Assembly: GCA_964346955.1 (NCBI GenBank)
Contig: CAYFWT010000013.1
Location: 1-29,022 of the forward strand
Reading direction: 5' to 3'
Length of the DNA stretch: 29,022 nt
DNA from: an uncultured Candidatus Saccharibacteria bacterium
Lineage (GTDB): Bacteria > Patescibacteriota > Minisyncoccia > Portnoybacterales > UBA2143
Part shown: positions 1 to 29,022 of the stretch, piece after piece
How the letters are laid out: each line of letters opens with the position of its first letter
Position numbering within the stretch: the stretch's first letter is position 1
Notes under the pieces: generated by a model
The model's input: the letters and a program-made list of their open reading frames with translations, nothing else
Told to the model about the DNA's origin: nothing
Databases searched by the model: none
Program-made: the position numbers and the translations under genes

Positions 1-771
1 ATTTTATTTTTCACTGACCAAGGACGCGTTTTTCAGGCTAAGGCCTACGAGATTCCCGAAGCGAGTAGAGTGGCTCGTGGCCAAGCTATTGTCAATATCC
101 TTCAGCTAAGCTCAGCTGAACAGGTTACCGCCGTTATTGCTATCGGCAAAGACCAAGAGATGAAATATTTGGTTATGGCCACTGAAAATGGTATAATTAA
201 GAGAACGAAGATAGAAGAATTTAGCCATGTTCGAAGAAGTGGTTTGGCGGCCATTAATTTGAGAAAGGGAGATAAGTTAAAGTGGGCCAAGCTTACTTCT
301 GGTCAAGACGAAATTATTTTAGTTACTGCTAAGGGCCAAAGTATCCGTTTTAAGGAAGGCGAGGTCAGGCCAATGGGACGAGCAGCCGCCGGGGTGAAAG
401 GAATTAGTTTGAGGGAAGATGATAAATTGGTTAGAATGGATATAATAGAGAAGGAACTGAGAAATAGAAATTTAAAATTATTGGTGGTCACTGAGGATGG
501 GTTTGGTAAAAAGACTAATTTAAGGTATTATAAATTACAGAAGAGAGGAGGCTTGGGAATCAAGACAGCCAAACTGACTAAAAGAACTGGAGATATTGTC
601 GCTAGTCAGATTTTAAGAGAGGAGCAGGAAGATTTAATCGCCATATCTCAGAAGGGACAAGCTATTAGAACCAAACTTAAAGATATTCCCTCTTTAGGTC
701 GGGCTACCCAAGGGGTTAAAGTTATGAAGGTGGCTAGGGGAGATAAAGTAGCCTCGATAGCCTGTATATAG
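1..771 (+). CDS. gyrA: DNA gyrase subunit A, C-terminal beta-pinwheel domain (5' end lies outside the window)
   Basis: The reading frame is open from base 1. The translation TDQGRVFQAKAYEIPEASRVARGQAIVNIL matches the conserved YxLPEAxRxARGrpIVNLL segment at the start of the GyrA CTD. Repeated blade-like segments follow (e.g. KRGGLGIK). The stop codon is at 769-771. Confidence 0.8.
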   Translation: MLFFTDQGRVFQAKAYEIPEASRVARGQAIVNILQLSSAEQVTAVIAIGKDQEMKYLVMATENGIIKRTKIEEFSHVRRSGLAAINLRKGDKLKWAKLTSGQDEIILVTAKGQSIRFKEGEVRPMGRAAAGVKGISLREDDKLVRMDIIEKELRNRNLKLLVVTEDGFGKKTNLRYYKLQKRGGLGIKTAKLTKRTGDIVASQILREEQEDLIAISQKGQAIRTKLKDIPSLGRATQGVKVMKVARGDKVASIACI

Positions 772-795
772 ATTTAATTAAAAATTAAAAATTTT

Positions 796-1338
796 ATGGA
801 GCAGGGGACTGGTGGCTTTCTCGAGCCAGAAAGCATTTTAGAACAAATAGATATCCGTGACACTATGGAGGTAGCTGATTTTGGTTGTGGTCGCGGATAT
901 TTTGCTATCCCCTTGGCTAAAATAGTTAATCAAGGCATAGTTTATGCCTTTGATGTACTGGGAGAAGCTTTAGAAGCAGTAAGGAGTCAAGCTAAATTAG
1001 AGAAGGTTTCTAACATTAAGACTATTCGTTGTAATCTCGAAATTTTAGAGAGTTCGAAATTAGGAGATGATTCAATGGATTTGGTTATCTTAGCTAATAT
1101 TTTATTTCAATCGCAAAAAAAACCCGAAATTTTAAAGGAAGCTAAGAGGGTTTTAAAAGAGGAGGGAGAATTGATTTTAATCGATTGGATTGCTGGCACT
1201 ACTTTGGCTCCCAAAGATGGCTGGTTGATTTCCAAAAAAGAAGCTCAACAATTAGTTGAAGCTGAGGGATTAGCCCTGGATAGAGAATTGGCCGTAGATA
1301 ATCAGCATTATGGATTAGTTTTTAGAAAACTTGACTAA
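796..1338 (+). CDS. Class I SAM-dependent methyltransferase
   Basis: Motif I is VADFGCGRGYF (GxGxG). An acidic residue ends beta2 (YAFDV) and the motif II-like segment is LKEEGELILIDW. The start is an ATG. Confidence 0.65.
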   Translation: MEQGTGGFLEPESILEQIDIRDTMEVADFGCGRGYFAIPLAKIVNQGIVYAFDVLGEALEAVRSQAKLEKVSNIKTIRCNLEILESSKLGDDSMDLVILANILFQSQKKPEILKEAKRVLKEEGELILIDWIAGTTLAPKDGWLISKKEAQQLVEAEGLALDRELAVDNQHYGLVFRKLD

Positions 1339-1470
1339 AATTTTCAATTTTCAATTTGGCCGAACCATCCCAAGGCCTAACAAACCTATCACAAGATGGG
1401 CTATTATTTAAAAATTGATTAATTGAAAATTCATTGGAAATTGAAAATTGGTAATTGAAAATTATTAGAT
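1339..1470. repeat. AT-rich inverted low-complexity repeat: AAATTTTCAATTTTCAATTT ... (AATTGAAAATT)x3, flanking about 60 bp
   Basis: The left arm (1339-1360) is the reverse complement of the tandem AATTGAAAATT units at 1421-1467. It belongs to the same GGAAATT / CAAATCACAAA low-complexity family seen at 10061-10116, 12651-12680, 21199-21313 and 22548-22640. Confidence 0.6.
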
Positions 1471-1479
1471 TTCCTGCTT

Positions 1480-2781
1480 GTGCCTAAAGCAAAAATCACC
1501 ACTCTCTATACTATTCTTATCCCCATCCTTATTTTCGGTTTGGCGGCTACTTTCCCTGGCTGCAAGGAAAAGGGACCCAAAAAGGCAGAACTAGAATTTT
1601 GGGGAGTTTTTGATGACTCAGATGTTTTCCGGCCCTTAATTAGTGATTTTAGTAGAGGATTTGCCCAAATTAAAATTAAATATTACAAAAAAAACTATCA
1701 AACTTACGAACAAGATCTCTTAGAAGCAATGGCCAGCGGCCGAGGCCCAGATATTTTTATGATGCACCACACTTGGCTGCCTAGATATGAAGATAAAATT
1801 ATCGCTGCTCCTTCAAAACTACTTCCTCTGAAAGAATTCAAAGACAGCTTTGCTGATGTCGTCATTAATGACTTTGTTAAAGGTAGCTATATCACAGCTA
1901 TTCCTTTGAGCATCGATACTTTAGCTCTTTATTATAATAAAGATATTTTTAATAACAGCGGCATTCCTCAGCCGCCGGCCACCTGGGAAGAACTTCTGAC
2001 TGATGTAGAAAAAACGACCGTTAAAGATGACAGAGGAAATATTATTCGAGGAGGGGCAGCCTTAGGGACAGCTCGTAATGTTAATCGCTCTACTGATATT
2101 CTTTCCCTCTTAATGCTTCAGTCTGGAGCACAAATGGTTAATCCAGAGAGAACTAAAGCTATTTTTAATCAGTCAGTTGACTTTGAAGGAGAAAGATATT
2201 ATCCCGGAGAAAGAGCCCTAGAGTTTTATACTGACTTTGCCAACCCGCTTAAGTCGGTTTATGCCTGGAATACACGAATGCATTATTCTATCGATGCTTT
2301 TTATGAAGGAAAAGTAGCTATGATGTTAAATTATTCTTATCATCTGCCGACTATTCAAGCCAGGTCCCCCTATTTAAACTTTGCCGTTGCTCCAATGCCC
2401 CAGATTAAGACCGCCACCCAAGACGTTAATTACGCTAATTATTGGGGATTGGCTGTTTCTCGTAACTCTCTAAGTTCTGAGACGGCTTGGCAATTTATCA
2501 TTTGGTTGACTCAAAAAGAAAATGCCCAGAAGTATTTATATGCTACTAGAAAACCTCCCGCTCGTCGTGATTTAATTCTTTGGCAGAAGGATGATCCAGA
2601 CTTGGGTATTTTTGCCGAACAGGTATTGACTGCTCACTCTTGGTATCAAGTGGATAACTCAGCTATTGAAACTATTTTAGCTGATGTGATAGAATCAGTA
2701 GTATTAGGTGAGGCAACAGTTGAAGATGCTATTAATAAAGCAGTCAGCCAAGTAACTCTTTTGATGCAGGAGAAAAAGTAA
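1480..2781 (+). CDS. Extracellular solute-binding protein (ABC transporter substrate-binding family 1, sugar-type), probably a lipoprotein
   Basis: GTG start. The N-terminal signal peptide ends in ...LAATFPGC. It is 433 aa with an SBP family-1-like N-terminus (ELEFWGVFDDSDVFRPLISDF ... YEQDLLEAMASGRGPDIFMM). Confidence 0.55.
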   Translation: MPKAKITTLYTILIPILIFGLAATFPGCKEKGPKKAELEFWGVFDDSDVFRPLISDFSRGFAQIKIKYYKKNYQTYEQDLLEAMASGRGPDIFMMHHTWLPRYEDKIIAAPSKLLPLKEFKDSFADVVINDFVKGSYITAIPLSIDTLALYYNKDIFNNSGIPQPPATWEELLTDVEKTTVKDDRGNIIRGGAALGTARNVNRSTDILSLLMLQSGAQMVNPERTKAIFNQSVDFEGERYYPGERALEFYTDFANPLKSVYAWNTRMHYSIDAFYEGKVAMMLNYSYHLPTIQARSPYLNFAVAPMPQIKTATQDVNYANYWGLAVSRNSLSSETAWQFIIWLTQKENAQKYLYATRKPPARRDLILWQKDDPDLGIFAEQVLTAHSWYQVDNSAIETILADVIESVVLGEATVEDAINKAVSQVTLLMQEKK

Positions 2782-2785
2782 GTCA

Positions 2786-3196
2786 ATGAAAAACTATCAG
2801 AAAATTTTAACCAGTTGTTTAATAATATTTAGTTGTATTTGGGCAGCCAATGCTTGGGCAGCTATAGTTCCTTGCGGCACTGAAGAGAATCCAGAGCCTT
2901 GTGCTCTTTGTCATCTCTGGCAGCTGGGCAGCAATATCATCAACTTTATTGTTTGGCAATTGTCCATTCCTGTGGCCGCTCTTTTATTTATTTCCGCCGG
3001 TGTTATTTTTATGACTTCTGGCGGCAGTGAAGAAAGAGTCGGCTTAGGGAAAAAGATTTTTCTTAATACAGCTATTGGTTTGATTATTGTTTTCTGCTCT
3101 TGGCTTTTAATTGATACTATATTTAAGACTCTGGCCAGCGGAGAATTTAGCGCTGCTTGGAACAAATTTCCTTCTTGTTTAGCACCACCGACTTAA
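2786..3196 (+). CDS. Small secreted two-helix membrane protein, VirB2/TrbC-like (T4SS-pilin-like) topology, paralog 1
   Basis: Signal peptide (MKNYQKILTSCLIIFSCIWAANAWA), then helix1 (IPVAALLFISAGVIFMTSGGSEE), a short polar loop and helix2 (KKIFLNTAIGLIIVFCSWLL). The architecture and the GG[S/D] loop are shared with the two downstream paralogs. Confidence 0.45.
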   Translation: MKNYQKILTSCLIIFSCIWAANAWAAIVPCGTEENPEPCALCHLWQLGSNIINFIVWQLSIPVAALLFISAGVIFMTSGGSEERVGLGKKIFLNTAIGLIIVFCSWLLIDTIFKTLASGEFSAAWNKFPSCLAPPT

Positions 3197-3207
3197 AAAT
3201 TATATCT

Positions 3208-3573
3208 ATGCTTAGAAATAATTTTAAAAATTTACCCTTTTTATTTTTTATTTTAACATTTTTTATAATTGGTCTGCCGCTGATTGGGATTAAAGCTCAA
3301 GCCCCTCCGCCTACGGAAATAGAGAATCCGCTGGGGACAGAAGATTTTGAGGAATTAGTCAGTCGTATTGCCACTTGGGTTTTTAATATTGGCATTGCCT
3401 TAGCTACGGTGGTCTTTCTTTGGAGCGGTTTTCAGTTTTTGATTTCAGGTGGCAGTGATCCAAAGGTAGCCAAGGCTAAAAAAACAATGTTTTGGGCAGT
3501 GGTTGGTTTAATTATTTGTTTATGTGGGGCAGGTATAACCACCTTGATTAAAGAATTTTTAGGAGCTAGTTAA
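3208..3573 (+). CDS. Small secreted two-helix membrane protein, VirB2/TrbC-like, paralog 2
   Basis: The track ORF 3157-3573 overlaps the previous gene, so the internal ATG at 3208 (MLRNNFKNLPFLFFILTFFIIGLPLIGIKAQA, a signal peptide) is preferred. It continues as ...WVFNIGIALATVVFLWSGFQFLISGGSDPKVAKAKKTMFWAVVGLIICL. Confidence 0.45.
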   Translation: MLRNNFKNLPFLFFILTFFIIGLPLIGIKAQAPPPTEIENPLGTEDFEELVSRIATWVFNIGIALATVVFLWSGFQFLISGGSDPKVAKAKKTMFWAVVGLIICLCGAGITTLIKEFLGAS

Positions 3574-3612
3574 ATAACTTAAAATTAAAAGAAAGGGGGT
3601 GAATTAAATTAA

Positions 3613-3948
3613 ATGAAAAGAAAAATTATTGCCGGTCTATCCTTGATGTCTTTATGGGGGTTTGCTTTACCGGTTTTTGCTCAGGTAGAGCCGCCGCCTG
3701 AACCAGTAACTTCTATAGAAGACATAATCAACTTAATAGATACAGCGGCAACTTGGCTTTTCACTATCATTTTAGCTGTTGCCGTAGTTATGTTACTGTA
3801 TGCTGCTTTCAGATGGATGACAGCCGGGGGAGATGAAACAGCCATAGCCTCATCCAGAAAACTGTTAATTTATGCTTTAGTTGGTATCGGTATTGCCTTT
3901 TTGGCTAAGGGTTTAGTTTCAGTAATCAGGCAGTTAGTGGGAGCTTAG
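3613..3948 (+). CDS. Small secreted two-helix membrane protein, VirB2/TrbC-like, paralog 3
   Basis: A strong SD (AAAGGGGGTGA) precedes the ATG. Signal peptide MKRKIIAGLSLMSLWGFALPVFAQ. Then WLFTIILAVAVVMLLYAAFRWMTAGGDE, a loop, and RKLLIYALVGIGIAFLAKGL. Confidence 0.5.
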   Translation: MKRKIIAGLSLMSLWGFALPVFAQVEPPPEPVTSIEDIINLIDTAATWLFTIILAVAVVMLLYAAFRWMTAGGDETAIASSRKLLIYALVGIGIAFLAKGLVSVIRQLVGA

Positions 3949-4015
3949 CTAGAGTCTAAAAGAAGATATTTTCAAGGATTGATTTCTAATCCGGCATTTT
4001 TTAGTTTAAAAAAAG

Positions 4016-4050
4016 AAAGCCAGGAAAGCATCTCTGCTTGCCTGGCTTTT
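4016..4050. terminator. Bidirectional rho-independent terminator between convergent genes
   Basis: Stem AAAGCCAGGAAAGCA / TGCTTGCCTGGCTTT with loop TCTC, flanked by A-run 4008-4017 on the left and TTTT on the right. It lies 68 nt after the 3948 stop and 11 nt after the 4061 stop of the minus-strand gene. Confidence 0.6.
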
Positions 4051-4060
4051 GGTGTCTTTA

Positions 4061-5113
4061 TTACCTCCTTCGTTTCCTCCAGGTCTTAATTTGGACCTGG
4101 ACCATCAGCTCTTTCCCTGCGTCATTTTTCAGTTCAATCACCCCGTCACCTACGGCTGACCCAGTTACACAAACTCGCTTCTTGATGAGAAAAGAAGGGA
4201 TCTTTTCCTTATTGATGAACCAGTATTTTCCTGGTGGGGAAGTGAGCTGAGTTAGTCTTATTACCTCGCCTTTCTGGTACCGTAATTGTCGGCCCTTGGC
4301 ATCCTTGCCGACTATCTCCTCTCCGATGGGCAGTTTGAAAATACCAATTAGCTGCCGAACTTTCTTAGGTCGAACTTCCTTAGCTTGGGCTTCAGGCCTA
4401 GACCACAATTTTTTCCAGTTTATCCGCTTTTCCGGTAGCACCGCATATATCTTTTGAATGGTTGCTTTCAACTTGTCTGTTCTTTTCAGCTCGGCCTTCG
4501 AAAGGATTCTCTTCTTGCTCTCCTTGGCGAGCATATTTAGTTCCCTGAGGAAAGGTCTGGCCTGATGGTCTTTGGCGAGCCTCTCGATATTTGCTATAGC
4601 CAGTTCAACTTTCGAGTTCATTAATCTAGAGAGCGCTGCCCTATCCAGGTTAGCGGCAAATTCTCCCCAGAAGAGTCCAAGGCAGATCATTGTTCCGGCA
4701 ATGGCAAATAAATAGACAAACTGCATTTCCAAGAGTATTCGAGAAAGCCGCTTCTCAAAAGGCTTCTTTTTATTGGTGATGCCACATAAGACGAAGACGG
4801 AAAGCTCCAAGGCTAAGAGAGGTTTCCAGTAGACTTTCCAAATTTCTCCCGAGGTCTCCCAAAACAGAAGGGCAAACCCTATATGGAGAAATCCCCAGGC
4901 CACCGGATTGGCAAAGGCAGGCTTGAAATAGTTCCACCAAAAAGGACCTGGACCTAAGTAAATCATTCCTCCTATTAAGATGATAGTCAGCAGGATAAGG
5001 CCTACTAAGATAAGAAGGCCCTTGAAAAGCCCTACTCCTACCATTGAGGAGAAAATGGCTATTACCACAAAGAGTATTCCTAAGACAGTCAATCCGATTC
5101 TATATCTACTCAT
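4061..5113 (-). CDS. Polytopic membrane protein with a charged coiled region and a small C-terminal domain; partner of the SPFH gene (possibly NfeD-like)
   Basis: 350 aa with about 5 N-terminal TM helices, a K/R/E-rich middle part and a C-terminal segment (VCVTGSAVGDGVIELKNDAGKELMVQVQI). Its start overlaps the upstream SPFH gene by 4 bp (ATGA), which implies an operon. Confidence 0.5.
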   Translation of the reverse strand: MSRYRIGLTVLGILFVVIAIFSSMVGVGLFKGLLILVGLILLTIILIGGMIYLGPGPFWWNYFKPAFANPVAWGFLHIGFALLFWETSGEIWKVYWKPLLALELSVFVLCGITNKKKPFEKRLSRILLEMQFVYLFAIAGTMICLGLFWGEFAANLDRAALSRLMNSKVELAIANIERLAKDHQARPFLRELNMLAKESKKRILSKAELKRTDKLKATIQKIYAVLPEKRINWKKLWSRPEAQAKEVRPKKVRQLIGIFKLPIGEEIVGKDAKGRQLRYQKGEVIRLTQLTSPPGKYWFINKEKIPSFLIKKRVCVTGSAVGDGVIELKNDAGKELMVQVQIKTWRKRRR

Positions 5114-6108
5114 TTTTCCTCACTCCTTTCTTTGGCTTCTTGATTCTTTGTCTCTTGATAAGTTCGGACTGCGTTGACTACGATATCAACTAGATTGGTC
5201 ACCACATCCCGAGCCATATCCATCATGACGATTTTGGTTGGGTCGGATTTTGTCGCCTCAATAATCCTGCTCAACTCTACACCTTTATGACGAGCTACCT
5301 CTTTCCTTCTTTTGGTCACTGTTTCGTATTCGGCGGCTGTCCTGACTTCTTCAGGCGGTAAAATCTTTTGGATTTCTATGGCCTCAGCTTTAATGCCCAG
5401 GAAATTCTCGACTTCCTCGTTGAACCTATCTCTCACTTCTCCTCCCATCTTTCGGAGTTGACCCTCAGAAAATTTGGTAAGTTTTTGCTGGGTTTCCTCC
5501 GAACACCTCTGGTTAATGAAAACGGTGGCTGCCTGGTCTTCAAATTCTATTCTGTTGCCATTGACTTTAACCGCAAATAGAGCCGGGTCAGAGACAATCG
5601 TTACGATTCGCCAGTCAATAATAGCTGTTTGATTGTCAGCTGTATTGACGGTAATCGCTTTAGGGTCTCTTGGTTGAGGTGATAAATCGACACAATCAAC
5701 GTCAATGTGAAGAAGATAGGGAAGATACCAATTCCATCCCTCTCTTCTTATTTTGTAGCCAAACCGCCTCCCTTTTTTATCAACCTTATCTATGTTAGAC
5801 CCCCAAGCACTTCTCAAGACCCAAGCATAATTGGCCGGTATATTTCTGACAATCCCGCCGAGAAGCCAATCTTTTCTTTTCTCTTCCTTGACTTCTTCTT
5901 TCTCTCCGGCTTCTTCTCTTTTTTTTGCGGCCATGGCTGCCCCGCCGAATAAAAGAATCAGCAAGAGCAAGGCGACAAATCCAAGGAACAGTTTTGTCCC
6001 AGTGGAGAATTGGATTCGTTGGATAAGAAGATAGCTTCCAAGAACCATGGCCAACATGCCTAAAGTAAACCATCCTTCTCTTTGTAAAAATTCTCTCATT
6101 GCAATCAC
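5110..6108 (-). CDS. SPFH / band-7 (stomatin-prohibitin-flotillin-HflK/C) domain membrane protein
   Basis: Two N-terminal TM segments. The SPFH core has PQPRDPKAITVNTADNQTAIIDWRIVTIVSDPALFAV and IKAEAIEIQKILPPEEVRTAAE, which match the stomatin VxTKDNVxVxVDAVVYYRVxDP and VxRVEIQRIDPPxxVQxAME blocks. SD AAAGGAG lies 8 nt upstream of the ATG. Confidence 0.8.
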   Translation of the reverse strand: MIAMREFLQREGWFTLGMLAMVLGSYLLIQRIQFSTGTKLFLGFVALLLLILLFGGAAMAAKKREEAGEKEEVKEEKRKDWLLGGIVRNIPANYAWVLRSAWGSNIDKVDKKGRRFGYKIRREGWNWYLPYLLHIDVDCVDLSPQPRDPKAITVNTADNQTAIIDWRIVTIVSDPALFAVKVNGNRIEFEDQAATVFINQRCSEETQQKLTKFSEGQLRKMGGEVRDRFNEEVENFLGIKAEAIEIQKILPPEEVRTAAEYETVTKRRKEVARHKGVELSRIIEATKSDPTKIVMMDMARDVVTNLVDIVVNAVRTYQETKNQEAKERSEEK

Positions 6109-6191
6109 TCCTTTCTCTTCAGTAATGAATAGTTATTCTTAAGTTAAAGAACCTATTAAATCCCTCCTTTGGCTAAATTTTATTTTCCCAT

Positions 6192-6220
6192 ATTATATAC
6201 AATATATATAAAAAAGTCAA
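6192..6220 (-). promoter_or_regulatory. Consensus sigma70-type promoter TTGACT-N17-TATAAT for the SPFH operon
   Basis: On the minus strand, -35 TTGACT lies at 6215-6220 and -10 TATAAT at 6192-6197, with a 17 nt spacer. This is about 85 nt upstream of the 6108 start. Confidence 0.55.
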
Positions 6221-6223
6221 GGG

Positions 6224-6252
6224 TTGATTAATATTTTGAAAGGGTTTAGAAT
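6224..6252 (+). promoter_or_regulatory. sigma70-type promoter TTGATT-N17-TAGAAT for tRNA-Leu, back-to-back with the SPFH promoter
   Basis: -35 at 6224-6229, a 17 nt spacer, and -10 TAGAAT at 6247-6252, which is 8 nt before the mature tRNA 5' end at 6261. Only 3 bp separate the two divergent -35 hexamers. Confidence 0.55.
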
Positions 6253-6260
6253 ACAACTAA

Positions 6261-6344
6261 GCGGACGTAGCCGAATTGGTATAGGCGCATGGCTTAGGAC
6301 CATGTGGGAGTTATCCCGTGTGGGTTCGAGTCCCACCGTCCGCA
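6261..6344 (+). tRNA. tRNA-Leu (anticodon TAG), type II with a long variable arm; no encoded CCA
   Basis: Acceptor stem GCGGACG / CGTCCGC with discriminator A. D arm CCGAATTGGTATAGG. Anticodon stem CATGG / CCATG with loop CTTAGGA. Variable arm TGGGAGTTATCCCGTG. T arm GTGGG TTCGAGT CCCAC. Confidence 0.9.
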
Positions 6345-6348
6345 CCGT

Positions 6349-8079
6349 TTATTCAGCGTCTTCAGAAACCCCAGTCTCTACGGGATACAAATCCGGGGAT
6401 TGGTAATTAGAATAAAAGGTTTGTTCTTCAATTAATTCGTCTTTTTGATAGACTTCTTGAGTTAAGACGGTTTTCATCGAGCCGTCTTCTTTTGATTCTA
6501 AAACATAAGGTCCTTTGAGTTTAACCACTCGGCCATCATCAGTGCCATAAAAATTGAAAGTCAAGTAAGTTCCTTCAATGGCTGCCTGAATTAGAAGATG
6601 CCCTGGCGTGTTGTTGATAAAGCGCAAATCAGGATGAGGATCATAGACAGTGGCGTCAAAGCCATGGGGATAATAATATTCAACTGGAAAGGCATGAGGG
6701 GCTCGTTCGGTAATTTTTAAACCAGTATTAACTGCTGCCCGAAAAAAAGTGGTCGAAACTTGACAGAGCCCACCACCATATTCAGGAATAGTTTTCTTTC
6801 TCTTAATAACTAATTCTGGTAAAAACCCTCCTTCTGGGCCACTGTCACCTAAAAAAGTATTAAAAGAAAATTCTTCATCAGGGCTTAAGATTAAGCCATT
6901 AAATTTAGCCGCCCCAGTTTTAATATTATGGATGCGGTTTTTTGGTGAACCAGCAAAATTGGAAGTGCCCTGGCCAATTAAAGTGTTAATACCTAACTCA
7001 TTGGTTTGCTCTAGAGTTATTATCGCCAAGGTTTTTTGGGCAATAATAGTTGTTTTTTTAAGGGGGGGGCTAGCCAGGATATTTTGACTTAATTGAGCAG
7101 CCGTTTGGTTTATTTCTACTTTGATGCCGGCCTTGCCTGGAGAGAAAATAACCGCTCGATTCCCTTCTGTTTGAAGTTGAGCATTGACTAGCTGAGGCCC
7201 CAGGGCAAAAGCTATGTTAGTTAGATATTTTTTAATTTTTTCTTGGCTTAAGAAAAGGCCTAGAATAAAATTATCAGAATTCTCTTCTTTGATTGGCTCA
7301 AACTCTATCCAGTCAACCAAGCGTTTTTTATTAATAATCCAAGCTCTTCCTTCAAAGGTTAATTGAAAGGGTAAATTAGCTAAAATTTGCTGAGTTTTTT
7401 GACGAGCTAATTCAACCTCATTGTTTCTTATTGAGGGATAATCAACCACCAATTTTAAATTAATGGGAGAAAGAGAGAGAGATTGAATTTGCTTTGACAA
7501 CTCAGCTAATAATTGTTCTCTATCTATGGTGATGCCGTTGGTAGAATGAATAAGGATGAAATCATCGGACTCTTGGTCAAAGACTAGAGAAGCATTTTGA
7601 GCTAGCTTTTCAACCTCAGCAAATAGTTCGGCAGTTTTATTTTTAAATTTTTCCTCCTCAATTTTATAAACCGGCTTAAGATTATAGTGGCCAACCAAAG
7701 CAGCTAATTGTTCTTTGAAGCTAGCCAAGATATTTGGCTGTCGGCCAATTTGATAGGCCTGACTAATGGTGGCTTGATAATCAATTTGAAATCCTAAGTC
7801 GGTTAATTTAACTGACCAAGTCACTTCTTTTTCTAAGCTAGGAGAGTCTGGGGGGCCTTGGTAAAGAAGAGTTACTTCTTGATTGGTTAGATGAGCCCAT
7901 TTTTCTTTTAGAATTTCTTGAGAGGCTTGAGGATTATGCCCGCCAATATTAGCATCAGCAATCTTAATTCCCCAAGCAATTTTTTGATTATTGGCGACTT
8001 GGAGAAAGAAAGTTAGATAAACCAAGCTAACCAAAACAGCTAAACTAGCGATGGTTATTTGGCGATAGATTTTCTTCAT
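6349..8079 (-). CDS. VanW family protein
   Basis: N-terminal TM anchor. The C-terminal region GGGLCQVSTTFFRAAVNTGLKITERAPHAFPVEYYYPHGFDATV is characteristic of the VanW domain. Confidence 0.75.
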   Translation of the reverse strand: MKKIYRQITIASLAVLVSLVYLTFFLQVANNQKIAWGIKIADANIGGHNPQASQEILKEKWAHLTNQEVTLLYQGPPDSPSLEKEVTWSVKLTDLGFQIDYQATISQAYQIGRQPNILASFKEQLAALVGHYNLKPVYKIEEEKFKNKTAELFAEVEKLAQNASLVFDQESDDFILIHSTNGITIDREQLLAELSKQIQSLSLSPINLKLVVDYPSIRNNEVELARQKTQQILANLPFQLTFEGRAWIINKKRLVDWIEFEPIKEENSDNFILGLFLSQEKIKKYLTNIAFALGPQLVNAQLQTEGNRAVIFSPGKAGIKVEINQTAAQLSQNILASPPLKKTTIIAQKTLAIITLEQTNELGINTLIGQGTSNFAGSPKNRIHNIKTGAAKFNGLILSPDEEFSFNTFLGDSGPEGGFLPELVIKRKKTIPEYGGGLCQVSTTFFRAAVNTGLKITERAPHAFPVEYYYPHGFDATVYDPHPDLRFINNTPGHLLIQAAIEGTYLTFNFYGTDDGRVVKLKGPYVLESKEDGSMKTVLTQEVYQKDELIEEQTFYSNYQSPDLYPVETGVSEDAE

Positions 8080-8100
8080 ATTTTTATGATAGCATGACTA

Positions 8101-8134
8101 ACTAGATATAAATAGGACACCATCTCTGGTGCCC
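8101..8134 (-). terminator. Probable rho-independent terminator after hsp20
   Basis: On the minus-strand RNA: GGGCACCA-GAGA-TGGTGTCC followed by UAUUUAUAU. It lies 26 nt downstream of the hsp20 stop. Confidence 0.45.
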
Positions 8135-8159
8135 TTATTCCATTTACTGTTGGTTGATT

Positions 8160-8690
8160 CTATTCCGTTTTTATTTCTATTTTTTTGGTCTTTACTTTTT
8201 CCGCCTTGGGTAATCTGATAGTTAAAATGCCATTTTTCATTTTGGCTAGGGCTTTGTCGGCCTCAACATCAACTGGCAAAATAACCGAACGGGAAAAAGC
8301 TCCCCAATAACATTCTTGATAATAGTAGTCCTCTTCTTTAACTTCTTCGTCTTTTTCTCGAGAGCCTTTTATGGTAATCATGTCGTTGGTCATAGTAATA
8401 TCAATATCTTCCGGCTTAACTCCGGCAATAGTCGATTTGATGACTATTTCATTAGGAGTTTGATAGACATCAATAGTTAGCTGTCCCTCAGATTCAGCTA
8501 GCCAATCCTCTGGTTCTTTTTTCCGAGGCGGCGAAACTTTCTTTTCTTTTTCCACAGGAATATCTTTTTTAATAGATTTGGTTTTCCCAACTTTTATTGG
8601 TTTTCTAATTTTTTCTTCTCGCTCGAGAGGTCTATCTTCTGCCCAACTAGCTCCAGTTAATCTTTCGAAAAATGATGGTTTTTTTGCCAT
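8160..8690 (-). CDS. Hsp20 / alpha-crystallin family small heat-shock protein
   Basis: Alpha-crystallin domain (LTIDVYQTPNEIVIKSTIAGVKPEDIDITMTNDMITIKGSREKD ... GAFSRSVILPVDVEADKALAKMKNGILTIRLPK). The ATG start is at 8690 (MAKKPSFFERL). The track ORF start at 8708 is an in-frame TTG. Confidence 0.9.
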   Translation of the reverse strand: MAKKPSFFERLTGASWAEDRPLEREEKIRKPIKVGKTKSIKKDIPVEKEKKVSPPRKKEPEDWLAESEGQLTIDVYQTPNEIVIKSTIAGVKPEDIDITMTNDMITIKGSREKDEEVKEEDYYYQECYWGAFSRSVILPVDVEADKALAKMKNGILTIRLPKAEKVKTKKIEIKTE

Positions 8691-8782
8691 AAATATTTCT
8701 CTAATCAATCTCGAATTCTGGCTCGAATAACCGCCAAGTTATTCGAGATTATTAATGGTTAAATTAGAGATTGATTTGTGAT
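8691..8782 (-). promoter_or_regulatory. Highly structured hsp20 leader with nested, mutually exclusive perfect helices (candidate RNA thermometer or attenuator)
   Basis: Minus-strand RNA: AAUCAAUCUC ... [AAUCUCGAAUAAC UUGGCG GUUAUUCGAG] CC AGA AUUCGAGAUU GAUUAG AGAAAUAUUU AUG. Three copies of the CUCGAAU / AUUCGAG element allow two alternative 10 bp helices. An outer 10 bp helix (AAUCAAUCUC / GAGAUUGAUU) ends 12 nt before the AUG. Confidence 0.4.
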
Positions 8783-9538
8783 TTATATTTTACAAATAGC
8801 TTGTTGCTTTTTTAATCTCCGGAAGCAATAAGAAACTAGAAGAGCCATTATCACCAAAAGAAAAGCAATAACAGAAAGAAAAGTTATTCTTTGATAAAGG
8901 GCTTCTTGACTAAGAGCCGTGATGACAAGGTAATTATAGCAGCTATGGAAAATAATAGCAATAGTTAAACCAATTAAGATTAATTTTTTTCTCTGCTTAG
9001 CATAAAGCAAGCCTAAGGCGAGCCAATAACCAACAACGCCAGAGGCAAGGGCATGGACTAAAGTTGCCCCAAGAAAACGAAGGCCAATAGTGCTAAGAGC
9101 TTCTCCTAAAGGGGGCAAGGGGAATTTTAAAAGAATGAGTAAATTTTCCACTGCGGCAAAACCTAGGCCAGCTATAATACAGTATAGCATAGCATCAATT
9201 GGCTCGTCAAATTCAGGATTTCTAAGAACTCTAAATTTGACTACCGAATATTTTAAATATTCTTCGACTAAAGCAGGAATAAGAGTACTGGCTAAGATAA
9301 TTTTAAAGAAGTGGTCTCTAGTCATTTGGGATAAAAGAGATAAAGGGTTAAGGCTAGGATTAATAAACCAGATTAATATTATTTCTAAAATAATAGCTAA
9401 AGGAGCGAGAAGCATTCCCCAGATAAAGATTCTTAAAACCATCGAATTAGGTTCTGGATGAGCATCTTTTCTTAGATAAAAAGATAGCCAGATTATACTG
9501 GGCACAAAGCCGAGAATTATGTAAAAGGGATAGGACAT
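8783..9538 (-). CDS. PrsW-like intramembrane metalloprotease (CPBP/CAAX protease superfamily)
   Basis: Polytopic membrane protein with PrsW-type motifs: YLRKDAHPEP near the N-terminus, ALVEEYLKYS (EExxK), GFAAVENL (FxxxEN) and FHSCYNY. Confidence 0.6.
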   Translation of the reverse strand: MSYPFYIILGFVPSIIWLSFYLRKDAHPEPNSMVLRIFIWGMLLAPLAIILEIILIWFINPSLNPLSLLSQMTRDHFFKIILASTLIPALVEEYLKYSVVKFRVLRNPEFDEPIDAMLYCIIAGLGFAAVENLLILLKFPLPPLGEALSTIGLRFLGATLVHALASGVVGYWLALGLLYAKQRKKLILIGLTIAIIFHSCYNYLVITALSQEALYQRITFLSVIAFLLVIMALLVSYCFRRLKKQQAICKI

Positions 9539-9556
9539 AGAGCAAGAGATAGGAGA

Positions 9557-9724
9557 GAGTTCAGGGTAATCATTTCTCGAAGACGCAGCGGCCGTGACCT
9601 AATTTGTCTTCTTCTTATAATTTAAGCCGCTGCTCCGAGATGACAAAAGAGTTCTTTATTAGTACATCAAGCTAGCTGTTATCTTTTGTCATCTAGGCTT
9701 CTCGAAATGGCCACCCTGAACTCT
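9557..9724. repeat. 170 bp structured element with about 26 bp imperfect terminal inverted repeats and two internal hairpins (candidate ncRNA or MITE)
   Basis: Outer arms AGAGTTCAGGGTAATCATTTCTCGAAG (9557-9583) and CTTCTCGAAATGGCCACCCTGAACTCT (9698-9724). Inner hairpin 1: GCAGCGGC (9585-9592) / GCCGCTGC (9626-9633). Inner hairpin 2: GATGACAAAAG (9639-9649) / CTTTTGTCATC (9684-9694), perfect 11 bp. It lies between the valS stop (9741) and the prsW-like start (9538). Confidence 0.5.
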
Positions 9725-9740
9725 TTTCGACTCGGTTTCT

Positions 9741-11834
9741 TTATTCTGGCCAATCCTCAATCATCAGAAATTCCTTTTCCTTGAAAGGTAACTTTAAATA
9801 AATAGCTTCGGTAACAAAAGGCATAAAAGGATGAAGTAATTTTAAAGAATTCAATAAAACATAAGCCAAAACTTGTCTGGTTTGAGAAATATCTTGTTTT
9901 TTAGAAGCTTCAATATATTTGTCACAAAAATCGTGCCAGAAGAAATCATAGATTGAGTGAGCTGCTTGCCCAAAACGAAAATTCTCTAAGTCTTCGGTTG
10001 CTTTTCGAGTGGTTGTTTCCAATTGTTTAAGAATCTTTCTATCGGCTGGAGTGATTTTTGTTTGAAATTTGGAATTTGTAGTTTGTTTGTGATTTGTAAT
10101 TTGTAATTTGTTATTTCCGATTTGTCCTAAGACAAATCGGCTAGCATTCCATATTTTATTAGCAAACTTTTTCCCCATAACTATATTTTCTTCAGAGAAG
10201 CGGATATCCTGATTACCCAGAGCTTGATAAATCAAGCCAAAGCGAGTGGCATCGGCACCGTATTGGTTAACTAAGTCCATGGGGTCACGACCGGTACCTA
10301 AAGATTTACTCATTCGTTTTCCCTCCTTAGTTAAGATAGTAGCATGGATAATTACATCTTTAAAGGGTATTTTTTTAACTAATTCTAGCCCAGAAAAAAT
10401 CATCCGAGCTACCCAGAGATTGATAATATCTCGGGCAGTGACCAAGGTATCAGTGGGATAAAATTTCTTAAGATCACCAGTTGCCTTAGGCCAACCAAAA
10501 GTGGCCAAGGGCCATAAGGCTGAAGAAAACCAGGTGTCTAAAACATCATCAACTCCCTTAATTGGTATTTTATGTCCCCACCAAATTTGCCGAGAAATAC
10601 ACCAATCCTTGATATTATTTAGCCAGTCAAAATATACTTTTTCCCAACGCTTGGGATGAAATTTAATCTGGCCGCTTTTAACAGCTTTAATTGCCTGGGC
10701 GGCTAATTTATCCATTTTAAGAAACCATTGTTGACTAATTAGTGGCTCGATGTCGCTATGGCAGCGGTAGCAATGAGGAATTTGATGAGAATAATCTTCA
10801 GTTTTTTCTAAGAGGCCTTCTTTTTTTAACTCTTCGACGACCTTTTGACGGGCTTCTAAAACAGTTAAACTAGCAAATTTCTGGCCTGCCTGTTTAGTCA
10901 TTCGGCCCTTATCACTAATAACCTGAATCGAAGGCAGATTGTGCCTTGAGCCAATTTCTGCATCAGTTGGCGAATGGGCTGGAGTTACCTTGACTGCTCC
11001 GGTACCAAATTCTGGATCAACTAGTTGGTCAGTTACAATAGGAATTTCCCGATTAACCAAAGGTAAAATAGCTGTTTTTCCAATAAAATCTTTATACCTT
11101 TTGTCCTGTGAATGAACCGCCACCGCCGTATCGCCCAACATCGTTTCTGGTCTAGTGGTAGCTACCACAATATAATTTTTGATTTTTGGGTTTTGACTTT
11201 TGAGTTTGTATTTGATGTACCACAAATGACTCTTTTTCTCTTTGTATTCCAATTCCAAATCAGATAAACTGGTCTGGCATCTAGGGCACCAGTTAATTAC
11301 TTTTTCTCCCTGATAAATCCAACCCTTTTGATAATAATAAAGGAAGGCCGCCTTAACTGCTTCTTGATAGTCTTTATCCATGGTAAAGGCAGTCCGACTC
11401 CAATCGCAAGAGGCACCAAGTTTTTTTAGTTGTTCTAAAATTAAATGGCCATATTTCTTTTGCCAAGCCCAAACTTTTTCTAAGAATTTTTCTTTACCCA
11501 AATCGTAACGAGTCAACCCTTGTTTTTTCAGTTCTTTTTCGACCACGTTTTGAGTAGCAATGCCAGCATGATCAGTCCCCGGCAACCATAAAGTTCGATA
11601 ACCTTGCATCCGCTTTAGCCGGATTAAGATATCTTGGACAAAGGCATTGAGAGCATGACCCATGTGCAATTCGCCAGTAATATTGGGTGGGGGGATAGCA
11701 ATACTGTATTTTTTGGTTTTCTTTTCTCGGCTAATCGGTAGTTTGTCCGGATTAAAATAACCCGACCTTTCCCAGAGTCGGTAAATCCTATCTTCGTTGG
11801 CTTTTGGATTGTAGGTCTTAGGTAATTCTTTCAT
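9741..11834 (-). CDS. valS: Valine--tRNA ligase (short form without the C-terminal coiled-coil)
   Basis: HIGH motif PPPNITGELHMGHA and KMSKS motif KRMSKSLGT. The N-terminus MKELPKTYNPKANEDRIYRLWE aligns to E. coli ValRS MEKTYNPQDIEQPLYEHWE, so the ATG at 11834 is preferred over the track's TTG at 11852. It carries an in-frame repeat-derived segment (see 10061-10140). Confidence 0.9.
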   Translation of the reverse strand: MKELPKTYNPKANEDRIYRLWERSGYFNPDKLPISREKKTKKYSIAIPPPNITGELHMGHALNAFVQDILIRLKRMQGYRTLWLPGTDHAGIATQNVVEKELKKQGLTRYDLGKEKFLEKVWAWQKKYGHLILEQLKKLGASCDWSRTAFTMDKDYQEAVKAAFLYYYQKGWIYQGEKVINWCPRCQTSLSDLELEYKEKKSHLWYIKYKLKSQNPKIKNYIVVATTRPETMLGDTAVAVHSQDKRYKDFIGKTAILPLVNREIPIVTDQLVDPEFGTGAVKVTPAHSPTDAEIGSRHNLPSIQVISDKGRMTKQAGQKFASLTVLEARQKVVEELKKEGLLEKTEDYSHQIPHCYRCHSDIEPLISQQWFLKMDKLAAQAIKAVKSGQIKFHPKRWEKVYFDWLNNIKDWCISRQIWWGHKIPIKGVDDVLDTWFSSALWPLATFGWPKATGDLKKFYPTDTLVTARDIINLWVARMIFSGLELVKKIPFKDVIIHATILTKEGKRMSKSLGTGRDPMDLVNQYGADATRFGLIYQALGNQDIRFSEENIVMGKKFANKIWNASRFVLGQIGNNKLQITNHKQTTNSKFQTKITPADRKILKQLETTTRKATEDLENFRFGQAAHSIYDFFWHDFCDKYIEASKKQDISQTRQVLAYVLLNSLKLLHPFMPFVTEAIYLKLPFKEKEFLMIEDWPE
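10061..10140. repeat. Intragenic low-complexity repeat module plus a perfect 10 bp hairpin, inserted in-frame in valS
   Basis: TTTGAAATTTGGAATTTGTAGTTTGTTTGTGATTTGTAATTTGTAATTTGTTATTTCC is followed by CCGATTTGTC-CTAA-GACAAATCGG. It encodes ...QITNHKQTTNSKFQTKITPADRK... in the variable linker before the ADRxIL motif. It is the same motif family as the intergenic repeats at 21199-21313 and 22548-22640. Confidence 0.6.
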
Positions 11835-11961
11835 AAAGTATTCTCTGAGCAAGATCTGACGAAGTCAGGCCGCCTTGAAGGGCCCTAAGTGAAGCGGTCG
11901 CTCTAGGCGACCAGGGAGTTGAAGGGTAACTAGTATTTACTGTATAACAAAAATAATCTTT
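11835..11961 (-). promoter_or_regulatory. GC-rich structured 127 nt leader upstream of valS
   Basis: GC content is far above the local background. Hairpins include GGTCGC-TCTAG-GCGACC (11897-11913) and CTGAC-GAA-GTCAG (11856-11868). AGGGCCCT is a palindrome, and there are direct repeats GTTGAAGGG / CTTGAAGGG. Confidence 0.35.
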
Positions 11962-13089
11962 TTAGGCAACTAATTTTAAATTAGCCTGGGCTTGAATTTG
12001 GGACCAATCTTGTTTTTGACTAGCTTGAGTTCGATAAAAAGCAGTCGTGGCCACCATGGCTGCGTTATCAGTACATAAATTTTTTGGCGGGACTAGAAAA
12101 TTTAATTGACTGCTGACTGCGGAGAGCCGAGAGTTGAATTGTTTTCGCAACTGGTCATTGGCAGCTACCCCACCAGAAAGCATAATGCTTTTAGCTCTAT
12201 AATCTTTAGCTGCTTTAATAGTTTTAGTAATTAAAACATCAATGGCCGCCTGCTGAAAAGAGGCACAGATATCCGGCACTCTTAGGGACAGTCCCTGAGG
12301 GACAGTCCTTAAAGGACGCCTCAAAAGAGATTGTCCCTGTTTTTGCCTTTGTCCTTTTACCAAGTAAAGCACTGCTGTCTTCAGTCCTGAAAAGCTGAAA
12401 TCATAATTATGAGAGTTAATCATTGGTCGGGGTAGATTAAATGACTGGAAGTTGCCTTTTTGAGCTTTTTGGGAAATAATTGGTCCACCAGGATAACCTA
12501 GATTTAATAATTTAGCCACTTTATCAAATGCTTCTCCGGCGGCATCATCTCTGGTCTGGCCAAGTAACTTATACTTACCATGGCCTTTCATTAGAATCAA
12601 TTGAGTATGCCCTCCGCTGACCACCAGGCAGAGAGCTGGAAAAATATTTTTGGAAATTAGAAATTGGGAATTGGAAATTTCGCCAATTGGCTTTAGCCAA
12701 TTGGCGTAGATATGGGCTTCGAGGTGGTTTATGCCTAAAATTGGTTTCCGCCAATTATAAGCCAGGGCCTTGGCAAAATTAACTCCCACTAAAAGAGAAG
12801 GAATCAAACCAGGTCCAGTGGTCACCCCAATTAAATCAATTTTTGGATTTTTTGCTTCCTTAAGAGCAGTCAAAAGACAAGGTTCAATATTCTTTAAATG
12901 AGCCCGGGCAGCTAAATTAGGTACCACTCCACCAAAGGGAGCATGAATTTTTATCTGAGAAGAAACTACATTAGATAAAATCTCACAGCCTTGAGGGCTG
13001 CGGCATTTGACCAGGGCAATGCCTGTATCGTCACAAGATGTCTCAATTCCCAGGATAATCATAGATTTAGTATAACATAAAATATCCAC
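11962..13089 (-). CDS. tsaD: tRNA N6-adenosine threonylcarbamoyltransferase TsaD (Kae1/Gcp family)
   Basis: MIILGIETSCDDTGIAL, VSGGHTQL, DDAAGEAFDKVAKLL, FSFSGLKT and CTDNAAM blocks match E. coli TsaD. The probable true start is the ATG at 13062. It contains two repeat-derived in-frame insertions (12651-12706 and 12285-12340). Confidence 0.9.
   Translation of the reverse strand: MDILCYTKSMIILGIETSCDDTGIALVKCRSPQGCEILSNVVSSQIKIHAPFGGVVPNLAARAHLKNIEPCLLTALKEAKNPKIDLIGVTTGPGLIPSLLVGVNFAKALAYNWRKPILGINHLEAHIYANWLKPIGEISNSQFLISKNIFPALCLVVSGGHTQLILMKGHGKYKLLGQTRDDAAGEAFDKVAKLLNLGYPGGPIISQKAQKGNFQSFNLPRPMINSHNYDFSFSGLKTAVLYLVKGQRQKQGQSLLRRPLRTVPQGLSLRVPDICASFQQAAIDVLITKTIKAAKDYRAKSIMLSGGVAANDQLRKQFNSRLSAVSSQLNFLVPPKNLCTDNAAMVATTAFYRTQASQKQDWSQIQAQANLKLVA
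12285..12340. repeat. Tandem AGGGAC-N-GTCCCT palindromes with extra GGAC/GTCC half-sites, in-frame in tsaD
   Basis: AGGGACAGTCCCT (12285-12297) and AGGGACAGTCCTT (12299-12311), then AAAGGACGCC ... GTCCCTG ... GTCC. It encodes KGQRQKQGQSLLRRPLRTVPQGLSLRVPD, about 17 aa longer than the E. coli TsaD loop after FSGLKT. Confidence 0.6.
12651..12706. repeat. Intragenic low-complexity GGAAATT repeats plus a perfect 11 bp hairpin, in-frame in tsaD
   Basis: GGAAATTAGAAATTGGGAATTGGAAATTT, then CGCCAATTGGC-TTTA-GCCAATTGGCG. It encodes ...YANWLKPIGEISNSQFLISKNIFP..., about 11 aa longer than the E. coli TsaD loop between HHMEGHLLAP and VSGGHTQL. Confidence 0.6.
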
Positions 13090-13098
13090 TATTTTAAC

Positions 13099-13127
13099 TT
13101 GACTTTTTAATTTTATTATGGTAAACT
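13099..13127 (+). promoter_or_regulatory. sigma70-type promoter TTGACT-N17-TAAACT for the hypothetical gene
   Basis: -35 at 13099-13104 and -10 at 13122-13127, with a 17 nt spacer. The leader is about 55 nt, ending at SD GGAGGTGG (13175-13182). Confidence 0.4.
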
Positions 13128-13188
13128 GTTAGCGGTTCTTTAGCAAGAGTACGGATTGAAAATAAAGACAGTTTGGAGGTGGATAAAA

Positions 13189-13917
13189 ATGAAAGATAGA
13201 TTATTAAGATGTGTTAAGTGCAATGAAGTGATTAGCTTGACTCCGTGTGATTTTTCGCCAGGGGAACAACAACGACTCCAGGCAGGAATCTTCTCTATAA
13301 CCGAAGAGGAAAGAGGAAAATTTGAAGAGCGCCATCAAGGCCACCAGTTGGAAAGATTGGAGGTTAGAAGAAATTCTTATGCCAGCGAAGATCCTTGGTC
13401 TGACCCAACCAGGGAAGGATTTTTTGAAGCTACTGATAGCCAAGGGGGAAACTTTGTTGTCAAGCAATGGCGAGAGAAGACTGATGAGCCAATGAGTTAT
13501 GAGTTGGTTGGCCGGGGATGCATTAGAATCGAGAACAAAGAAATAGAAGTTCAGGAAGCTGCTATTAAGGAACAACTCAGATTGGAAGCTCAGGATAGGC
13601 AGCTAGTCATTGATGAGCAAGTCGAAGGCTTTCTCGTCGAACTTCTTAAAGCTCACGCAGGCTTTCTACTCCACAAAAAAAATCCTGAAGGGCAGATGGT
13701 CTTTAATGACAATCCTTTGATGGTTTGGTTCAGATTGAATGAATCATTCTTTTCTCCGATTCTATCCCTTTTGAAGACCATTCTCGGCAAAAGGGAGTAT
13801 CGATTTATCGAGGATTTCGTTGAGCAACATAATGAGTTCAACGATGTCCTAAGTTTGAAAATCAAACGTCGCTTCGAGGTTGTTGCCTTCGAATTCACCA
13901 ATCGCTTAGAAGGCTAA
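13189..13917 (+). CDS. Hypothetical protein with an N-terminal Cys cluster (possible zinc ribbon); monocistronic, GC-richer than the flanks
   Basis: A strong SD sits 6 nt before the ATG at 13189 (the track start 13156 is an in-frame TTG). N-terminus LLRCVKCNEVISLTPCDF. No recognisable family was identified. It has its own promoter and terminator. Confidence 0.55.
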   Translation: MKDRLLRCVKCNEVISLTPCDFSPGEQQRLQAGIFSITEEERGKFEERHQGHQLERLEVRRNSYASEDPWSDPTREGFFEATDSQGGNFVVKQWREKTDEPMSYELVGRGCIRIENKEIEVQEAAIKEQLRLEAQDRQLVIDEQVEGFLVELLKAHAGFLLHKKNPEGQMVFNDNPLMVWFRLNESFFSPILSLLKTILGKREYRFIEDFVEQHNEFNDVLSLKIKRRFEVVAFEFTNRLEG

Positions 13918-13928
13918 TTGCAAATTTG

Positions 13929-13961
13929 GCGGGGCTAACCCAAAGGCCCCGCTTTTCATTT
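13929..13961 (+). terminator. Rho-independent terminator
   Basis: GCGGGGC-TAACCCAAAG-GCCCCGC followed by TTTTCATTT, 12 nt after the 13917 stop. Confidence 0.7.
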
Positions 13962-14000
13962 GACCAAAAAGGAATTTTTGAGTAGGCTATAGAAGAATAA

Positions 14001-14072
14001 GGCCCCGTCGTCTAGTGGTTAGGACCTCAGCTTTTCAAGCTGGTAACAGGGGTTCGACTCCCCTCGGGGCTA
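14001..14072 (+). tRNA. tRNA-Glu (anticodon TTC); no encoded CCA
   Basis: GGCCCCG TC GTCT AGTGGTTAG GAC ... anticodon loop TTTTCAA ... TAACA GGGG TTCGACT CCCCT CGGGGCT A. It closely resembles E. coli tRNA-Glu (GTCTAGAGGCCCAGGAC ... TTTCACGGCGGTAACAGGGGTTCGAATCCCCT). Confidence 0.9.
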
Positions 14073-14074
14073 CT

Positions 14075-14099
14075 AATAGTTCGACAAGCTCACTATAAA
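14075..14099 (+). repeat. 25 bp exact repeat AATAGTTCGACAAGCTCACTATAAA (copy 1); its inverted partner is at 21271-21295
   Basis: Perfect 25/25 reverse-complement match to 21271-21295. Copy 1 starts 2 bp after tRNA-Glu and ends 6 bp before the GT2 start codon. It contains the internal inverted pentamers ATAGT ... ACTAT. Confidence 0.85.
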
Positions 14100-14105
14100 T
14101 TTTTT

Positions 14106-15677
14106 ATGCTCCCTAAGGAAAAGTATTATTTAAAGATAGGCAAGACAACTGATTTGAAAAGCCCGAAAGAAAGAATACTCTATCGGGCTTTTGAGCTTTT
14201 ACCAGGGACTTTAGCTTGGCTAACGCTTATCAGCGTTATTTTTTTATCTTGGCTTAAGCCAGTTTTGATAGCCCTTTTTATTATTGCCTTTGATGTCCAT
14301 TGGTTACTTAAAACTATTTATCTTTCTCTTCATTTAAGAGCCAGTTATTCTCAAATGAAAAAAAATTTGGCCATTGATTGGTTAGGGAAATTGAAATCTC
14401 TTCCTGGGAAAAATTGGCAGAATATCCATCACTTGGTTATCTTGCCAAGATATAAGGAGCCTTTGGAGGTGGTCCGAGCAACTTTCCAAGCGATTGCTAA
14501 TTCAGCCTATCCTAAAGATAAAATGATGGTTGTTTTAGCTATGGAAGAACGAACTATCGAGACAGGTAAAAAAGTAGCCCAAGCCATTGAAAAAGAATTT
14601 GGCAGTAAGTTCTATAAATTTCTGATTACCGTCCACCCCCAAGATATTATTGGGGAACTAGCTGGTAAGGGATCTAACTCTACTTGGGCAGCCAGACAAG
14701 TCAAAAAGGAGATCATTGACCCCTTAGGAATTCCTTACCAAGATATTATTGTTTCTTGTTTTGATATTGATACCCGGGTCTATCCTCAATATTTTTCTTG
14801 TTTAACTTATTATTATTTGACAGCCAAGAAACCAACTCAGTCTAGTTATCAACCAATTCCTATTTATAACAACAACATCTGGCGGGCGCCTTGTATTTCC
14901 CGGGTAGTGGCTACCTCAGGAACCTTTTGGCAAATGATGCAACAACAGCGGCCAGAACGACTTTCAACTTTTTCTTCTCAGTCGATTAGTTTTCAAACTT
15001 TAGTTGAAGTGGATTTTTGGCCAACCAATATGGTTTCCGAAGATTCCCGTATTTTCTGGCAAAATTTACTTTTTTATAATGGTAATTACCGAACTGTTCC
15101 TTTGTATTATCCGGTCTCCATGGATGCAAATCTAGCGCCCACTTTCTTTAAAACAGCTATCAATATTTACAAGCAACAGCGACGCTGGGGTTGGGGAGTA
15201 GAGAATATCCCCTTTTTGTTTTTCGGATTTTATAAAGATACTCAAGGTAAGATTCCTTGGCGAAAAAAACTCCGTTGGATTTTGATTCAATTAGAAGGTT
15301 TTTGGTCCTGGGCAACTAATGCTTTGCTTATATTTCTTTTAGGTTGGCTGCCTTTGTTTTTGGGTGGTCATAAATTTAACATCACTCTTTTATCTTATAA
15401 TTTGCCTCGAGTGACCCGAACTTTAATGACTTTAGCTATGGTTGGTTTAATTGGTTCGGCAATTTATAGCACTTTACTTTTACCTCGGCGGCCTAAAGAA
15501 TATGGCTTGATTAAGAACTTGTTTAAGGATTTAAGTATGGTTGTTCAATGGGTTTTACTGCCTTTCACCATTCTTATTTTTGGCTGCCTGCCTGGCTTAG
15601 ACAGCCAGACCAGATTAATGTTGGGTAAATATATGGGTTTTTGGGTCACTCCCAAGAAGGCAAGAAGCTACGGCTGA
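14106..15677 (+). CDS. Processive family-2 glycosyltransferase (cellulose/chitin/hyaluronan-synthase-like), integral membrane
   Basis: GT-A core with DxD-type CFDIDT and a QxxRW motif (QQRRWGWG). N-terminal and C-terminal TM helices are present. Confidence 0.7.
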   Translation: MLPKEKYYLKIGKTTDLKSPKERILYRAFELLPGTLAWLTLISVIFLSWLKPVLIALFIIAFDVHWLLKTIYLSLHLRASYSQMKKNLAIDWLGKLKSLPGKNWQNIHHLVILPRYKEPLEVVRATFQAIANSAYPKDKMMVVLAMEERTIETGKKVAQAIEKEFGSKFYKFLITVHPQDIIGELAGKGSNSTWAARQVKKEIIDPLGIPYQDIIVSCFDIDTRVYPQYFSCLTYYYLTAKKPTQSSYQPIPIYNNNIWRAPCISRVVATSGTFWQMMQQQRPERLSTFSSQSISFQTLVEVDFWPTNMVSEDSRIFWQNLLFYNGNYRTVPLYYPVSMDANLAPTFFKTAINIYKQQRRWGWGVENIPFLFFGFYKDTQGKIPWRKKLRWILIQLEGFWSWATNALLIFLLGWLPLFLGGHKFNITLLSYNLPRVTRTLMTLAMVGLIGSAIYSTLLLPRRPKEYGLIKNLFKDLSMVVQWVLLPFTILIFGCLPGLDSQTRLMLGKYMGFWVTPKKARSYG

Positions 15678-15710
15678 CCTCTCAGTGGTCACTGAGGAAC
15701 TGCTCCTGGG

Positions 15711-15762
15711 TAAATAAAAAAGCCGGGAAATGAGTTTGGTTGATTTATAATGAATCCCGGCT
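15711..15762 (-). terminator. Rho-independent terminator for the DksA/TraR-like gene
   Basis: Minus-strand RNA AGCCGGGA ... (26 nt loop) ... UCCCGGCU followed by UUUUUAUUU. A second hairpin CTCAGTG-GT-CACTGAG at 15681-15696 lies just after the GT2 stop. Confidence 0.5.
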
Positions 15763-15778
15763 CGAGAGAAAGAAAGAC

Positions 15779-16171
15779 TCATCTAATGGAAGAGTTCTTT
15801 TCATTTTTACAAGGGACGCATAGAGTGGTCTGGGGGACAGCTTCAAGTCGACCTATCGGGATTGGATCTCCGCACTCGCAGCAAATTCCGTAAGTGCCTT
15901 CTGCAATCCGCCGTAAAGCTTGATTGCATTTGTCTATGCACTTTTGCAGGGTTCCTCTTCTCTTCTCCATTACTTCTTCTTCTCCGTTGTCTATGCAGTC
16001 AGCAATATGGCTTGAAGTAGCGACAGGATTTGCCTTAAGCACTTCGATAGATCGTTCGTCGGTTTGCTCGAGCTGCTTTTCAAATTTCCTCCTTTCTCTG
16101 AGCAGTCTCCTTCTGAGATTTTTTCGCTCAATCTCTCCTAGCTTAACTCTAGCCGCTTTCTCTTCCATCAC
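15779..16171 (-). CDS. DksA/TraR family C4-type zinc-finger protein
   Basis: N-terminal coiled-coil, then GTYGICCECGDPIPIGRLEAVPQTTLCVPC, the DksA/TraR CxxC-N17-CxxC signature. Strong SD AAAGGAGGGAACAG. The surrounding patch is GC-richer. Confidence 0.7.
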   Translation of the reverse strand: MMEEKAARVKLGEIERKNLRRRLLRERRKFEKQLEQTDERSIEVLKANPVATSSHIADCIDNGEEEVMEKRRGTLQKCIDKCNQALRRIAEGTYGICCECGDPIPIGRLEAVPQTTLCVPCKNEKNSSIR

Positions 16172-16279
16172 TGTTCCCTCCTTTGCCTTTTTGAGATTTG
16201 TTAATGTTTCTTCCCTCTCCTCTTTTTAATTTAAACTAATAAATTATTTTCGTCAACCCTATCTTTAAAAAGTATTGGT

Positions 16280-18376
16280 TTATTCCAGATGGATATTTTT
16301 TTGAAATTCTTTTAATTTACTTTCCAGCGTCGAATTAAACAAATTATTTTCTAAGATTTTTTTGGCCGCCTCTCTGGTTTTTCTAACCAAATTCAAATCA
16401 CTTAAAGAAGCCATGGTTAAATCAGGTAGTCCCCACTGACGAGTTCCCGTGAAGTCGCCTGGTCCTCGAATTTTTAAATCTTTTTCCGCTAATTCAAAGC
16501 CATCTTTAGCTTTTAAGACAGCTTTTAATCTTTGATGGGTTTTTTTAGCCATTGAGTCAGTAAAGAGAAGACAATAAGATTGTTCAGTGCCTCGGCCAAT
16601 CCGGCCACGGAATTGATGCAATTGAGCCAAGCCAAATCGGTCAGCTCCTTCAATCATCATTACCGTGGCATTGGGAATATCGATGCCTACTTCAACTACT
16701 GAAGTAGAGACTAAAATATTTGTTTGGTTATTTTTAAACTTTTTCATAATCTCTTCTTTTTCTTTGGCTTTGAGCTTACCATGAAGCATAGCAATTTTAA
16801 ATTTAGGGAAGACTTTAGAAGACAGTTTTTCATACTCTTGAGTGACTGATTTTACCTCTAATTTTTCTGATTCGTCAATTAAGGGGCAGATGACAAAGAC
16901 CTGCCTCTTTTGTTTTATCTGGTCTTTGATGAAGTTATAAGCTTTCTTGCGGTTAGCTGGCGCCACAATCTCAGTAATAATTTTTTGTCTGCCTTTGGGC
17001 ATTTCTTTTAAAAGAGAAATATCTAAGTCACCATAGATGGTTAAAGCCAGAGTGCGAGGAATTGGTGTGGCCGTCATGGAAAGTAAATGAGGAAGAGTGG
17101 GTAAGCCATCTTCTATTTGATAAATTTTTCTTTGAAGAGCTGCTCGTTGAGCCACCCCAAAACGATGTTGCTCATCAACAATAGCCAAAGCTAATTTTTT
17201 GAAAGTTAGTCCTTCTTGGATTAAGGCGTGAGTGCCAATAAGGATATCTATTTTCCCTCGGCTGATTTTCTTTTTAAGTAGGTGACGAGTAATCGTTGTA
17301 TTGGTATTAGTAATATTATCAGAGCTAGTCAATAAACTAATCTTCAATTTAGATTTTGTAAGCAAATCTTTAAAAGTCTGAAAATGCTGTTTGGCCAAAA
17401 TTTCCGTGGGAGCCATTAAAGCCACTTGATAGCCAGCTTTGGTCGTCTCTAAGGCAGCCATCATCGCTACCACTGTTTTGCCTGAGCCAACATCGCCATT
17501 AAGCAGTCGATTCATCGGCCTTCCTTTAGTTAAATCCTGAAAAATTTCCCAAGCAGCTAGGCGTTGGTCATCGGTTAATTTAAAAGGCAAGCTTTTAACA
17601 AAAGATTTAATTAGTTTTTGATTAAAGGGAATAGGCGGAGCTTTTTCTTGATTTATTTTTTGTCTTTGTCGAAGAACATTTAACTGAATTAGAAAAAGTT
17701 CATCAAAAGCTAAACGCTCCCGGGCTGCTTGGGCTAAAGAAGCATTAGCTGGGAAATGAATCTGTTTAATTGCTTCAGTCAGATTCATCAATTTAAATTC
17801 CCCTTTGATTGGCATAGGCAAGAAGTCAGTTATTTTATCGGCCAAAGGTAAAAGAGGTTTAATTAAATAACGAAGATAGCGGGAACTTAAACCAGCTGTT
17901 TCATGATAGACCGGGACAAGGCGACCAGTGTGGGTAGTTTCTTTTTGTGGCTTAACTACTTCATAAGCAGGGTTGGAAAGACAAAGCGTCTTTCCAGCAA
18001 AAGCAACTTTACCAGCCAGGTTAGCAATCTTTCCTTGGCGGAGGGTGCGGACTAAATAAGGTTGGTTAAACCAGACCGCCCTGATAGTGCCTGTTTTGTC
18101 TTCGATGATTGCTTCAACTATAGTCATTTTTCGCCAGGGAGTTCGAGTTAAACCAATCTCAGAAATCTTCCCACAAATAGTCACCAGCTGGCCTAGTTGT
18201 AATTGACTAATCGGGGTAAGTTGGCTGAAGTCATCATAGCGATGAGGAAAATGAAAAAATAGGTCCCGAATAGTTTTTATTTTCAGCTTATGAAGCTTTC
18301 TTAAATAAAGGGGACCTACTTTTTTTAGTTGTTCAATTTTAGTCTCTAAGGTTAGGGTCATTAAATTTATTCTCAA
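16280..18376 (-). CDS. recG: ATP-dependent DNA helicase RecG
   Basis: Wedge-domain N-terminus (HFPHRYDDF), Walker A GDVGSGKTVVA, DEQHRFGV (DEQH box) and helicase C motifs. The ATG at 18361 (MTLTLETKIEQ) is an alternative to the TTG at 18376. Confidence 0.9.
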   Translation of the reverse strand: MRINLMTLTLETKIEQLKKVGPLYLRKLHKLKIKTIRDLFFHFPHRYDDFSQLTPISQLQLGQLVTICGKISEIGLTRTPWRKMTIVEAIIEDKTGTIRAVWFNQPYLVRTLRQGKIANLAGKVAFAGKTLCLSNPAYEVVKPQKETTHTGRLVPVYHETAGLSSRYLRYLIKPLLPLADKITDFLPMPIKGEFKLMNLTEAIKQIHFPANASLAQAARERLAFDELFLIQLNVLRQRQKINQEKAPPIPFNQKLIKSFVKSLPFKLTDDQRLAAWEIFQDLTKGRPMNRLLNGDVGSGKTVVAMMAALETTKAGYQVALMAPTEILAKQHFQTFKDLLTKSKLKISLLTSSDNITNTNTTITRHLLKKKISRGKIDILIGTHALIQEGLTFKKLALAIVDEQHRFGVAQRAALQRKIYQIEDGLPTLPHLLSMTATPIPRTLALTIYGDLDISLLKEMPKGRQKIITEIVAPANRKKAYNFIKDQIKQKRQVFVICPLIDESEKLEVKSVTQEYEKLSSKVFPKFKIAMLHGKLKAKEKEEIMKKFKNNQTNILVSTSVVEVGIDIPNATVMMIEGADRFGLAQLHQFRGRIGRGTEQSYCLLFTDSMAKKTHQRLKAVLKAKDGFELAEKDLKIRGPGDFTGTRQWGLPDLTMASLSDLNLVRKTREAAKKILENNLFNSTLESKLKEFQKNIHLE

Positions 18377-18381
18377 GATAG

Positions 18382-18454
18382 TGCGCCCAGTAGGAGTCGA
18401 ACCTACGACCTCTTCCTCCGCAGGGAAACGCTCTATCCACTGAGCTATGGGCGC
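18382..18454 (-). tRNA. tRNA-Arg, anticodon read as GCG (unusual); no encoded CCA
   Basis: Reverse complement: GCGCCCA TA GCTC AGTGGATA GAGC G TTTCC CTGCGGA GGAAG AGGTC GTAGG TTCGACT CCTAC TGGGCGC A. The stems are perfect, A20 and C35 are Arg identity elements, and it resembles E. coli tRNA-Arg(ACG). Confidence 0.85.
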
Positions 18455-18462
18455 TTAACATA

Positions 18463-19005
18463 TCAAAATCTTAAACTCCGAGCTAAACTATCAATTAGAG
18501 ACTCTTCTTGTTTTTTTTCGGGCAAATATTTAATTAGGATTCGTCTCACTTCAGTTGGGTTCTCTTCCCCTAAGGGAATTTTGATATAGGGCATAATTAT
18601 TTTTTTGCTCTGTAAGCTGACTTCTTTTACCTCTGGTGGATTATAGAAAATCCAGAATGATTTTAAATTGTCAAAATTATAAATAGTTTTATCAATTTTG
18701 ATGCCCTGGGAAGTAATGACTAGCTGGATGACTTTCGGTTTTTTTAGGGCATAAGTAGTTATCGAAAAATAACTTAAGCCAATCAAGAGAGCAAAAATAA
18801 TATTTTTAGTTAAGAGAGCCCAAAGGAATAATCCAGTAGCGATTAAGCCAGTGATGAGGAACCAGGATTTGCTCTTGCTATATTGAGTAAATTCTGGAGC
18901 AGACCATTCGAGATGACTTTTTGCTTTCTTTGGCTGGCTTTTTTCTCGGGCGGCTTGTTTCTCTTCTGACTTGTTTTTTTCTTTAAGGTTGATGATATTG
19001 ACCAT
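18463..19005 (-). CDS. Hypothetical membrane protein (K/E-rich N-terminus, 2 TM helices, roughly 90 aa C-terminal domain)
   Basis: 180 aa ORF wedged between tRNA genes, with its ATG at 19003-19005. Two hydrophobic helices (WFLITGLIATGLFLWALL, IIFALLIGLSYFSITTYAL). Confidence 0.5.
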   Translation of the reverse strand: MVNIINLKEKNKSEEKQAAREKSQPKKAKSHLEWSAPEFTQYSKSKSWFLITGLIATGLFLWALLTKNIIFALLIGLSYFSITTYALKKPKVIQLVITSQGIKIDKTIYNFDNLKSFWIFYNPPEVKEVSLQSKKIIMPYIKIPLGEENPTEVRRILIKYLPEKKQEESLIDSLARSLRF

Positions 19006-19006
19006 G

Positions 19007-19093
19007 CGGCGAGAGAGGGATTCGAACCCCCGGTACCCTTTCGGATACAGCGGTTTTCAAGACCGCCCCGTTCGTCCACTCCGGCATCTCGCC
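19007..19093 (-). tRNA. tRNA-Ser (anticodon TGA), type II; no encoded CCA
   Basis: Reverse complement: GGCGAGA TG CCGG AGTGGACGAA CGGG G CGGTC TTGAAAA CCGCT GTATCCGAAAGGGTAC CGGGGG TTCGAAT CCCTC TCTCGCC G. Confidence 0.85.
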
Positions 19094-19145
19094 ATGATGT
19101 TATTATTAAATTGTAACCACTACTTTAATATAAAGCCAAGCGCCA

Positions 19146-19170
19146 GTTCGTCCACTCCGGCATCTCGCCA
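19146..19170 (-). repeat. 25 bp exact duplicate of the 5' end of tRNA-Ser(TGA) (tRNA fragment)
   Basis: GTTCGTCCACTCCGGCATCTCGCCA at 19070-19094 (inside the tRNA) is repeated exactly at 19146-19170. Including the flanks, 30 of 31 bp match. The copy is 52 bp upstream of the tRNA 5' end. Confidence 0.85.
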
Positions 19171-19181
19171 GTTTTAAGCTG

Positions 19182-19269
19182 CGGAGGAGGTGGGACTCGA
19201 ACCCACAAACCGCTTTTTACACGGTTACAGTTTAGCAAACTGCTGCCTTACCATTCGGCGCACTCCTCC
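19182..19269 (-). tRNA. tRNA-Ser (anticodon GCT), type II; no encoded CCA
   Basis: Reverse complement: GGAGGAG TG CGC CGAATGGTAA GGC A GCAGT TTGCTAA ACTGT AACCGTGTAAAAAGCGGTT TGTGG GTTCGAGT CCCAC CTCCTCC G. Confidence 0.85.
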
Positions 19270-19309
19270 TTGTTTTTTCACTTTACCATTTTATCAGCCA
19301 ATAGTCAAT

Positions 19310-19972
19310 TTACCCTTTCGCCACCACCAGTCCCCAAATCTCTTTTGGCTTGAGTGATTTGAGCGTCTTGGCGCACTCTTTTAAAGTAGCTCCAGTGGTG
19401 GAAATATCATCAACTAAAATGATGGTTTTGTTGAATAGGGATAGTCCTTGCCAAGCAGGGACTGTCCCTATCTCGAAGGCTTTTTTGATATTGGCCTTTC
19501 TTTCTGGAGGGCTTTTAATTTGCACCTGGGGCAAACCATATCTTGTTCGGACTAAGAAATTATTAATTAAAGGAATCCTTAATTCTTGACTGACCACTTT
19601 AGCTAAGAGTTCGGCTTGATTAAACCCCCGCCAACGTAATCGTTTTTTATGCAGAGGCACCGGAATCAAAAAAGTGTCCTTTTTAACTGTCTTTGGCCAA
19701 GTGATCAATTTTTTAATCATCAATTTCCCCAGCGGTTTAGCTAACTCTTTAATAAAATCATATTTGTATCGATGGATAGCTTGTTTAACTAATGGATAGT
19801 CGTAATCACTAGCGGTGATTAGACCAGTAAGAGGAGATTTTTGCCTGAATTTAGTTAGCTGTTCTCTATTTAAGGGGACTTGTTTGAGGCAGGAAAAACA
19901 GATAAATTCTCCCTCTCGATGACAACCAAGGCAATGGATAGGGAAAAATAAGTCAAGGATAAATTTTCGCAT
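19310..19972 (-). CDS. comFC: ComF family protein (ComFC-like phosphoribosyltransferase with N-terminal zinc finger)
   Basis: CLGCHREGEFICFSC zinc-binding motif and PRTase motif IILVDDISTTGATL. Contains an in-frame palindrome pair (19428-19464) encoding GTVPAWQGLSL. Confidence 0.8.
   Translation of the reverse strand: MRKFILDLFFPIHCLGCHREGEFICFSCLKQVPLNREQLTKFRQKSPLTGLITASDYDYPLVKQAIHRYKYDFIKELAKPLGKLMIKKLITWPKTVKKDTFLIPVPLHKKRLRWRGFNQAELLAKVVSQELRIPLINNFLVRTRYGLPQVQIKSPPERKANIKKAFEIGTVPAWQGLSLFNKTIILVDDISTTGATLKECAKTLKSLKPKEIWGLVVAKG
19428..19464. repeat. Pair of AGGGAC-N-GTCCCT-type palindromes inside comFC
   Basis: AGGGATAGTCCTT (19428-19440), then GCCAAGC, then AGGGACTGTCCCT (19452-19464). 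The encoded peptide TVPAWQGLSL parallels TVPQGLSL, which the same repeat encodes in tsaD. Confidence 0.6.
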
Positions 19973-20056
19973 AATTTAATTATTAGAACAATAAATTTAA
20001 ATTTAAATTTAACTTTTTCTTTAATTAAACTTAACCAACTGTGGATATCTTTTTTT

Positions 20057-20089
20057 TTGAATAGTCTCTTAATTATGATATACTATAAT
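20057..20089 (+). promoter_or_regulatory. sigma70-type promoter for pilM (TTGAAT-N16-TATACT overlapping TATAAT)
   Basis: -35 at 20057-20062 and -10 TATACT at 20079-20084, with a perfect TATAAT at 20084-20089. It is 19-24 nt upstream of the pilM ATG in an AT-rich divergent intergenic region. Confidence 0.4.
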
Positions 20090-20107
20090 TAATTTAGGCC
20101 AAAAACA

Positions 20108-21190
20108 ATGTTTTTATTTGGTAAGAAGCCGAAGAGTCATTTAGGTATTGATATTGGCGCTTCGGCAGTTAAATTAGTTGAATTGGAAAAAGAAGGAGGA
20201 AGGCACAAGTTGATAAATTATGGAGTTTTCTTCTTGAAAGAATATCTAAAGCAGAAGGAGAAACAGGGAAAACAGGAGATAGGAGAGCAGGATAAAAAAG
20301 AGACTTTGCGGATTCCCGATGAGGAGATGGCCGAGATAATAAAAAAGACTATTGGAGAGGCTAAAATTAGAACTCGGGAAGCTTATCTTTCCGTTCCTGT
20401 TTATTCTAGCTTTTTGACTCTGATTGAGCTCCCGGCCATGCCCGAAAAAGAGATTGCTGCCGCTCTTCCTTTTGAGGCTAAAAAATACGTCCCTGTACCT
20501 ATTTCAGAAGTAGTTTTGGATTGGAGTGTTGTTGGGTTGCCAGATAAGCAAGCTACTCTTCAGATTTTACTTATTGCTGTCCCTAAGGAAGTTATTAGTT
20601 ATTATAACAAAATAATTAAATTAGTTGGTTTAAATCTCCGCAGTCTAGAAGAAGAAACATTTAGTTTAACCCGATCTCTAGTGGGAAATGATAAGAGTGC
20701 TCTTCTTTTGATTGACGCCGGAGCCCGCTCTATTAATATCAGCATCATTGACGAAGGCTATATTCGAGTTGCTCATAATTTGGAAATGGGCGGGACTAAA
20801 ATAATTAAAGCCGTTTCTCAGCAGATGGGTCTTAGTCCAGAAAAAGAAGAGGAATTAAAAAAGACTCTTTCTTCTGGTCAAATGATTGATAAGCAAGGTC
20901 CTGAACTAAAAGGAATAATCCATTCTATTTTAGGTAATATCACTATCGAAGTTAGAAAGATTATTGATTCGTATCAAGGTAAATATAATCGAAAAATTGA
21001 AAAATGTATTTTAATCGGTGGAGCTGTTCAAGCATTTGGCTTTGTTGAATATTTTATTAATAAGTTAAATATGGAGGTTTCTTTGGGCAATCCTTTTGCT
21101 CGAGTAATCTATCCTTCTCTACTTGAGCCGGCTCTAAAAGAATTAGGTTCTTCTTTAGCAGTAGCGGTTGGTTTGGCAATGAGAGAGTAA
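20108..21190 (+). CDS. pilM: Type IV pilus assembly protein PilM (actin-like ATPase fold)
   Basis: The N-terminus HLGIDIGASAVKLVEL is typical of PilM/FtsA-like proteins. An in-frame purine-rich low-complexity insertion follows (KQKEKQGKQEIGEQDKKETL). Confidence 0.8.
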   Translation: MFLFGKKPKSHLGIDIGASAVKLVELEKEGGRHKLINYGVFFLKEYLKQKEKQGKQEIGEQDKKETLRIPDEEMAEIIKKTIGEAKIRTREAYLSVPVYSSFLTLIELPAMPEKEIAAALPFEAKKYVPVPISEVVLDWSVVGLPDKQATLQILLIAVPKEVISYYNKIIKLVGLNLRSLEEETFSLTRSLVGNDKSALLLIDAGARSINISIIDEGYIRVAHNLEMGGTKIIKAVSQQMGLSPEKEEELKKTLSSGQMIDKQGPELKGIIHSILGNITIEVRKIIDSYQGKYNRKIEKCILIGGAVQAFGFVEYFINKLNMEVSLGNPFARVIYPSLLEPALKELGSSLAVAVGLAMRE

Positions 21191-21198
21191 ATAGATAG

Positions 21199-21313
21199 AT
21201 TACAAATCCCAAATCACAAATCACAATCCTTCGACTCGGTCGTCTAAAGCGACCTCACTCAGGAAATAATTTTATAGTGAGCTTGTCGAACTATTGTTTG
21301 TAATTTGGAATTT
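21199..21313. repeat. Low-complexity inverted repeat (ATTACAAATCCCAAATCACAAATCACAA ... TTGTTTGTAATTTGGAATT) flanking a 67 bp core
   Basis: The arms lie at 21199-21226 and 21294-21313. The core contains the hairpin GGTCG-TCTAAA-GCGACC (21238-21255) and the 25 bp repeat copy 2 (21271-21295). Confidence 0.6.
21271..21295 (-). repeat. 25 bp exact repeat, inverted copy 2 (TTTATAGTGAGCTTGTCGAACTATT)
   Basis: Perfect reverse complement of 14075-14099. It lies 30 bp upstream of the pilN GTG start. Confidence 0.85.
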
Positions 21314-21324
21314 TATTTATTGAC

Positions 21325-21912
21325 GTGGATATCAAATTGATGCCCGAAAAATATAAGAGGAAGGAGGAGCTGGTTCCTGAATCAAAATTGTCACCAGCTA
21401 GTCTTTCTAAAAGGGTAGTGGCCAAGGCTAATCTTTGGCTGGCTTTATCTCTTATTTTGTTAATCATAGCTGTCTTGGCTACCTTTGGGTTCTGGGGCTA
21501 TAAGGATAATTTGATTAAAGAGAAAGGAAATTTAGAAGAAAAGATAAAGGAATTAGATAACCAAAGAGACCTAGATTTAGAAGCTAATTTTATAGAATTA
21601 AAAAAGGGTATTGAAAGTTTTAAGAATATTTTAAAGACTCACATTTATCCTTCTTATCTTTTTAAGATGCTAGAAGAATTAACTCTTCCTCAAGTTCGGT
21701 TTATTGAGTTTGGGGCTGATTTGTCTCAAGCCAAGATAACTTTAACAACCGAGACAGTTAATTATAACATTCTTGCTAAACAAATAGTTGCTTTTGAACA
21801 AGATTCCCGCATCGAGAAAGTAGAGCTTTCGGAAGTTAGTTTAGGGGATACTGGTGGGGTTGGTTCCGAATTAGAAATAGAATTAAATCCTGATTTTTTA
21901 CGTCCAGAATAA
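21325..21912 (+). CDS. pilN: Type IV pilus assembly protein PilN
   Basis: The N-terminal IKLMPE matches the INLLP PilM-binding motif. A single TM helix (LWLALSLILLIIAVLATFGFWGY) is followed by a coiled-coil periplasmic domain. The start is a GTG at 21325 or the ATG at 21340. Confidence 0.6.
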   Translation: MDIKLMPEKYKRKEELVPESKLSPASLSKRVVAKANLWLALSLILLIIAVLATFGFWGYKDNLIKEKGNLEEKIKELDNQRDLDLEANFIELKKGIESFKNILKTHIYPSYLFKMLEELTLPQVRFIEFGADLSQAKITLTTETVNYNILAKQIVAFEQDSRIEKVELSEVSLGDTGGVGSELEIELNPDFLRPE

Positions 21913-21934
21913 AAATAAGAGATAAAAATAAAAT

Positions 21935-22543
21935 ATGAATAAAAAAATCATTGTCAGTGTAGTTAGTTTGCTGATTAGCCTAGCTTTAATATCTATTTTT
22001 GTTTTCCCTCTTTGGTCTTCGGTGAGAACTTTGCGGCAAGAAGTAACTCAAAAGAGGCTAGACTTAGCCAAGGTTGAGGATCTTTTAAATAAAACTCAGC
22101 AACTTAAACAAGAACTTCAGGGAGTAGAGGAAGAATCTCAAAGAATTTTTTTCGCTTTGCCAAAGGAAAAAGATATCCCTAATTTATTAATTCAATTTGA
22201 GGCCTTAGCTTTAGCCAATGGCTTGTTACTTGAGTCAATAAGGTTTGGCCAACTAGACGGAGCAAAAGGAACTGCTAGCCAAGGAACATCGGAGCAATTT
22301 TCTCAAGATTCGCTCCAACCCCAAAAAAAGTTGGCCCTTCGCAGTTTGCCCGTAGATTTAATCATTAGTGGTTCTTATAGCGCTTTTAAAAAATATTTAG
22401 CTGATTTAGAAAAGGATGTTCGTTCTATGGATATTCATTCCATTAGTCTTGCTACTCCCAAAGAAGACGAAGAGGCTAGTATTTTAGCGCCTTCGTTGGG
22501 CATTTTTGAATTTAATTTAGGATTAGTCGTTTACTACCAATAA
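21935..22543 (+). CDS. pilO: Type IV pilus assembly protein PilO-like
   Basis: N-terminal TM helix (IIVSVVSLLISLALISIFVF), then a coiled-coil and a C-terminal domain. Its position after pilN fits PilO. Confidence 0.5.
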   Translation: MNKKIIVSVVSLLISLALISIFVFPLWSSVRTLRQEVTQKRLDLAKVEDLLNKTQQLKQELQGVEEESQRIFFALPKEKDIPNLLIQFEALALANGLLLESIRFGQLDGAKGTASQGTSEQFSQDSLQPQKKLALRSLPVDLIISGSYSAFKKYLADLEKDVRSMDIHSISLATPKEDEEASILAPSLGIFEFNLGLVVYYQ

Positions 22544-22547
22544 TTAG

Positions 22548-22640
22548 GAAATCACAAACCACAAACCACAAATCACAAAACACAAACAGTTTGTAATTTG
22601 GAAATTGGAATTTGTTTGTAATTTGGTGCTTGTGATTTGG
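22548..22640. repeat. About 93 bp imperfect palindrome built from (CAAAYCACAAA)n / (TTTGTAATTTGG)n low-complexity units
   Basis: The left arm GAAATCACAAACCACAAACCACAAATCACAAAACACAAAC is nearly the reverse complement of the right arm GTTTGTAATTTGGAAATTGGAATTTGTTTGTAATTTGGTGCTTGTGATTTGG. Confidence 0.6.
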
Positions 22641-22720
22641 AATTTTATTTTACCGTGGCCTTTAGGCTCCGCTCTAAAGAATCCATACTTTTTCCTCAAG
22701 AAAGGAAACAGCAGAAGCTA

Positions 22721-22984
22721 ATGATAGCTTTGGCAGGGTTAATTTTAACAACTTTTGCTATTTTGTATTTTGGGTTTTTTCGCTCACCCGCGCCTCCGGG
22801 CCCGTCTGATGGCGAACCAGGCCCCTCTGAAAGGCCTACGGTTAGGCCGGAAGAAGTGATTAAAAAAATCGAGTTTGATATTAGTTTCTTAAAAGAGCCT
22901 GACTTCCGAGCTTTAAAAATTTACGGAGAATGGCCTATTGAGATAGAAGAGAAAGGCCGAAAGAACCCATTTTCACCATATTAA
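22721..22984 (+). CDS. Small membrane-anchored protein with a Pro-rich linker (possible PilP-like accessory protein)
   Basis: The ATG at 22721 is preferred because the track ORF upstream part overlaps the repeat. TM helix IALAGLILTTFAILYFGFF, linker SPAPPGPSDGEPGPSERPTVRPEE, and an approximately 45 aa C-terminal domain. Confidence 0.4.
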   Translation: MIALAGLILTTFAILYFGFFRSPAPPGPSDGEPGPSERPTVRPEEVIKKIEFDISFLKEPDFRALKIYGEWPIEIEEKGRKNPFSPY

Positions 22985-23059
22985 AATTAGTAAGCAACAA
23001 GCAATATTTAATTTATTAATTAATCTGTTTTTGTTTAATATTCTTTGTTTGTTGTCACG

Positions 23060-24688
23060 ATGGCTAATCAAAATGACAATCTGAAAGAAGTAGAGACAGT
23101 TAAAGCTAAAGCTAGGGCGTTGAAAGTTCCTTTTATGGATTTAACCGGCAGAGAAGTTCCGGTTGAAGTTTTGAAAGAAATTTCTGAAGAAGCAGCTGCT
23201 TTTTATAAATTTATTCCCTTATCCAGACATGAGAATATTCTTGAAGTGGGAATGGTTAATCCTGATAACCTTAAAGCAAAGGAGGCTTTAAGGTTTATTA
23301 CTCGCCGCAGTGGATTGGAAGCAAAGATATTTCTTGTTACCCCGACTGACTTTAAAAACATCTTGAAGCAATATCGAACTCTTCGAATCGAAGTGCAAAA
23401 GGCACTCAAAGAGCTGGAGAAAGAATTGAAGCCAAAGAAAGGAAAGGTGCCGGTTGCGGAGAGAGCCAAGGAGCTAGCCGAGAAAATTGTCGCTGAAGCA
23501 CCGATAACTAAAATAGTGGCAGTTATTTTAAGGCATGCTACCGAAGGTCGAGCTTCTGATATCCATATCGAAGCGATTGAAGAGAAAGTAAAAGTTCGTT
23601 TTAGAGTTGACGGAGTCCTTTATACCAGTCTTTTCTTGCCCAAAGAAGTTCATTCGGCGATTATTTCCCGGATTAAAATACTTTCTAATTTAAAGATTGA
23701 TGAGACGAGGATACCACAAGATGGCCGATTTAATACTTTTATTGCTGGAAAGAAGATTGATTTTCGGGTCTCTACTTTGCCAACGGCCGGCGGAGAAAAG
23801 GCAGCTTTAAGGGTGCTGGACCCAACGATTGGCTTAAGAAGTTTCGCTGAGCTAGGTCTCCAAGGATACAATCTCGAACTTTTAGAGACGTCTATTCAAC
23901 AGCCATTTGGCATGATTCTGATTACTGGGCCAACTGGTTCTGGTAAAACCACTACTCTTTATGCTATTTTGAATAAATTGAATCAAGAGGGGGTTAATAT
24001 TATCAGTCTAGAGGACCCGGTGGAGTATTACATTGAGGGGATTAACCAATCTCAAATTAGGCCAGAGATAGGTTATAACTTCGCTTCTGGCTTGCGGCAT
24101 ATTCTTAGGCAAGATCCTGATATTATTATGGTTGGTGAGATTAGAGATGAGGAAACAGCCGGCTTAGCTATTCACGCTGCCTTGACTGGTCACATTCTTC
24201 TTTCTACTTTGCATACTAATAATGCTATTGGAGTTATCCCTCGTTTAGTCGATATGGGCATCGGTGCATTCCTCTTGCCCACTTCCCTAAATCTAGCTAT
24301 TGCTCAACGTTTGACCAGACGACTCTGTGAGCATTGTAAAAAAGAAGTAACTGCTCCTTCTCAAGCGAGCGAAATAATTGAGGAAGAGTTAGCTGAATTA
24401 AGCCCGGCCCGAAAGAAAGAATTCCCTTGGCGAAAACCATTTAAAGTTTATCGAGCTACCGGATGTAAATTTTGTGGAGGAAAAGGAACTAAAGGTCGAA
24501 TTGCTCTTTTTGAGATGATCACGATGACCCCTCAATTAGAGCTAATTATTAACGAAGGCCCAACCGAGGCAAAGATAAAGGAGGAAGCTCAGCGCCAAGG
24601 GATGATTACTATGAAACAGGATGGCGCCTCAAAAGTTCTTCAGGGCCTTATCTCTTTCGAGGAAATGCTTAAGGTAGTTGAGGAGTAA
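23060..24688 (+). CDS. pilB: Type IV pilus assembly ATPase PilB (GspE family)
   Basis: Walker A GPTGSGKTT. Tetracysteine motif CEHCKK ... GCKFCGG. GspE N-terminal domain. ATG at 23060 (MANQNDN). Confidence 0.9.
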   Translation: MANQNDNLKEVETVKAKARALKVPFMDLTGREVPVEVLKEISEEAAAFYKFIPLSRHENILEVGMVNPDNLKAKEALRFITRRSGLEAKIFLVTPTDFKNILKQYRTLRIEVQKALKELEKELKPKKGKVPVAERAKELAEKIVAEAPITKIVAVILRHATEGRASDIHIEAIEEKVKVRFRVDGVLYTSLFLPKEVHSAIISRIKILSNLKIDETRIPQDGRFNTFIAGKKIDFRVSTLPTAGGEKAALRVLDPTIGLRSFAELGLQGYNLELLETSIQQPFGMILITGPTGSGKTTTLYAILNKLNQEGVNIISLEDPVEYYIEGINQSQIRPEIGYNFASGLRHILRQDPDIIMVGEIRDEETAGLAIHAALTGHILLSTLHTNNAIGVIPRLVDMGIGAFLLPTSLNLAIAQRLTRRLCEHCKKEVTAPSQASEIIEEELAELSPARKKEFPWRKPFKVYRATGCKFCGGKGTKGRIALFEMITMTPQLELIINEGPTEAKIKEEAQRQGMITMKQDGASKVLQGLISFEEMLKVVEE

Positions 24689-24706
24689 TGAAAAGCGAGC
24701 AACGGA

Positions 24707-25159
24707 ATGAATATTCGACAGTCAGCAATAAAAAAGAGCGGCGGTTTTACCTTAATTGAACTTTTGGTGGTGGTCTTTATAGTTGCCCTCTTAGCTGTGC
24801 TAATTTTGATTAATATTAGCGCCATCAGAACTAAGAGTAGAGATTCTCGTCGGGTGGCTGATATTAAATCTATTCAAGAGGGATTGGCTATGTATCATAA
24901 TAATCATCAGGAATATCCAGACTCTGGCGGAGCTCCCATTGAGATTAATGGTAGCAGCGATGCTCTTTCCCAGGCCTTAATTAACGAAGATGTAATGCGA
25001 GGGGTGCCCACCGATCCTCTGAATAATACTGTAGGAGGAGTGCCCTATAAATATTTTTATGAGTCACTTGATAGTGAGAGAGACTATCAGTTAGAATATT
25101 ATTTAGAGACAGATTCAATTCTCGGCAAATCTCAGGGGCTAAATATAGCCACTCCATAA
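24707..25159 (+). CDS. Type IV pilin (prepilin with class III signal peptide), no Cys pair
   Basis: Leader MNIRQSAIKKSGG, then [21 protein letters not shown] with Glu at position +5. The conserved ARxKSRDSRRVADIKSIQEGLAMY block is present. Confidence 0.8.
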   Translation: MNIRQSAIKKSGGFTLIELLVVVFIVALLAVLILINISAIRTKSRDSRRVADIKSIQEGLAMYHNNHQEYPDSGGAPIEINGSSDALSQALINEDVMRGVPTDPLNNTVGGVPYKYFYESLDSERDYQLEYYLETDSILGKSQGLNIATP

Positions 25160-25173
25160 TAATAAATAATAAG

Positions 25174-25563
25174 ATGAAAAAGATATTAATTATTGAAGAT
25201 GATCCCTTTCTCAATGAAGTCTACGCCGCTAAGTTTAGCCAGAGTGGTTTTCAGACAGAAGTGGCTCTTGATGGCAAAAAAGGTATGGAGAAAATCAAAG
25301 CCGATAAGCCTGATTTGATTATTTTAGACATTGTTTTGCCTAAAATGGATGGTTTTGAATTATTAAAGAAAGTTAAAGAAGACTCAAAATTAAAAGAGAT
25401 TCCAATTGTTCTTTTAACTAATCTTGGTCAAAAAAATGAAGTAGAGAAGGGCTTAGCCTTGGGGGCTGATGACTATATTATTAAGGCTCATTTTACACCA
25501 ACAGCTATTGTTGCTAAAGTGAAAGAGATATTAAATCAAAAAAGAGCGAATAATAAACAATGA
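25174..25563 (+). CDS. Single-domain CheY-like response regulator (PilH/PilG-like)
   Basis: Receiver domain with acidic pocket EDD, phospho-acceptor D in LIILDIVLP, and T/K residues. Its stop overlaps the pilT start as ATGA. Confidence 0.85.
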   Translation: MKKILIIEDDPFLNEVYAAKFSQSGFQTEVALDGKKGMEKIKADKPDLIILDIVLPKMDGFELLKKVKEDSKLKEIPIVLLTNLGQKNEVEKGLALGADDYIIKAHFTPTAIVAKVKEILNQKRANNKQ

Positions 25564-26636
25564 ATACTGGACAATATAAAAAACAATTTGAAGAGATTCT
25601 AGACCTGGCTATAGAAAGGGGGGCGACTGATGTTCATCTTTCGGCTGGTCGGCCGCCAATTATTCGAATTAGTAGCCAATTGACTCCTTTAGCTAAAAGA
25701 CCAGTCTTAACTCCTCAAGATACCCAAGAATTAGGTTTTGCTCTTTTATCCGAGGAGCGAAAAGAACAATTCCTTAAACAAAAGGACATTGATTTATCTT
25801 TCACCTATAAAGATAAAGCTCGTTTCAGAGTAAATGTTTACCAGCAGGTGGGACGAATTAGTGTAGCTTTGCGTTTAATTCCAACTAAAATTAGAACTAT
25901 TGAAGAATTGCATTTGCCAGCTGTTTGCCACCAATTTGCCAGAGCGCCTCAAGGATTTTTTTTAGTGGTTGGTCCTTCTGGTCAGGGAAAGTCTACTGCT
26001 TTGGCCGCTTTAATTGATGAAATAAATCATACTCGTTATGACCATGTTATTACTATTGAGGACCCCATAGAATATCTGTTCGTTCAAGATAAATGTATTA
26101 TCGATCAAAGAGAAATAGGCGAGGATGTTTTGACCTTCCATCGAGGTTTGCGAGAGGTTTTCCGTCAGGACCCAGATGTGATTATGATTGGCGAGATGCG
26201 CGACCCGGAGACTATTAGTAGCGCGGTGACGGCGGCCGAGACTGGTCATTTAGTTTTAACTACCCTTCACACTAATACGGCCGCTCAGACTATTGATCGA
26301 ATTATCGATACTTTCCCTCCTCACCAGCAGAATCAGATTCGGATGCAGTTAGCAGCCACTATTTTAGGGATTCTTTCTCGTCGGTTAATCCCTTGCTTAA
26401 AAGGAGAGGTGATTAATGCAGTGGAGTTGATGATGGCCAATTCAGCTATTAGAAATTTAATTCGGGAAGGAAAAACCCACCAGATAGATATGATTATTGA
26501 AACCAGTTCAGGGGAAGGAATGATTTCTTTAAATCGTTCTTTAGCTAATTTAGTTACTCAAAAGTTAATTTCTTTAGAGAATGCCCAACGCCATTCGACT
26601 GATATTTCAGAACTGAGAATGTTACTTAAGAAATAA
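25560..26636 (+). CDS. pilT: Twitching motility ATPase PilT
   Basis: Walker A GPSGQGKST. PilT-type motifs (ITIEDPIEY, AAETGHLVLTTLHTN). Confidence 0.9.
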   Translation: MNTGQYKKQFEEILDLAIERGATDVHLSAGRPPIIRISSQLTPLAKRPVLTPQDTQELGFALLSEERKEQFLKQKDIDLSFTYKDKARFRVNVYQQVGRISVALRLIPTKIRTIEELHLPAVCHQFARAPQGFFLVVGPSGQGKSTALAALIDEINHTRYDHVITIEDPIEYLFVQDKCIIDQREIGEDVLTFHRGLREVFRQDPDVIMIGEMRDPETISSAVTAAETGHLVLTTLHTNTAAQTIDRIIDTFPPHQQNQIRMQLAATILGILSRRLIPCLKGEVINAVELMMANSAIRNLIREGKTHQIDMIIETSSGEGMISLNRSLANLVTQKLISLENAQRHSTDISELRMLLKK

Positions 26637-26653
26637 AGGGCTTGGCCTAAAAA

Positions 26654-26777
26654 TGACAGCAAGGCTGTCATCCTGAGGGCGAAGCCCGAAGGATCCCGTT
26701 CTATAACCACGAGATCCTTCGCTAATGCTCAGGATGACAATTTTGTTGCCAAATCAAAGATTTGGACAAAATTGTCA
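26654..26777 (+). promoter_or_regulatory. GC-rich spacer with three overlapping, mutually exclusive hairpins, ending at the pilC start
   Basis: H1: TGACAGC-AAG-GCTGTCA (26654-26670). H2: GTCATCCTGAG ... CGAAGGATC / GATCCTTCG ... CTCAGGATGAC (26667-26738), with an internal GGC-GAA-GCC. H3: TGACAATTTTGT-TGCCAAATC-AAA-GATTTGGACAAAATTGTCA (26735-26777). H1/H2 and H2/H3 share bases. Confidence 0.45.
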
Positions 26778-26783
26778 ATTGGC

Positions 26784-27989
26784 ATGCAATATAGTTATTT
26801 AGCCCGAACTCGTAAAGGAGAGATTCAAACTGGGACTGTCGAAGCTCCTAATCAATCAATGGCTCTTCAGATTCTGCAAGGTCGTAATTTGATAGTGATT
26901 AAGCTGGCTGCCATTGAGAAGGCGTCTCTTTTAAGTAGAAAGATTAAAATCTTTGAGCGGGTCAAACGCAAAGAGCTTTTTATCTTTTTTCGGCAGCTAG
27001 CTACTTTAGTAGAAGCCGACGTACCCTTAGTCCAGTCTTTAAGGTCTCTCGCCCAACAGGTGGAGGGTGGTTATTTTGGGGGGATTATTTGGGCAGTAGC
27101 TGATGATGTAGATGGGGGGGCACTTTTTTCTAAGGCCCTAGCTAGGTATCCTAAAATATTTTCTGAGTTTTGTGTAAATTTAATTAAATCAGGAGAGGTT
27201 TCTGGTCAACTTCAGGAAAGTCTAACTTATTTAGCCGACCACCTAGAGAAAGAGTATTCTATTATTTCCAGAGTCCGCCGGGCGATGATGTATCCAGCTT
27301 TTATTTTTATCACTTTTGCTATTGTTGGTATTTTAGTCATGGTCATGGTCATGCCTGGTTTGGCCTCTATATTAGAAGAGGCGGGTCAGGAATTGCCTTT
27401 GCCGACCCGAGTTCTTATCACGGTTAGCGAATTTATTAGAAGTCGAGGCTGGCTTCTTCTCATTGCCTTAATTATTTTAAGCATAGTCTTTTGGCGATAT
27501 TTAAACACAGAGATGGGTAGAGGCCAGTGGGACAGACTTAAATTAAAGTTACCTATTTTGGGAAATATTTTTCAAAAAACTTGTTTAGCTCGTTTAGCTG
27601 ATAGTTTGAATGCCTTAATTAAGGGCGGTGTTTCGATTATTCAAAGTTTAACTGTCGCCGGTCGGGTTATTGGCAATACTGTTTATCGAGATATTATTTT
27701 CCAAACCAGAGATGAAGTAAAAGTAGGTAAAAGCATTAGCTCTTCTTTAGAAAGATATGAGGAATTCCCACCTTTATTTTGCCAGATGATTAAAACCGGG
27801 GAACGGACAGGTAAATTAGATACTATTTTAGAAAAGTTGAGTATTTTTTATAATAGAGAAGTAGAGAATATCGTTGAGAATCTAAGTCAGTTAATCGAGC
27901 CTATCCTGATTGTTTGTTTAGGGATAGCGGTAAGTATTTTAGTTTTCGCTGTTTATATGCCTATTTATAATTTGGCTGGGAGTCTCTAG
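26784..27989 (+). CDS. pilC: Type IV pilus inner-membrane platform protein PilC (GspF family)
   Basis: Two T2SS-F domains and three TM segments. The ATG at 26784 (MQYSYLARTRKGE) is preferred over the track's TTG at 26772. Confidence 0.85.
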   Translation: MQYSYLARTRKGEIQTGTVEAPNQSMALQILQGRNLIVIKLAAIEKASLLSRKIKIFERVKRKELFIFFRQLATLVEADVPLVQSLRSLAQQVEGGYFGGIIWAVADDVDGGALFSKALARYPKIFSEFCVNLIKSGEVSGQLQESLTYLADHLEKEYSIISRVRRAMMYPAFIFITFAIVGILVMVMVMPGLASILEEAGQELPLPTRVLITVSEFIRSRGWLLLIALIILSIVFWRYLNTEMGRGQWDRLKLKLPILGNIFQKTCLARLADSLNALIKGGVSIIQSLTVAGRVIGNTVYRDIIFQTRDEVKVGKSISSSLERYEEFPPLFCQMIKTGERTGKLDTILEKLSIFYNREVENIVENLSQLIEPILIVCLGIAVSILVFAVYMPIYNLAGSL

Positions 27990-28102
27990 TTATTAAGACT
28001 CCAGAATCAGGGATAGTCTCTTTTCCTAAAAAGGACTTTCTCTGGCAAAGGTCGAAAGTTAAAAAAATAAAATCTATCCACCAATGAAAGGAGGTGAAAA
28101 AG

Positions 28103-28552
28103 ATGCTAGAGTTTTTTAGCCGAAAAAGAGGAGAGAAAGGTTTTACTTTAATTGAGCTTTTGGTAGTTATTGCCATTATTGGAATCTTAGCCACTATTGT
28201 TTTGGTTTCCTTAAATACCGCCAGACAGAAAGCTCGTGATACCCGGCGAATTAGTGACATGAGACAAATCGCTTTGGCTTTAGAGATGTATTTTGATGAC
28301 AATCCTACAACCGGTTATCCGAACGCTCCCTGGGCGACCATGGAAGGTGCCATCGAAGGTGGCGGTTATATGACTTCTGTCCCTGCTGACCCAGGAACAA
28401 ATACTTACGAATATGGCGTGTCTGGCGATAACATGGATTATGTTTTGAATGCCACTTTAGAAGATTCTAATCACACTGCCTTAAATGATGATGTTGATGG
28501 GACTGTTTATGGGGTAGGCTGTGCTGACCCAGAATACTGTATCGAGCCTTAA
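28103..28552 (+). CDS. pilA: Type IV major pilin (PilA-like) with a C-terminal disulfide loop
   Basis: SD AAAGGAGGTG sits 6 nt before the ATG at 28103 (the track start 28094 is an in-frame GTG). Leader [13 protein letters not shown], then [24 protein letters not shown] with E+5. Conserved [24 protein letters not shown] block. C-terminal [10 protein letters not shown]. Confidence 0.8.
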
Positions 28553-28566
28553 TTTAGTTTAACTGG

Positions 28567-28702
28567 ACAGCCTGATAGCCAAGAACCCAGCTCTTTCTAA
28601 GAATTTGTTAGTTTTTCAATTGCTGTTAAATCGGTGCTATTTTCTTGTCTCAATAGAACTAACAAGCTTTTAGAAAGGGCTGGGTTAAGGTTGTCAGGCT
28701 GT
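28567..28702 (+). terminator. Long imperfect inverted repeat (about 47 nt arms, 42 nt loop) after pilA, followed by a U-rich tract
   Basis: The arm ACAGCCTGATAGCCAAGAACCCAGCTCTTTCTAAGAATTTGTTAGTT pairs with the arm AACTAACAAGCTTTTAGAAAGGGCTGGGTTAAGGTTGTCAGGCTGT (perfect segments of 9, 6, 8 and 9 bp), then TTTGTATATTGT. Confidence 0.4.
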
Positions 28703-28720
28703 TTGTATATTGTCATCAGG

Positions 28721-28737
28721 CCAGGGATTGTCCCTGG
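28721..28737. repeat. CCAGGGATTGTCCCTGG palindrome (AGGGAC-N-GTCCCT family) 7 bp upstream of pilD
   Basis: Perfect 7 bp arms CCAGGGA / TCCCTGG. Same core as 12285, 12299, 19428 and 19452. Confidence 0.6.
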
Positions 28738-28743
28738 ATTCCT

Positions 28744-29022
28744 ATGTTCTATATCTTAATTTTTCTCTTCGGCCTCTCTGTTGGCAGTTTTCTCAATGTA
28801 GTTATTTGTCGCTTAGAGACCAAGAAGTTAATTTCATTTAGTCGCTCTCGTTGTCCCCGATGCGGCACTCTTTTGAAATGGTATGATTTAATCCCAGTTT
28901 TAAGTTTTATTTTAACTCGAGGCAACTGCCGCTATTGTGGCCAGAGAATTAGTTGGCAGTACCCTATGGTTGAATTAGCCACGGGGTTGCTATTTCTTTT
29001 AATTTTCCATTACCAATTGGCC
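28744..29022 (+). CDS. pilD: Prepilin peptidase PilD (A24 family), N-terminal part; continues beyond the window
   Basis: MFYILIFLFGLSVGSFLNVVICRL ... SRCPRCGTLLKWYDLIPVLSFILTRGNCRYCGQRISWQYPMVELATG: the GSFLN, CPxC...CxxC zinc-binding and YPxVEL motifs of PilD. It is not in the ORF track because no stop codon falls within the window. Confidence 0.85.
   Translation, partial: MFYILIFLFGLSVGSFLNVVICRLETKKLISFSRSRCPRCGTLLKWYDLIPVLSFILTRGNCRYCGQRISWQYPMVELATGLLFLLIFHYQLA

Follow-up and report, generated by a model that had tools for sequence, protein, structure and literature searches.

We analyzed a 29-kb stretch of DNA (henceforth the window) in which three adjacent genes encode small pilin-like proteins, here called p1, p2 and p3. 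The initial annotation had described three consecutive same-strand genes of 111-136 aa, and the open reading frames were confirmed at those positions (Table 1). As it had also described, they follow genes for a methyltransferase and for a solute-binding protein (SBP), which has a signal peptide and a cysteine where the lipobox is expected. The longest open reading frame of p2 opens at an alternative TTG (3157); we list the version that starts at the ATG, and the p2 orthologue in a related locus (L002) is likewise called with this length.

Table 1. Genes and other features of the SBP-pilin locus
Feature	Position	Strand	Evidence or remark
Methyltransferase, upstream of SBP	796-1338		
Solute-binding protein (SBP_bac_1/SBP_bac_8), probably lipoprotein, 433 aa	1480-2781	+	Pfam
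p1, VirB2-like pilin, first-position cysteine type, 136 aa	2786-3196	+	PF18895 37.0 bits
p2, VirB2-like pilin, 121 aa from ATG 3208	3208-3573	+	PF18895 56.2 bits
p3, VirB2-like pilin, 111 aa	3613-3948	+	PF18895 40.7 bits
GC-rich hairpin, then T run	4015-4054	.	between convergent p3 and 350-aa gene

The four genes from SBP to p3 are separated by gaps of only 4, 11 and 39 nt, and a strong Shine-Dalgarno sequence (AAAGGGGGTGA) stands upstream of p3. A consensus scan of the plus strand from the SBP start to the hairpin returned no terminator-like site. The predicted RNA fold of positions 3990-4065, which contain the hairpin, has a stability of -24.4 kcal/mol (z = -2.9). The hairpin is probably a bidirectional terminator that closes an SBP-p1-p2-p3 operon.

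The SBP scored 116 bits with PF01547 and 103 bits with PF13416, and its NCBIfam matches were to carbohydrate-type SBPs, all of them weak. No permease and ATPase genes for this protein were found within the 29-kb window, nor was such a cluster seen within 10 kb in 80 orthologous loci; these genes could lie elsewhere in the genome. Besides the SBP and the methyltransferase, the neighbors of the array in the window are gyrA, a Band_7 protein and VanW. The initial annotation had suspected a reduced bacterium, and the names carried by the SBP orthologues (Candidatus Portnoybacteria, Parcubacteria or Patescibacteria) agree with this: the host is a reduced Patescibacterium of the Parcubacteria group, Portnoybacteria-like.

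Family membership and architecture of p1, p2 and p3

The three proteins had been proposed to be VirB2/TrbC-like, with Pfam searches named as the check. All three exceeded the gathering score of PF18895 T4SS_pilin (26.6 bits). For PF04956 TrbC, with a gathering score of 27.9 bits, the same check failed: p2 (23.4 bits, E 7e-5) and p3 (26.2 bits, E 9e-6) stayed under the cut-off, and p1 had no match. Because all three proteins pass the PF18895 threshold and the p1-p2-p3 order is kept in relatives, the array is not a chance assemblage.

Profile-profile comparison extended the relationship to canonical VirB2. With hhalign, we compared alignments of p1 (A3) and p3 (A2) to a reference alignment of eight annotated plasmid VirB2/TrbC proteins (A7). 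The p1 alignment matched the reference with 94.6% probability (E 6.6e-8, score 48.8), and the p3 alignment with 80.3% probability (E 1.4e-5, score 35.7). Reversed and block-shuffled controls gave scores of at most 24.8 and at most 18.8, against the real 48.8 and 35.7, with probabilities of at most 15.9%. As judged from these profiles, p1-p3 belong to PF18895 and are homologous to canonical VirB2/TrbC proteins, which bears out the initial family assignment.

A tblastn search of p3 against 72,556 plasmids gave no match, and a pilin alignment (A5) used to scan a genome collection matched 124 stretches, 0 of which were confirmed by tblastn. Sequence-profile searching of the PDB yielded no pilin either. 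With Foldseek, the p1 and p3 models had no PDB match at E ≤ 0.001 and the matches were non-specific helical ones; VirB2 of the T-pilus (8exh_A) ranked 22nd (E 4.1, TM 0.56 on the target), and helical hairpins are little informative about fold. The p1 homologues comprise 8244 cluster representatives at E ≤ 1e-3. A distant homologue, P0008, is part of an array of seven pilin genes; PrgI (VirB3-like) and a TraC-like VirB4 are located about 5 kb away. Two other family members, P0018 and P0127, carry 7-8 fused hairpins in a single polypeptide, an arrangement that is hard to square with simple pilus polymerization.

We read the cleavage sites and topology from the sequences (hydropathy segments and AxA sites) and from AlphaFold2 models. 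Each N-terminus is a signal-like segment with an AxA-type end (AWA/A, AQA/P and VFA/Q for p1, p2 and p3, the slash marking the cleavage site). Two hydrophobic segments follow, split by SGGSEERVGLGKK, SGGSDPKVAKAKK or AGGDETAIASSRK. All three proteins share one plan, as the initial annotation had outlined: the signal peptide is followed by two helices, and between these lies a GG[S/D] loop whose end is basic. The models of p1 and p3 agree with it, as both consist of two helices of about 36 residues with a turn of 4-5 residues between them (p1: pLDDT 86, helices 41-76 and 82-117; p3: pLDDT 77, helices 35-70 and 75-110). Despite the common plan, pairwise identity among the three proteins is only 23-27%.

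Conservation of the locus and its first-position gene

We collected the corresponding loci of relatives via the conserved SBP, with 10-kb flanks, from 80 species-representative genomes. The SBP orthologues share 40-77% identity, and a same-strand pilin array comes next in 79 of the 80 loci collected in this way. The adjacency of SBP and pilin genes, which the initial annotation had treated as mere context, proved to be better conserved than anything else in the locus. A methyltransferase lies directly upstream of the SBP in 57 of 72 loci, and 50 loci contain gyrA; the adjacency persists where a nucleotidyl transferase replaces the methyltransferase and where other genes lie downstream. The gap between the SBP and the first array gene has a median of about 7 nt, with 4-nt start/stop overlaps in 13 loci, which points to co-translation of SBP and pilins over mere proximity. 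A 617-aa product in L063 that looked like an SBP-pilin fusion was discarded, since it arose from a masked stretch of N.

Divergence is much faster in the pilins than in the genes around them. Relative to one related locus (L043), identity is 72% for the SBP and 67% for the methyltransferase, and it falls to 50% for p1, 40% for p2 and 32% for p3.

The first gene of the array differs from those that follow. p1 has four cysteines that are conserved, as assessed across 42 homologues: three follow the signal peptide (C30, C39 and C42), and the fourth, C131, is part of a C-terminal WNxFPxC tail. The corresponding C..CxxC signature occurs in 57 of 78 first array genes and in at most 3 of 67 genes at any later position. 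On this sequence evidence, p1 is a distinct, position-specific, cysteine-bearing subtype. As judged from conservation and topology, disulfides between these cysteines probably link the two ends of the protein. Fusions of the first array gene to a lytic transglycosylase occur in 18 of the 80 loci. The fusion partners of p1-type proteins include He_PIG, fn3 and SLT domains, and these proteins form the N-terminal anchors of large extracellular domains, with lengths of up to 1202 aa. The presence of Ig-like or fn3 spacers and a lytic transglycosylase at the p1 position in related genomes suggests that p1 acts as an initiator or at the tip, or helps to cut the wall.

Divergent VirB2-like genes in tandem are already on record for Patescibacteria, and this locus is a further example; at the level of gene families the window brings nothing new. 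The SBP-first arrangement is not mentioned in the literature searched, and the supplementary text of PMC12102498 that was searched contains neither the source assembly accession nor SBP or SLT Pfam terms. The cysteine type of the first gene, the transglycosylase fusions in 18 of 80 loci, the fast divergence of the pilins and the lack of a nearby permease or VirB4 were likewise unreported in the literature searched.

Possible functions and alternative explanations

As the initial annotation had said of VirB4, VirB6 and VirD4, the 29-kb window contains none of these genes, and VirB3 is also missing from it. The 80 related genomes likewise have none of these four genes within 10 kb of their orthologous arrays. 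What links the array to a type IV secretion system (T4SS) machine thus comes from other lineages and from published work. In Patescibacteria, 441 pilin arrays of 2-11 genes each, with a mean identity of 25%, have been catalogued (PMC12102498; Quinonero-Coronel et al. 2025). Pilins are present in 1,948 virB4-containing assemblies and lie near virB4 in 1135 of them (about 58%), and some published VirB2-like arrays do not adjoin virB4 (PMC12102498). In Southlakia epibionticum ML1, an essential pilin series lies inside a T4SS cluster (PMC10633639; review PMC12857230). In the only Patescibacteria species tested, both the T4SS and its pilins are essential, with a function called completely unknown (PMC11665869); one suggested role is uptake from the host (PMC12857230). 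Across 3,035 Patescibacteria genomes there were 2,474 detections of virB4, and the gene is widespread in the phylum, including the Paceibacteria, where it lies near dnaA/dnaN. Its absence within 10 kb of the array is therefore a poor guide to whether the genome has it.

We consider it moderately probable that the locus is a four-gene operon in which a carbohydrate-type SBP lipoprotein is combined with three divergent VirB2-family paralogues that serve a T4SS-driven pilus or conduit. This reading builds on what we establish here, namely that p1-p3 belong to the family and are homologous to canonical VirB2, that the genes are arranged as an operon and that the SBP-to-pilin order is conserved. 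The prepilins would be inserted by Sec and then cleaved by signal peptidase I, and each mature pilin would be a helical hairpin in the membrane, its two termini facing outward and its basic loop facing inward. A VirB4/VirB6-type T4SS whose genes lie in another part of the genome would draw the pilins from this membrane pool. The product may be a pilus or conduit where the cell touches its host, by analogy with what was proposed for the Southlakia epibionticum array. p1 could be a specialized first subunit, with disulfides in the role that cyclization has in VirB2/TrbC, and p2 and p3 could be fast-evolving shaft or variant subunits. The constant co-location suggests that the SBP acts at the same surface structure as the pilins, for example in the capture of host-derived sugars. 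We know of no pilus of PF18895-type proteins seen so far in any Patescibacterium. The filament independent of a T4SS that had been put forward initially found no support.

A somewhat unlikely alternative is that the hairpin proteins stay in the membrane and form a ring, pore or anchoring platform with the co-transcribed SBP (and, in relatives, with a fused wall-cutting enzyme), for envelope functions or nutrient uptake, without VirB4; this corresponds to the T4SS-independent reading of the initial annotation. Such a platform would account for the adjacency in 79 of 80 genomes with neither VirB4 nor an ABC permease within 10 kb, and for its survival when both flanking genes change. The anchoring of extracellular domains by p1-type proteins and the fused hairpins of P0018 and P0127 also fit it. 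However, PF18895 arrays do occur inside T4SS clusters (the P0008 array; PMC10633639), and the 1135 assemblies with pilins near virB4 argue in the same direction, as do the phylum-wide presence of virB4, given how little its local absence tells, and the homology of p1-p3 to true pilus subunits seen with hhalign.

In a further reading, the SBP, the cysteine-stapled p1 (often fused to a transglycosylase) and the variable pilins of Parcubacteria-group bacteria may form a single surface module that cuts the host wall and captures the sugars or muropeptides set free, and that either passes them to the cell via a pilin conduit or works without VirB4. We regard this version as quite unlikely. If it were true, it would be the first concrete handle on the purpose of the essential T4SS pilus of Patescibacteria, which would be uptake and not secretion.

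The adjacency itself could be an order inherited within a housekeeping block (gyrA, methyltransferase, SBP, pilins) whose SBP and pilins are not functionally coupled, with the SBP serving an ordinary ABC importer encoded elsewhere and the pilins a T4SS. We hold this to be improbable: the upstream block is conserved too (the methyltransferase in 57 of 72 loci, gyrA in 50) and the SBP domains are ordinary ones (SBP_bac_1, SBP_bac_8), but the SBP-pilin pair is the top adjacency, kept when upstream and downstream genes change, and its short gaps and 4-nt overlaps point to co-translation. There is next to no chance that p1-p3 are unrelated small membrane proteins, such as the holins that the initial annotation had named as an alternative or other phage-derived proteins, or type IV pilus (T4P) pilins: they are small and multi-copy, with two hydrophobic helices each, and the window contains a T4P cluster at a distance of 16 kb, but PHROGs returned no holin match and only one weak p3 match, whose family has no known function, the array is surrounded by housekeeping genes with no phage genes nearby, and the N-terminal methylation motif PF07963, which the T4P pilins of the window carry (at 24707 and 28094), is absent from p1-p3. 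Together with the PF18895 membership, these results led us to reject the holin and T4P-pilin identities.

The order of SBP, cysteine-type pilin (with or without transglycosylase) and variable pilins, found in 79 of 80 Parcubacteria-group representatives and never next to virB4, is a testable functional lead. It also offers a way to tell a specialized first subunit from shaft or variant subunits.

Comparison with known systems

We compared p1-p3 with four groups of VirB2-like proteins. The pilin-like conjugal transfer proteins of the Mycoplasma ICE Mbov_0395 family (NF045849) are also VirB2-like and come from a wall-less or monoderm setting, whereas p2 and p3 have no ICE context; their scores with this model were 23-24 bits (E about 3e-5), with a cut-off of 40 bits. 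The tandem virB2 genes of Bartonella and Anaplasma are likewise divergent adjacent copies, for which variation of a surface structure is the proposed reason, but they belong to diderm animal pathogens with complete adjacent virB operons (PMC12102498).

Canonical VirB2/TrbC proteins (Agrobacterium VirB2, PF04956) share with p1-p3 a long signal peptide whose cleavage context is of the A-Q type, a pair of hydrophobic helices with a short loop, a similar length and the profile-profile probabilities of 80-95%. Unlike canonical VirB2, p1-p3 have no adjacent virB1, virB3 or virB4 and occur as three divergent copies instead of one, and they occur in a monoderm host, whereas VirB2 pili otherwise belong to diderm systems. 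In canonical operons virB1, which encodes a lytic transglycosylase, directly precedes virB2, whereas some relatives of the present locus have both functions in one protein. VirB2/TrbC is cyclized head-to-tail, and in p1 disulfides probably take the place of this cyclization.

The closest likeness is to the Patescibacteria arrays (Southlakia and the 441 catalogued arrays), which are also tandem PF18895 genes of about 25% identity (here 23-27%) whose products have a Sec signal and a helical hairpin. They are chromosomal as well, in reduced host-dependent bacteria and with no relaxase nearby. The Southlakia array lies in a T4SS cluster, whereas p1-p3 are the distal part of an SBP-headed operon amid housekeeping genes and, in contrast to the catalogued arrays, begin with a gene of a distinct cysteine-bearing subtype.

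Architecture and homology of the three small proteins

The three small tandem genes (p1, p2 and p3) are deposited at NCBI as hypothetical proteins (locus tag GTO36_05785) and share 23–27% pairwise identity. All three begin with a positively charged N-terminus, and the hydrophobic signal segment behind it runs up to an AxA-type site, read from the sequence as AWA-A (p1), AQA-P (p2) and VFA-Q (p3). After the signal, two long hydrophobic helices surround a GG[S/D] turn, basic at the far end. The AlphaFold2 models of p1 (pLDDT 86, helices 41–76 and 82–117) and p3 (pLDDT 77, helices 35–70 and 75–110) are helical hairpins. The ORFs, the sequence segments and these models bear out the initial annotation, which described three tandem paralogs with a common signal and hairpin architecture.

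All three proteins scored above the gathering score (26.6) of PF18895, the T4SS_pilin family, with 37, 56 and 41 bits for p1, p2 and p3. Scores against PF04956 (TrbC/VirB2) were near but below the cut-off of 27.9 for p2 (23.4 bits) and p3 (26.2 bits), and in NCBIfam a Mycoplasma ICE pilin-like family was matched only below threshold. Since a family name does not in itself test homology, we compared p1-type and p3-type alignments, profile against profile, with an alignment of eight annotated VirB2/TrbC genes of MPF-T plasmids, each flanked by a lytic transglycosylase gene and virB3. The p1-type alignment matched VirB2 with 94.6% probability (E = 6.6e-8) over 65 columns covering both helices and the loop, and the p3-type alignment with 80.3% (E = 1.4e-5). 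When the VirB2 alignment was reversed or block-shuffled (30 shuffles), scores reached at most 24.8 and 18.8, compared with real scores of 48.8 (p1-type) and 35.7 (p3-type). Because the controls fell far below the real scores, the signal is not mere hydrophobic composition. By sequence profile, the p1 and p3 types are homologous to canonical VirB2/TrbC, and the earlier VirB2/TrbC-like assignment holds on both the three PF18895 matches and the profile-profile matches. A Foldseek search against solved structures gave no significant match (the T-pilus subunit 8exh_A was at rank 22) and a sequence-profile search of solved structures gave no pilin match; uninformative searches are expected for a two-helix hairpin.

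Holins were excluded because a PHROGs search gave none, and type IV pilins because p1–p3 lack the N-terminal methylation motif present in the two type IV pilus (T4P) pilins of the window.

Such arrays have been published. Using PF18895 and PF04956 on 3,035 Patescibacteria genomes, Quinonero-Coronel et al. 2025 (PMC12102498) reported VirB2-like pilins in 1,948 virB4-containing assemblies, close to virB4 in 1,135, with 441 arrays of 2–11 pilin genes each that are on average 25% identical. Among our own matches, a distant homologue (P0008) belongs to an array of seven genes located ~5 kb away from PrgI and a TraC-like VirB4. Given these cases, the three genes are a further example of a known array type. 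The initial annotation thus had the family right but overstated its oddity.

Operon layout and the conserved gene order

The intergenic gaps are tiny: 4 nt between the solute-binding protein gene (SBP) and p1, 11 nt between p1 and p2, and 39 nt, including a strong ribosome-binding site, between p2 and p3. With the hairpin and T run after p3, the four genes look like a single operon. The hairpin 3' of the methyltransferase suggests that this operon may have its own promoter in the 1400–1480 gap, in which no sigma-70-like site was found. The p2 orthologue in a related locus (L002) is called as 121 aa.

Features of the window
Feature	Position	Strand	Remarks
Methyltransferase and gyrA 3' end			upstream of SBP
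Terminator-like hairpin	1385–1400	+	directly 3' of methyltransferase stop
SBP	1480–2781	+	SBP_bac_1/SBP_bac_8; signal peptide, Cys at lipobox position
p1	2786–3196	+	136 aa, ORF
p2	3208–3573	+	121 aa counted from ATG; longest ORF from TTG 3157
p3	3613–3948	+	111 aa, ORF
Hairpin with T run, stable	4015–4054		between p3 and convergent downstream gene
Band_7/SPFH protein (332 aa) and 350-aa protein (4061–5113)	4061–6108	-	4-nt overlap
tRNA Leu-TAG	6261–6346		among housekeeping genes
tRNA Glu-TTC	14001–14073		among housekeeping genes
523-aa protein	14106–15677	+	polytopic membrane protein
RecG	16280–18376	-	between pilin operon and T4P cluster
tRNA Arg-GCG	18381–18454		among housekeeping genes
tRNA Ser-TGA	19006–19093		among housekeeping genes
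tRNA Ser-GCT	19181–19269		among housekeeping genes
ComF-like phosphoribosyltransferase	19310–19972	-	double zinc ribbon; between pilin operon and T4P cluster
T4P cluster, complete	20108–28552	+	Pfam

SBP relatives number in the thousands, and the closest named ones come from the Patescibacteria group (Candidatus Portnoybacteria, Parcubacteria and Patescibacteria). Relatives with 52–76% identical SBPs repeat the order gyrA, methyltransferase, SBP, pilins, with arrays of 2, 3 or 5 and varying downstream genes. We scanned an SBP alignment against one genome per species, kept the best 80 loci (SBPs 40–72% identical; Portnoy-, Yanofsky-, Moran-, Doudna- and Liptonbacteria among others) and detected pilin ORFs with HMMs built from pilin alignments. 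A same-strand pilin-like ORF follows the SBP in 79 out of 80 loci, at a median of ~7 nt from the SBP stop and with a 4-nt start/stop overlap in 13 loci; these HMMs detected no pilin ORF upstream or on the opposite strand. Array size ranges from 1 to 8 genes; five is the most frequent size in the 45 loci that have 6 kb or more of downstream sequence. Neighbour clustering across the 80 loci returned housekeeping families only, with no ABC permease, ABC ATPase or VirB4-sized ATPase within 10 kb.

The methyltransferase is directly upstream of the SBP in 57 out of 72 loci and is less conserved than the SBP-pilin adjacency, which is kept where the methyltransferase is replaced; what follows the array varies greatly from locus to locus. 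That the adjacency is merely inherited gene order appears to us quite improbable. The papers we searched on Patescibacteria pilin arrays, and supplementary text of PMC12102498, nowhere mention a solute-binding partner.

One candidate SBP-pilin fusion (L063, 3455–5308, 617 aa) was rejected as an artefact in which a masked N run, translated as X, joins two frames. Separately, a ~220-aa plus-strand family without a Pfam match (cluster 12, representative L045:12096–12788) is interleaved in the arrays of 15 loci (L026, L038, L045, L050 and 11 others), directly after the long first gene.

The first-position pilin and pilin divergence

The p1 subfamily is large (8,244 cluster representatives at E ≤ 1e-3). 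This type carries four invariant or nearly invariant Cys: three closely follow the signal peptide, in the pattern LVPCG...PCxxC[H/D], and the fourth is part of a WNxFPxC tail at the C-terminus. Of 78 first genes, 57 have the C..CxxC signature, whereas at any later position it occurs in at most 3 out of 67. SBP first and Cys-type pilin second is thus a conserved order.

The first gene exceeds 175 aa in 48 out of 78 loci. When seven long first genes were scanned against Pfam, all matched T4SS_pilin (three above the gathering score), in six an SLT lytic transglycosylase domain at the C-terminus passed its gathering score, and three (L029, L038, L053) had He_PIG Ig-like domains, two of them with fn3 repeats too. 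An HMM of the C-terminal SLT domain found it in 18 of the 80 loci. In 17 (L026, L029, L032, L033, L035, L038, L044, L045, L048, L049, L052–L057, L064) it is within the first pilin-HMM-positive gene, which is the first gene after the SBP and encodes up to 1,202 aa; in L030 it is in an adjacent ORF, ~400 nt past the SBP. The window's p1 is a short form without SLT, Ig-like or fn3 domains.

Pilins diverge much faster than neighbouring genes: identity to locus L043 is 72% for the SBP and 67% for the methyltransferase, compared with 50%, 40% and 32% for p1, p2 and p3. This fits exposed, variable subunits.

Some homologous proteins (P0018, 606 aa; P0127, 820 aa; also P0086 and P0132) are fused arrays with one signal peptide and 4–8 tandem pilin-like hairpins, which are hard to square with ordinary pilus polymerisation.

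Surrounding genes and a candidate surface structure

We scanned all large ORFs of the 29 kb against Pfam. The majority are housekeeping genes or belong to the T4P, four had no match (4061–5113, 13156–13917, 14106–15677, 18463–19005), and none was VirB4, VirB6, VirD4 or VirB11, in agreement with the initial annotation, which had reported the first three of these T4SS genes absent. The T4P cluster runs PilM, an unannotated gene at the PilN position, PilO, a 115-aa ORF, PilB (T2SSE and MshEN), an N-methyl-motif pilin, a response regulator, PilT, PilC and a second pilin. In cultivated Saccharibacteria, T4P are essential for attachment to the host and motility. The 350-aa protein spans the membrane several times, is beta-rich in its C-terminal part and may act as an NfeD-like partner to the SPFH protein; L002 and L009, though not L008, also have this pair downstream of the array. 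The 523-aa protein contains QQRRWGWG, by eye similar to the QxxRW motif of processive GT2 glycosyltransferases. Although comF and recG often adjoin T4SS genes in the ABY1 class (PMC12102498), the Pfam scan placed none beside the RecG and ComF-like genes here.

virB4 is widespread in Patescibacteria and in Paceibacteria lies mostly near dnaA/dnaN (PMC12102498), which sets a prior against the T4SS-independent action entertained in the initial annotation. A predicted pilin series within the Southlakia epibionticum T4SS cluster is essential (Wang et al. 2023, PMC10633639). A 2025 review (PMC12857230) regards these pilins as possibly forming pili of a monoderm T4SS and speculates on uptake from the host; the function of these pilins and T4SS is still called completely unknown in PMC11665869.

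On balance we lean towards a T4SS-built pilus or conduit. Sec would insert the prepilins; after cleavage they would remain as hairpins whose basic loop faces the cytoplasm. A VirB4/VirB6 machine encoded elsewhere would then pull them out into a pilus or conduit at host contact, with p1 as initiator, tip or wall-cutting subunit and p2 and p3 as shaft or variant subunits. The SBP would work at this surface too, perhaps to capture sugars from the host. Alternatively, the hairpins could remain membrane-bound, forming a ring or anchor that acts together with the SBP and needs no T4SS. This alternative, which we consider unlikely, is favoured by the constant distance from virB4, the p1 domain that anchors proteins as long as 1,202 aa and the single proteins of 7–8 fused hairpins.

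The chief value of the locus lies in the conserved SBP-pilin operon and its position-specific first pilin. Under the VirB2 topology both p1 termini would be extracellular, so disulfides could join them, much as head-to-tail cyclisation does in VirB2/TrbC. In canonical operons virB1, the lytic transglycosylase gene, directly precedes virB2, whereas in the SLT-fusion relatives both functions appear in one protein, in effect a putative VirB2-VirB1 fusion.

Follow-up and report, generated by a model that had tools for sequence, protein, structure and literature searches.

What does a strongly structured spacer do directly in front of a small heat-shock gene? Patescibacteria have tiny genomes, few regulators and long co-directional strings of genes, and to our knowledge their gene regulation is almost unstudied; the full-text matches listed in our literature search included no earlier study of RNA thermometers or of hairpins between genes in this group. 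In the window (the whole stretch of DNA analysed, 29,022 nt), prsW, encoding a PrsW-family intramembrane protease (8783..9538, minus strand; Pfam PF13367, 1.6e-31), is the upstream cistron of hsp20, encoding a small heat-shock protein (8160..8690, minus strand; Pfam PF00011 (HSP20), 4.4e-22). A preliminary description had proposed that the 92-nt spacer between them (8691..8782, minus strand) is a candidate RNA thermometer with alternative helices.

The hsp20 ATG at 8690 is backed by the N-terminus M-x-KKPSFFE(K/R)LTG, common to about 80 homologous loci; 7412 Hsp20 homologues were found at E<=1e-10, and those with names belong to Portnoybacteria/Parcubacteria. An in-frame TTG at 8708 was considered as an alternative start and rejected because the resulting N-terminal extension is not conserved in locus L082, where a 2-nt indel shifts the frame. 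The C-terminal tail of PrsW (...RRLKKQQAICKI*) is kept, with synonymous variation, in about 40 relatives. The ribosome-binding region of hsp20 had been called weak, and no SD is indeed present, which is ordinary here given that an SD-like motif precedes only about a quarter of the window genes. A consensus scan reported no promoter within the spacer (8691-8782). The scan did give a weak promoter-like site, TTAAAA-N17-TAAAAT, in the 3' end of prsW (8787..8815, minus strand; 9/12 matches), which, if it is used at all (an unproven assumption), would put the hsp20 transcript start at about 8780, just 5' of the hairpin; this site is absent from several relatives that keep the prsW tail peptide. After hsp20, the consensus scan placed a canonical terminator-like hairpin (8114..8135, minus strand) with a GC-rich stem and a U-rich tail, in contrast to the leader hairpin.

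Three copies of CTCGAAT lie in the spacer, at 8710-8716(+), 8722-8728(+) and 8741-8747(-). The whole window holds 8 copies against 3.4 expected, a count reached by 1 of 100 shuffles. The repeat extends to an 8-mer present five times, inverted as UCUCUAAU and UCUCGAAU and direct as AUUCGAGC, AUUCGAGA and AUUAGAGA, with the direct copies spaced 12 and 11 nt. We located on the minus strand all the elements previously described, namely the 92-nt spacer itself, the three CUCGAAU/AUUCGAG copies, two perfect 10-bp helices (8722-8731/8738-8747 and 8707-8716/8741-8750) and an outer 10-bp helix, AAUCAAUCUC (8776-8767) / GAGAUUGAUU (8712-8703), ending 12 nt before the hsp20 AUG. A fourth helix, UCUCUAAUU (8770-8762) / GAUUAGAGA (8706-8698), was absent from the earlier list. 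The fold of 131 nt has an energy of -30.6 kcal/mol (z = -5.77), matched by none of 200 shuffles.

These helices combine into two exclusive folds. In the nested fold, structure A, a 16-pair helix including one mismatch is followed by an internal loop and then by an 11-bp hairpin. The 5' arm of the outer helix (8761..8776, minus strand) starts 6 nt after the prsW stop and consists of AAUCAAUCUC (8776-8767), the mismatched U (8766) and AAUUU (8765-8761), while the 3' arm (8703..8718, minus strand) consists of GAAUU (8718-8714), C (8713) and GAGAUUGAUU (8712-8703). The inner hairpin (8722..8747, minus strand) reads CUCGAAUAACU, a UGGC loop and GGUUAUUCGAG. In structure B, the 5' arm AAUCUCGAAU (8741..8750, minus strand) pairs instead with AUUCGAGAUU (8716-8707), and a second alternative helix, with UCUCUAAUU as its 5' arm (8762..8770, minus strand) and GAUUAGAGA as its partner, reaches -8 from the AUG. 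A small hairpin is also predicted over the hsp20 start codon (8667..8701, minus strand), pairing GAGAAAU (8701-8695) with AUUUUUC (8673-8667) and AUGG (8690-8687) with CCAU (8678-8675); its 3' half is the coding sequence of the conserved KKPSFFE. The alternative helices are real in the window sequence, where A and B are predicted to be isoenergetic (-24.5 versus -25.1 kcal/mol at 37 °C and -38.1 versus -37.4 kcal/mol at 15 °C).

Locus L082 provided the only homologous hsp20 leader found for the window spacer. The two leaders are identical at 78 of 90 positions (86.7%) compared to 70 of 123 (57%) four-fold sites (Fisher p = 2e-6), and the spacer downstream of hsp20 is not alignable between the two loci. 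The leader, being more alike than the four-fold sites, is therefore under constraint, and with the fold z-score this confirms the structured hsp20 leader of the preliminary description and adds selection to it. All 27 pairs of structure A form in L082, with one compensatory and three wobble changes; in the inner hairpin one C-G pair became U-A and another U.G, and every stem substitution between the two sequences preserves pairing. The G.U pairs work only in the sense RNA. Structure B, by contrast, reaches -4.5 kcal/mol in L082 against -24.8 for the nested fold. Each of the three helices of B has lost a pair, the AAUCUCGAAU/AUUCGAGAUU helix being interrupted by a G.A mismatch. Conservation in the one homologous leader thus does not extend to the alternative fold, and the isoenergetic B fold of the window is most simply a by-product of arms built from repeated units.

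The element has relatives before other genes. Five copies of what we call family A are known, one each before hsp20 of the window (covariance-model score 94 bits) and of L082, and three within 4 kb of a Parcubacteria contig, L090, before groES, lemA and htpX. They can be aligned over their full length (77% column identity) and share the ends (C)UAAUCAAUC ... GAUUGAUUAG; inverted repeats bound all five, and the layout between them is conserved. RNAalifold on the five members again gave the nested fold, in which 3 pairs are compensatory and 90% of cells are paired. The 3' block AAUU(A/C)GAGAUUGAUU(A/U)GAGAAA is conserved in copies before different genes, as is its spacing from the AUG, and the 3' tail GAUUGAUUAGAGAAAU...AUG is near-identical before four different genes. 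As this conservation includes unpaired parts, it hints at sequence-specific recognition rather than mere structural tolerance. In L090 the copy before htpX is split around a PDDEXK ORF, which sits in the loop between the two arms. L095 and L097, whose LemA proteins are 88-90% identical, lack family A at the corresponding positions and have unrelated hairpins there; likewise L081, with an Hsp20 88% identical, has a leader of another hairpin family.

Family A is sparse. The 29-kb window has one copy only, and a covariance model searched against 612 kb of related sequence, the remaining spacers of the window among it, found no further copy. A metagenome scan with ATTGATTNGAGAAATN{0,2}TTATGGC gave 7 matches, six of which were chance matches in unrelated genes, leaving L090 alone informative. 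L082 had been found via hsp20 and L090 via a pattern ending in ATGGC, so the five copies are a very small and ascertainment-biased sample. No flanking direct repeat that would indicate a target-site duplication is evident in the five copies, and no transposase lies near them. Family A is best read as a small sequence family that behaves like a dispersed palindromic repeat.

Hairpins of the same build are widespread among relatives. Of 31 relatives with prsW-hsp20 spacers of at least 50 nt, 22 gave z <= -3, with unrelated sequences built from tandem units such as GAACA, CUGAAAC and ACAGAUA and with compensatory pairs within families; the unit period in these other families is 7-8 nt. The window itself has similar unit-built hairpins at 1339-1479, 21191-21324 and 22544-22636, and equally strong hairpins occupy non-stress spacers in a pilus operon and beside a transporter. 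Another dispersed repeat, GTCATYCTGAR..., fills the hsp20 leader of L011, L018 and L078 and also the pilT-pilC spacer of the window. Other co-directional spacers of 50-200 nt at the same loci are as structured as the hsp20 leaders (median z -4.5 versus -3.6), so structure alone says nothing on heat shock. The leader hairpins did not differ in length, GC or U tail from hairpins downstream of hsp20, and blastn of every leader against all loci found no second copy of any leader within its own +/-3 kb. Sense and antisense folding energies of the 31 leaders showed no consistent bias toward sense; RNA-level selection is accordingly seen only in family A and, weakly, in two other families. The spacer is best read as a member of a lineage-typical class in Parcubacteria, that of long AU-rich hairpins of tandem short units in co-directional spacers or 5' leaders.

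The position of these hairpins is regular. Of 31 loci, 27 have their first paired base at -2..+8 relative to the prsW stop, and 23 have their last one 6-11 nt ahead of the AUG; in the window the helix base 6 nt after the stop and the end 12 nt before the AUG form a geometry suited to translational coupling. The median energy needed to open -15..+12 is 8.7 kcal/mol for hairpin leaders compared to 5.1 for orthologues with short spacers (p = 4e-4) and to 4.9 for other hsp20 genes (p = 1e-5); the hairpin leaders are thus raised by about 3.7 kcal/mol. The window hsp20 itself needs 9.0 kcal/mol at 37 °C, which places it in the top five of 25 window genes. In the eight orthologous loci without a long hairpin, the prsW-hsp20 spacers measure -28 to +33 nt.

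We consider the best explanation, with a probability of about 0.4, to be that the spacer is an intercistronic RNA stem-loop of dispersed-repeat type that juxtaposes the prsW stop and the hsp20 start and partly masks the hsp20 landing site, with coupling as its probable consequence. prsW and hsp20 most likely form one transcription unit; in orthologues that lack the hairpin the two genes overlap or are separated by 4-21 nt. The hairpin would loop out about 75 nt of inserted sequence and so keep stop and start codon spatially adjacent, the prsW stop lying 6 nt and the hsp20 AUG 12 nt from the base of the helix. The 3' arm covers about -13 to -28. For a start that lacks an SD this stretch belongs to the upstream portion of the landing site, and pairing there would raise the cost of ribosome loading. 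Translation of hsp20 would then need the helix base to be unwound, most plausibly by ribosomes terminating at prsW, and RNase III-type processing could contribute. The analysis establishes the structure and its conservation, the geometry and the kinship within the family; co-transcription and coupling we infer from the geometry, and any effect on expression is putative. The stop/start geometry could also be trivial, as any palindrome inserted in a very short spacer would span it. Moreover, the groES leaders of L090, L095 and L097 carry such a hairpin downstream of a sigma70-like promoter and have no upstream ORF, so coupling cannot be the general function of the hairpin class.

The long helix could instead, or in addition, act on the message itself. 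A coaxial helix of about 27 bp may be cleaved by an RNase III-type enzyme or block exonucleases, so that the prsW and hsp20 segments of a bicistronic mRNA would decay independently or the hsp20 message would acquire its 5' end. In the predicted fold the interrupted duplex extends over some two turns or more, as expected of an RNase III substrate (16 bp, an internal loop and 11 bp here; 20-40 bp in relatives); the helix lies between co-directional genes, and no U tail follows it. RNase III binds or cleaves the co-transcribed Correia elements, which set a precedent (PMC2649163), and the ORF enclosed by the two arms of one L090 copy is in keeping with such a role. However, processing leaves unexplained why the 3' arm regularly stops 6-11 nt before the AUG, and we consider it rather unlikely. 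Processing and the stem-loop that brings stop and start together are not mutually exclusive.

Alternatively, the element may do nothing for its host, being a selfish or slippage-generated palindrome of the MITE or REP kind that survives where insertions are tolerated. The presence/absence polymorphism of orthologous spacers, the unrelated families in close relatives, the multi-copy and patchy occurrence of both family A and the GTCATYCTGAR repeat and the equally structured co-directional spacers of 50-200 nt are all compatible with this. A neutral palindrome would not be expected to keep a leader so much more similar than neutral sites while the neighbouring spacer was wholly turned over, nor to restrict stem substitutions to those that keep pairing, and neither a target-site duplication was seen nor is a transposase known. 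We regard neutrality as unlikely.

A cis-element of a stress regulon is likewise an unlikely explanation. Under it, a trans-acting factor, possibly an RNA-binding protein such as the sHSP itself or a DNA-binding regulator on the phased 8-mers, would bind family A and co-regulate hsp20, groES-groEL, lemA and htpX without CIRCE. All five copies precede proteostasis genes (hsp20 twice, groES, lemA and htpX), a pattern that one would not expect of a repeat scattered at random, although the copies are few, their discovery was biased and the L090 trio forms one 4-kb cluster that could have arisen by local duplication. The lack of further copies in 612 kb, the conserved 3' block and AUG distance across genes and the precedent of an sHSP binding its own 5' UTR (IbpA, PMC10474464) also speak for a regulon. 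CIRCE (TTAGCACTC-N9-GAGTGCTAA, at most 4 mismatches) had no match in the window or in all 98 loci, including the three groES leaders. HAIR (CTTGAGT-N7-ACTCAAG, at most 2 mismatches) was absent from the window and gave a single 2-mismatch match in the 98 loci, at position 4840 of L073, about 1.8 kb from the hsp20 start of that locus. Against a common factor, the sites of the L090 copies have unrelated hairpins in close relatives, and L081 has another family, so a co-evolving factor would need a very fast change of specificity. The spacing of the direct 8-mers by 11-12 nt, about one DNA turn, had suggested a DNA operator; that reading is weakened by the 7-8-nt unit periods of other families, which match no helical repeat, and by A>G changes that keep G.U pairs and so favour RNA over a duplex-DNA operator. 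A bolder combination, in which family A or the unit-built leader hairpins would be an RNA-level stress- or temperature-responsive gate of a CIRCE-less proteostasis regulon, with the bistable window fold as its switching form, strikes us as decidedly unlikely.

The temperature response was followed in silico. In the window leader the pairs of the nested fold keep a probability of at least 0.89 up to 40 °C. When 27 nt of coding sequence are added, structure A together with the AUG hairpin is predicted to give way to B with a midpoint near 47 °C, and the pair probability of the start-codon hairpin falls from 0.95 at 5 °C to 0.48 at 45 °C and 0.09 at 55 °C. The consequences for the start site are small: the unpaired probability of -12..+3 is 0.34 at 5 °C and 0.45 at 50 °C, and that of -25..-13 rises by no more than about 0.05 between 10 and 55 °C in seven leaders (the window and six relatives). 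In L082 and the three L090 copies the accessibility of the AUG stays flat between 10 and 47 °C, and the opening energy of hsp20 declines with temperature no faster than in other window genes. Neither large helix contains the AUG, the outer one ending at -13; the start codon is covered only by the small separate hairpin (7+4 bp). An Rfam scan of 8100-9600 (E<=10) returned four chance-level matches only (E>=0.12), with no ROSE and no fourU, and the sequence has neither the ROSE U(U/C)GCU anti-SD with a bulged G nor four U's opposite AGGA; the reported lack of a match to ROSE or CIRCE holds.

A thermoswitch would work by limiting initiation in the cold through A and the AUG hairpin, heat then shifting the RNA to B, which would capture GAGA and free the start codon. 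The part of the thermometer proposal that stands is the predicted switch near 47 °C between folds that are isoenergetic at 37 and 15 °C in the window sequence, before a small-HSP gene; unit-built hairpins also precede groES in three CIRCE-less Parcubacteria contigs. What fails is the trapping of the start site, as the large helices pair with neither the AUG nor an SD, against the defining feature of thermometers (PMC4166951). The B fold is lost in L082 and the start-site changes above are slight in the window and absent from the other four copies, and the main helices are predicted to stay intact to at least 40 °C. Comparison with the hsp20 leaders of relatives, which had been suggested as a check, revealed unrelated hairpin sequences, and hairpins as strong occur in pilus and transporter spacers. 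With the thermodynamics all computed and no ROSE or fourU match in Rfam, a dedicated heat sensor appears poorly supported, and we think it very unlikely.

That the hairpin is an intrinsic terminator or attenuator of prsW, for which its strength and its place directly after the stop codon might speak, is hardly credible: there is no U tract (the tail after the helix is AGAGAAAUAUUU, and among the leader hairpins of relatives the 8 nt of tail contain 2 U in the median), the consensus scan gives no minus-strand terminator in the spacer yet finds one at 8135-8114, the 12 nt left before the hsp20 AUG make a downstream promoter impossible, and a hairpin starting a few nt from a stop codon is expected to be disrupted by the terminating ribosome (PMC4824070). 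The suggestion that the region might serve only as the prsW terminator is accordingly a poor fit.

Repeat-built hairpins appear to punctuate the operons of Patescibacteria, reaching from stop codons to a fixed distance before SD-less starts, and the pattern would offer a handle on how expression is tuned within these operons. Should family A prove linked to genes for chaperones and proteases, it would become a candidate for the role that CIRCE-type control plays elsewhere. The locus also counsels caution, since where such hairpins are common, a strong hsp20 leader hairpin with alternative pairings is by itself no evidence for a thermometer.

Compared to known systems, the element shares single features with several. 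Thermometers trap the RBS and/or the start codon by base pairing in a regulatory helix (PMC4166951), and the known ones, which trap SD and/or AUG, melt at around 37-46 °C (PMC4166951, PMC4477652), the Synechocystis hsp17 thermometer having a measured Tm of 46 °C (PMC4477652). As in ROSE, fourU and hsp17, a structured leader with imperfect helices lies directly upstream of a small heat-shock gene, and structure is kept between lineages while sequence is kept little. Unlike them, the main helices here end 12 nt before the AUG, no SD is present, the predicted stability is far higher and no opening is predicted in 4 of 5 family A members. The lambda cIII and cspA mRNAs are two-conformer switch thermometers; the window sequence, and it alone, resembles them in its two exclusive, near-isoenergetic folds and its predicted temperature shift, but the second conformer is not conserved in L082 and start-site accessibility barely moves. 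Like CIRCE/HrcA, the class places an inverted repeat between promoter and chaperone start codon (groES of L090, L095 and L097), although it has no similarity to TTAGCACTC-N9-GAGTGCTAA, is much longer, is not conserved between genera and has G.U pairs that favour pairing at the RNA level.

Correia elements can influence neighbouring genes (PMC2649163). With these and with REP and ERIC our element shares its short length (about 75-100 nt), inverted-repeat ends, intergenic location, presumed co-transcription and an occurrence that appears multi-copy in some genomes and patchy between them; it differs in its arms of tandem 7-12-nt units, its 3' end abutting a start codon, its apparently low copy number, with a single copy in the 29-kb window, and the lack of a detected target-site duplication. 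Intercistronic hairpins mediate translational coupling or differential mRNA stability in the rpmI-rplT, mal and puf operons. Although members of the present class are also found in leaders close to a promoter, where no ORF lies upstream, and their function is putative, the prsW-hsp20 hairpin resembles those of the three operons in lying between co-directional cistrons, with a 5' arm within reach of a terminating ribosome and a 3' arm that overlaps the downstream landing site.

The window's hsp20 gene (8690..8160, minus strand; Pfam HSP20, 4.4e-22) follows prsW (9538..8783, minus strand; Pfam PrsW-protease, 1.6e-31), and the minus-strand spacer between both genes (8691-8782) reads as RNA AUCACAAAUCAAUCUCUAAUUUAACCAUUAAUAAUCUCGAAUAACUUGGCGGUUAUUCGAGCCAGAAUUCGAGAUUGAUUAGAGAAAUAUUU, then the AUG of hsp20. 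The start at 8690 is given by an N-terminus, M-x-KKPSFFE(K/R)LTG, conserved in ~80 homologous loci. The source organism belongs to the Patescibacteria, and those Hsp20 homologues that carry a name come from Portnoybacteria/Parcubacteria. The preliminary description had reported three copies of a 7-mer, two perfect 10-bp helices and an outer helix in this leader, and we recovered all of them. The three 7-mers lie within 38 nt (the window total is 8 against 3.4 expected), and 12 nt separate the end of the outer helix, 8776-8767/8712-8703, from the AUG. The repeat unit is an 8-mer in five copies, two inverted and three direct, the latter at 12- and 11-nt spacing, and stacked on the "alternative" helix is a fourth one (8770-8762/8706-8698). 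The leader fold of 131 nt has an energy of -30.6 kcal/mol (z = -5.8), equalled by 0 of 200 shuffles. The four helices make up two complete conformers: A, a 16-pair outer helix with one U.C mismatch plus an 11-bp inner hairpin, and B, which combines the two alternative helices with a 5-bp hairpin. In the window the two are predicted to be isoenergetic at 37 °C (-24.5 vs -25.1 kcal/mol).

We traced the three nearest Hsp20 relatives to contigs, one of which, L082 (Hsp20 84% identical), has a homologous leader. Leader identity is 78/90 (86.7%) against 70/123 (57%) at four-fold degenerate sites of prsW and hsp20 (Fisher p = 2e-6), while the spacer downstream of hsp20 is not alignable at all, and the leader is thus under purifying selection. 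Conformer A retains all 27 of its pairs in L082, where one stem change is compensatory (C-G to U-A), three lead to G.U or U.G, and the window's U.C mismatch is repaired to U-A; G.U pairing has meaning in sense-strand RNA only. In conformer B, each of the three helices gains one broken pair in L082, leaving it at -4.5 kcal/mol, compared with -24.8 kcal/mol for conformer A and -31.4 kcal/mol for its MFE variant. Formal statistics drawn from two sequences are weak, as shuffle controls show, but the direction is clear: conservation covers the nested hairpin and does not extend to the bistability.

Among 80 fetched genome loci with Hsp20-relative genes, ~40 have the prsW-hsp20 arrangement, recognised by the prsW tail ...KKLKKQQ(A/S)ICKI*; this synteny is widespread among these bacteria. 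The tail itself, (F/Y)(R/K)KLKKQQ(A/S)ICKI* (window 8783-8830, minus strand, and ~40 related loci), is basic, cysteine-containing and strongly conserved at the protein level, with codons varying synonymously, and its DNA happens to resemble a promoter-like TTAAAA-N17-TAAAAT. In 8 of the ~40 loci prsW and hsp20 overlap or lie <=33 nt apart, and in 31, including the window and L081-L083, the spacer is >=50 nt, with z <= -3 in 22 of these. The spacer hairpins are unrelated in sequence across lineages; in each, short units repeat in tandem along the 5' side and their complements make up the 3' side: AAUGAACA/UGUUCNC in L006, L008, L017, L023, L029 and L081 (Hsp20 88% identity), CUGAAAC/GUUUCAAG in L007, L012, L020 and L083, ACAGAUA/UAUCUGU in L045, and GC-rich types. 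RNAalifold finds 4 and 2 compensatory pairs in the first two, larger families, respectively. The first paired base falls at -2..+8 from the prsW stop in 27/31 loci and the last at 6-11 nt before the hsp20 AUG in 23/31. A widely dispersed repeat, (U)GUCAUYCUGAR...GAAGRAUC, fills this leader in L011, L018 and L078. The leaders of hsp20 genes found elsewhere (Moranbacteria-type loci, which have a TTGATT-N17-TATACT promoter of their own) are unstructured, at z near 0.

In Moranbacteria-type loci (L044, L049, L055, L058, L060 and L080), a common region ~65 nt upstream of hsp20 is unstructured, 85-97% identical and contains TTGCCAAAA...TTAGAAT, a conserved promoter/leader of another kind than the hairpins. 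The GAACA-family leaders (L006, L008, L017, L023, L029 and L081) have three 5-bp helices separated by conserved 2x2 internal loops that place A opposite C every 7 nt, and for this reason the antisense strand of several members folds better than the sense strand. These loops may be a deliberate weakening or may point to an antisense or DNA-level function.

A metagenome pattern scan returned six chance matches and one informative contig, L090 (= L093/L094), with the gene order groES-groEL-zf-lemA-PDDEXK-htpX. It carries three copies of the window's element: before groES, before lemA and, at 5984-6455 (= L093 8553-9024), before htpX. In this last copy a 130-aa PDDEXK_3 (GxxExxY-type) ORF sits exactly in the hairpin loop in the lemA-htpX gap; the 5' arm precedes the ORF and the 3' arm follows. 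These copies and those of the window and L082 (family A) align end to end with 77% column identity and have in common the ends (C)UAAUCAAUC...GAUUGAUUAG, the inner units UCUCUAAU/AUUAGAGA and a tail AGAAAWWUUAUG. RNAalifold independently recovered conformer A from the five copies; 3 pairs are compensatory and 90% of cells are paired. A covariance model of the five, searched against 612 kb of related sequence and the rest of the window, detected no additional member. In L095 and L097, whose LemA is 88-90% identical to that of L090, unrelated unit-hairpins occupy the groES-leader and zf-lemA positions, which makes the family patchy and repeat-like. All five known copies precede proteostasis genes, as in a regulon, in a small and ascertainment-biased sample, and this stands in tension with the patchiness.

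The groES genes of L090 (~2600-2750), L095 (~4700-4890) and L097 (~3535-3680) have a conserved sigma70-like promoter, TTGAC(A/T)-N17-TA(G/A)ATT, then GTA(T/G)TATC, and a unit-built hairpin, from a different sequence family in each, whose end lies 6-10 nt upstream of the AUG; CIRCE is absent at all three. L097 has a further unit-built hairpin between groES and groEL.

Unit-built hairpins are not specific to hsp20. The window has one between methyltransferase and solute-binding protein genes (1339-1479), two in pilM/pilO operon spacers (21191-21324 and 22544-22636, plus strand), one between pilT and pilC (26637-26771, plus strand) and, after the prepilin-type pilin gene 28094-28552, nested near-perfect helices of ~50 bp in all (28565-28700, plus strand; -83.5 kcal/mol for the first 200 nt past the gene). 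The pilM/pilO hairpins are a second family ("family B"), made of ACAAAUC/CACAAAC heptads (six copies in 22544-22636) and with a common 3' end, UUUGGAAUUUUAUUU..., directly before GTG start codons. The pilT-pilC spacer is filled by the GC-richer, palindromic GTCATYCTGAR...GAAGRATC repeat, also found at L013:1692 and L045:969, in different spacers of different Patescibacteria genomes. The valS-prsW spacer has a similar, non-stress hairpin. Across related loci, other co-directional spacers of 50-200 nt match the hsp20 leaders in degree of structure (median z -4.5 vs -3.6, p = 0.33), and hairpins downstream of hsp20 did not differ from leader hairpins in length, GC content or U tail.

The valS-prsW spacer (9539-9740, minus strand; 202 nt, -69.6 kcal/mol, z = -4.3) folds as one long-range helix around two hairpins, with TTCGAGA in both arms and a promoter-like TTGTCA-N16-TAAATT. 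Three tandem small genes matching the T4SS_pilin/TrbC family (2786-3948, plus strand) adjoin a solute-binding protein gene, apart from the type IV pilus operon (20108-28552).

The opening energy of -15..+12 at 37 °C has a median of 8.7 kcal/mol in hairpin-bearing prsW-hsp20 leaders, against 5.1 in short-spacer orthologues (p = 4e-4) and 4.9 for hsp20 in other contexts (p = 1e-5). For the start codon itself (-3..+12) the difference is slight (3.4 vs 2.6-2.8). The window's hsp20, at 9.0, is among the top five of 25 window genes. This masking energy was computed, as were structure, conservation and geometry. Overlapping or nearly abutting genes are the usual signature of co-translation, and prsW and hsp20 are so arranged in the hairpin-less orthologues. 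Extra sequence, in the loci that have it, always pairs with itself, and the prsW stop and hsp20 start therefore stay at the base of one helix.

In our reading, the element is an intercistronic RNA stem-loop that arose from a palindromic repeat. It would loop out the inserted sequence, and its 3' arm covers the upstream part of an SD-less landing site, so that initiation at hsp20 would hinge on the helix base being unwound, most plausibly by ribosomes terminating 6 nt upstream. RNase III-type processing would be a compatible extra. Co-transcription, coupling and any regulatory effect are what we infer. Three points speak against it: the same hairpin class occurs in groES leaders that have no ORF upstream, the unpaired tail is conserved, which suggests recognition by sequence, and the association of family A with stress genes is not explained by it.

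By definition, RNA thermometers trap the RBS or AUG in a structure melting at 37-42 °C (PMC4166951); for that of hsp17, the Tm was measured as 46 °C (PMC4477652). That the window's leader is one, as first proposed, is possible but unsupported by the folding predictions, and we downgrade the claim. The bistable fold is its one positive indication, unique to the window sequence: with 27 nt of coding sequence, a shift of the ensemble is predicted near 47 °C, where A and a small AUG hairpin (GAGAAAU/AUUUUUC and AUGG/CCAU) give way to B, which once formed would persist to ~85 °C. However, the large helices leave out the AUG, no SD is present (genes without one are common in this genome), and conformer A keeps a predicted pair probability >=0.89 to 40 °C. 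In the window, the predicted switch leaves start accessibility nearly unchanged: over -12..+3 the unpaired probability goes from 0.34 to no more than 0.45. AUG accessibility is predicted to be flat from 10 to 47 °C in L082 and the three L090 copies, and the predicted unpaired probability of -25..-13 rises by <= ~0.05 from 10 to 55 °C in the seven leaders modelled (window and six relatives). The energy for opening the start region of hsp20 declines with temperature much as in other genes.

Tested for defining features of ROSE, fourU and hsp17 thermometers (an RBS or start codon trapped in the regulatory helix, family signatures), of CIRCE and of a canonical terminator, the element lacks them and is none of these. 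Full-text literature searches gave nothing on such elements in Patescibacteria among the matches listed. Unit-built hairpins punctuating Parcubacteria operons form a broader pattern that merits whole-genome follow-up, as does the one hairpin family common to hsp20, groES, lemA and htpX. The nearest parallels to the stem-loop are intergenic palindromic repeats that are co-transcribed, Correia elements among them (PMC2649163), and hairpins between cistrons that serve coupling or stability. Unlike these, the element has arms built from tandem units, abuts the start codon, and turns over rapidly in sequence while its architecture is kept.

Follow-up and report, generated by a model that had tools for sequence, protein, structure and literature searches.

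Results

Gene context of the valS-prsW junction

The window analysed here, by which we mean the whole stretch of 29,022 nucleotides, is a complete NCBI contig from a Patescibacteria (CPR, Parcubacteria-type) genome and carries a minus-strand gene pair with valS as its upstream and prsW as its downstream member, both neighbours of the intervening spacer being on the minus strand. The valS gene (9741..11852) encodes a class I aminoacyl-tRNA synthetase of 703 aa, recognized by the Pfam models tRNA-synt_1 and Anticodon_1, and ends with a TAA at 9743-9741. The second gene (8783..9538, 251 aa) encodes a PrsW-family intramembrane protease (Pfam PF13367, E = 1.6e-31) and starts with the ATG at 9538-9536. 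The scanned ORFs of the window match housekeeping and pilus proteins in Pfam, and no transposase or recombinase was found among the Pfam-scanned ORFs of this 29-kb contig.

As relatives we took the 80 closest valS loci of species-representative genomes, all of them Patescibacteria (CPR) MAGs of the Parcubacteria type; in the best one, ValS is 81% identical at the protein level. A partial match to the anticodon domain in Pfam suggested a truncated valS, a possibility which was rejected: residues 6-703 are matched full-length in the 80 relatives, where 703 aa is a normal size, and, ValS being about 700 aa long in all these loci, the window gene is not truncated. In about 75 of the 80 genome loci prsW directly follows valS, with a spacer usually of 0-30 nt and often of 0-8 nt, and metagenome loci behave alike. 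Since the two genes normally abut, the 200-nt spacer of the window is exceptional.

Architecture and predicted folding of the element

The spacer contains an imperfect palindrome, at 9556-9724, with two perfect hairpins set within an outer stem of 27 nt. In gene sense, a linker of 16-17 nt (9725..9740, minus strand) separates the valS stop codon from the outer stem, and the spacer comparison found little conservation of it among relatives. The 5' arm, on the valS side (9698..9724, minus strand; AGAGTTCAGGGTGGCCATTTCGAGAAG), comes from an inverted-repeat call, and the 3' arm, on the prsW side (9556..9582, minus strand), from the same call and from the folds. According to the repeat finder, 81% of the 27 nt are Watson-Crick paired; when wobbles are also counted, by hand, 24 of 27 positions pair on the minus strand (two of them as G-U) and 23 of 27 on the plus strand. 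The original prediction, made from the letters of the window alone, had put this pairing at about 24 of 27, as we find; it had also placed the second arm correctly at 9698-9724, while the first, given as 9557-9583, lies at 9556-9582.

Inner hairpin A (9635..9697, minus strand), detected by both the repeat finder and the fold, has 13 perfect base pairs (9638-9650 / 9682-9694) and a 31-nt loop, and can be extended to 16-nt arms matching at 94% (9635-9650 / 9682-9697). It had been anticipated as a perfect hairpin of 11 bp at 9639-9649 / 9684-9694: the hairpin is there, its length had been underestimated. Inner hairpin B (9584..9634, minus strand), supported by the same two methods, coincides with the one foreseen, with 8 perfect base pairs (9585-9592 / 9626-9633) and a loop of 33 nt, which contains a conserved AT-rich block, TTAAATTATA. 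The outer stem is followed, on the prsW side, by a pyrimidine-rich linker of about 17 nt that leads to the ATG (9539..9555, minus strand; TCTCCTATCTCTTGCTCT), in which no Shine-Dalgarno-like purine run is found. The element thus ends 18 nt before the ATG at 9538-9536, rather than 13 nt as previously stated.

Both strands are predicted to fold, as RNA, into a three-way junction, with a free energy of -69.6 kcal/mol (z = -6.3) for the minus and -74.7 kcal/mol (z = -7.2) for the plus strand; under DNA parameters the z score is -6.8. Each of the three folds was compared with 200 shuffles, none of which equalled the real one in any case, indicating a stability far beyond chance; the folding suggested along with the original prediction thus turns out in its favour on either strand. 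Small ORFs within the element are limited to TTG-started ones of 23-32 aa, without support.

Strand preference and promoter-like signals

Relative to the genes, positions which wobble only in sense and those which wobble only in antisense are balanced, and the fold energies of the two strands of the window element are nearly equal. A related group of elements described below, the sister type, was evaluated in its own frame: G-U pairs occupy 8-10 cells, versus 3 for A-C, and the fold equals or exceeds that of the complement by 0.5-13 kcal/mol in all three species. This lean is a weak hint of a strand-specific RNA, which inversion would disrupt.

A consensus scan located a putative promoter-like signal, GTGACC-16 nt-TATAAT, in loop B (9594..9621, plus strand), directed away from prsW and antisense to valS. 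The alignment with the related locus L171 shows both hexamers and their spacing kept (GTGACT-16-TATAAT), with a different spacer sequence. A weaker putative signal, TTGTCA-16 nt-TAAATT (9619..9646, minus strand; 9/12 matches), is directed toward prsW in the same scan. No sigma-70-like promoter was found in or around sister-type elements: the family as a whole thus does not share an internal promoter, and read-through transcription is the simplest assumption.

Comparison with known classes

The Rfam and Infernal search proposed with the original prediction matched no family. At gathering thresholds, Rfam 15 recognized five tRNAs only in the whole 29-kb window, with no match at the element; when the region 9400-9900 was searched with E up to 10, only sub-threshold chance matches to single hairpins were obtained. 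No intrinsic terminators, defined as a short GC-rich hairpin with a small loop and a U tract after it, were found in 9300-10000. Nor does the element match any known terminator or attenuator class; such a match is what the original prediction had indicated as adverse to it. Ordinary hairpin-plus-U sites are present elsewhere in the contig, as downstream of hsp20.

A T-box or riboswitch was rejected on account of the element's position, downstream of valS, and of the length of its closing helix, 24-27 bp; attC, dif and 6S-like candidates were dropped upon inspection of the sequence, there being no R'/R'' boxes, central bubble or integrase. In the literature on intergenic hairpins, MITEs and structured RNAs of CPR/Parcubacteria, no description of such elements was found. 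This is a real, conserved, single-locus element, present in neither Rfam nor the literature searched; it can be placed among the intercistronic palindromic or structured elements, a known kind.

Homologues at the same junction

In the ValS tree the window falls within a small clade, many members of which carry a long hairpin exactly at the valS-prsW junction. Sister-type elements are found in L009 and L083 (spacers of 158 nt), in L177 and L178 (165 nt) and, inverted, in L004 (174 nt). L005 features a long hairpin in a 99-nt spacer and L003 a stem-only hairpin of about 50 nt in a 69-nt one, while L006 and L176 carry long palindromes with different arms. L002, L084 and L173, with spacers of 2-3 nt, and L169, with 16 nt, contain no element, which is therefore dispensable.

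The outer arms of the window, including the one on the valS side, can be aligned with those of L003, L004, L005, L007 and L009, and by eye the alignment features a common pattern, roughly AAGGnTTYGGnTAAT...CTTTYAGC. Several arm columns hold two or three different Watson-Crick pairs, so that both arms change together. The spacer comparison in relatives, suggested from the start, has thus yielded homologous elements, remnants and stem-only forms, all at the same junction. In distant Parcubacteria the valS-prsW junction is often filled by unrelated hairpins made of heptamer repeats.

Elements with the window's own interior were found in two partial contigs, L170 and L171, identified through PrsW homologues closer to the window. 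In L171 (PrsW 86%) the whole element is matched, at 82% over 175 nt and in the same orientation; in L170 (PrsW 85%) it is matched as the reverse complement, the pyrimidine-rich flank on the prsW side being collinear. Both L171 and the flipped L170 have a counterpart homologous to the 9539..9555 linker, which must thus lie outside the inverted segment.

Window-type and sister-type elements have little in common beyond arms and architecture. A sister-type (type-2) covariance model, built from L009, L083, L177 and L004, matched only its own training set under default filters. With filters off, the window element ranks first in the window, with 27.2 bits and E ~1e-4 on the minus strand, in a match that aligns all three helices, versus 12.7 bits on the plus strand; since ordinary long hairpins elsewhere score 20-26 bits, this match is only weak evidence of homology.

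Inversion, loss and probable growth in place

Two of six species carry the element in flipped orientation, one for each type. In the sister type, L004 is 75% identical to L009 and L177 as reverse complement and 58% when compared directly, and the sister-type model matches it on the opposite strand (146 vs 41 bits). In the window type, L170 is 72-77% identical to the window and L171 as reverse complement, against 58% directly, and matches the reverse complement of L171's valS-side arm at 16 of 16 positions. Judged by these alignments, two independent flips of the segment between the arms have occurred in place among the six species. Faster decay was not seen in either flipped copy. One asymmetric site of the outer stem (5' T / 3' C), identified by hand, is common to L177 and L004, the inner parts of the arms being swapped; this hints at inversion breakpoints inside the arms, the repeats of the element having possibly recombined with each other or served for template switching. 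Where a species is represented by two samples, these agree in orientation: L009 with L083, L177 with L178, and the window with L001.

Partial forms are found at the same junction. In L007, a close sister of L004, the left flank is intact but the left arm stops after about 14 nt, where the ATG follows at once, and to judge from the alignment this spacer is a deletion remnant. The 16-nt spacer of L169 includes AACCTTTAA, the same letters with which the 3' arm of L177 terminates, and may be a second such remnant. In the more distant L017, a 6-bp mini-hairpin, AAGGTC-CG-GACCTT, occupies the same place. The junction thus offers a size series running from a 6-bp mini-hairpin through a stem-only hairpin of about 50 nt to branched forms of 145-210 nt. 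Taken together, the L017 mini-hairpin, the stem-only L003 and the remnants suggest a hairpin which has grown from its tip in place, and has sometimes been lost, rather than having been inserted.

Sequence constraint and covariation

The element is more conserved than its surroundings. Identity between the window and L171 is 82% within the element, versus 69% at four-fold sites of prsW, and 51% in the neighbouring prsW-hsp20 spacer. In the sister type, the corresponding values for element and four-fold sites are 78% versus 49% between L009 and L177, and 75% versus 46% between L009 and L004. Sequence and pairing of the element are kept well above the neutral level. Divergence of the element tracks that of the host, and vertical descent under purifying selection therefore fits better than recent spread.

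In the sister type (L009/L083/L177/L004), RNAalifold finds compensatory double changes at 10 of 53 predicted pairs, inner hairpins included, with few broken cells. In the window-L171 comparison, which involves two sequences, 1 of 48 pairs is compensatory and 95% of cells are paired, four being broken in L171. The arms of hairpin A are identical in L171, the compensatory change, from C-G to U-A, falling in the pair just below them, and two pairs of hairpin B are broken. Base pairs are kept via compensatory change, in a small sample and in a way that makes RNA-level and DNA-level pairing indistinguishable here. The original prediction had named the lack of covariation in homologous spacers, for a single-copy element with no transcript, as an outcome that would tell against it; conservation and covariation are both seen there.

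Paired positions are more conserved than unpaired ones between the window and L171 (89% vs 76%, Fisher p = 0.025). In the sister type, unpaired columns are conserved at about 75%, like the paired ones, which a function of the helix alone would leave unexplained.

Copy number

Within the 29-kb contig the arms occur only once, whether exact arms, arms with 3 mismatches or window-wide repeats were searched. Likewise, about 1.2 Mb of related loci, searched with blastn of six elements, an arm HMM and the covariance model, contain no further copies beyond the elements themselves. This search covered about 1-4% of each genome, and about 90 kb from element-bearing genomes; from the latter figure, and assuming a genome of about 0.8 Mb, our own Poisson estimate makes at least 25 copies per genome unlikely. 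In the window and in L004, L009 and L177, no target-site duplication is seen on either side of the arms, and the flanks are instead partly complementary to each other. Four arm-pattern scans of viral contigs gave chance-level, single-arm or unrelated matches, or none.

Discussion

In this work we describe a structured element lying between valS and prsW, two genes which in related Patescibacteria usually abut. It is best explained as an imperfect palindrome, about 170 nt long, which is confined to a single locus, has been inherited vertically and is predicted to fold into a three-way junction. Homologues, remnants and stem-only forms at one junction speak for vertical descent and growth in place.

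As to function, we tentatively prefer to view the element as a hairpin which has grown in place and is kept by selection, and whose double-stranded RNA would serve the processing or the stability of the valS-prsW mRNA that contains it. The element would be transcribed within this mRNA, and its long, nearly perfect helix would form a double-stranded module serving as an RNase III-type cleavage site, as a barrier to 3'-exonucleases, or both; either action would uncouple expression of prsW from that of valS, a housekeeping gene. RNase III acts on helices from about 20 bp upwards, and stem-loops between cistrons are known to stabilise the mRNA upstream of them, examples being REP elements and malE-malF. 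In all full-size members the outer helix is predicted to span 24-27 bp, with small internal loops, which places it within the range of an RNase III substrate, roughly two turns (20 bp or more) of double-stranded RNA. A flipped palindrome forms the mirror-image helix, and a function of this kind would therefore survive inversion. Conserved unpaired columns, unbiased wobbles, nearly equal fold energies of the two strands of the window element, the slight lean of the sister type to one strand, and dispensability in close relatives are points against a double-stranded RNA module.

The original prediction had also considered a cis-regulatory RNA or a small ncRNA. Its view of a structured non-coding element has held, while a strand-specific reading is complicated: such an RNA should keep a fixed orientation and confine G-U pairs to the transcribed strand, and we find two of six species flipped and the wobbles balanced. 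A related alternative, which we regard as rather unlikely, is an independent or excised structured ncRNA of a new family, a three-way junction with a long closing stem, which would act in trans or bind a protein and for which the valS-prsW spacer would be no more than a location; its flipped copies would be recent and possibly disabled. Sister-type elements offer several arguments in its favour, namely unpaired columns that equal the paired ones in conservation (about 75%, neutral sites being at about 50%), 10 pairs out of 53 with compensatory changes, and, in their own frame, an excess of G-U over A-C with a fold equal to or better than the complement by 0.5-13 kcal/mol in all three species. 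The covariance model, moreover, scores the minus strand of the window element much higher than the plus strand (27.2 vs 12.7 bits), and loss of the element in L007, sister genome of the flipped L004, would fit a loss of function after the flip. However, Rfam offers no family for it even with E relaxed to 10, the element is not framed by a promoter and a terminator, the copies in opposite orientation in two of six species do not decay faster, several close relatives lack the element altogether, and the two types share little besides arms and architecture.

Inversion also brings to mind an invertible DNA switch, or inverton, in which the 27-bp repeats would be recombination sites and flipping of the core, about 115 bp, would re-aim a promoter toward or away from prsW. 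Inverted repeats do surround a short segment just upstream of a gene, both orientations occur between related species in both element types with collinear flanks, and the asymmetric outer-stem site of L177 and L004 suggests breakpoints inside the arms; in the window type, GTGACC-16-TATAAT is kept in L171, and the orientation of the flipped L170 would make it face prsW. We nonetheless consider a switch improbable: the sister type is GC-rich and devoid of sigma-70-like promoters, L003 and L017 consist of a stem only, with nothing to invert, the 29-kb contig has no recombinase gene, and orientation does not vary between samples of one species. In chloroplast spacers, besides, hairpin loops between inverted repeats undergo small inversions, spontaneous and recurrent, which are not switches (Kelchner & Wendel 1996 and Kim & Lee 2005, listed as references 17-18 in PMC7393888).

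The suggestion of a MITE-like insertion, also part of the original prediction, was not supported: the 29-kb contig has a single copy, about 1.2 Mb of related loci gave no arm matches beyond the elements themselves, and neither a target-site duplication nor a nearby transposase was found. In its broader form, a MITE or a REP/ERIC-like mobile palindromic repeat inserted in the valS-prsW spacer, possibly repeatedly and in either orientation, this explanation has little probability. It would account for terminal inverted repeats of about 27 nt, for presence of the element in some close relatives and absence from others, for the occurrence of both orientations and for the 2-3-nt spacers of L002, L084 and L173, which look like empty sites. 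Conservation above that of neutral DNA also speaks for it, the same being reported for ERIC sequences. Against it, no further copy of arms or core was found in the contig or the related loci searched, a result compatible with a few copies per genome; neither a target-site duplication nor, in the contig, a transposase is found. The flanks outside the arms are homologous in flipped and unflipped copies, L007 and L169 resemble deletion remnants rather than empty sites, divergence of the element scales with that of the host, the presence at one site of forms graded from a bare stem to the full size suggests growth in place, and arm-pattern matches in viral contigs stay at chance level, without a partner arm.

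Least probable of all is a functionless palindrome whose self-complementarity is kept by template switching or arm-to-arm gene conversion and not by selection, a view which agrees with wobbles free of strand bias, arm mismatches that are mostly transitions, dispensability in close relatives, proneness to inversion and deletion, and the many unrelated hairpins at this junction in distant Parcubacteria, but not with loops and junctions, beyond the reach of arm conversion, being conserved at about 75% (versus about 50% at four-fold sites and 51% in the spacer), nor with compensatory changes in the inner hairpins too.

Several known systems share features with the valS-prsW element. The proteobacterial ERIC/IRU, REP/BIME and Correia sequences are likewise imperfect palindromes, here of about 130-170 nt, with an intergenic or intercistronic location, either orientation and a patchy distribution among relatives; they too are unusually conserved non-coding DNA, expected to act through RNA hairpins on mRNA stability or on processing by RNase III or RNase E. 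Unlike these families, which feature many copies of one consensus, the window element has one copy in the sequence searched and is always found at the same junction. RNase III processing stems and the intervening sequences of 23S rRNA also have a closing helix of at least 20 bp and a variable interior, and lie sporadically between functional units; the present element differs in being located in an mRNA spacer, not in rRNA, in having an interior conserved within each sub-type, and in that its cleavage is a prediction.

With fimS, hin and the invertons of the gut microbiome the element shares repeats flanking 100-200 bp upstream of a gene, both orientations and, in the window type, promoter-like hexamers. 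In contrast to them, opposite orientations are seen only between species, the sister type is promoterless, there is no recombinase gene in the vicinity, and the repeats belong to a much longer helix. In the minute inversions of chloroplasts, too, a segment between short hairpin-forming repeats flips recurrently while its flanks stay fixed; those segments measure a few to tens of nt and are treated as neutral, whereas the flipped core is here about 115 nt long, structured and conserved. Finally, a closing helix with two hairpins is also found in riboswitch aptamers, Y RNA/YrlA and hammerhead RNAs, from which the element differs in having no Rfam match, a closing helix whose 24-27 bp make it far too stable to switch as a P1 stem does, loops of 31-33 nt, and no fixed orientation relative to the genes.

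Intercistronic palindromes are not limited to this junction. Four more are found in the same contig, at 26637-26771 (-57 kcal/mol, z = -6.3), 21191-21324 (z = -4.5), 1339-1479 (z = -3.1) and 22544-22650; they consist of a long closing stem with inner hairpins, and their sequences are unrelated to the valS-prsW element. Related loci also contain long unique hairpins. Palindromes being present in contig and relatives with no common sequence, the element described here appears as one well-conserved instance of a wider habit. A more far-reaching interpretation, to which we give only a small chance, is that such elements make up an undescribed Patescibacteria family of conserved, self-inverting three-way junctions, either a new class of structured RNA under purifying selection or a DNA switch operating in place, within a wider habit of intercistronic palindromes. 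If the DNA-switch version were true, flips would reprogram how a membrane protease is expressed and also transcription into valS in the antisense direction.

Patescibacteria genomes are very small and gene-dense, and little is known of how these organisms regulate their genes or use RNA. In such a genome, a selected non-coding insert of 170 nt between genes that otherwise abut is costly space. The locus provides a concrete, single-site example of a conserved palindrome that has been inverted in place more than once. Should the element be an RNA processing or stability module, it would show how Patescibacteria uncouple genes within operons; should it be a flipping switch or a new class of RNA, it would add a regulatory device to a phylum with almost none described.

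Large palindromes in the contig

A second large palindrome lies between the ORFs at 25560-26636 and 26772-27989, occupying positions 26637-26771 (+ strand), and consists of three small hairpins held within a closing stem (…GGCTGTCATCCTGAG / CTCAGGATGACA…) some 20 bp long. Its predicted fold has an energy of -57.4 kcal/mol (z = -6.3), and none of 200 shuffled sequences was equally stable. The architecture is the same as that of the valS-prsW element, but the two sequences are unrelated.

Three independent, short-read Logan contigs which carry prsW all end within the valS-prsW element: in loop B for L001, from the same species as the window, in loop A for L170, where the element is inverted, and in the valS-side arm for L171, where it has the orientation of the window. 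Low coverage, the difficulty of assembling a palindrome, or the presence of mixed orientations in the sample could each produce such ends.

Heptamer-repeat hairpins

Three further intercistronic hairpins, all on the + strand, have arms made of heptamer-like repeats, ACAAATC/ACAAATT or AATTTTC/AATTGAA: 21191-21324 (fold z = -4.5), 22544-22650 (z = -1.9) and 1339-1479 (z = -3.1); two of the three are contained in the pilM-pilO-pilB gene cluster. In distant Parcubacteria (L011, L077, L091, L094, L104, L107, L110, L130 and L146), the spacer between valS and prsW is filled by similar heptamer-repeat hairpins, and the whole group looks like a widespread repeat type, of which we found no description.

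A heptamer repeat of the same kind (ACAAATTACAAATTACAAATCACAAAC…) is also found, in frame, within valS (10061-10119, - strand, coding). Its translation, GNNKLQITNHKQTTNSKFQTKI, is a low-complexity insert that separates the catalytic from the anticodon-binding part of the protein, which suggests that this coding region has absorbed intergenic-type repeat DNA.

Candidate signals for leaderless mRNAs

A 31-nt sequence, AATAGTTCGACAAGCTCACTATAAATTTTTT, is present in two copies of inverted orientation, 94% identical. The copy at 14075-14105 immediately follows tRNA-Glu and reaches as far as the start codon (ATG) of the ORF 14106-15677; that at 21265-21295 sits within the hairpin element 21191-21324. 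The sequence, laid out as TATAAA, six T, then ATG, may be a shared promoter for a leaderless mRNA.

The hsp20-vanW spacer (8080-8159, - strand), compared with its L170 counterpart (1478-1558), features a hairpin-plus-U terminator of the ordinary type, after which a conserved block, TCATGCTATCATAAAAAT, extends to the vanW ATG. This arrangement suggests a candidate -10 box positioned so that the mRNA would have no leader or a very short one. In this region, Shine-Dalgarno-like sequences seem to be scarce upstream of the genes.

Other hairpins in related loci

Long, nearly perfect hairpins, of up to 27 bp, occur elsewhere in the loci of two close relatives, L007 (3253-3320) and L003 (576-633, 1879-1936 and 6590-6662). 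Every one has a unique sequence, and the covariance model, built from sister-type elements, matched them through their stems alone.

In the valS-prsW spacers of L005, L031, L097 and L100, several unrelated hairpins are capped, on the gene-sense strand, by C(UUCG)G tetraloops. This tetraloop is an RNA-specific stability motif and suggests that, for at least these spacer hairpins, selection acts on the RNA.

Follow-up and report, generated by a model that had tools for sequence, protein, structure and literature searches.

The window, that is, the whole stretch of 29,022 nucleotides analysed here, contains the adjacent genes valS and tsaD, both located by direct sequence reading, and a series of repeat and hairpin features within these genes and in intergenic intervals.

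1339-1463, plus strand: palindrome in the interval that separates the genes of a methyltransferase and a solute-binding protein (TRF arrays, inverted-repeat and sequence reading).
9741-11852, minus strand: valS.
10057-10116, minus strand: in-frame heptanucleotide array in valS (TRF at 10061-10116, period 7, 8.4 copies of TTTGTAA).
10117-10140, minus strand: perfect hairpin in valS, CCGATTTGTC-ctaa-GACAAATCGG in plus-strand letters, with a 10-bp stem and a 4-nt loop.
11177-11207, minus strand: second valS heptanucleotide array, of CAAAAGT/CAAAAAT units (TRF, period 7, 4.4 copies).
11962-13062, minus strand: tsaD.
12077-12103, minus strand: decayed third hairpin site in tsaD, AAATTTTCTAG-TCCCG-CCAAAAAATTT (sequence reading, relatives).
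About 12283-12357, minus strand: second low-complexity insert in tsaD (TRF, period 14 at 12286-12317).
12650-12680, minus strand: in-frame heptanucleotide array in tsaD, (TTGGAAA)x4.3 (TRF at 12650-12679).
12681-12706, minus strand: perfect hairpin in tsaD, CGCCAATTGGC-ttta-GCCAATTGGCG, with an 11-bp stem and a 4-nt loop.
21199-21318, plus strand: palindrome in the interval between pilM and the next pilus gene (TRF, arm comparison, Pfam context).
22548-22650, plus strand: palindrome downstream of pilO (TRF, inverted-repeat and arm comparison).

An earlier note on this DNA had described, in both valS and tsaD, a translated repeat run with a perfect 10-11 bp hairpin beside it. Direct reading and TRF bear this out: in gene orientation each module consists of the hairpin followed by the period-7 array, and both modules are in frame and free of stops. 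On the coding strand of valS the array is made of ACAAATT/ACAAATC-type units, and the peptide that it encodes, ..NNKLQITNHKQTTNSKFQTK.., belongs to the linker downstream of the RFVL motif, where the ValRS loop is about 12 aa longer than that of the solved homologue from T. thermophilus (1GAX). The 5' arm of the valS hairpin (gene sense) encodes the conserved S-R-F-V and its complementary 3' arm G-Q-I-G. In tsaD, AATTTCC-type units on the coding strand encode ..EISNSQFLISK.., which lies in the loop that follows the HxxxH-YANW motif, and the array region amounts to an insert of about 12 aa in comparison with the solved T. maritima TsaD (6NAK). Here the 5' arm of the hairpin is the conserved Y-A-N-W-L and the complementary 3' arm encodes K-P-I-G-E; under an alternative scoring the hairpin has 12 of 12 positions complementary and a 2-nt gap. 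Folding, which had been proposed as a check, yields predicted energies of -19.4 kcal/mol (z -5.2) for the tsaD hairpin and -17.4 kcal/mol (z -5.7) for that of valS. The E. coli TsaD segment that had been quoted alongside the insert (MLEDNPPEFP) presumably agrees with the E. coli protein. According to structure prediction the inserts form disordered loops: in the AF2 model of TsaD (mean pLDDT 89.9) the array insert is modelled as coil, and pLDDT drops below 50 at residues 129-136.

Three of the features listed above had been overlooked in the earlier note, namely the second valS array, the second tsaD insert and the decayed third hairpin. The second valS array encodes ..KLKSQNPKIKN.. upstream of ITVATTRP. 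The second tsaD insert consists of AAGGCAA-type units and then a 14-nt direct repeat (GGACTGTCCCTNAG x2), encodes KGQRQKQGQSLLRRPLRTVPQGLSL, and amounts to 17 aa compared with 6NAK at a pLDDT of 71-75. The third hairpin site encodes ..NFLVPPKNL, before CTDN; in relatives it is a perfect hairpin of 10-11 bp, usually right after an array, and its arms covary (AAATTTTTGG/CCAAAAATTT versus AAATTTCTGG/CCAGAAATTT).

The three intergenic palindromes are built from the same kind of sequence, as had been claimed. At 1339-1463, (AATTTTC)n and inverted (GAAAATT/GGAAATT)n arms (1339-1357 and 1433-1463) surround a 75-nt core, with a predicted RNA fold of -30.1 kcal/mol (z -3.2). The palindrome at 21199-21318 has an (ACAAATC)n arm (21199-21226) and an inverted (TTTGTAA/TTTGGAA) arm (21295-21318) on either side of a branched hairpin core of higher GC content, and folds at -32.5 kcal/mol (z -5.0), while at 22548-22650 an (AAACCAC/AAATCAC)n arm (22549-22587) lies directly against an inverted (TTTGTAA/TTTGGAA)n arm (22590-22650), with a fold of -23 kcal/mol (z -2.3). 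TRF reported heptamer arrays in all three (1433-1463, 21202-21226 and 22549-22587). The two pil-operon palindromes have both arms in common, at 86% and 92% identity, and valS 10061-10119 is 75% identical to the intergenic 22590-22648 over 59 nt. Furthermore, a k-mer count in the window found 20 occurrences of TTTGTAATTTGG with at most two mismatches, versus 7.5±2.5 in dinucleotide-preserving shuffles, and 9 of GGAAATTGGAAATT versus 1.2±1.1. In the window, period 7 accounts for four arrays and period 6 for two; periods 5 and 8-11 have none.

Relatives were sampled as 882 kb of related loci (Parcubacteria, near Portnoybacteria), and heptamer repeats were defined as head-to-tail 7-nt units in at least about 2.5 copies, a definition that covers the arrays of the window. 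This sample contained 225 period-7 arrays, and no other period between 4 and 12 exceeded 22. The density was 255/Mb (143/Mb without the tsaD loop), compared with 120/Mb in other Patescibacteria lineages, 12/Mb in non-CPR controls and 21/Mb in AT-rich controls, the control set being mostly distant non-CPR loci of at most 53% identity among the matches listed in a TsaD-alignment profile search of contigs. Period-7 arrays are thus about 10-20 times as dense in the relatives as in other bacteria, and the valS and tsaD modules are a lineage-wide habit, neither a local oddity nor a defined mobile element. The contig is metagenome-derived and its sequences are AT-rich, as an assembly artefact or ordinary AT-rich low complexity would have it; nonetheless this reading is hardly credible and effectively refuted, since the same features recur in independent NCBI, JGI, ENA and Logan assemblies, reading frames are preserved, period 7 alone is enriched, AT-rich non-CPR controls lack comparable arrays, and the motif counts exceed those of the shuffles. 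In the literature searched, the coverage of which was incomplete, we found no prior account of such repeats in CPR/Patescibacteria.

Most arrays outside the tsaD loop lie inside ORFs of at least 90 aa (100/126, about 80%), and the sense strand of coding arrays contains 52% A, 24% T, 16% C and 8% G. In-frame arrays occur in TsaD and ValRS, at several sites each, and in further ORFs. The same loop positions are hit repeatedly, as orthologous hot spots whose heptamer units differ by lineage, which fits an origin in situ together with structural tolerance. The DNA of the tsaD array is kept in the related loci L081 and L084, both of which lack the segment of the second valS array; the latter site is filled by arrays of other units in L138, L142, L162, L188 and L204, and at the site of the first valS array relatives carry other content. 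Protein-level conservation in all relatives, which would have spoken against the earlier note, was not found: the array part turns over and the hairpin persists.

Among the relatives, one Portnoybacteria assembly (L206) has exactly one extra CAAATTC unit (7 nt) in its tsaD array compared with L207-L209, which shifts the tsaD frame; apart from this unit the four are identical over 190 nt. The claim of a mobile or recombination-prone element stands in part: this +7-nt assembly shows the arrays to be slippage-prone, and a discrete mobile element found no support, as there is no full-length consensus. Slippage is not fast, since none of 37 pairs with at least 98% flank identity differed in loop length; array hypermutability was rejected on the same ground. 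Loop-length differences among relatives are multiples of 21 nt in 21 of 70 cases, versus 10 expected. The open frame through the tsaD insert is kept in about 96 of the 99 loop sequences, and translational bypass of the inserts was consequently rejected.

Some array-derived segments are now conserved, such as IPNTKYLIPDTKY before CTDN in many TsaD proteins, and three heptamers make exactly seven residues. Both points suit the idea that the low-complexity peptides were selected as protein, with the DNA periodicity secondary; flexible or heptad-like loops might, for instance, benefit an episymbiont. Near-perfect DNA periodicity and the varying units at one site indicate instead a recent expansion at the DNA level; moreover, the peptides vary freely between close relatives, the inserts are predicted to be disordered and the same arrays abound between genes, so that we hold selection for the peptide to be very improbable.

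Judged from the sequences of relatives, the two hairpins are long-standing and conserved. We read that of tsaD in 99 different loop sequences, and RF[VAS]L.QIG, with its widespread QIG right arm, is the commonest form among 120 ValRS homologues; this conservation speaks against a recent insertion. In relatives whose TsaD is about 55-70% identical to that of the window, the register and the 4-nt loop of the tsaD hairpin are constant. Covariation was counted on 91 of the loop sequences: 86% of the cells are paired, versus 15-39% when the partner is slid, and double changes were found in 73 cells, versus 27±6.6 in shuffles, none of which (0/500) reached 73. One stem position occurs as all four Watson-Crick pair types (CG 28, UA 24, GC 11, AU 3). 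Changes in one arm are seen in the protein encoded by the other, as the wobble base of an Ala codon sets the downstream residue to Gly, Ser, Arg or Cys. For valS, 12 of about 22 ValRS DNAs have a stem of 7 bp or more, again with covarying arms; here the hairpin occurs in two registers, both on the same conserved arm, which suggests repeated formation. Scored on the sense strand, the mismatches of the tsaD hairpin comprise 21 G·T, 35 A·C and 33 others and show no bias toward G·U, a result that points to DNA and disfavours a sense-RNA structure.

The synonymous sites follow the pairing as well. The Pro wobble base in the tsaD hairpin is A in 80%, versus 27% for CCA genome-wide, and the third base of codon 16 in the hairpin region is C in 82%. 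Such an override of synonymous choice, the deep conservation with fixed register and strong covariation, the stable predicted folds and the recurrence of one architecture at three sites in two adjacent essential genes would all suit hairpins that are functional DNA or RNA elements in the coding sequence (processing, pausing, replication, recombination) and are kept by selection, the arrays being a side effect or a part of them. The arrays also co-occur with intact hairpins, and with these only (31/51, 8/22, 0/16). We regard such a function as possible, with the odds against it. The sense strand has no G·U tolerance, the hairpin is decayed in several lineages and missing from the tsaD of the closest relative, and in valS it uses two registers. 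An Rfam scan of the window returned five tRNAs alone and no family at the array or hairpin sites, where a tRNA scan likewise found nothing; in addition, sequence reading showed no U-tract after either coding hairpin, so they are not terminator-like. Finally, more than 100 further perfect hairpins at unrelated coding positions fit a mutational bias better than many separate functions.

It seems doubtful to us that the hairpin-plus-heptamer modules are selected devices, in which the hairpin overrides amino-acid identity, positions a slippage-prone 7-nt tract that switches tsaD or valS by frame, or acts as a processing or pausing signal. If this were true, frame switching of tsaD and valS would serve an episymbiont as a contingency mechanism to arrest growth.

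Hairpins were also counted in the sampled loci. Since one hairpin may have been entered under two loop sizes, between-group ratios alone are reliable in the following counts: 435 perfect stems of at least 10 bp versus 9 in shuffles, and a coding hairpin density of 291/Mb (138/Mb without the tsaD loop) versus 46/Mb in other bacteria. Outside the hot spots the association of the two features is weak, a hairpin lying within 30 nt in 14 of 126 arrays versus 7.8% of random windows, and a general coupling of arrays and hairpins was not retained.

The likeness between intragenic and intergenic copies (75% over 59 nt, and 86-92% between the pil-operon arms) could suggest a small mobile element, MITE/RPE-like or SDR-like, which comprises a heptamer run and a hairpin and transposes between genes and in frame into genes. 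There is a precedent in the in-frame palindromic elements of Rickettsia (PMC10969869), and relatives have GC-rich perfect hairpins nested in heptamer arrays, none of which is found in the two coding arrays of the window. Still, we consider transposition improbable, because the gene itself supplies one hairpin arm in its conserved codons, the units differ among loci and among lineages at the same site, and the similarity is limited to the periodic arms, with no consensus past low-complexity periodicity. None of 205 loci has a match to the 15-nt tail of the intergenic copies, no terminal inverted repeats or target duplications were noticed on reading the modules by eye, and no transposase was tied to the modules among the 10 of 33 window ORFs that are annotated. 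Analogies with DGR, integron attC and IS200/IS605 hairpins were dropped because one arm is native coding sequence and the variation consists of indels and unit turnover, not of A-specific mutagenesis or cassette exchange.

The modules are most simply read as copying errors tolerated in floppy protein loops and not as a jumping element. With a probability of roughly 0.55, slippage makes the arrays, template switching makes and maintains the hairpins, and both are filtered by reading frame and loop tolerance; we give the same weight to both by-products being unusually frequent across Patescibacteria, with the valS and tsaD modules as local examples. Bacterial heptameric SSRs are over-represented, which has been put down to polymerase slippage (PMC4692102), and template switching generates perfect inverted repeats, preserves them and accounts for apparent compensatory changes (PMC5941160, PMC8794818). 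Heptanucleotide microsatellites would thus arise and change length through replication slippage, intrastrand template switching would create short perfect inverted repeats, and a change in one hairpin arm would be copied to the other, so that perfection is kept. Both by-products, presumably neutral, would persist where the harm is small. Between genes, inverted arrays would build long AU-rich hairpins; inside genes, survival would be restricted to structurally permissive surface loops, and only arrays in the stop-free orientation (A/C-rich strand as sense) and of frame-preserving length would persist. In TsaD and ValRS their translation would lengthen loops by disordered, low-complexity segments. 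One arm of each hairpin would be held by constrained codons (ANW in TsaD, RFV in ValRS) and the other, in the free loop, would track it passively, its amino acids being dictated by complementarity. The array beside the hairpin would turn over by gain, loss and homogenisation of units.

Some observations sit less easily with slippage and template switching, among them the weak array-hairpin association outside the hot spots and the constant loop length in the 37 near-identical pairs. The tsaD register is fixed and synonymous sites are bent toward pairing, and selection would look alike. The restriction of arrays to intact hairpins could mean a mechanistic or functional coupling and not a shared tolerance.

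If this picture holds, Patescibacteria have a distinctive mutational signature, with heptamer microsatellites and perfect hairpins 3-20 times denser than in other bacteria and reaching into essential genes, which would account for many odd low-complexity insertions and for some of the apparent frameshifts and split genes seen in bins from CPR metagenomes. Such arrays and hairpins should be taken into account in gene calling and in alignment-based phylogenies. The hairpins would be a clean natural case of DNA complementarity by which synonymous sites in one codon determine the residue encoded by another; furthermore, the modules would connect reduced repair repertoires with the architecture of the genome in a way that can be tested and would show how permissive protein loops get found and filled.

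Known heptanucleotide SSRs include the cyanobacterial STRR and GGGAATC/GGGGAYT of Xanthomonas and Nostoc (Mrazek 2007 via PMC4692102). The present arrays share with them the tandem 7-nt units, the excess specific to period 7, the frequent inverted pairs between co-directional genes, the variation in length and sequence among relatives and the proposed origin by polymerase slippage. They differ in that units here are A/T-rich, not G-quadruplex-forming, and of many sequence variants, in that the host belongs to the Patescibacteria, and in that about 80% lie in ORFs, including essential genes, whereas the Xanthomonas and Nostoc heptamers are mainly intergenic and depleted in coding sequence, a trait that describes the known cases and does not define the class. 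In Nostoc, small dispersed repeats are reportedly inserted in heptamer arrays (Elhai et al. 2008). The nested hairpins of relatives resemble these repeats in their location. Phase-variable contingency loci likewise have an in-ORF SSR whose unit is not a multiple of three, and the single +1-unit variant found here shifts the frame; unlike such loci, tsaD and valS are essential housekeeping genes and not surface, virulence or restriction-modification genes, and their arrays have few units (3-8) and keep their length between sequences that are at least 98% identical. Like Rickettsia palindromic elements and in-frame MITEs (PMC10969869), the present repeats are both intergenic and in frame in unrelated housekeeping genes, where both kinds are tolerated because they are located in surface loops. 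The Rickettsia elements measure about 100-150 bp, follow a family consensus and encode a conserved peptide. The present repeats have no element consensus; they are microsatellite arrays whose units are specific to the locus, and one half of every hairpin is native coding sequence. With the inverted repeats attributed to template switching (PMC5941160, PMC8794818) the hairpins have in common perfect stems, short spacers, an excess over random and orthologous conservation with changes in both arms. Unlike those repeats, they reach a coding density about 3-6 times that of the other bacteria sampled and straddle the boundary between conserved codons and a variable loop in essential genes, and so the amino acids of one arm are set by the synonymous sites of the other.

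Judged from its genes and nearest protein relatives, the window (a complete contig of 29,022 bp, 39% G+C) belongs to the Patescibacteria, the nearest named relatives being Candidatus Portnoybacteria and other Parcubacteria. The genes valS and tsaD are followed by prsW, hsp20 and vanW, in the same order as in relatives. An earlier note on this DNA had described an in-frame heptamer array adjoining a perfect hairpin in both valS and tsaD, as well as intergenic palindromes built of similar units; we confirmed the two modules at 10057-10140 and 12650-12706 and found the palindromes to consist of inverted heptamer arrays.

Repeat features of the window and the genes that carry them
1339-1463, intergenic palindrome of inverted heptamer arrays
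9741-11852, minus strand, valS
10057-10116, minus-strand gene, valS period-7 array, in frame
10117-10140, valS perfect hairpin, 10-bp stem and 4-nt loop, in frame
11177-11207, minus strand, second valS heptamer array, CAAAAGT/CAAAAAT units, in frame
11962-13062, minus strand, tsaD
12077-12103, third tsaD hairpin site, decayed in the window (about 9 of 11 pairs), FLVPPKxF before CTDN
about 12283-12357, minus strand, second tsaD low-complexity insert, encoding KGQRQKQGQSLLRRPLRTVPQGLSL
12650-12680, minus-strand gene, tsaD period-7 array, in frame
12681-12706, tsaD perfect hairpin, 11-bp stem and 4-nt loop, in frame
21199-21318, intergenic palindrome of inverted heptamer arrays
22548-22650, intergenic palindrome of inverted heptamer arrays

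Along both genes the hairpin precedes the array. The loop lengthening, proposed in the earlier note against E. coli, holds against solved homologues: TsaD has 12 residues more at this site than its T. maritima counterpart, and the linker past RFVL is about 12 residues longer than in T. thermophilus ValRS. AlphaFold models the window's TsaD with good overall confidence (mean pLDDT 89.9) and renders the insert as coil, in which residues 129-136 score below 50. Three further sites were absent from the earlier note. The second valS array encodes KLKSQNPKIKN upstream of ITVATTRP; it is missing in two relatives (L081, L084), and five others have arrays of other units at the same ValRS position. The second tsaD insert, 17 aa extra relative to T. 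maritima TsaD (pLDDT 71-75), consists of AAGGCAA-like units followed by two copies of a nearly palindromic 14-nt direct repeat, GGACTGTCCCTNAG. Perfect (10-11 bp), covarying versions of the third tsaD hairpin occur in about 14 of 66 relatives (among them L088, L150, L168, L171, L183 and L190), usually immediately following an array. In the tsaD loops of six relatives (L094, L096, L109, L140, L197, L203), GC-rich perfect hairpins are nested in frame within heptamer arrays (e.g. TCTGGCTTCGCCAGA..TCTGGCAAAGCCAGA; CCCCCTCACCAAAATTTGGTGGGGAG), in L096 as two tandem copies; they recall the small dispersed repeats that Nostoc heptamer arrays reportedly contain.

The palindromes at 21199 and 22548 lie within a type IV pilus operon and have both arms in common (86% and 92%). 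RNA folding, put forward in the earlier note for the intragenic hairpins, was better than in shuffles for both of them and for the three palindromes (5/5); an Rfam scan of the window returned five tRNAs only and no match at the module sites. A 24-nt exact dispersed repeat, ATAGTTCGACAAGCTCACTATAAA, occurs directly past tRNA-Glu and within the core of the pilM-pilN intergenic palindrome (14076-14099, plus strand; 21271-21294, minus strand), and the 13-mer TTCGACAAGCTCA is also present in three relatives (L053, L077, L118). Between two plus-strand genes, 26654-26751 holds a nested palindrome (TGACAGCAAGGCTGTCATCCTGAGGGCGAAGCCCGAAGGATC...GATCCTTCG...CTCAGGATGACA) that seems to belong to another, GC-rich class of such intergenic repeats, and 28567-28702, near the contig end, is a long imperfect inverted repeat with 30-nt arms (87% complementary) nested within 14-nt arms. 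Elsewhere, a relative's contig (L213:20453-22049) carries a gyrA-like gene with an intein-splicing domain match beside syntenic methyltransferase and solute-binding-protein genes; its window counterpart (70-771) has the C-terminal gyrase domain only.

The period-7 arrays are a lineage-wide trait. We compared 126 loci of relatives (882 kb), mostly from a single pattern scan of metagenomes that used the tsaD motif as its anchor and in a few cases from exact-protein look-ups, with 69 non-CPR (non-Patescibacteria-type) loci, an AT-rich subset of non-CPR loci and 11 loci of other Patescibacteria lineages. The window itself has four arrays of period 7, two of period 6 and none of periods 5 or 8-11, and the relatives have 225 of period 7 against at most 22 of any other period from 4 to 12. 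Density is 255/Mb in this clade (143/Mb without the tsaD loop by which loci were selected), 120/Mb in the other Patescibacteria lineages, 12/Mb in the non-CPR controls and 21/Mb in their AT-rich subset. Since motif counts in the window also exceed dinucleotide-preserving shuffles (20 vs 7.5±2.5; 9 vs 1.2±1.1), ordinary AT-rich low complexity does not account for the repeats. Outside the tsaD loop, 100 of 126 arrays lie in ORFs; their sense strand is 52% A, 24% T, 16% C and 8% G, a bias to be expected, since translation passes through a heptamer array in each of the three frames and a stop triplet anywhere in the unit is fatal. Arrays recur in ValRS before ITVATTRP and after RFV, CDKYIE and GWP, and in TsaD after SCDDTCVAI and ELRKQF and before CTDN, with units differing from lineage to lineage, which argues for origin in situ at permissive positions rather than for one transposing sequence. 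A discrete mobile element, as suggested in the earlier note, is thus improbable, given also that the repeats show no family consensus with defined ends; selection at the protein level for the peptides likewise fits the data less well than the account below and seems a shade less probable still.

Slippage of the arrays was observed directly, but is slow. One Portnoybacteria relative (L206, an ENA assembly; region 760-960) has exactly one extra CAAATTC unit (+7 nt) in the tsaD loop array compared with three otherwise identical contigs (L207, L208, L209), and its tsaD is split into two called ORFs (164 and 196 aa); this form may be a minority haplotype, a pseudogene or a phase variant. The arrays are not hypermutable: in 37 pairs whose flanks are 98% identical or more, loop length is the same every time. 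Lengths begin to diverge once flank identity drops under about 90%; under 80% most pairs differ, with enrichment for multiples of 21 nt (21/70 vs 10 expected). In three of 99 tsaD loop sequences (L089, L131, L184) the frame is lost or stops occur within repeat-derived inserts, which could be sequencing error, a pseudogene or a slippage variant. That the repeats as a whole are an artefact is very improbable.

Perfect hairpins are in excess too. Stems of at least 10 bp number 435 against 9 in shuffles, with 291/Mb in coding DNA (138/Mb without the tsaD loop) vs 46/Mb in other bacteria and about 2,070/Mb vs 540/Mb in intergenic DNA, counts of which only the ratios are usable, as one hairpin may register under two loop sizes. 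The tsaD hairpin was read in 99 distinct loop sequences and its pairs counted on 91; the search pattern itself imposed only 3 of the 11 pairs. Pairing was found in 86% of cells, compared with 15-39% when the partner was slid by 1-3 columns, and double changes in 73 cells vs 27±6.6 after shuffling (reached by 0/500 shuffles). In the conserved Y-A-N-W, the third base of Ala has its pairing partner in the first base of the second codon past Pro (GCC-GGC, Gly; GCT-AGC, Ser; GCG-CGC, Arg; GCA-TGC, Cys), and Asn pairs likewise (AAT-ATT, Ile; AAC-GTT, Val), so that a synonymous site of a conserved motif decides a loop amino acid; CCA accounts for 80% of the Pro codons at this site, vs 27% genome-wide. 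The valS hairpin behaves likewise: in the available DNA, a Val codon (GTN) is matched by a codon whose last base is A and an Ala codon (GCN) by one whose last base is G. RF[VAS]L.QIG is the most frequent form across 120 ValRS homologues (62-83% identity), and a second register, its centre offset by 1 nt (RF[VI]LxNKP), suggests that the inverted copy arose more than once. Both hairpins are old and covarying. In the closest relative, whose ValRS is 83% identical, the valS hairpin is retained and followed by a different, GC-rich insert, and the tsaD loop is without the hairpin motif.

Hairpins kept by selection are the main rival explanation, which we consider unlikely; selection would give identical conservation depth, a fixed register and the override of codon choice. 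Among tsaD hairpins keeping at least 8 of 11 pairs, however, mismatches (G·T 21, A·C 35, other 33) show no G·U tolerance on the sense strand, which speaks against a selected mRNA structure and in favour of a property of duplex DNA. Intrastrand template switching makes perfect inverted repeats, maintains their perfection and mimics compensatory evolution (PMC5941160, PMC8794818). Arrays and hairpins co-occur in the tsaD loop: an array is detectable in 31/51 sequences that keep 10 or 11 of the 11 pairs, 8/22 with 8-9 and 0/16 with at most 7, a comparison in which lineage and G+C content are confounders. Away from the hot spots the two are only weakly associated, 14/126 arrays having a perfect hairpin no more than 30 nt away, vs 7.8% of random windows.

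The simplest account, to which we give a probability of roughly 0.55, is slippage plus template switching, two known mutational processes. Slippage of the polymerase on heptanucleotide repeats would generate the arrays, and template switching would generate the hairpins and hold their arms perfect, both processes apparently being unusually productive in Patescibacteria. A fold-back copy at the loop would first add the complement of the adjoining conserved codons, which would explain the native coding sequence present in one arm of every such hairpin. Products would persist where they cause little damage, in genes at domain-edge loops, in stop-free orientation and in frame.

Heptameric SSRs are over-represented in bacteria, which has been ascribed to slippage (PMC4692102). 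We found no prior description of such repeats in Patescibacteria in the literature, our coverage of which is incomplete. The arrays resemble cyanobacterial STRR and the Xanthomonas and Nostoc repeats in being heptanucleotide SSRs, and differ in being A/T-rich, of many unit types and mostly intragenic; the hairpins match inverted repeats maintained by template switching. With Rickettsia palindromic elements (PMC10969869), whose defining feature is a family consensus with defined ends that the modules here lack, they share only the outcome, repeat-derived peptides in loops of housekeeping proteins.

Follow-up and report, generated by a model that had tools for sequence, protein, structure and literature searches.

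REP and REPIN elements are short, hairpin-forming palindromes that occur as dispersed copies, frequently as inverted doublets, and that flank a single RAYT gene in the arrangement called a REPtron. In their classical form, REPs bear a GTAG or CGTC tag, are lineage-specific and lie outside genes; REPs within ORFs, including those of tRNA synthetases, have also been reported (PMC3733652). In the published view, the largest and most widespread RAYT clade has no clear REP partner. The TIRYT genes and their TIRtrons (Di Nocera et al. 2013) correspond to TnpA-REP subclass 2.1 (Quentin et al. 2018). The repeats on their flanks share the consensus GGGGWSAS, or GGGG[AT][CG]A[CG], and some form families in dimers or clusters (PMC3733652; PMC6006769). 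Quentin et al. 2018 found no REP-like sequences beside subclass 2.1 genes. Palindromic repeats can also become part of proteins. The Rickettsia palindromic elements (RPEs; Ogata et al. 2000) are in-frame selfish palindromes of ~100–150 nt, found at tolerated surface positions of conserved and even essential proteins in a reduced genome; they are limited to Rickettsia and have no known transposase. PARCELs share dyad symmetry, translation and a patchy distribution among unrelated microbes with the repeats described below, but we rejected them as a match: their unit is 75 nt long and codes for a defined 25-residue domain of dedicated repeat proteins, whereas the present repeats are 13-nt insertions into housekeeping genes.

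The stretch of DNA analysed here, a 29,022-nt window, is a Patescibacteria (CPR) contig in which a 13-base palindrome, AGGGAC-A/T-GTCCCT (6+1+6), is strongly over-represented. Counted with the pattern AGGGACNGTCCCT at no more than one mismatch, the core AGGGACWGTCCCT occurs four times (starts 12284, 12298, 19457 and 28723), against 0.02 ± 0.14 matches in 100 shuffles of the window, none of which had as many as four. Two degenerate copies with two mismatches each are found at 12326–12338 (AGAGATTGTCCCT) and 19437–19449 (AGGGATAGTCCTT); a further two-mismatch match at 28009 was not distinguishable from chance. The density is ~1 per 6 kb (about 5 copies in 29 kb). Half-site counts are unremarkable (GGGAC 23 times, GTCCC 17 times), and the excess is a property of the full palindrome rather than of its halves. 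A first-pass annotation had listed five copies. The excess that it noticed is real, whereas its positions and mismatches needed partial correction: the starts given in tsaD (12285 and 12299) were off by one, those given in comFC (19428 and 19452) are in fact 19437 and 19457, the first with two mismatches instead of one, and the gap to pilD is 8 nt instead of 7 bp. The core pattern is also written RGGGWCWGWCCCY, and a variant core form is GGGGTCWGACCCC.

In tsaD (11962–13062, minus strand, 366 aa), the palindrome forms an array of ~55 nt. A perfect core, AGGGACAGTCCCT (12284–12296), is read on the minus strand as GLSL. After a single nucleotide, and hence with a 14-nt period, it is followed by the one-mismatch core AGGGACAGTCCTT (12298–12310), which is read as RTVP, and then by two decayed 14-nt units (12311–12338) that end in the degenerate copy at 12326 and read GQSL. 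The array folds with a z of about −3 and encodes a 17-residue insertion, contained in the peptide GQSLLRRPLRTVPQGLSLR and located in the loop between helices 225–241 and 256–287. Aligning the window TsaD, whose only identical record is P0001, to Thermotoga maritima TsaD (6nak_B) leaves a gap of 17 residues (gqsllrrplrtvpqgls), which bears out the 17-residue loop described in the first-pass annotation. The predicted structure has lowered confidence in this inter-helix loop (pLDDT ~62), and many TsaD homologues have short loops at this site.

A different arrangement is present in comFC, a phosphoribosyltransferase-type gene (19310–19972, minus strand), where a REPIN-like inverted doublet (19435–19471, plus strand) occupies the loop between AFEI and NKTIILVDD and contributes to the peptide EIGTVPAWQGLSLF; an exact look-up of the window ComFC protein gave no record. 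Its left arm is the two-mismatch core with centre A (19437–19449), reading GLSL, and its right arm is a perfect core with centre T, AGGGACTGTCCCT (19457–19469), reading GTVP. On the plus strand, the two arms form a 17-bp hairpin with a 3-nt loop that is continuous through two G.T pairs (DNA −13.4 kcal/mol, z = −5.4); the minus-strand hairpin has two mismatches. This A..T doublet qualifies as a REPIN-type doublet, in contrast to the tsaD core pair (12284 and 12298), which is a direct tandem (A, A) and not inverted. The remaining copy is non-coding: the one-mismatch core AGGGATTGTCCCT (28723–28735) ends 8 nt before the ATG of pilD (prepilin peptidase) at 28744, and its extended stem is CCAGGGATTGTCCCTGG; the copy forms a stem of 7 bp and has a z of about −3.

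Among CPR genomes, the motif is limited to one sub-clade, as a comparison of lineages shows. The window and its closest relatives (L119–L121; TsaD 66% identical) have it at a density of 0.14–0.54 per kb, and it is absent from 77 other, more distant CPR loci (~700 kb). Among TsaD homologues ranked by closeness, 11 of the first 46 have peptides encoded by the motif, compared with 0 of the following 74. The TsaD, ComFC and RecG loops of the closest relatives contain the same palindrome at the DNA level, differing in copy number, spacing and frame. At the ComFC loop, L119 and L121 have doublets and L120 a decayed copy, such that the loop is occupied by A..T doublets in three genomes, with spacers of 7, 9 and 5 nt, and by a decayed copy in the fourth. 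The RecG proteins of L119 and L120 have a three-copy cluster at a position where the window RecG (74% identical) contains a shorter loop of unrelated sequence. Alleles without the insertion, which the first-pass annotation had proposed to look for together with lineage specificity, or with another filling therefore exist, both in RecG and among the short-loop TsaD homologues.

The DNA itself is well preserved at some of these sites: perfect copies are retained at the same ComFC and TsaD loops, although the proteins are only 51–66% identical between genomes. Many other copies have decayed by transitions, as in the second tsaD core, the left comFC arm and AAGGACTGTCTTT of L120. Composite forms reach at most ~60 nt from units of 13–14 nt, and the flanks of the CPR copies revealed no recognisable insertion target or target-site duplication. 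Of 32 CPR copies, 29 lie within ORFs of at least 150 aa, compared to 7 of 72 in other low-GC genomes with equal ORF coverage; for high-GC genomes this measure is uninformative, since spurious ORFs cover 95% of their sequence.

The same invariant core recurs across roughly a dozen phyla, in more than 118 genome stretches, mostly as inverted doublets and in intergenic positions there; the chance expectation for paired perfect cores is ~0.07. One stretch (L001) has 8 copies in 8 kb. Of 306 copies, 296 have A or T as the centre base, and pairs are oriented A..T in 71 cases versus T..A in 11. The flanking arms are 50–60% complementary over 8 nt (296 copies) and their sequence differs by lineage, while the flanks in other phyla are A-rich upstream and T-rich downstream. 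The family departs from classical REPs in several respects: its flanks have neither the GTAG nor the CGTC tag, its hairpin apex is identical across phyla rather than lineage-specific, its CPR copies are intragenic, and its unit has a length of only 13–14 nt. Clustering the neighbouring genes of 118 motif loci returned nothing beyond common housekeeping families (ABC ATPases, SDR, Mur ligases, KAS), with no gene linked to each copy. Viral contigs contained zero paired motifs and thus no sign of a phage vector. Neither the exact core nor its variants led to a paper on a bacterial repeat in literature searches, and the Di Nocera supplements contain no such core sequence.

A direct connection to an enzyme was found in other phyla, where RAYT-like Y1 (HUH) transposase genes at nine loci (L016, L026, L199–L207) have the core, or its GGGG[AT]C[AT]G variant, immediately beside them. 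Searches of all ORFs of 200 loci with phmmer and jackhmmer detected the transposase only in L016 and L026, whose Y1_Tnp ORFs have doublets on their flanks; the further loci are those of homologues, which were retrieved on the basis of the protein only. L201, L202 and L205 have no perfect cores in 10–20 kb other than those that flank the transposase gene (at −69/+51, −72/+10 and −85,−71/+10,+24, respectively), where the centre is A upstream and T downstream of it. In the corresponding positions, L199, L200 and L206/L207 have variants of the form GGGG[AT]C[AT]G[AT]CCCC, and L203/L204 have inverted repeats GGGGTCAGGCTTGC and a gene with a DnaA_C-like HTH. The best NCBIfam match of the flanked proteins is REP_Tyr_transpos, at 66–85 bits against a cutoff of 80. 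A DnaA_C-like HTH is present in P0212, P0240 and P0235, while most flanked genes encode Y1_Tnp only, in 144–190 aa (L016, L201, L202, L205, L199, L200).

Copies flanking a single RAYT-like gene recall the REPtron, and the match of these proteins to REP_Tyr_transpos strengthens the likeness. Several features point more specifically to TIRYTs. RGGGACAG and GGGGTCAG, the latter found in L200, L203 and L206, fit the GGGG[AT][CG]A[CG] consensus, and the window form AGGGACAG departs from it only at the first base. Some members, such as P0212, have the DnaA_C-like HTH, and the repeats form moderately abundant families with dimers or clusters. GGGGACAG, present in L121 and L026, also contains the consensus. 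In contrast, the published TIRYT 8-mer is part of longer inverted repeats whereas the core described here is a self-complementary 13-mer whose first base is usually A, and most of the flanked genes are short and lack the HTH; the likeness drawn here is one of repeat and domain features. Within CPR, neither the window nor any locus examined yielded a Y1_Tnp/RAYT gene, and a profile search with the actinobacterial-type enzyme returned Actinomycetota-like proteins as its best 120 matches, with no recognisable CPR member among them.

We conclude, with a probability of about 0.65, that the palindromes of the window belong to a REP/REPIN-like family, putatively cognate to a RAYT/TIRYT clade, whose copies survive in permissive loops of a gene-dense CPR lineage. 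The invariant core RGGGAC-W-GTCCCY would be the cognate DNA of one RAYT-type (IS200-like, HUH/Y1) clade, published as TIRYT. By analogy with IS200/IS605 and E. coli TnpA-REP, the enzymes would act on single-stranded DNA hairpins, and hairpin units may be copied or moved one at a time, in abutting 14-nt tandems or in inverted doublets. Mobilisation by a RAYT in this genome or in an ancestor, through cleavage and joining of single-stranded hairpins, is what we infer for the window copies. In most host phyla the surviving copies are intergenic. The Patescibacteria lineage has almost no intergenic space, and copies would persist there where they are tolerated: in frame in variable loops of TsaD, ComFC and, in the relatives, RecG, or just upstream of pilD. 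The frame decides whether a copy is translated as GTVP, G(L/Q)SL or RD(C/S)P.

The first-pass annotation had envisaged a small palindromic element landing in permissive protein loops, a proposal now supported by the variant alleles, the use of three frames, the lineage restriction and the flanking of RAYT-like genes elsewhere. The sharing across phyla and the tie to a Y1 transposase clade lay beyond the reach of an annotation made from a single sequence. The loop insertions resemble RPEs in lying in frame, at tolerated positions of conserved proteins (TsaD, ComFC and RecG) that have insertion-free orthologues, in a reduced genome, and Di Nocera et al. 2013 likewise placed palindromic repeats within coding sequence; the palindrome differs from RPEs in its 13–14-nt units, its presence in many phyla and its tie to a Y1 transposase clade.

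If this reading is correct, the RAYT clade without a clear REP partner gains a defined, testable DNA substrate: a 13-nt palindrome that flanks its genes and whose core is dispersed from Bacillaceae to Actinomycetota and Patescibacteria. For CPR biology, it would mean that some odd, length-variable loops (TsaD, ComFC, RecG) are translated selfish DNA and not adaptive insertions, and it would show the fate of REP-type elements in a genome with almost no intergenic space. One short enzyme and one 13-nt hairpin would also offer a compact system for studying how RAYTs recognise and disseminate repeats. Counting against the reading, besides the missing tag, the intragenic position of the CPR copies and the failure to find a RAYT gene in the CPR DNA examined, is the persistence of perfect copies at the same loops of proteins with 51–66% identity: passive selfish spread is insufficient for it, and ongoing re-insertion, gene conversion or selection is needed. 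A more far-reaching version, which we put forward tentatively and hold to be rather less probable than the reading above, is that a RAYT clade which spreads horizontally uses the invariant hairpin as its universal substrate, so that the hairpin gives rise to REP-like populations, each with lineage-specific arms, in about a dozen phyla. Where CPR genomes are ultra-compact, it would have colonised coding sequence, been actively kept perfect at the same loops over long divergence by re-insertion, conversion or selection, and made the loops of housekeeping proteins vary in length and sequence. The exact match to the actinobacterial core would also fit an exchange of CPR episymbionts with Actinomycetota hosts.

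The strongest competitor accepts the same family origin but holds that the window copies are immobile relics: the repeats would have been acquired by an ancestor, with or without a RAYT, no enzyme would act on them today, and they would change only by slippage of 14-nt units, gene conversion and decay. Failure to find a RAYT in the CPR DNA examined, the many transition-decayed copies and the sharing of occupied loops among several relatives, as expected of ancestral insertions, are consistent with this. However, neutral relics should have decayed, and perfect 13-mers remain at orthologous loops of diverged host proteins; the RecG cluster is present or absent between genomes at 74% protein identity, and copy number, spacing and frame vary between relatives at each loop. 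We regard this explanation as doubtful, while giving it more weight than any that follows.

It is unlikely that the palindrome is instead a functional nucleic-acid site under selection, either the binding site of a dimeric protein or an RNA or DNA hairpin affecting expression, for example of pilD. Such a site could account for perfect copies being kept at the same loops across diverged genomes and for the 7-bp stem placed 8 nt upstream of the pilD start, and the A-rich and T-rich flanks in other phyla resemble bidirectional terminators. Most CPR copies, however, lie deep in ORFs of unrelated genes, which also speaks against the regulator site suggested in the first-pass annotation. An Rfam search of the window and of 15 loci found no family that covers the motif, no neighbouring gene family is common to the 118 loci, the arms vary between copies, and the direct association is with transposase genes.

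HIP1 (GCGATCGC) is a palindrome over-represented in the coding DNA of cyanobacteria, and GGGAC is a type IIS recognition site (BsmFI). A GGGAC-type methyltransferase or repair system that creates the palindrome by biased point substitution could thus be imagined, all the more as the motif resembles HIP1 in being a short palindrome enriched in coding and non-coding DNA of one lineage. We consider this very improbable. HIP1 arises within existing sequence, without insertions, arms, doublets or a transposase link, whereas the copies described here are extra DNA, loop insertions and 14-nt tandems that match length differences between orthologues. The half-sites are not enriched, and a hairpin substrate is suggested by the fact that roughly a dozen phyla share an identical core with covarying arms. 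The window is without a DNA methyltransferase or restriction enzyme; its sole methyltransferase (796–1338) matches generic class I SAM-methyltransferase families. The restriction-modification alternative of the first-pass annotation is disfavoured on these same grounds.

That annotation had also considered a DNA uptake sequence, read by the type IV pilus/Com machinery of the same window (PilM, PilO, PilB, PilT, PilC, pilins, PilD and ComFC). Known uptake sequences, such as the Neisseria DUS and the Pasteurellaceae USS, are likewise short, over-represented and present within genes, but they are non-palindromic, occur about once per kb, are limited to single lineages and have no transposase association. 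The motif of the window is palindromic and far sparser, and its core is abundant in many unrelated phyla, flanking transposase genes, with 0 of the 77 other CPR loci containing it; the uptake explanation is therefore barely tenable. Finally, protein-level selection for a GTVP/GLSL motif, prompted by the near-identical TsaD and ComFC peptides that the first-pass annotation had correctly read from the translations, is effectively refuted by frame analysis: the same DNA is translated in all three frames into different peptides (GTVP, GLSL/GQSL and RDCP/RDSP) and one further copy is non-coding, so that selection on the protein is excluded, and the host loops are of low structural confidence and varying length.

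The 13-base core, RGGGAC-W-GTCCCY, recurs in a window of 39% G+C whose gene content is typical of CPR (Patescibacteria) genomes: a gyrA fragment, T4SS-type pilins, LeuRS, TsaD, RecG, ComFC and a type IV pilus cluster. The homologues of its TsaD carry the names Patescibacteria or Parcubacteria. Allowing at most one mismatch, AGGGACNGTCCCT matches four times, at 12284, 12298, 19457 and 28723; shuffles gave an expectation of 0.02 matches, and none of 100 shuffles reached four. Partner copies with two mismatches lie at 12326 and 19437. On rechecking the window sequence, we found the encoded peptides, the pairing of copies in tsaD and comFC and the location upstream of pilD as described in the first-pass annotation, although its comFC coordinates were 5–9 nt off and one copy that it had counted as a one-mismatch variant has two. 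All variant copies differ from the core by C-to-T on the plus strand, which retains G·T pairing on that strand; because the sites are few, this could equally be a strand-biased mutation pattern. A separate 30-nt inverted repeat (28584–28613 and 28657–28686; 87% complementary, 43-nt loop) lies between a pilin gene (28094–28552) and pilD, directly upstream of the copy at 28723.

The tsaD copies had been proposed to account for a protein loop, and alignment with the solved Thermotoga TsaD indeed gives a 17-residue gap exactly over gqsllrrplrtvpqgls, a stretch that, in the structure model, sits between two helices and is predicted at lower confidence. At the DNA level it corresponds to an array of 14-nt units in decay. 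Among 31 close homologues, the same loop can lack any insertion or exceed 40 residues, and in several of them it contains GTVP, GLSL/GQSL or RDSP/KDCP, the three reading frames of the palindrome. Of the 46 closest TsaD homologues, 11 contain such motif-encoded peptides; the next 74 contain none. When 80 CPR loci were fetched through TsaD, the core or any RGGGWCWGWCCCY variant was confined, besides the window, to its three closest relatives (L119–L121, TsaD 66% identical); the other 77 loci, about 700 kb, had none. In ComFC, the loop bounded by AFEx and NKTIILVDD contains an A-centre/T-centre doublet in three genomes, the spacer measuring 7 nt in the window, 9 nt in L119 and 5 nt in L121; at the same place L120 has a decayed copy. 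Inside RecG, L119 (5130–5184) and L120 (5823–5877) carry a three-copy cluster encoding TEAQGLSLKDLPQGTVLKGQSLS, where the window RecG, 74% identical, has a shorter, unrelated loop. This is a clean case of presence and absence. The copies amount to insertions into variable loops and are defined by their DNA rather than by the peptides they encode. Overall, ORFs of at least 150 aa contain 29 of the 32 CPR copies, with all frames used.

The same core extends far beyond this lineage. Scanning species-representative genomes for perfect cores paired within 30 nt returned at least 118 stretches, where about 0.07 would be expected by chance. Hosts among the matches listed include Saccharibacteria and other Patescibacteria; Actinomycetota (Gaiellaceae and others) and Coriobacteriia; Sphingomonadales, Burkholderiales and Pseudomonadales; Bacillaceae, Clostridia and Negativicutes; and Acidobacteriota, Omnitrophota, Elusimicrobiota and Firestonebacteria. 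Of 306 copies in these matches, 296 have A or T at the centre, and neighbouring copies are ordered A then T in 71 pairs versus T then A in 11. The 13-mer is invariant, and its flanks form complementary arms (50–60% complementarity over eight positions) whose sequence varies from lineage to lineage and even from copy to copy, for example GATGATACGA/TCGTATCATC, TTGACAA/TTGTCAA, TTAAC/GTTAA and AAAAAG/CTTTTT. Varying yet complementary arms around an invariant core are characteristic of a hairpin substrate. In low-GC genomes outside the CPR, 7 of 72 copies fall in long ORFs, though such ORFs cover 83% of the DNA. No Rfam family covered the core in the window or in 15 loci, the core-bearing loci listed shared no neighbouring gene family, and viral contigs contained no paired cores.

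Composite and tandem forms were also seen. Perfect palindromes of about 60 nt (L001 3576–3634 and 4560–4616, L009 943–996, L119 2495–2553) are laid out as core, 2 nt, GATACAGTCCTT, short spacer, AAGGACTGTATC, 2 nt, core, with arms common to Saccharibacteria-labelled loci and L119, a TsaD relative of the window. Tandem core arrays (L040 5010–5366, L029 3007–3139, L034 4594–4726, L115 7839–7971) have periods of 43 nt in a Bacillota MAG (9 units) and 40 nt in Gaiellaceae and other Actinomycetes; since these periods are not multiples of three, the arrays are presumably satellite-like and non-coding. Locus L102 (38% G+C) has seven cores in one long ORF (5315–6176), spaced roughly 45 nt apart and each read in the GTVP frame; its product may be a genuine repeat protein assembled from the element.

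RAYT-like 'TIRYT' genes have flanking inverted repeats that share GGGGWSAS (Di Nocera et al., PMC3733652), and most of them are assigned to TnpA-REP subclass 2.1, with the consensus GGGG[AT][CG]A[CG] (Quentin et al., PMC6006769), which RGGGACAG of the core fits. A local search of all ORFs of the fetched loci yielded two Y1_Tnp proteins. One gene, in L016, is bracketed by abutting doublets (at −87/−73 and at its 3′ end), and its ORF terminates in ...SRDSPSGTVPRE; the other, in L026, has a doublet about 200 nt upstream. RAYT-like ORFs running into flanking palindromes at their 3′ ends were observed at L016 3680–3724 and for proteins P0122 and P0132, so that the annotated proteins have palindrome-derived ends, ...SRDSPSGTVPRE or ...RGTVP. 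Further Y1_Tnp homologues were collected by protein search, and their contigs, fetched by the protein alone, therefore provide an independent test of the link between core and transposase. In three of them (L201, L202, L205), perfect cores occur in 10–20 kb only next to the gene, no more than 85 nt from its ends; the upstream ones have centre A and the downstream ones centre T. Around the gene in L199, L200 and L206/L207, GGGGTCWGTCCCC or GGGGTCWGACCCC takes the same positions; the L203/L204 gene encodes a DnaA_C-like HTH and is flanked by GGGGTCAGGCTTGC inverted repeats. In NCBIfam the flanked proteins matched REP_Tyr_transpos best, with scores close to the cutoff.

Most plausibly, the palindrome is the cognate hairpin of one RAYT/TIRYT clade. 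It would have spread as a REP/REPIN-like population, through an HUH Y1 enzyme that, by analogy with IS200/IS605 and E. coli TnpA-REP, would recognize the single-strand hairpin and then carry out cleavage and joining; in a gene-dense CPR lineage, copies would survive within permissive protein loops. ORF and profile searches found no RAYT gene in the CPR DNA examined, so the window copies could be left over from an earlier invasion. Pure relics, however, fit poorly with the persistence of perfect copies at the same loops in host proteins only 51–66% identical and with the presence of the RecG cluster in some genomes and its absence from another, a pattern that suggests ongoing turnover or selection. 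A regulatory or structural role may apply to individual copies, for instance that lying 8 nt upstream of pilD. Selection at the peptide level is contradicted by the use of three frames. Two alternatives raised by the first-pass annotation are also contradicted: an uptake sequence is at odds with the palindromy, low density and cross-phylum distribution, and enrichment driven by restriction or methylation with the insertional copies and the absence of any half-site excess in the window.

REPs, RAYTs, TIRYT repeats and REPs inside ORFs are already known. What appears to be new is an exact 13-nt self-complementary core common to many phyla, its occurrence as dispersed REPIN-like doublets adjoining a RAYT clade reported without REP partners, and its mostly intragenic, translated state in Patescibacteria. 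No published description of the core emerged from full-text searches with its sequences.

The window holds further repeats. Tandem heptamers (TTTGGAA/TTTGTAA/ATTGAAA) occur at 1433–1463, 10057–10125, 12650–12679, 21199–21226, 21291–21318 and 22589–22645; four sites are intergenic, and two are in-frame, within LeuRS (...NNKLQITNHKQTTNSKFQTK...) and the first TsaD loop (...GEISNSQFLISKN...). Compared with Thermotoga TsaD, the latter loop is an insertion of 12 residues (pLDDT <50), and homologous TsaDs have SNFQFLISK, SKFQIPNSK or YKLQIPNSK there. The 31-nt AATAGTTCGACAAGCTCACTATAAATTTTTT is found at 14075–14105 and 21265–21295 in inverted orientation (94% complementarity), with a partial third copy at 7622–7652; each copy is intergenic and near an ORF start, possibly serving as a shared promoter or regulatory element. 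Two adjacent tRNA genes of 87–88 nt (19007–19093 and 19182–19269) are associated with a common, near-identical 28-nt segment (19067–19094 and 19143–19170, 96%), and three more tRNA genes lie elsewhere in the window.
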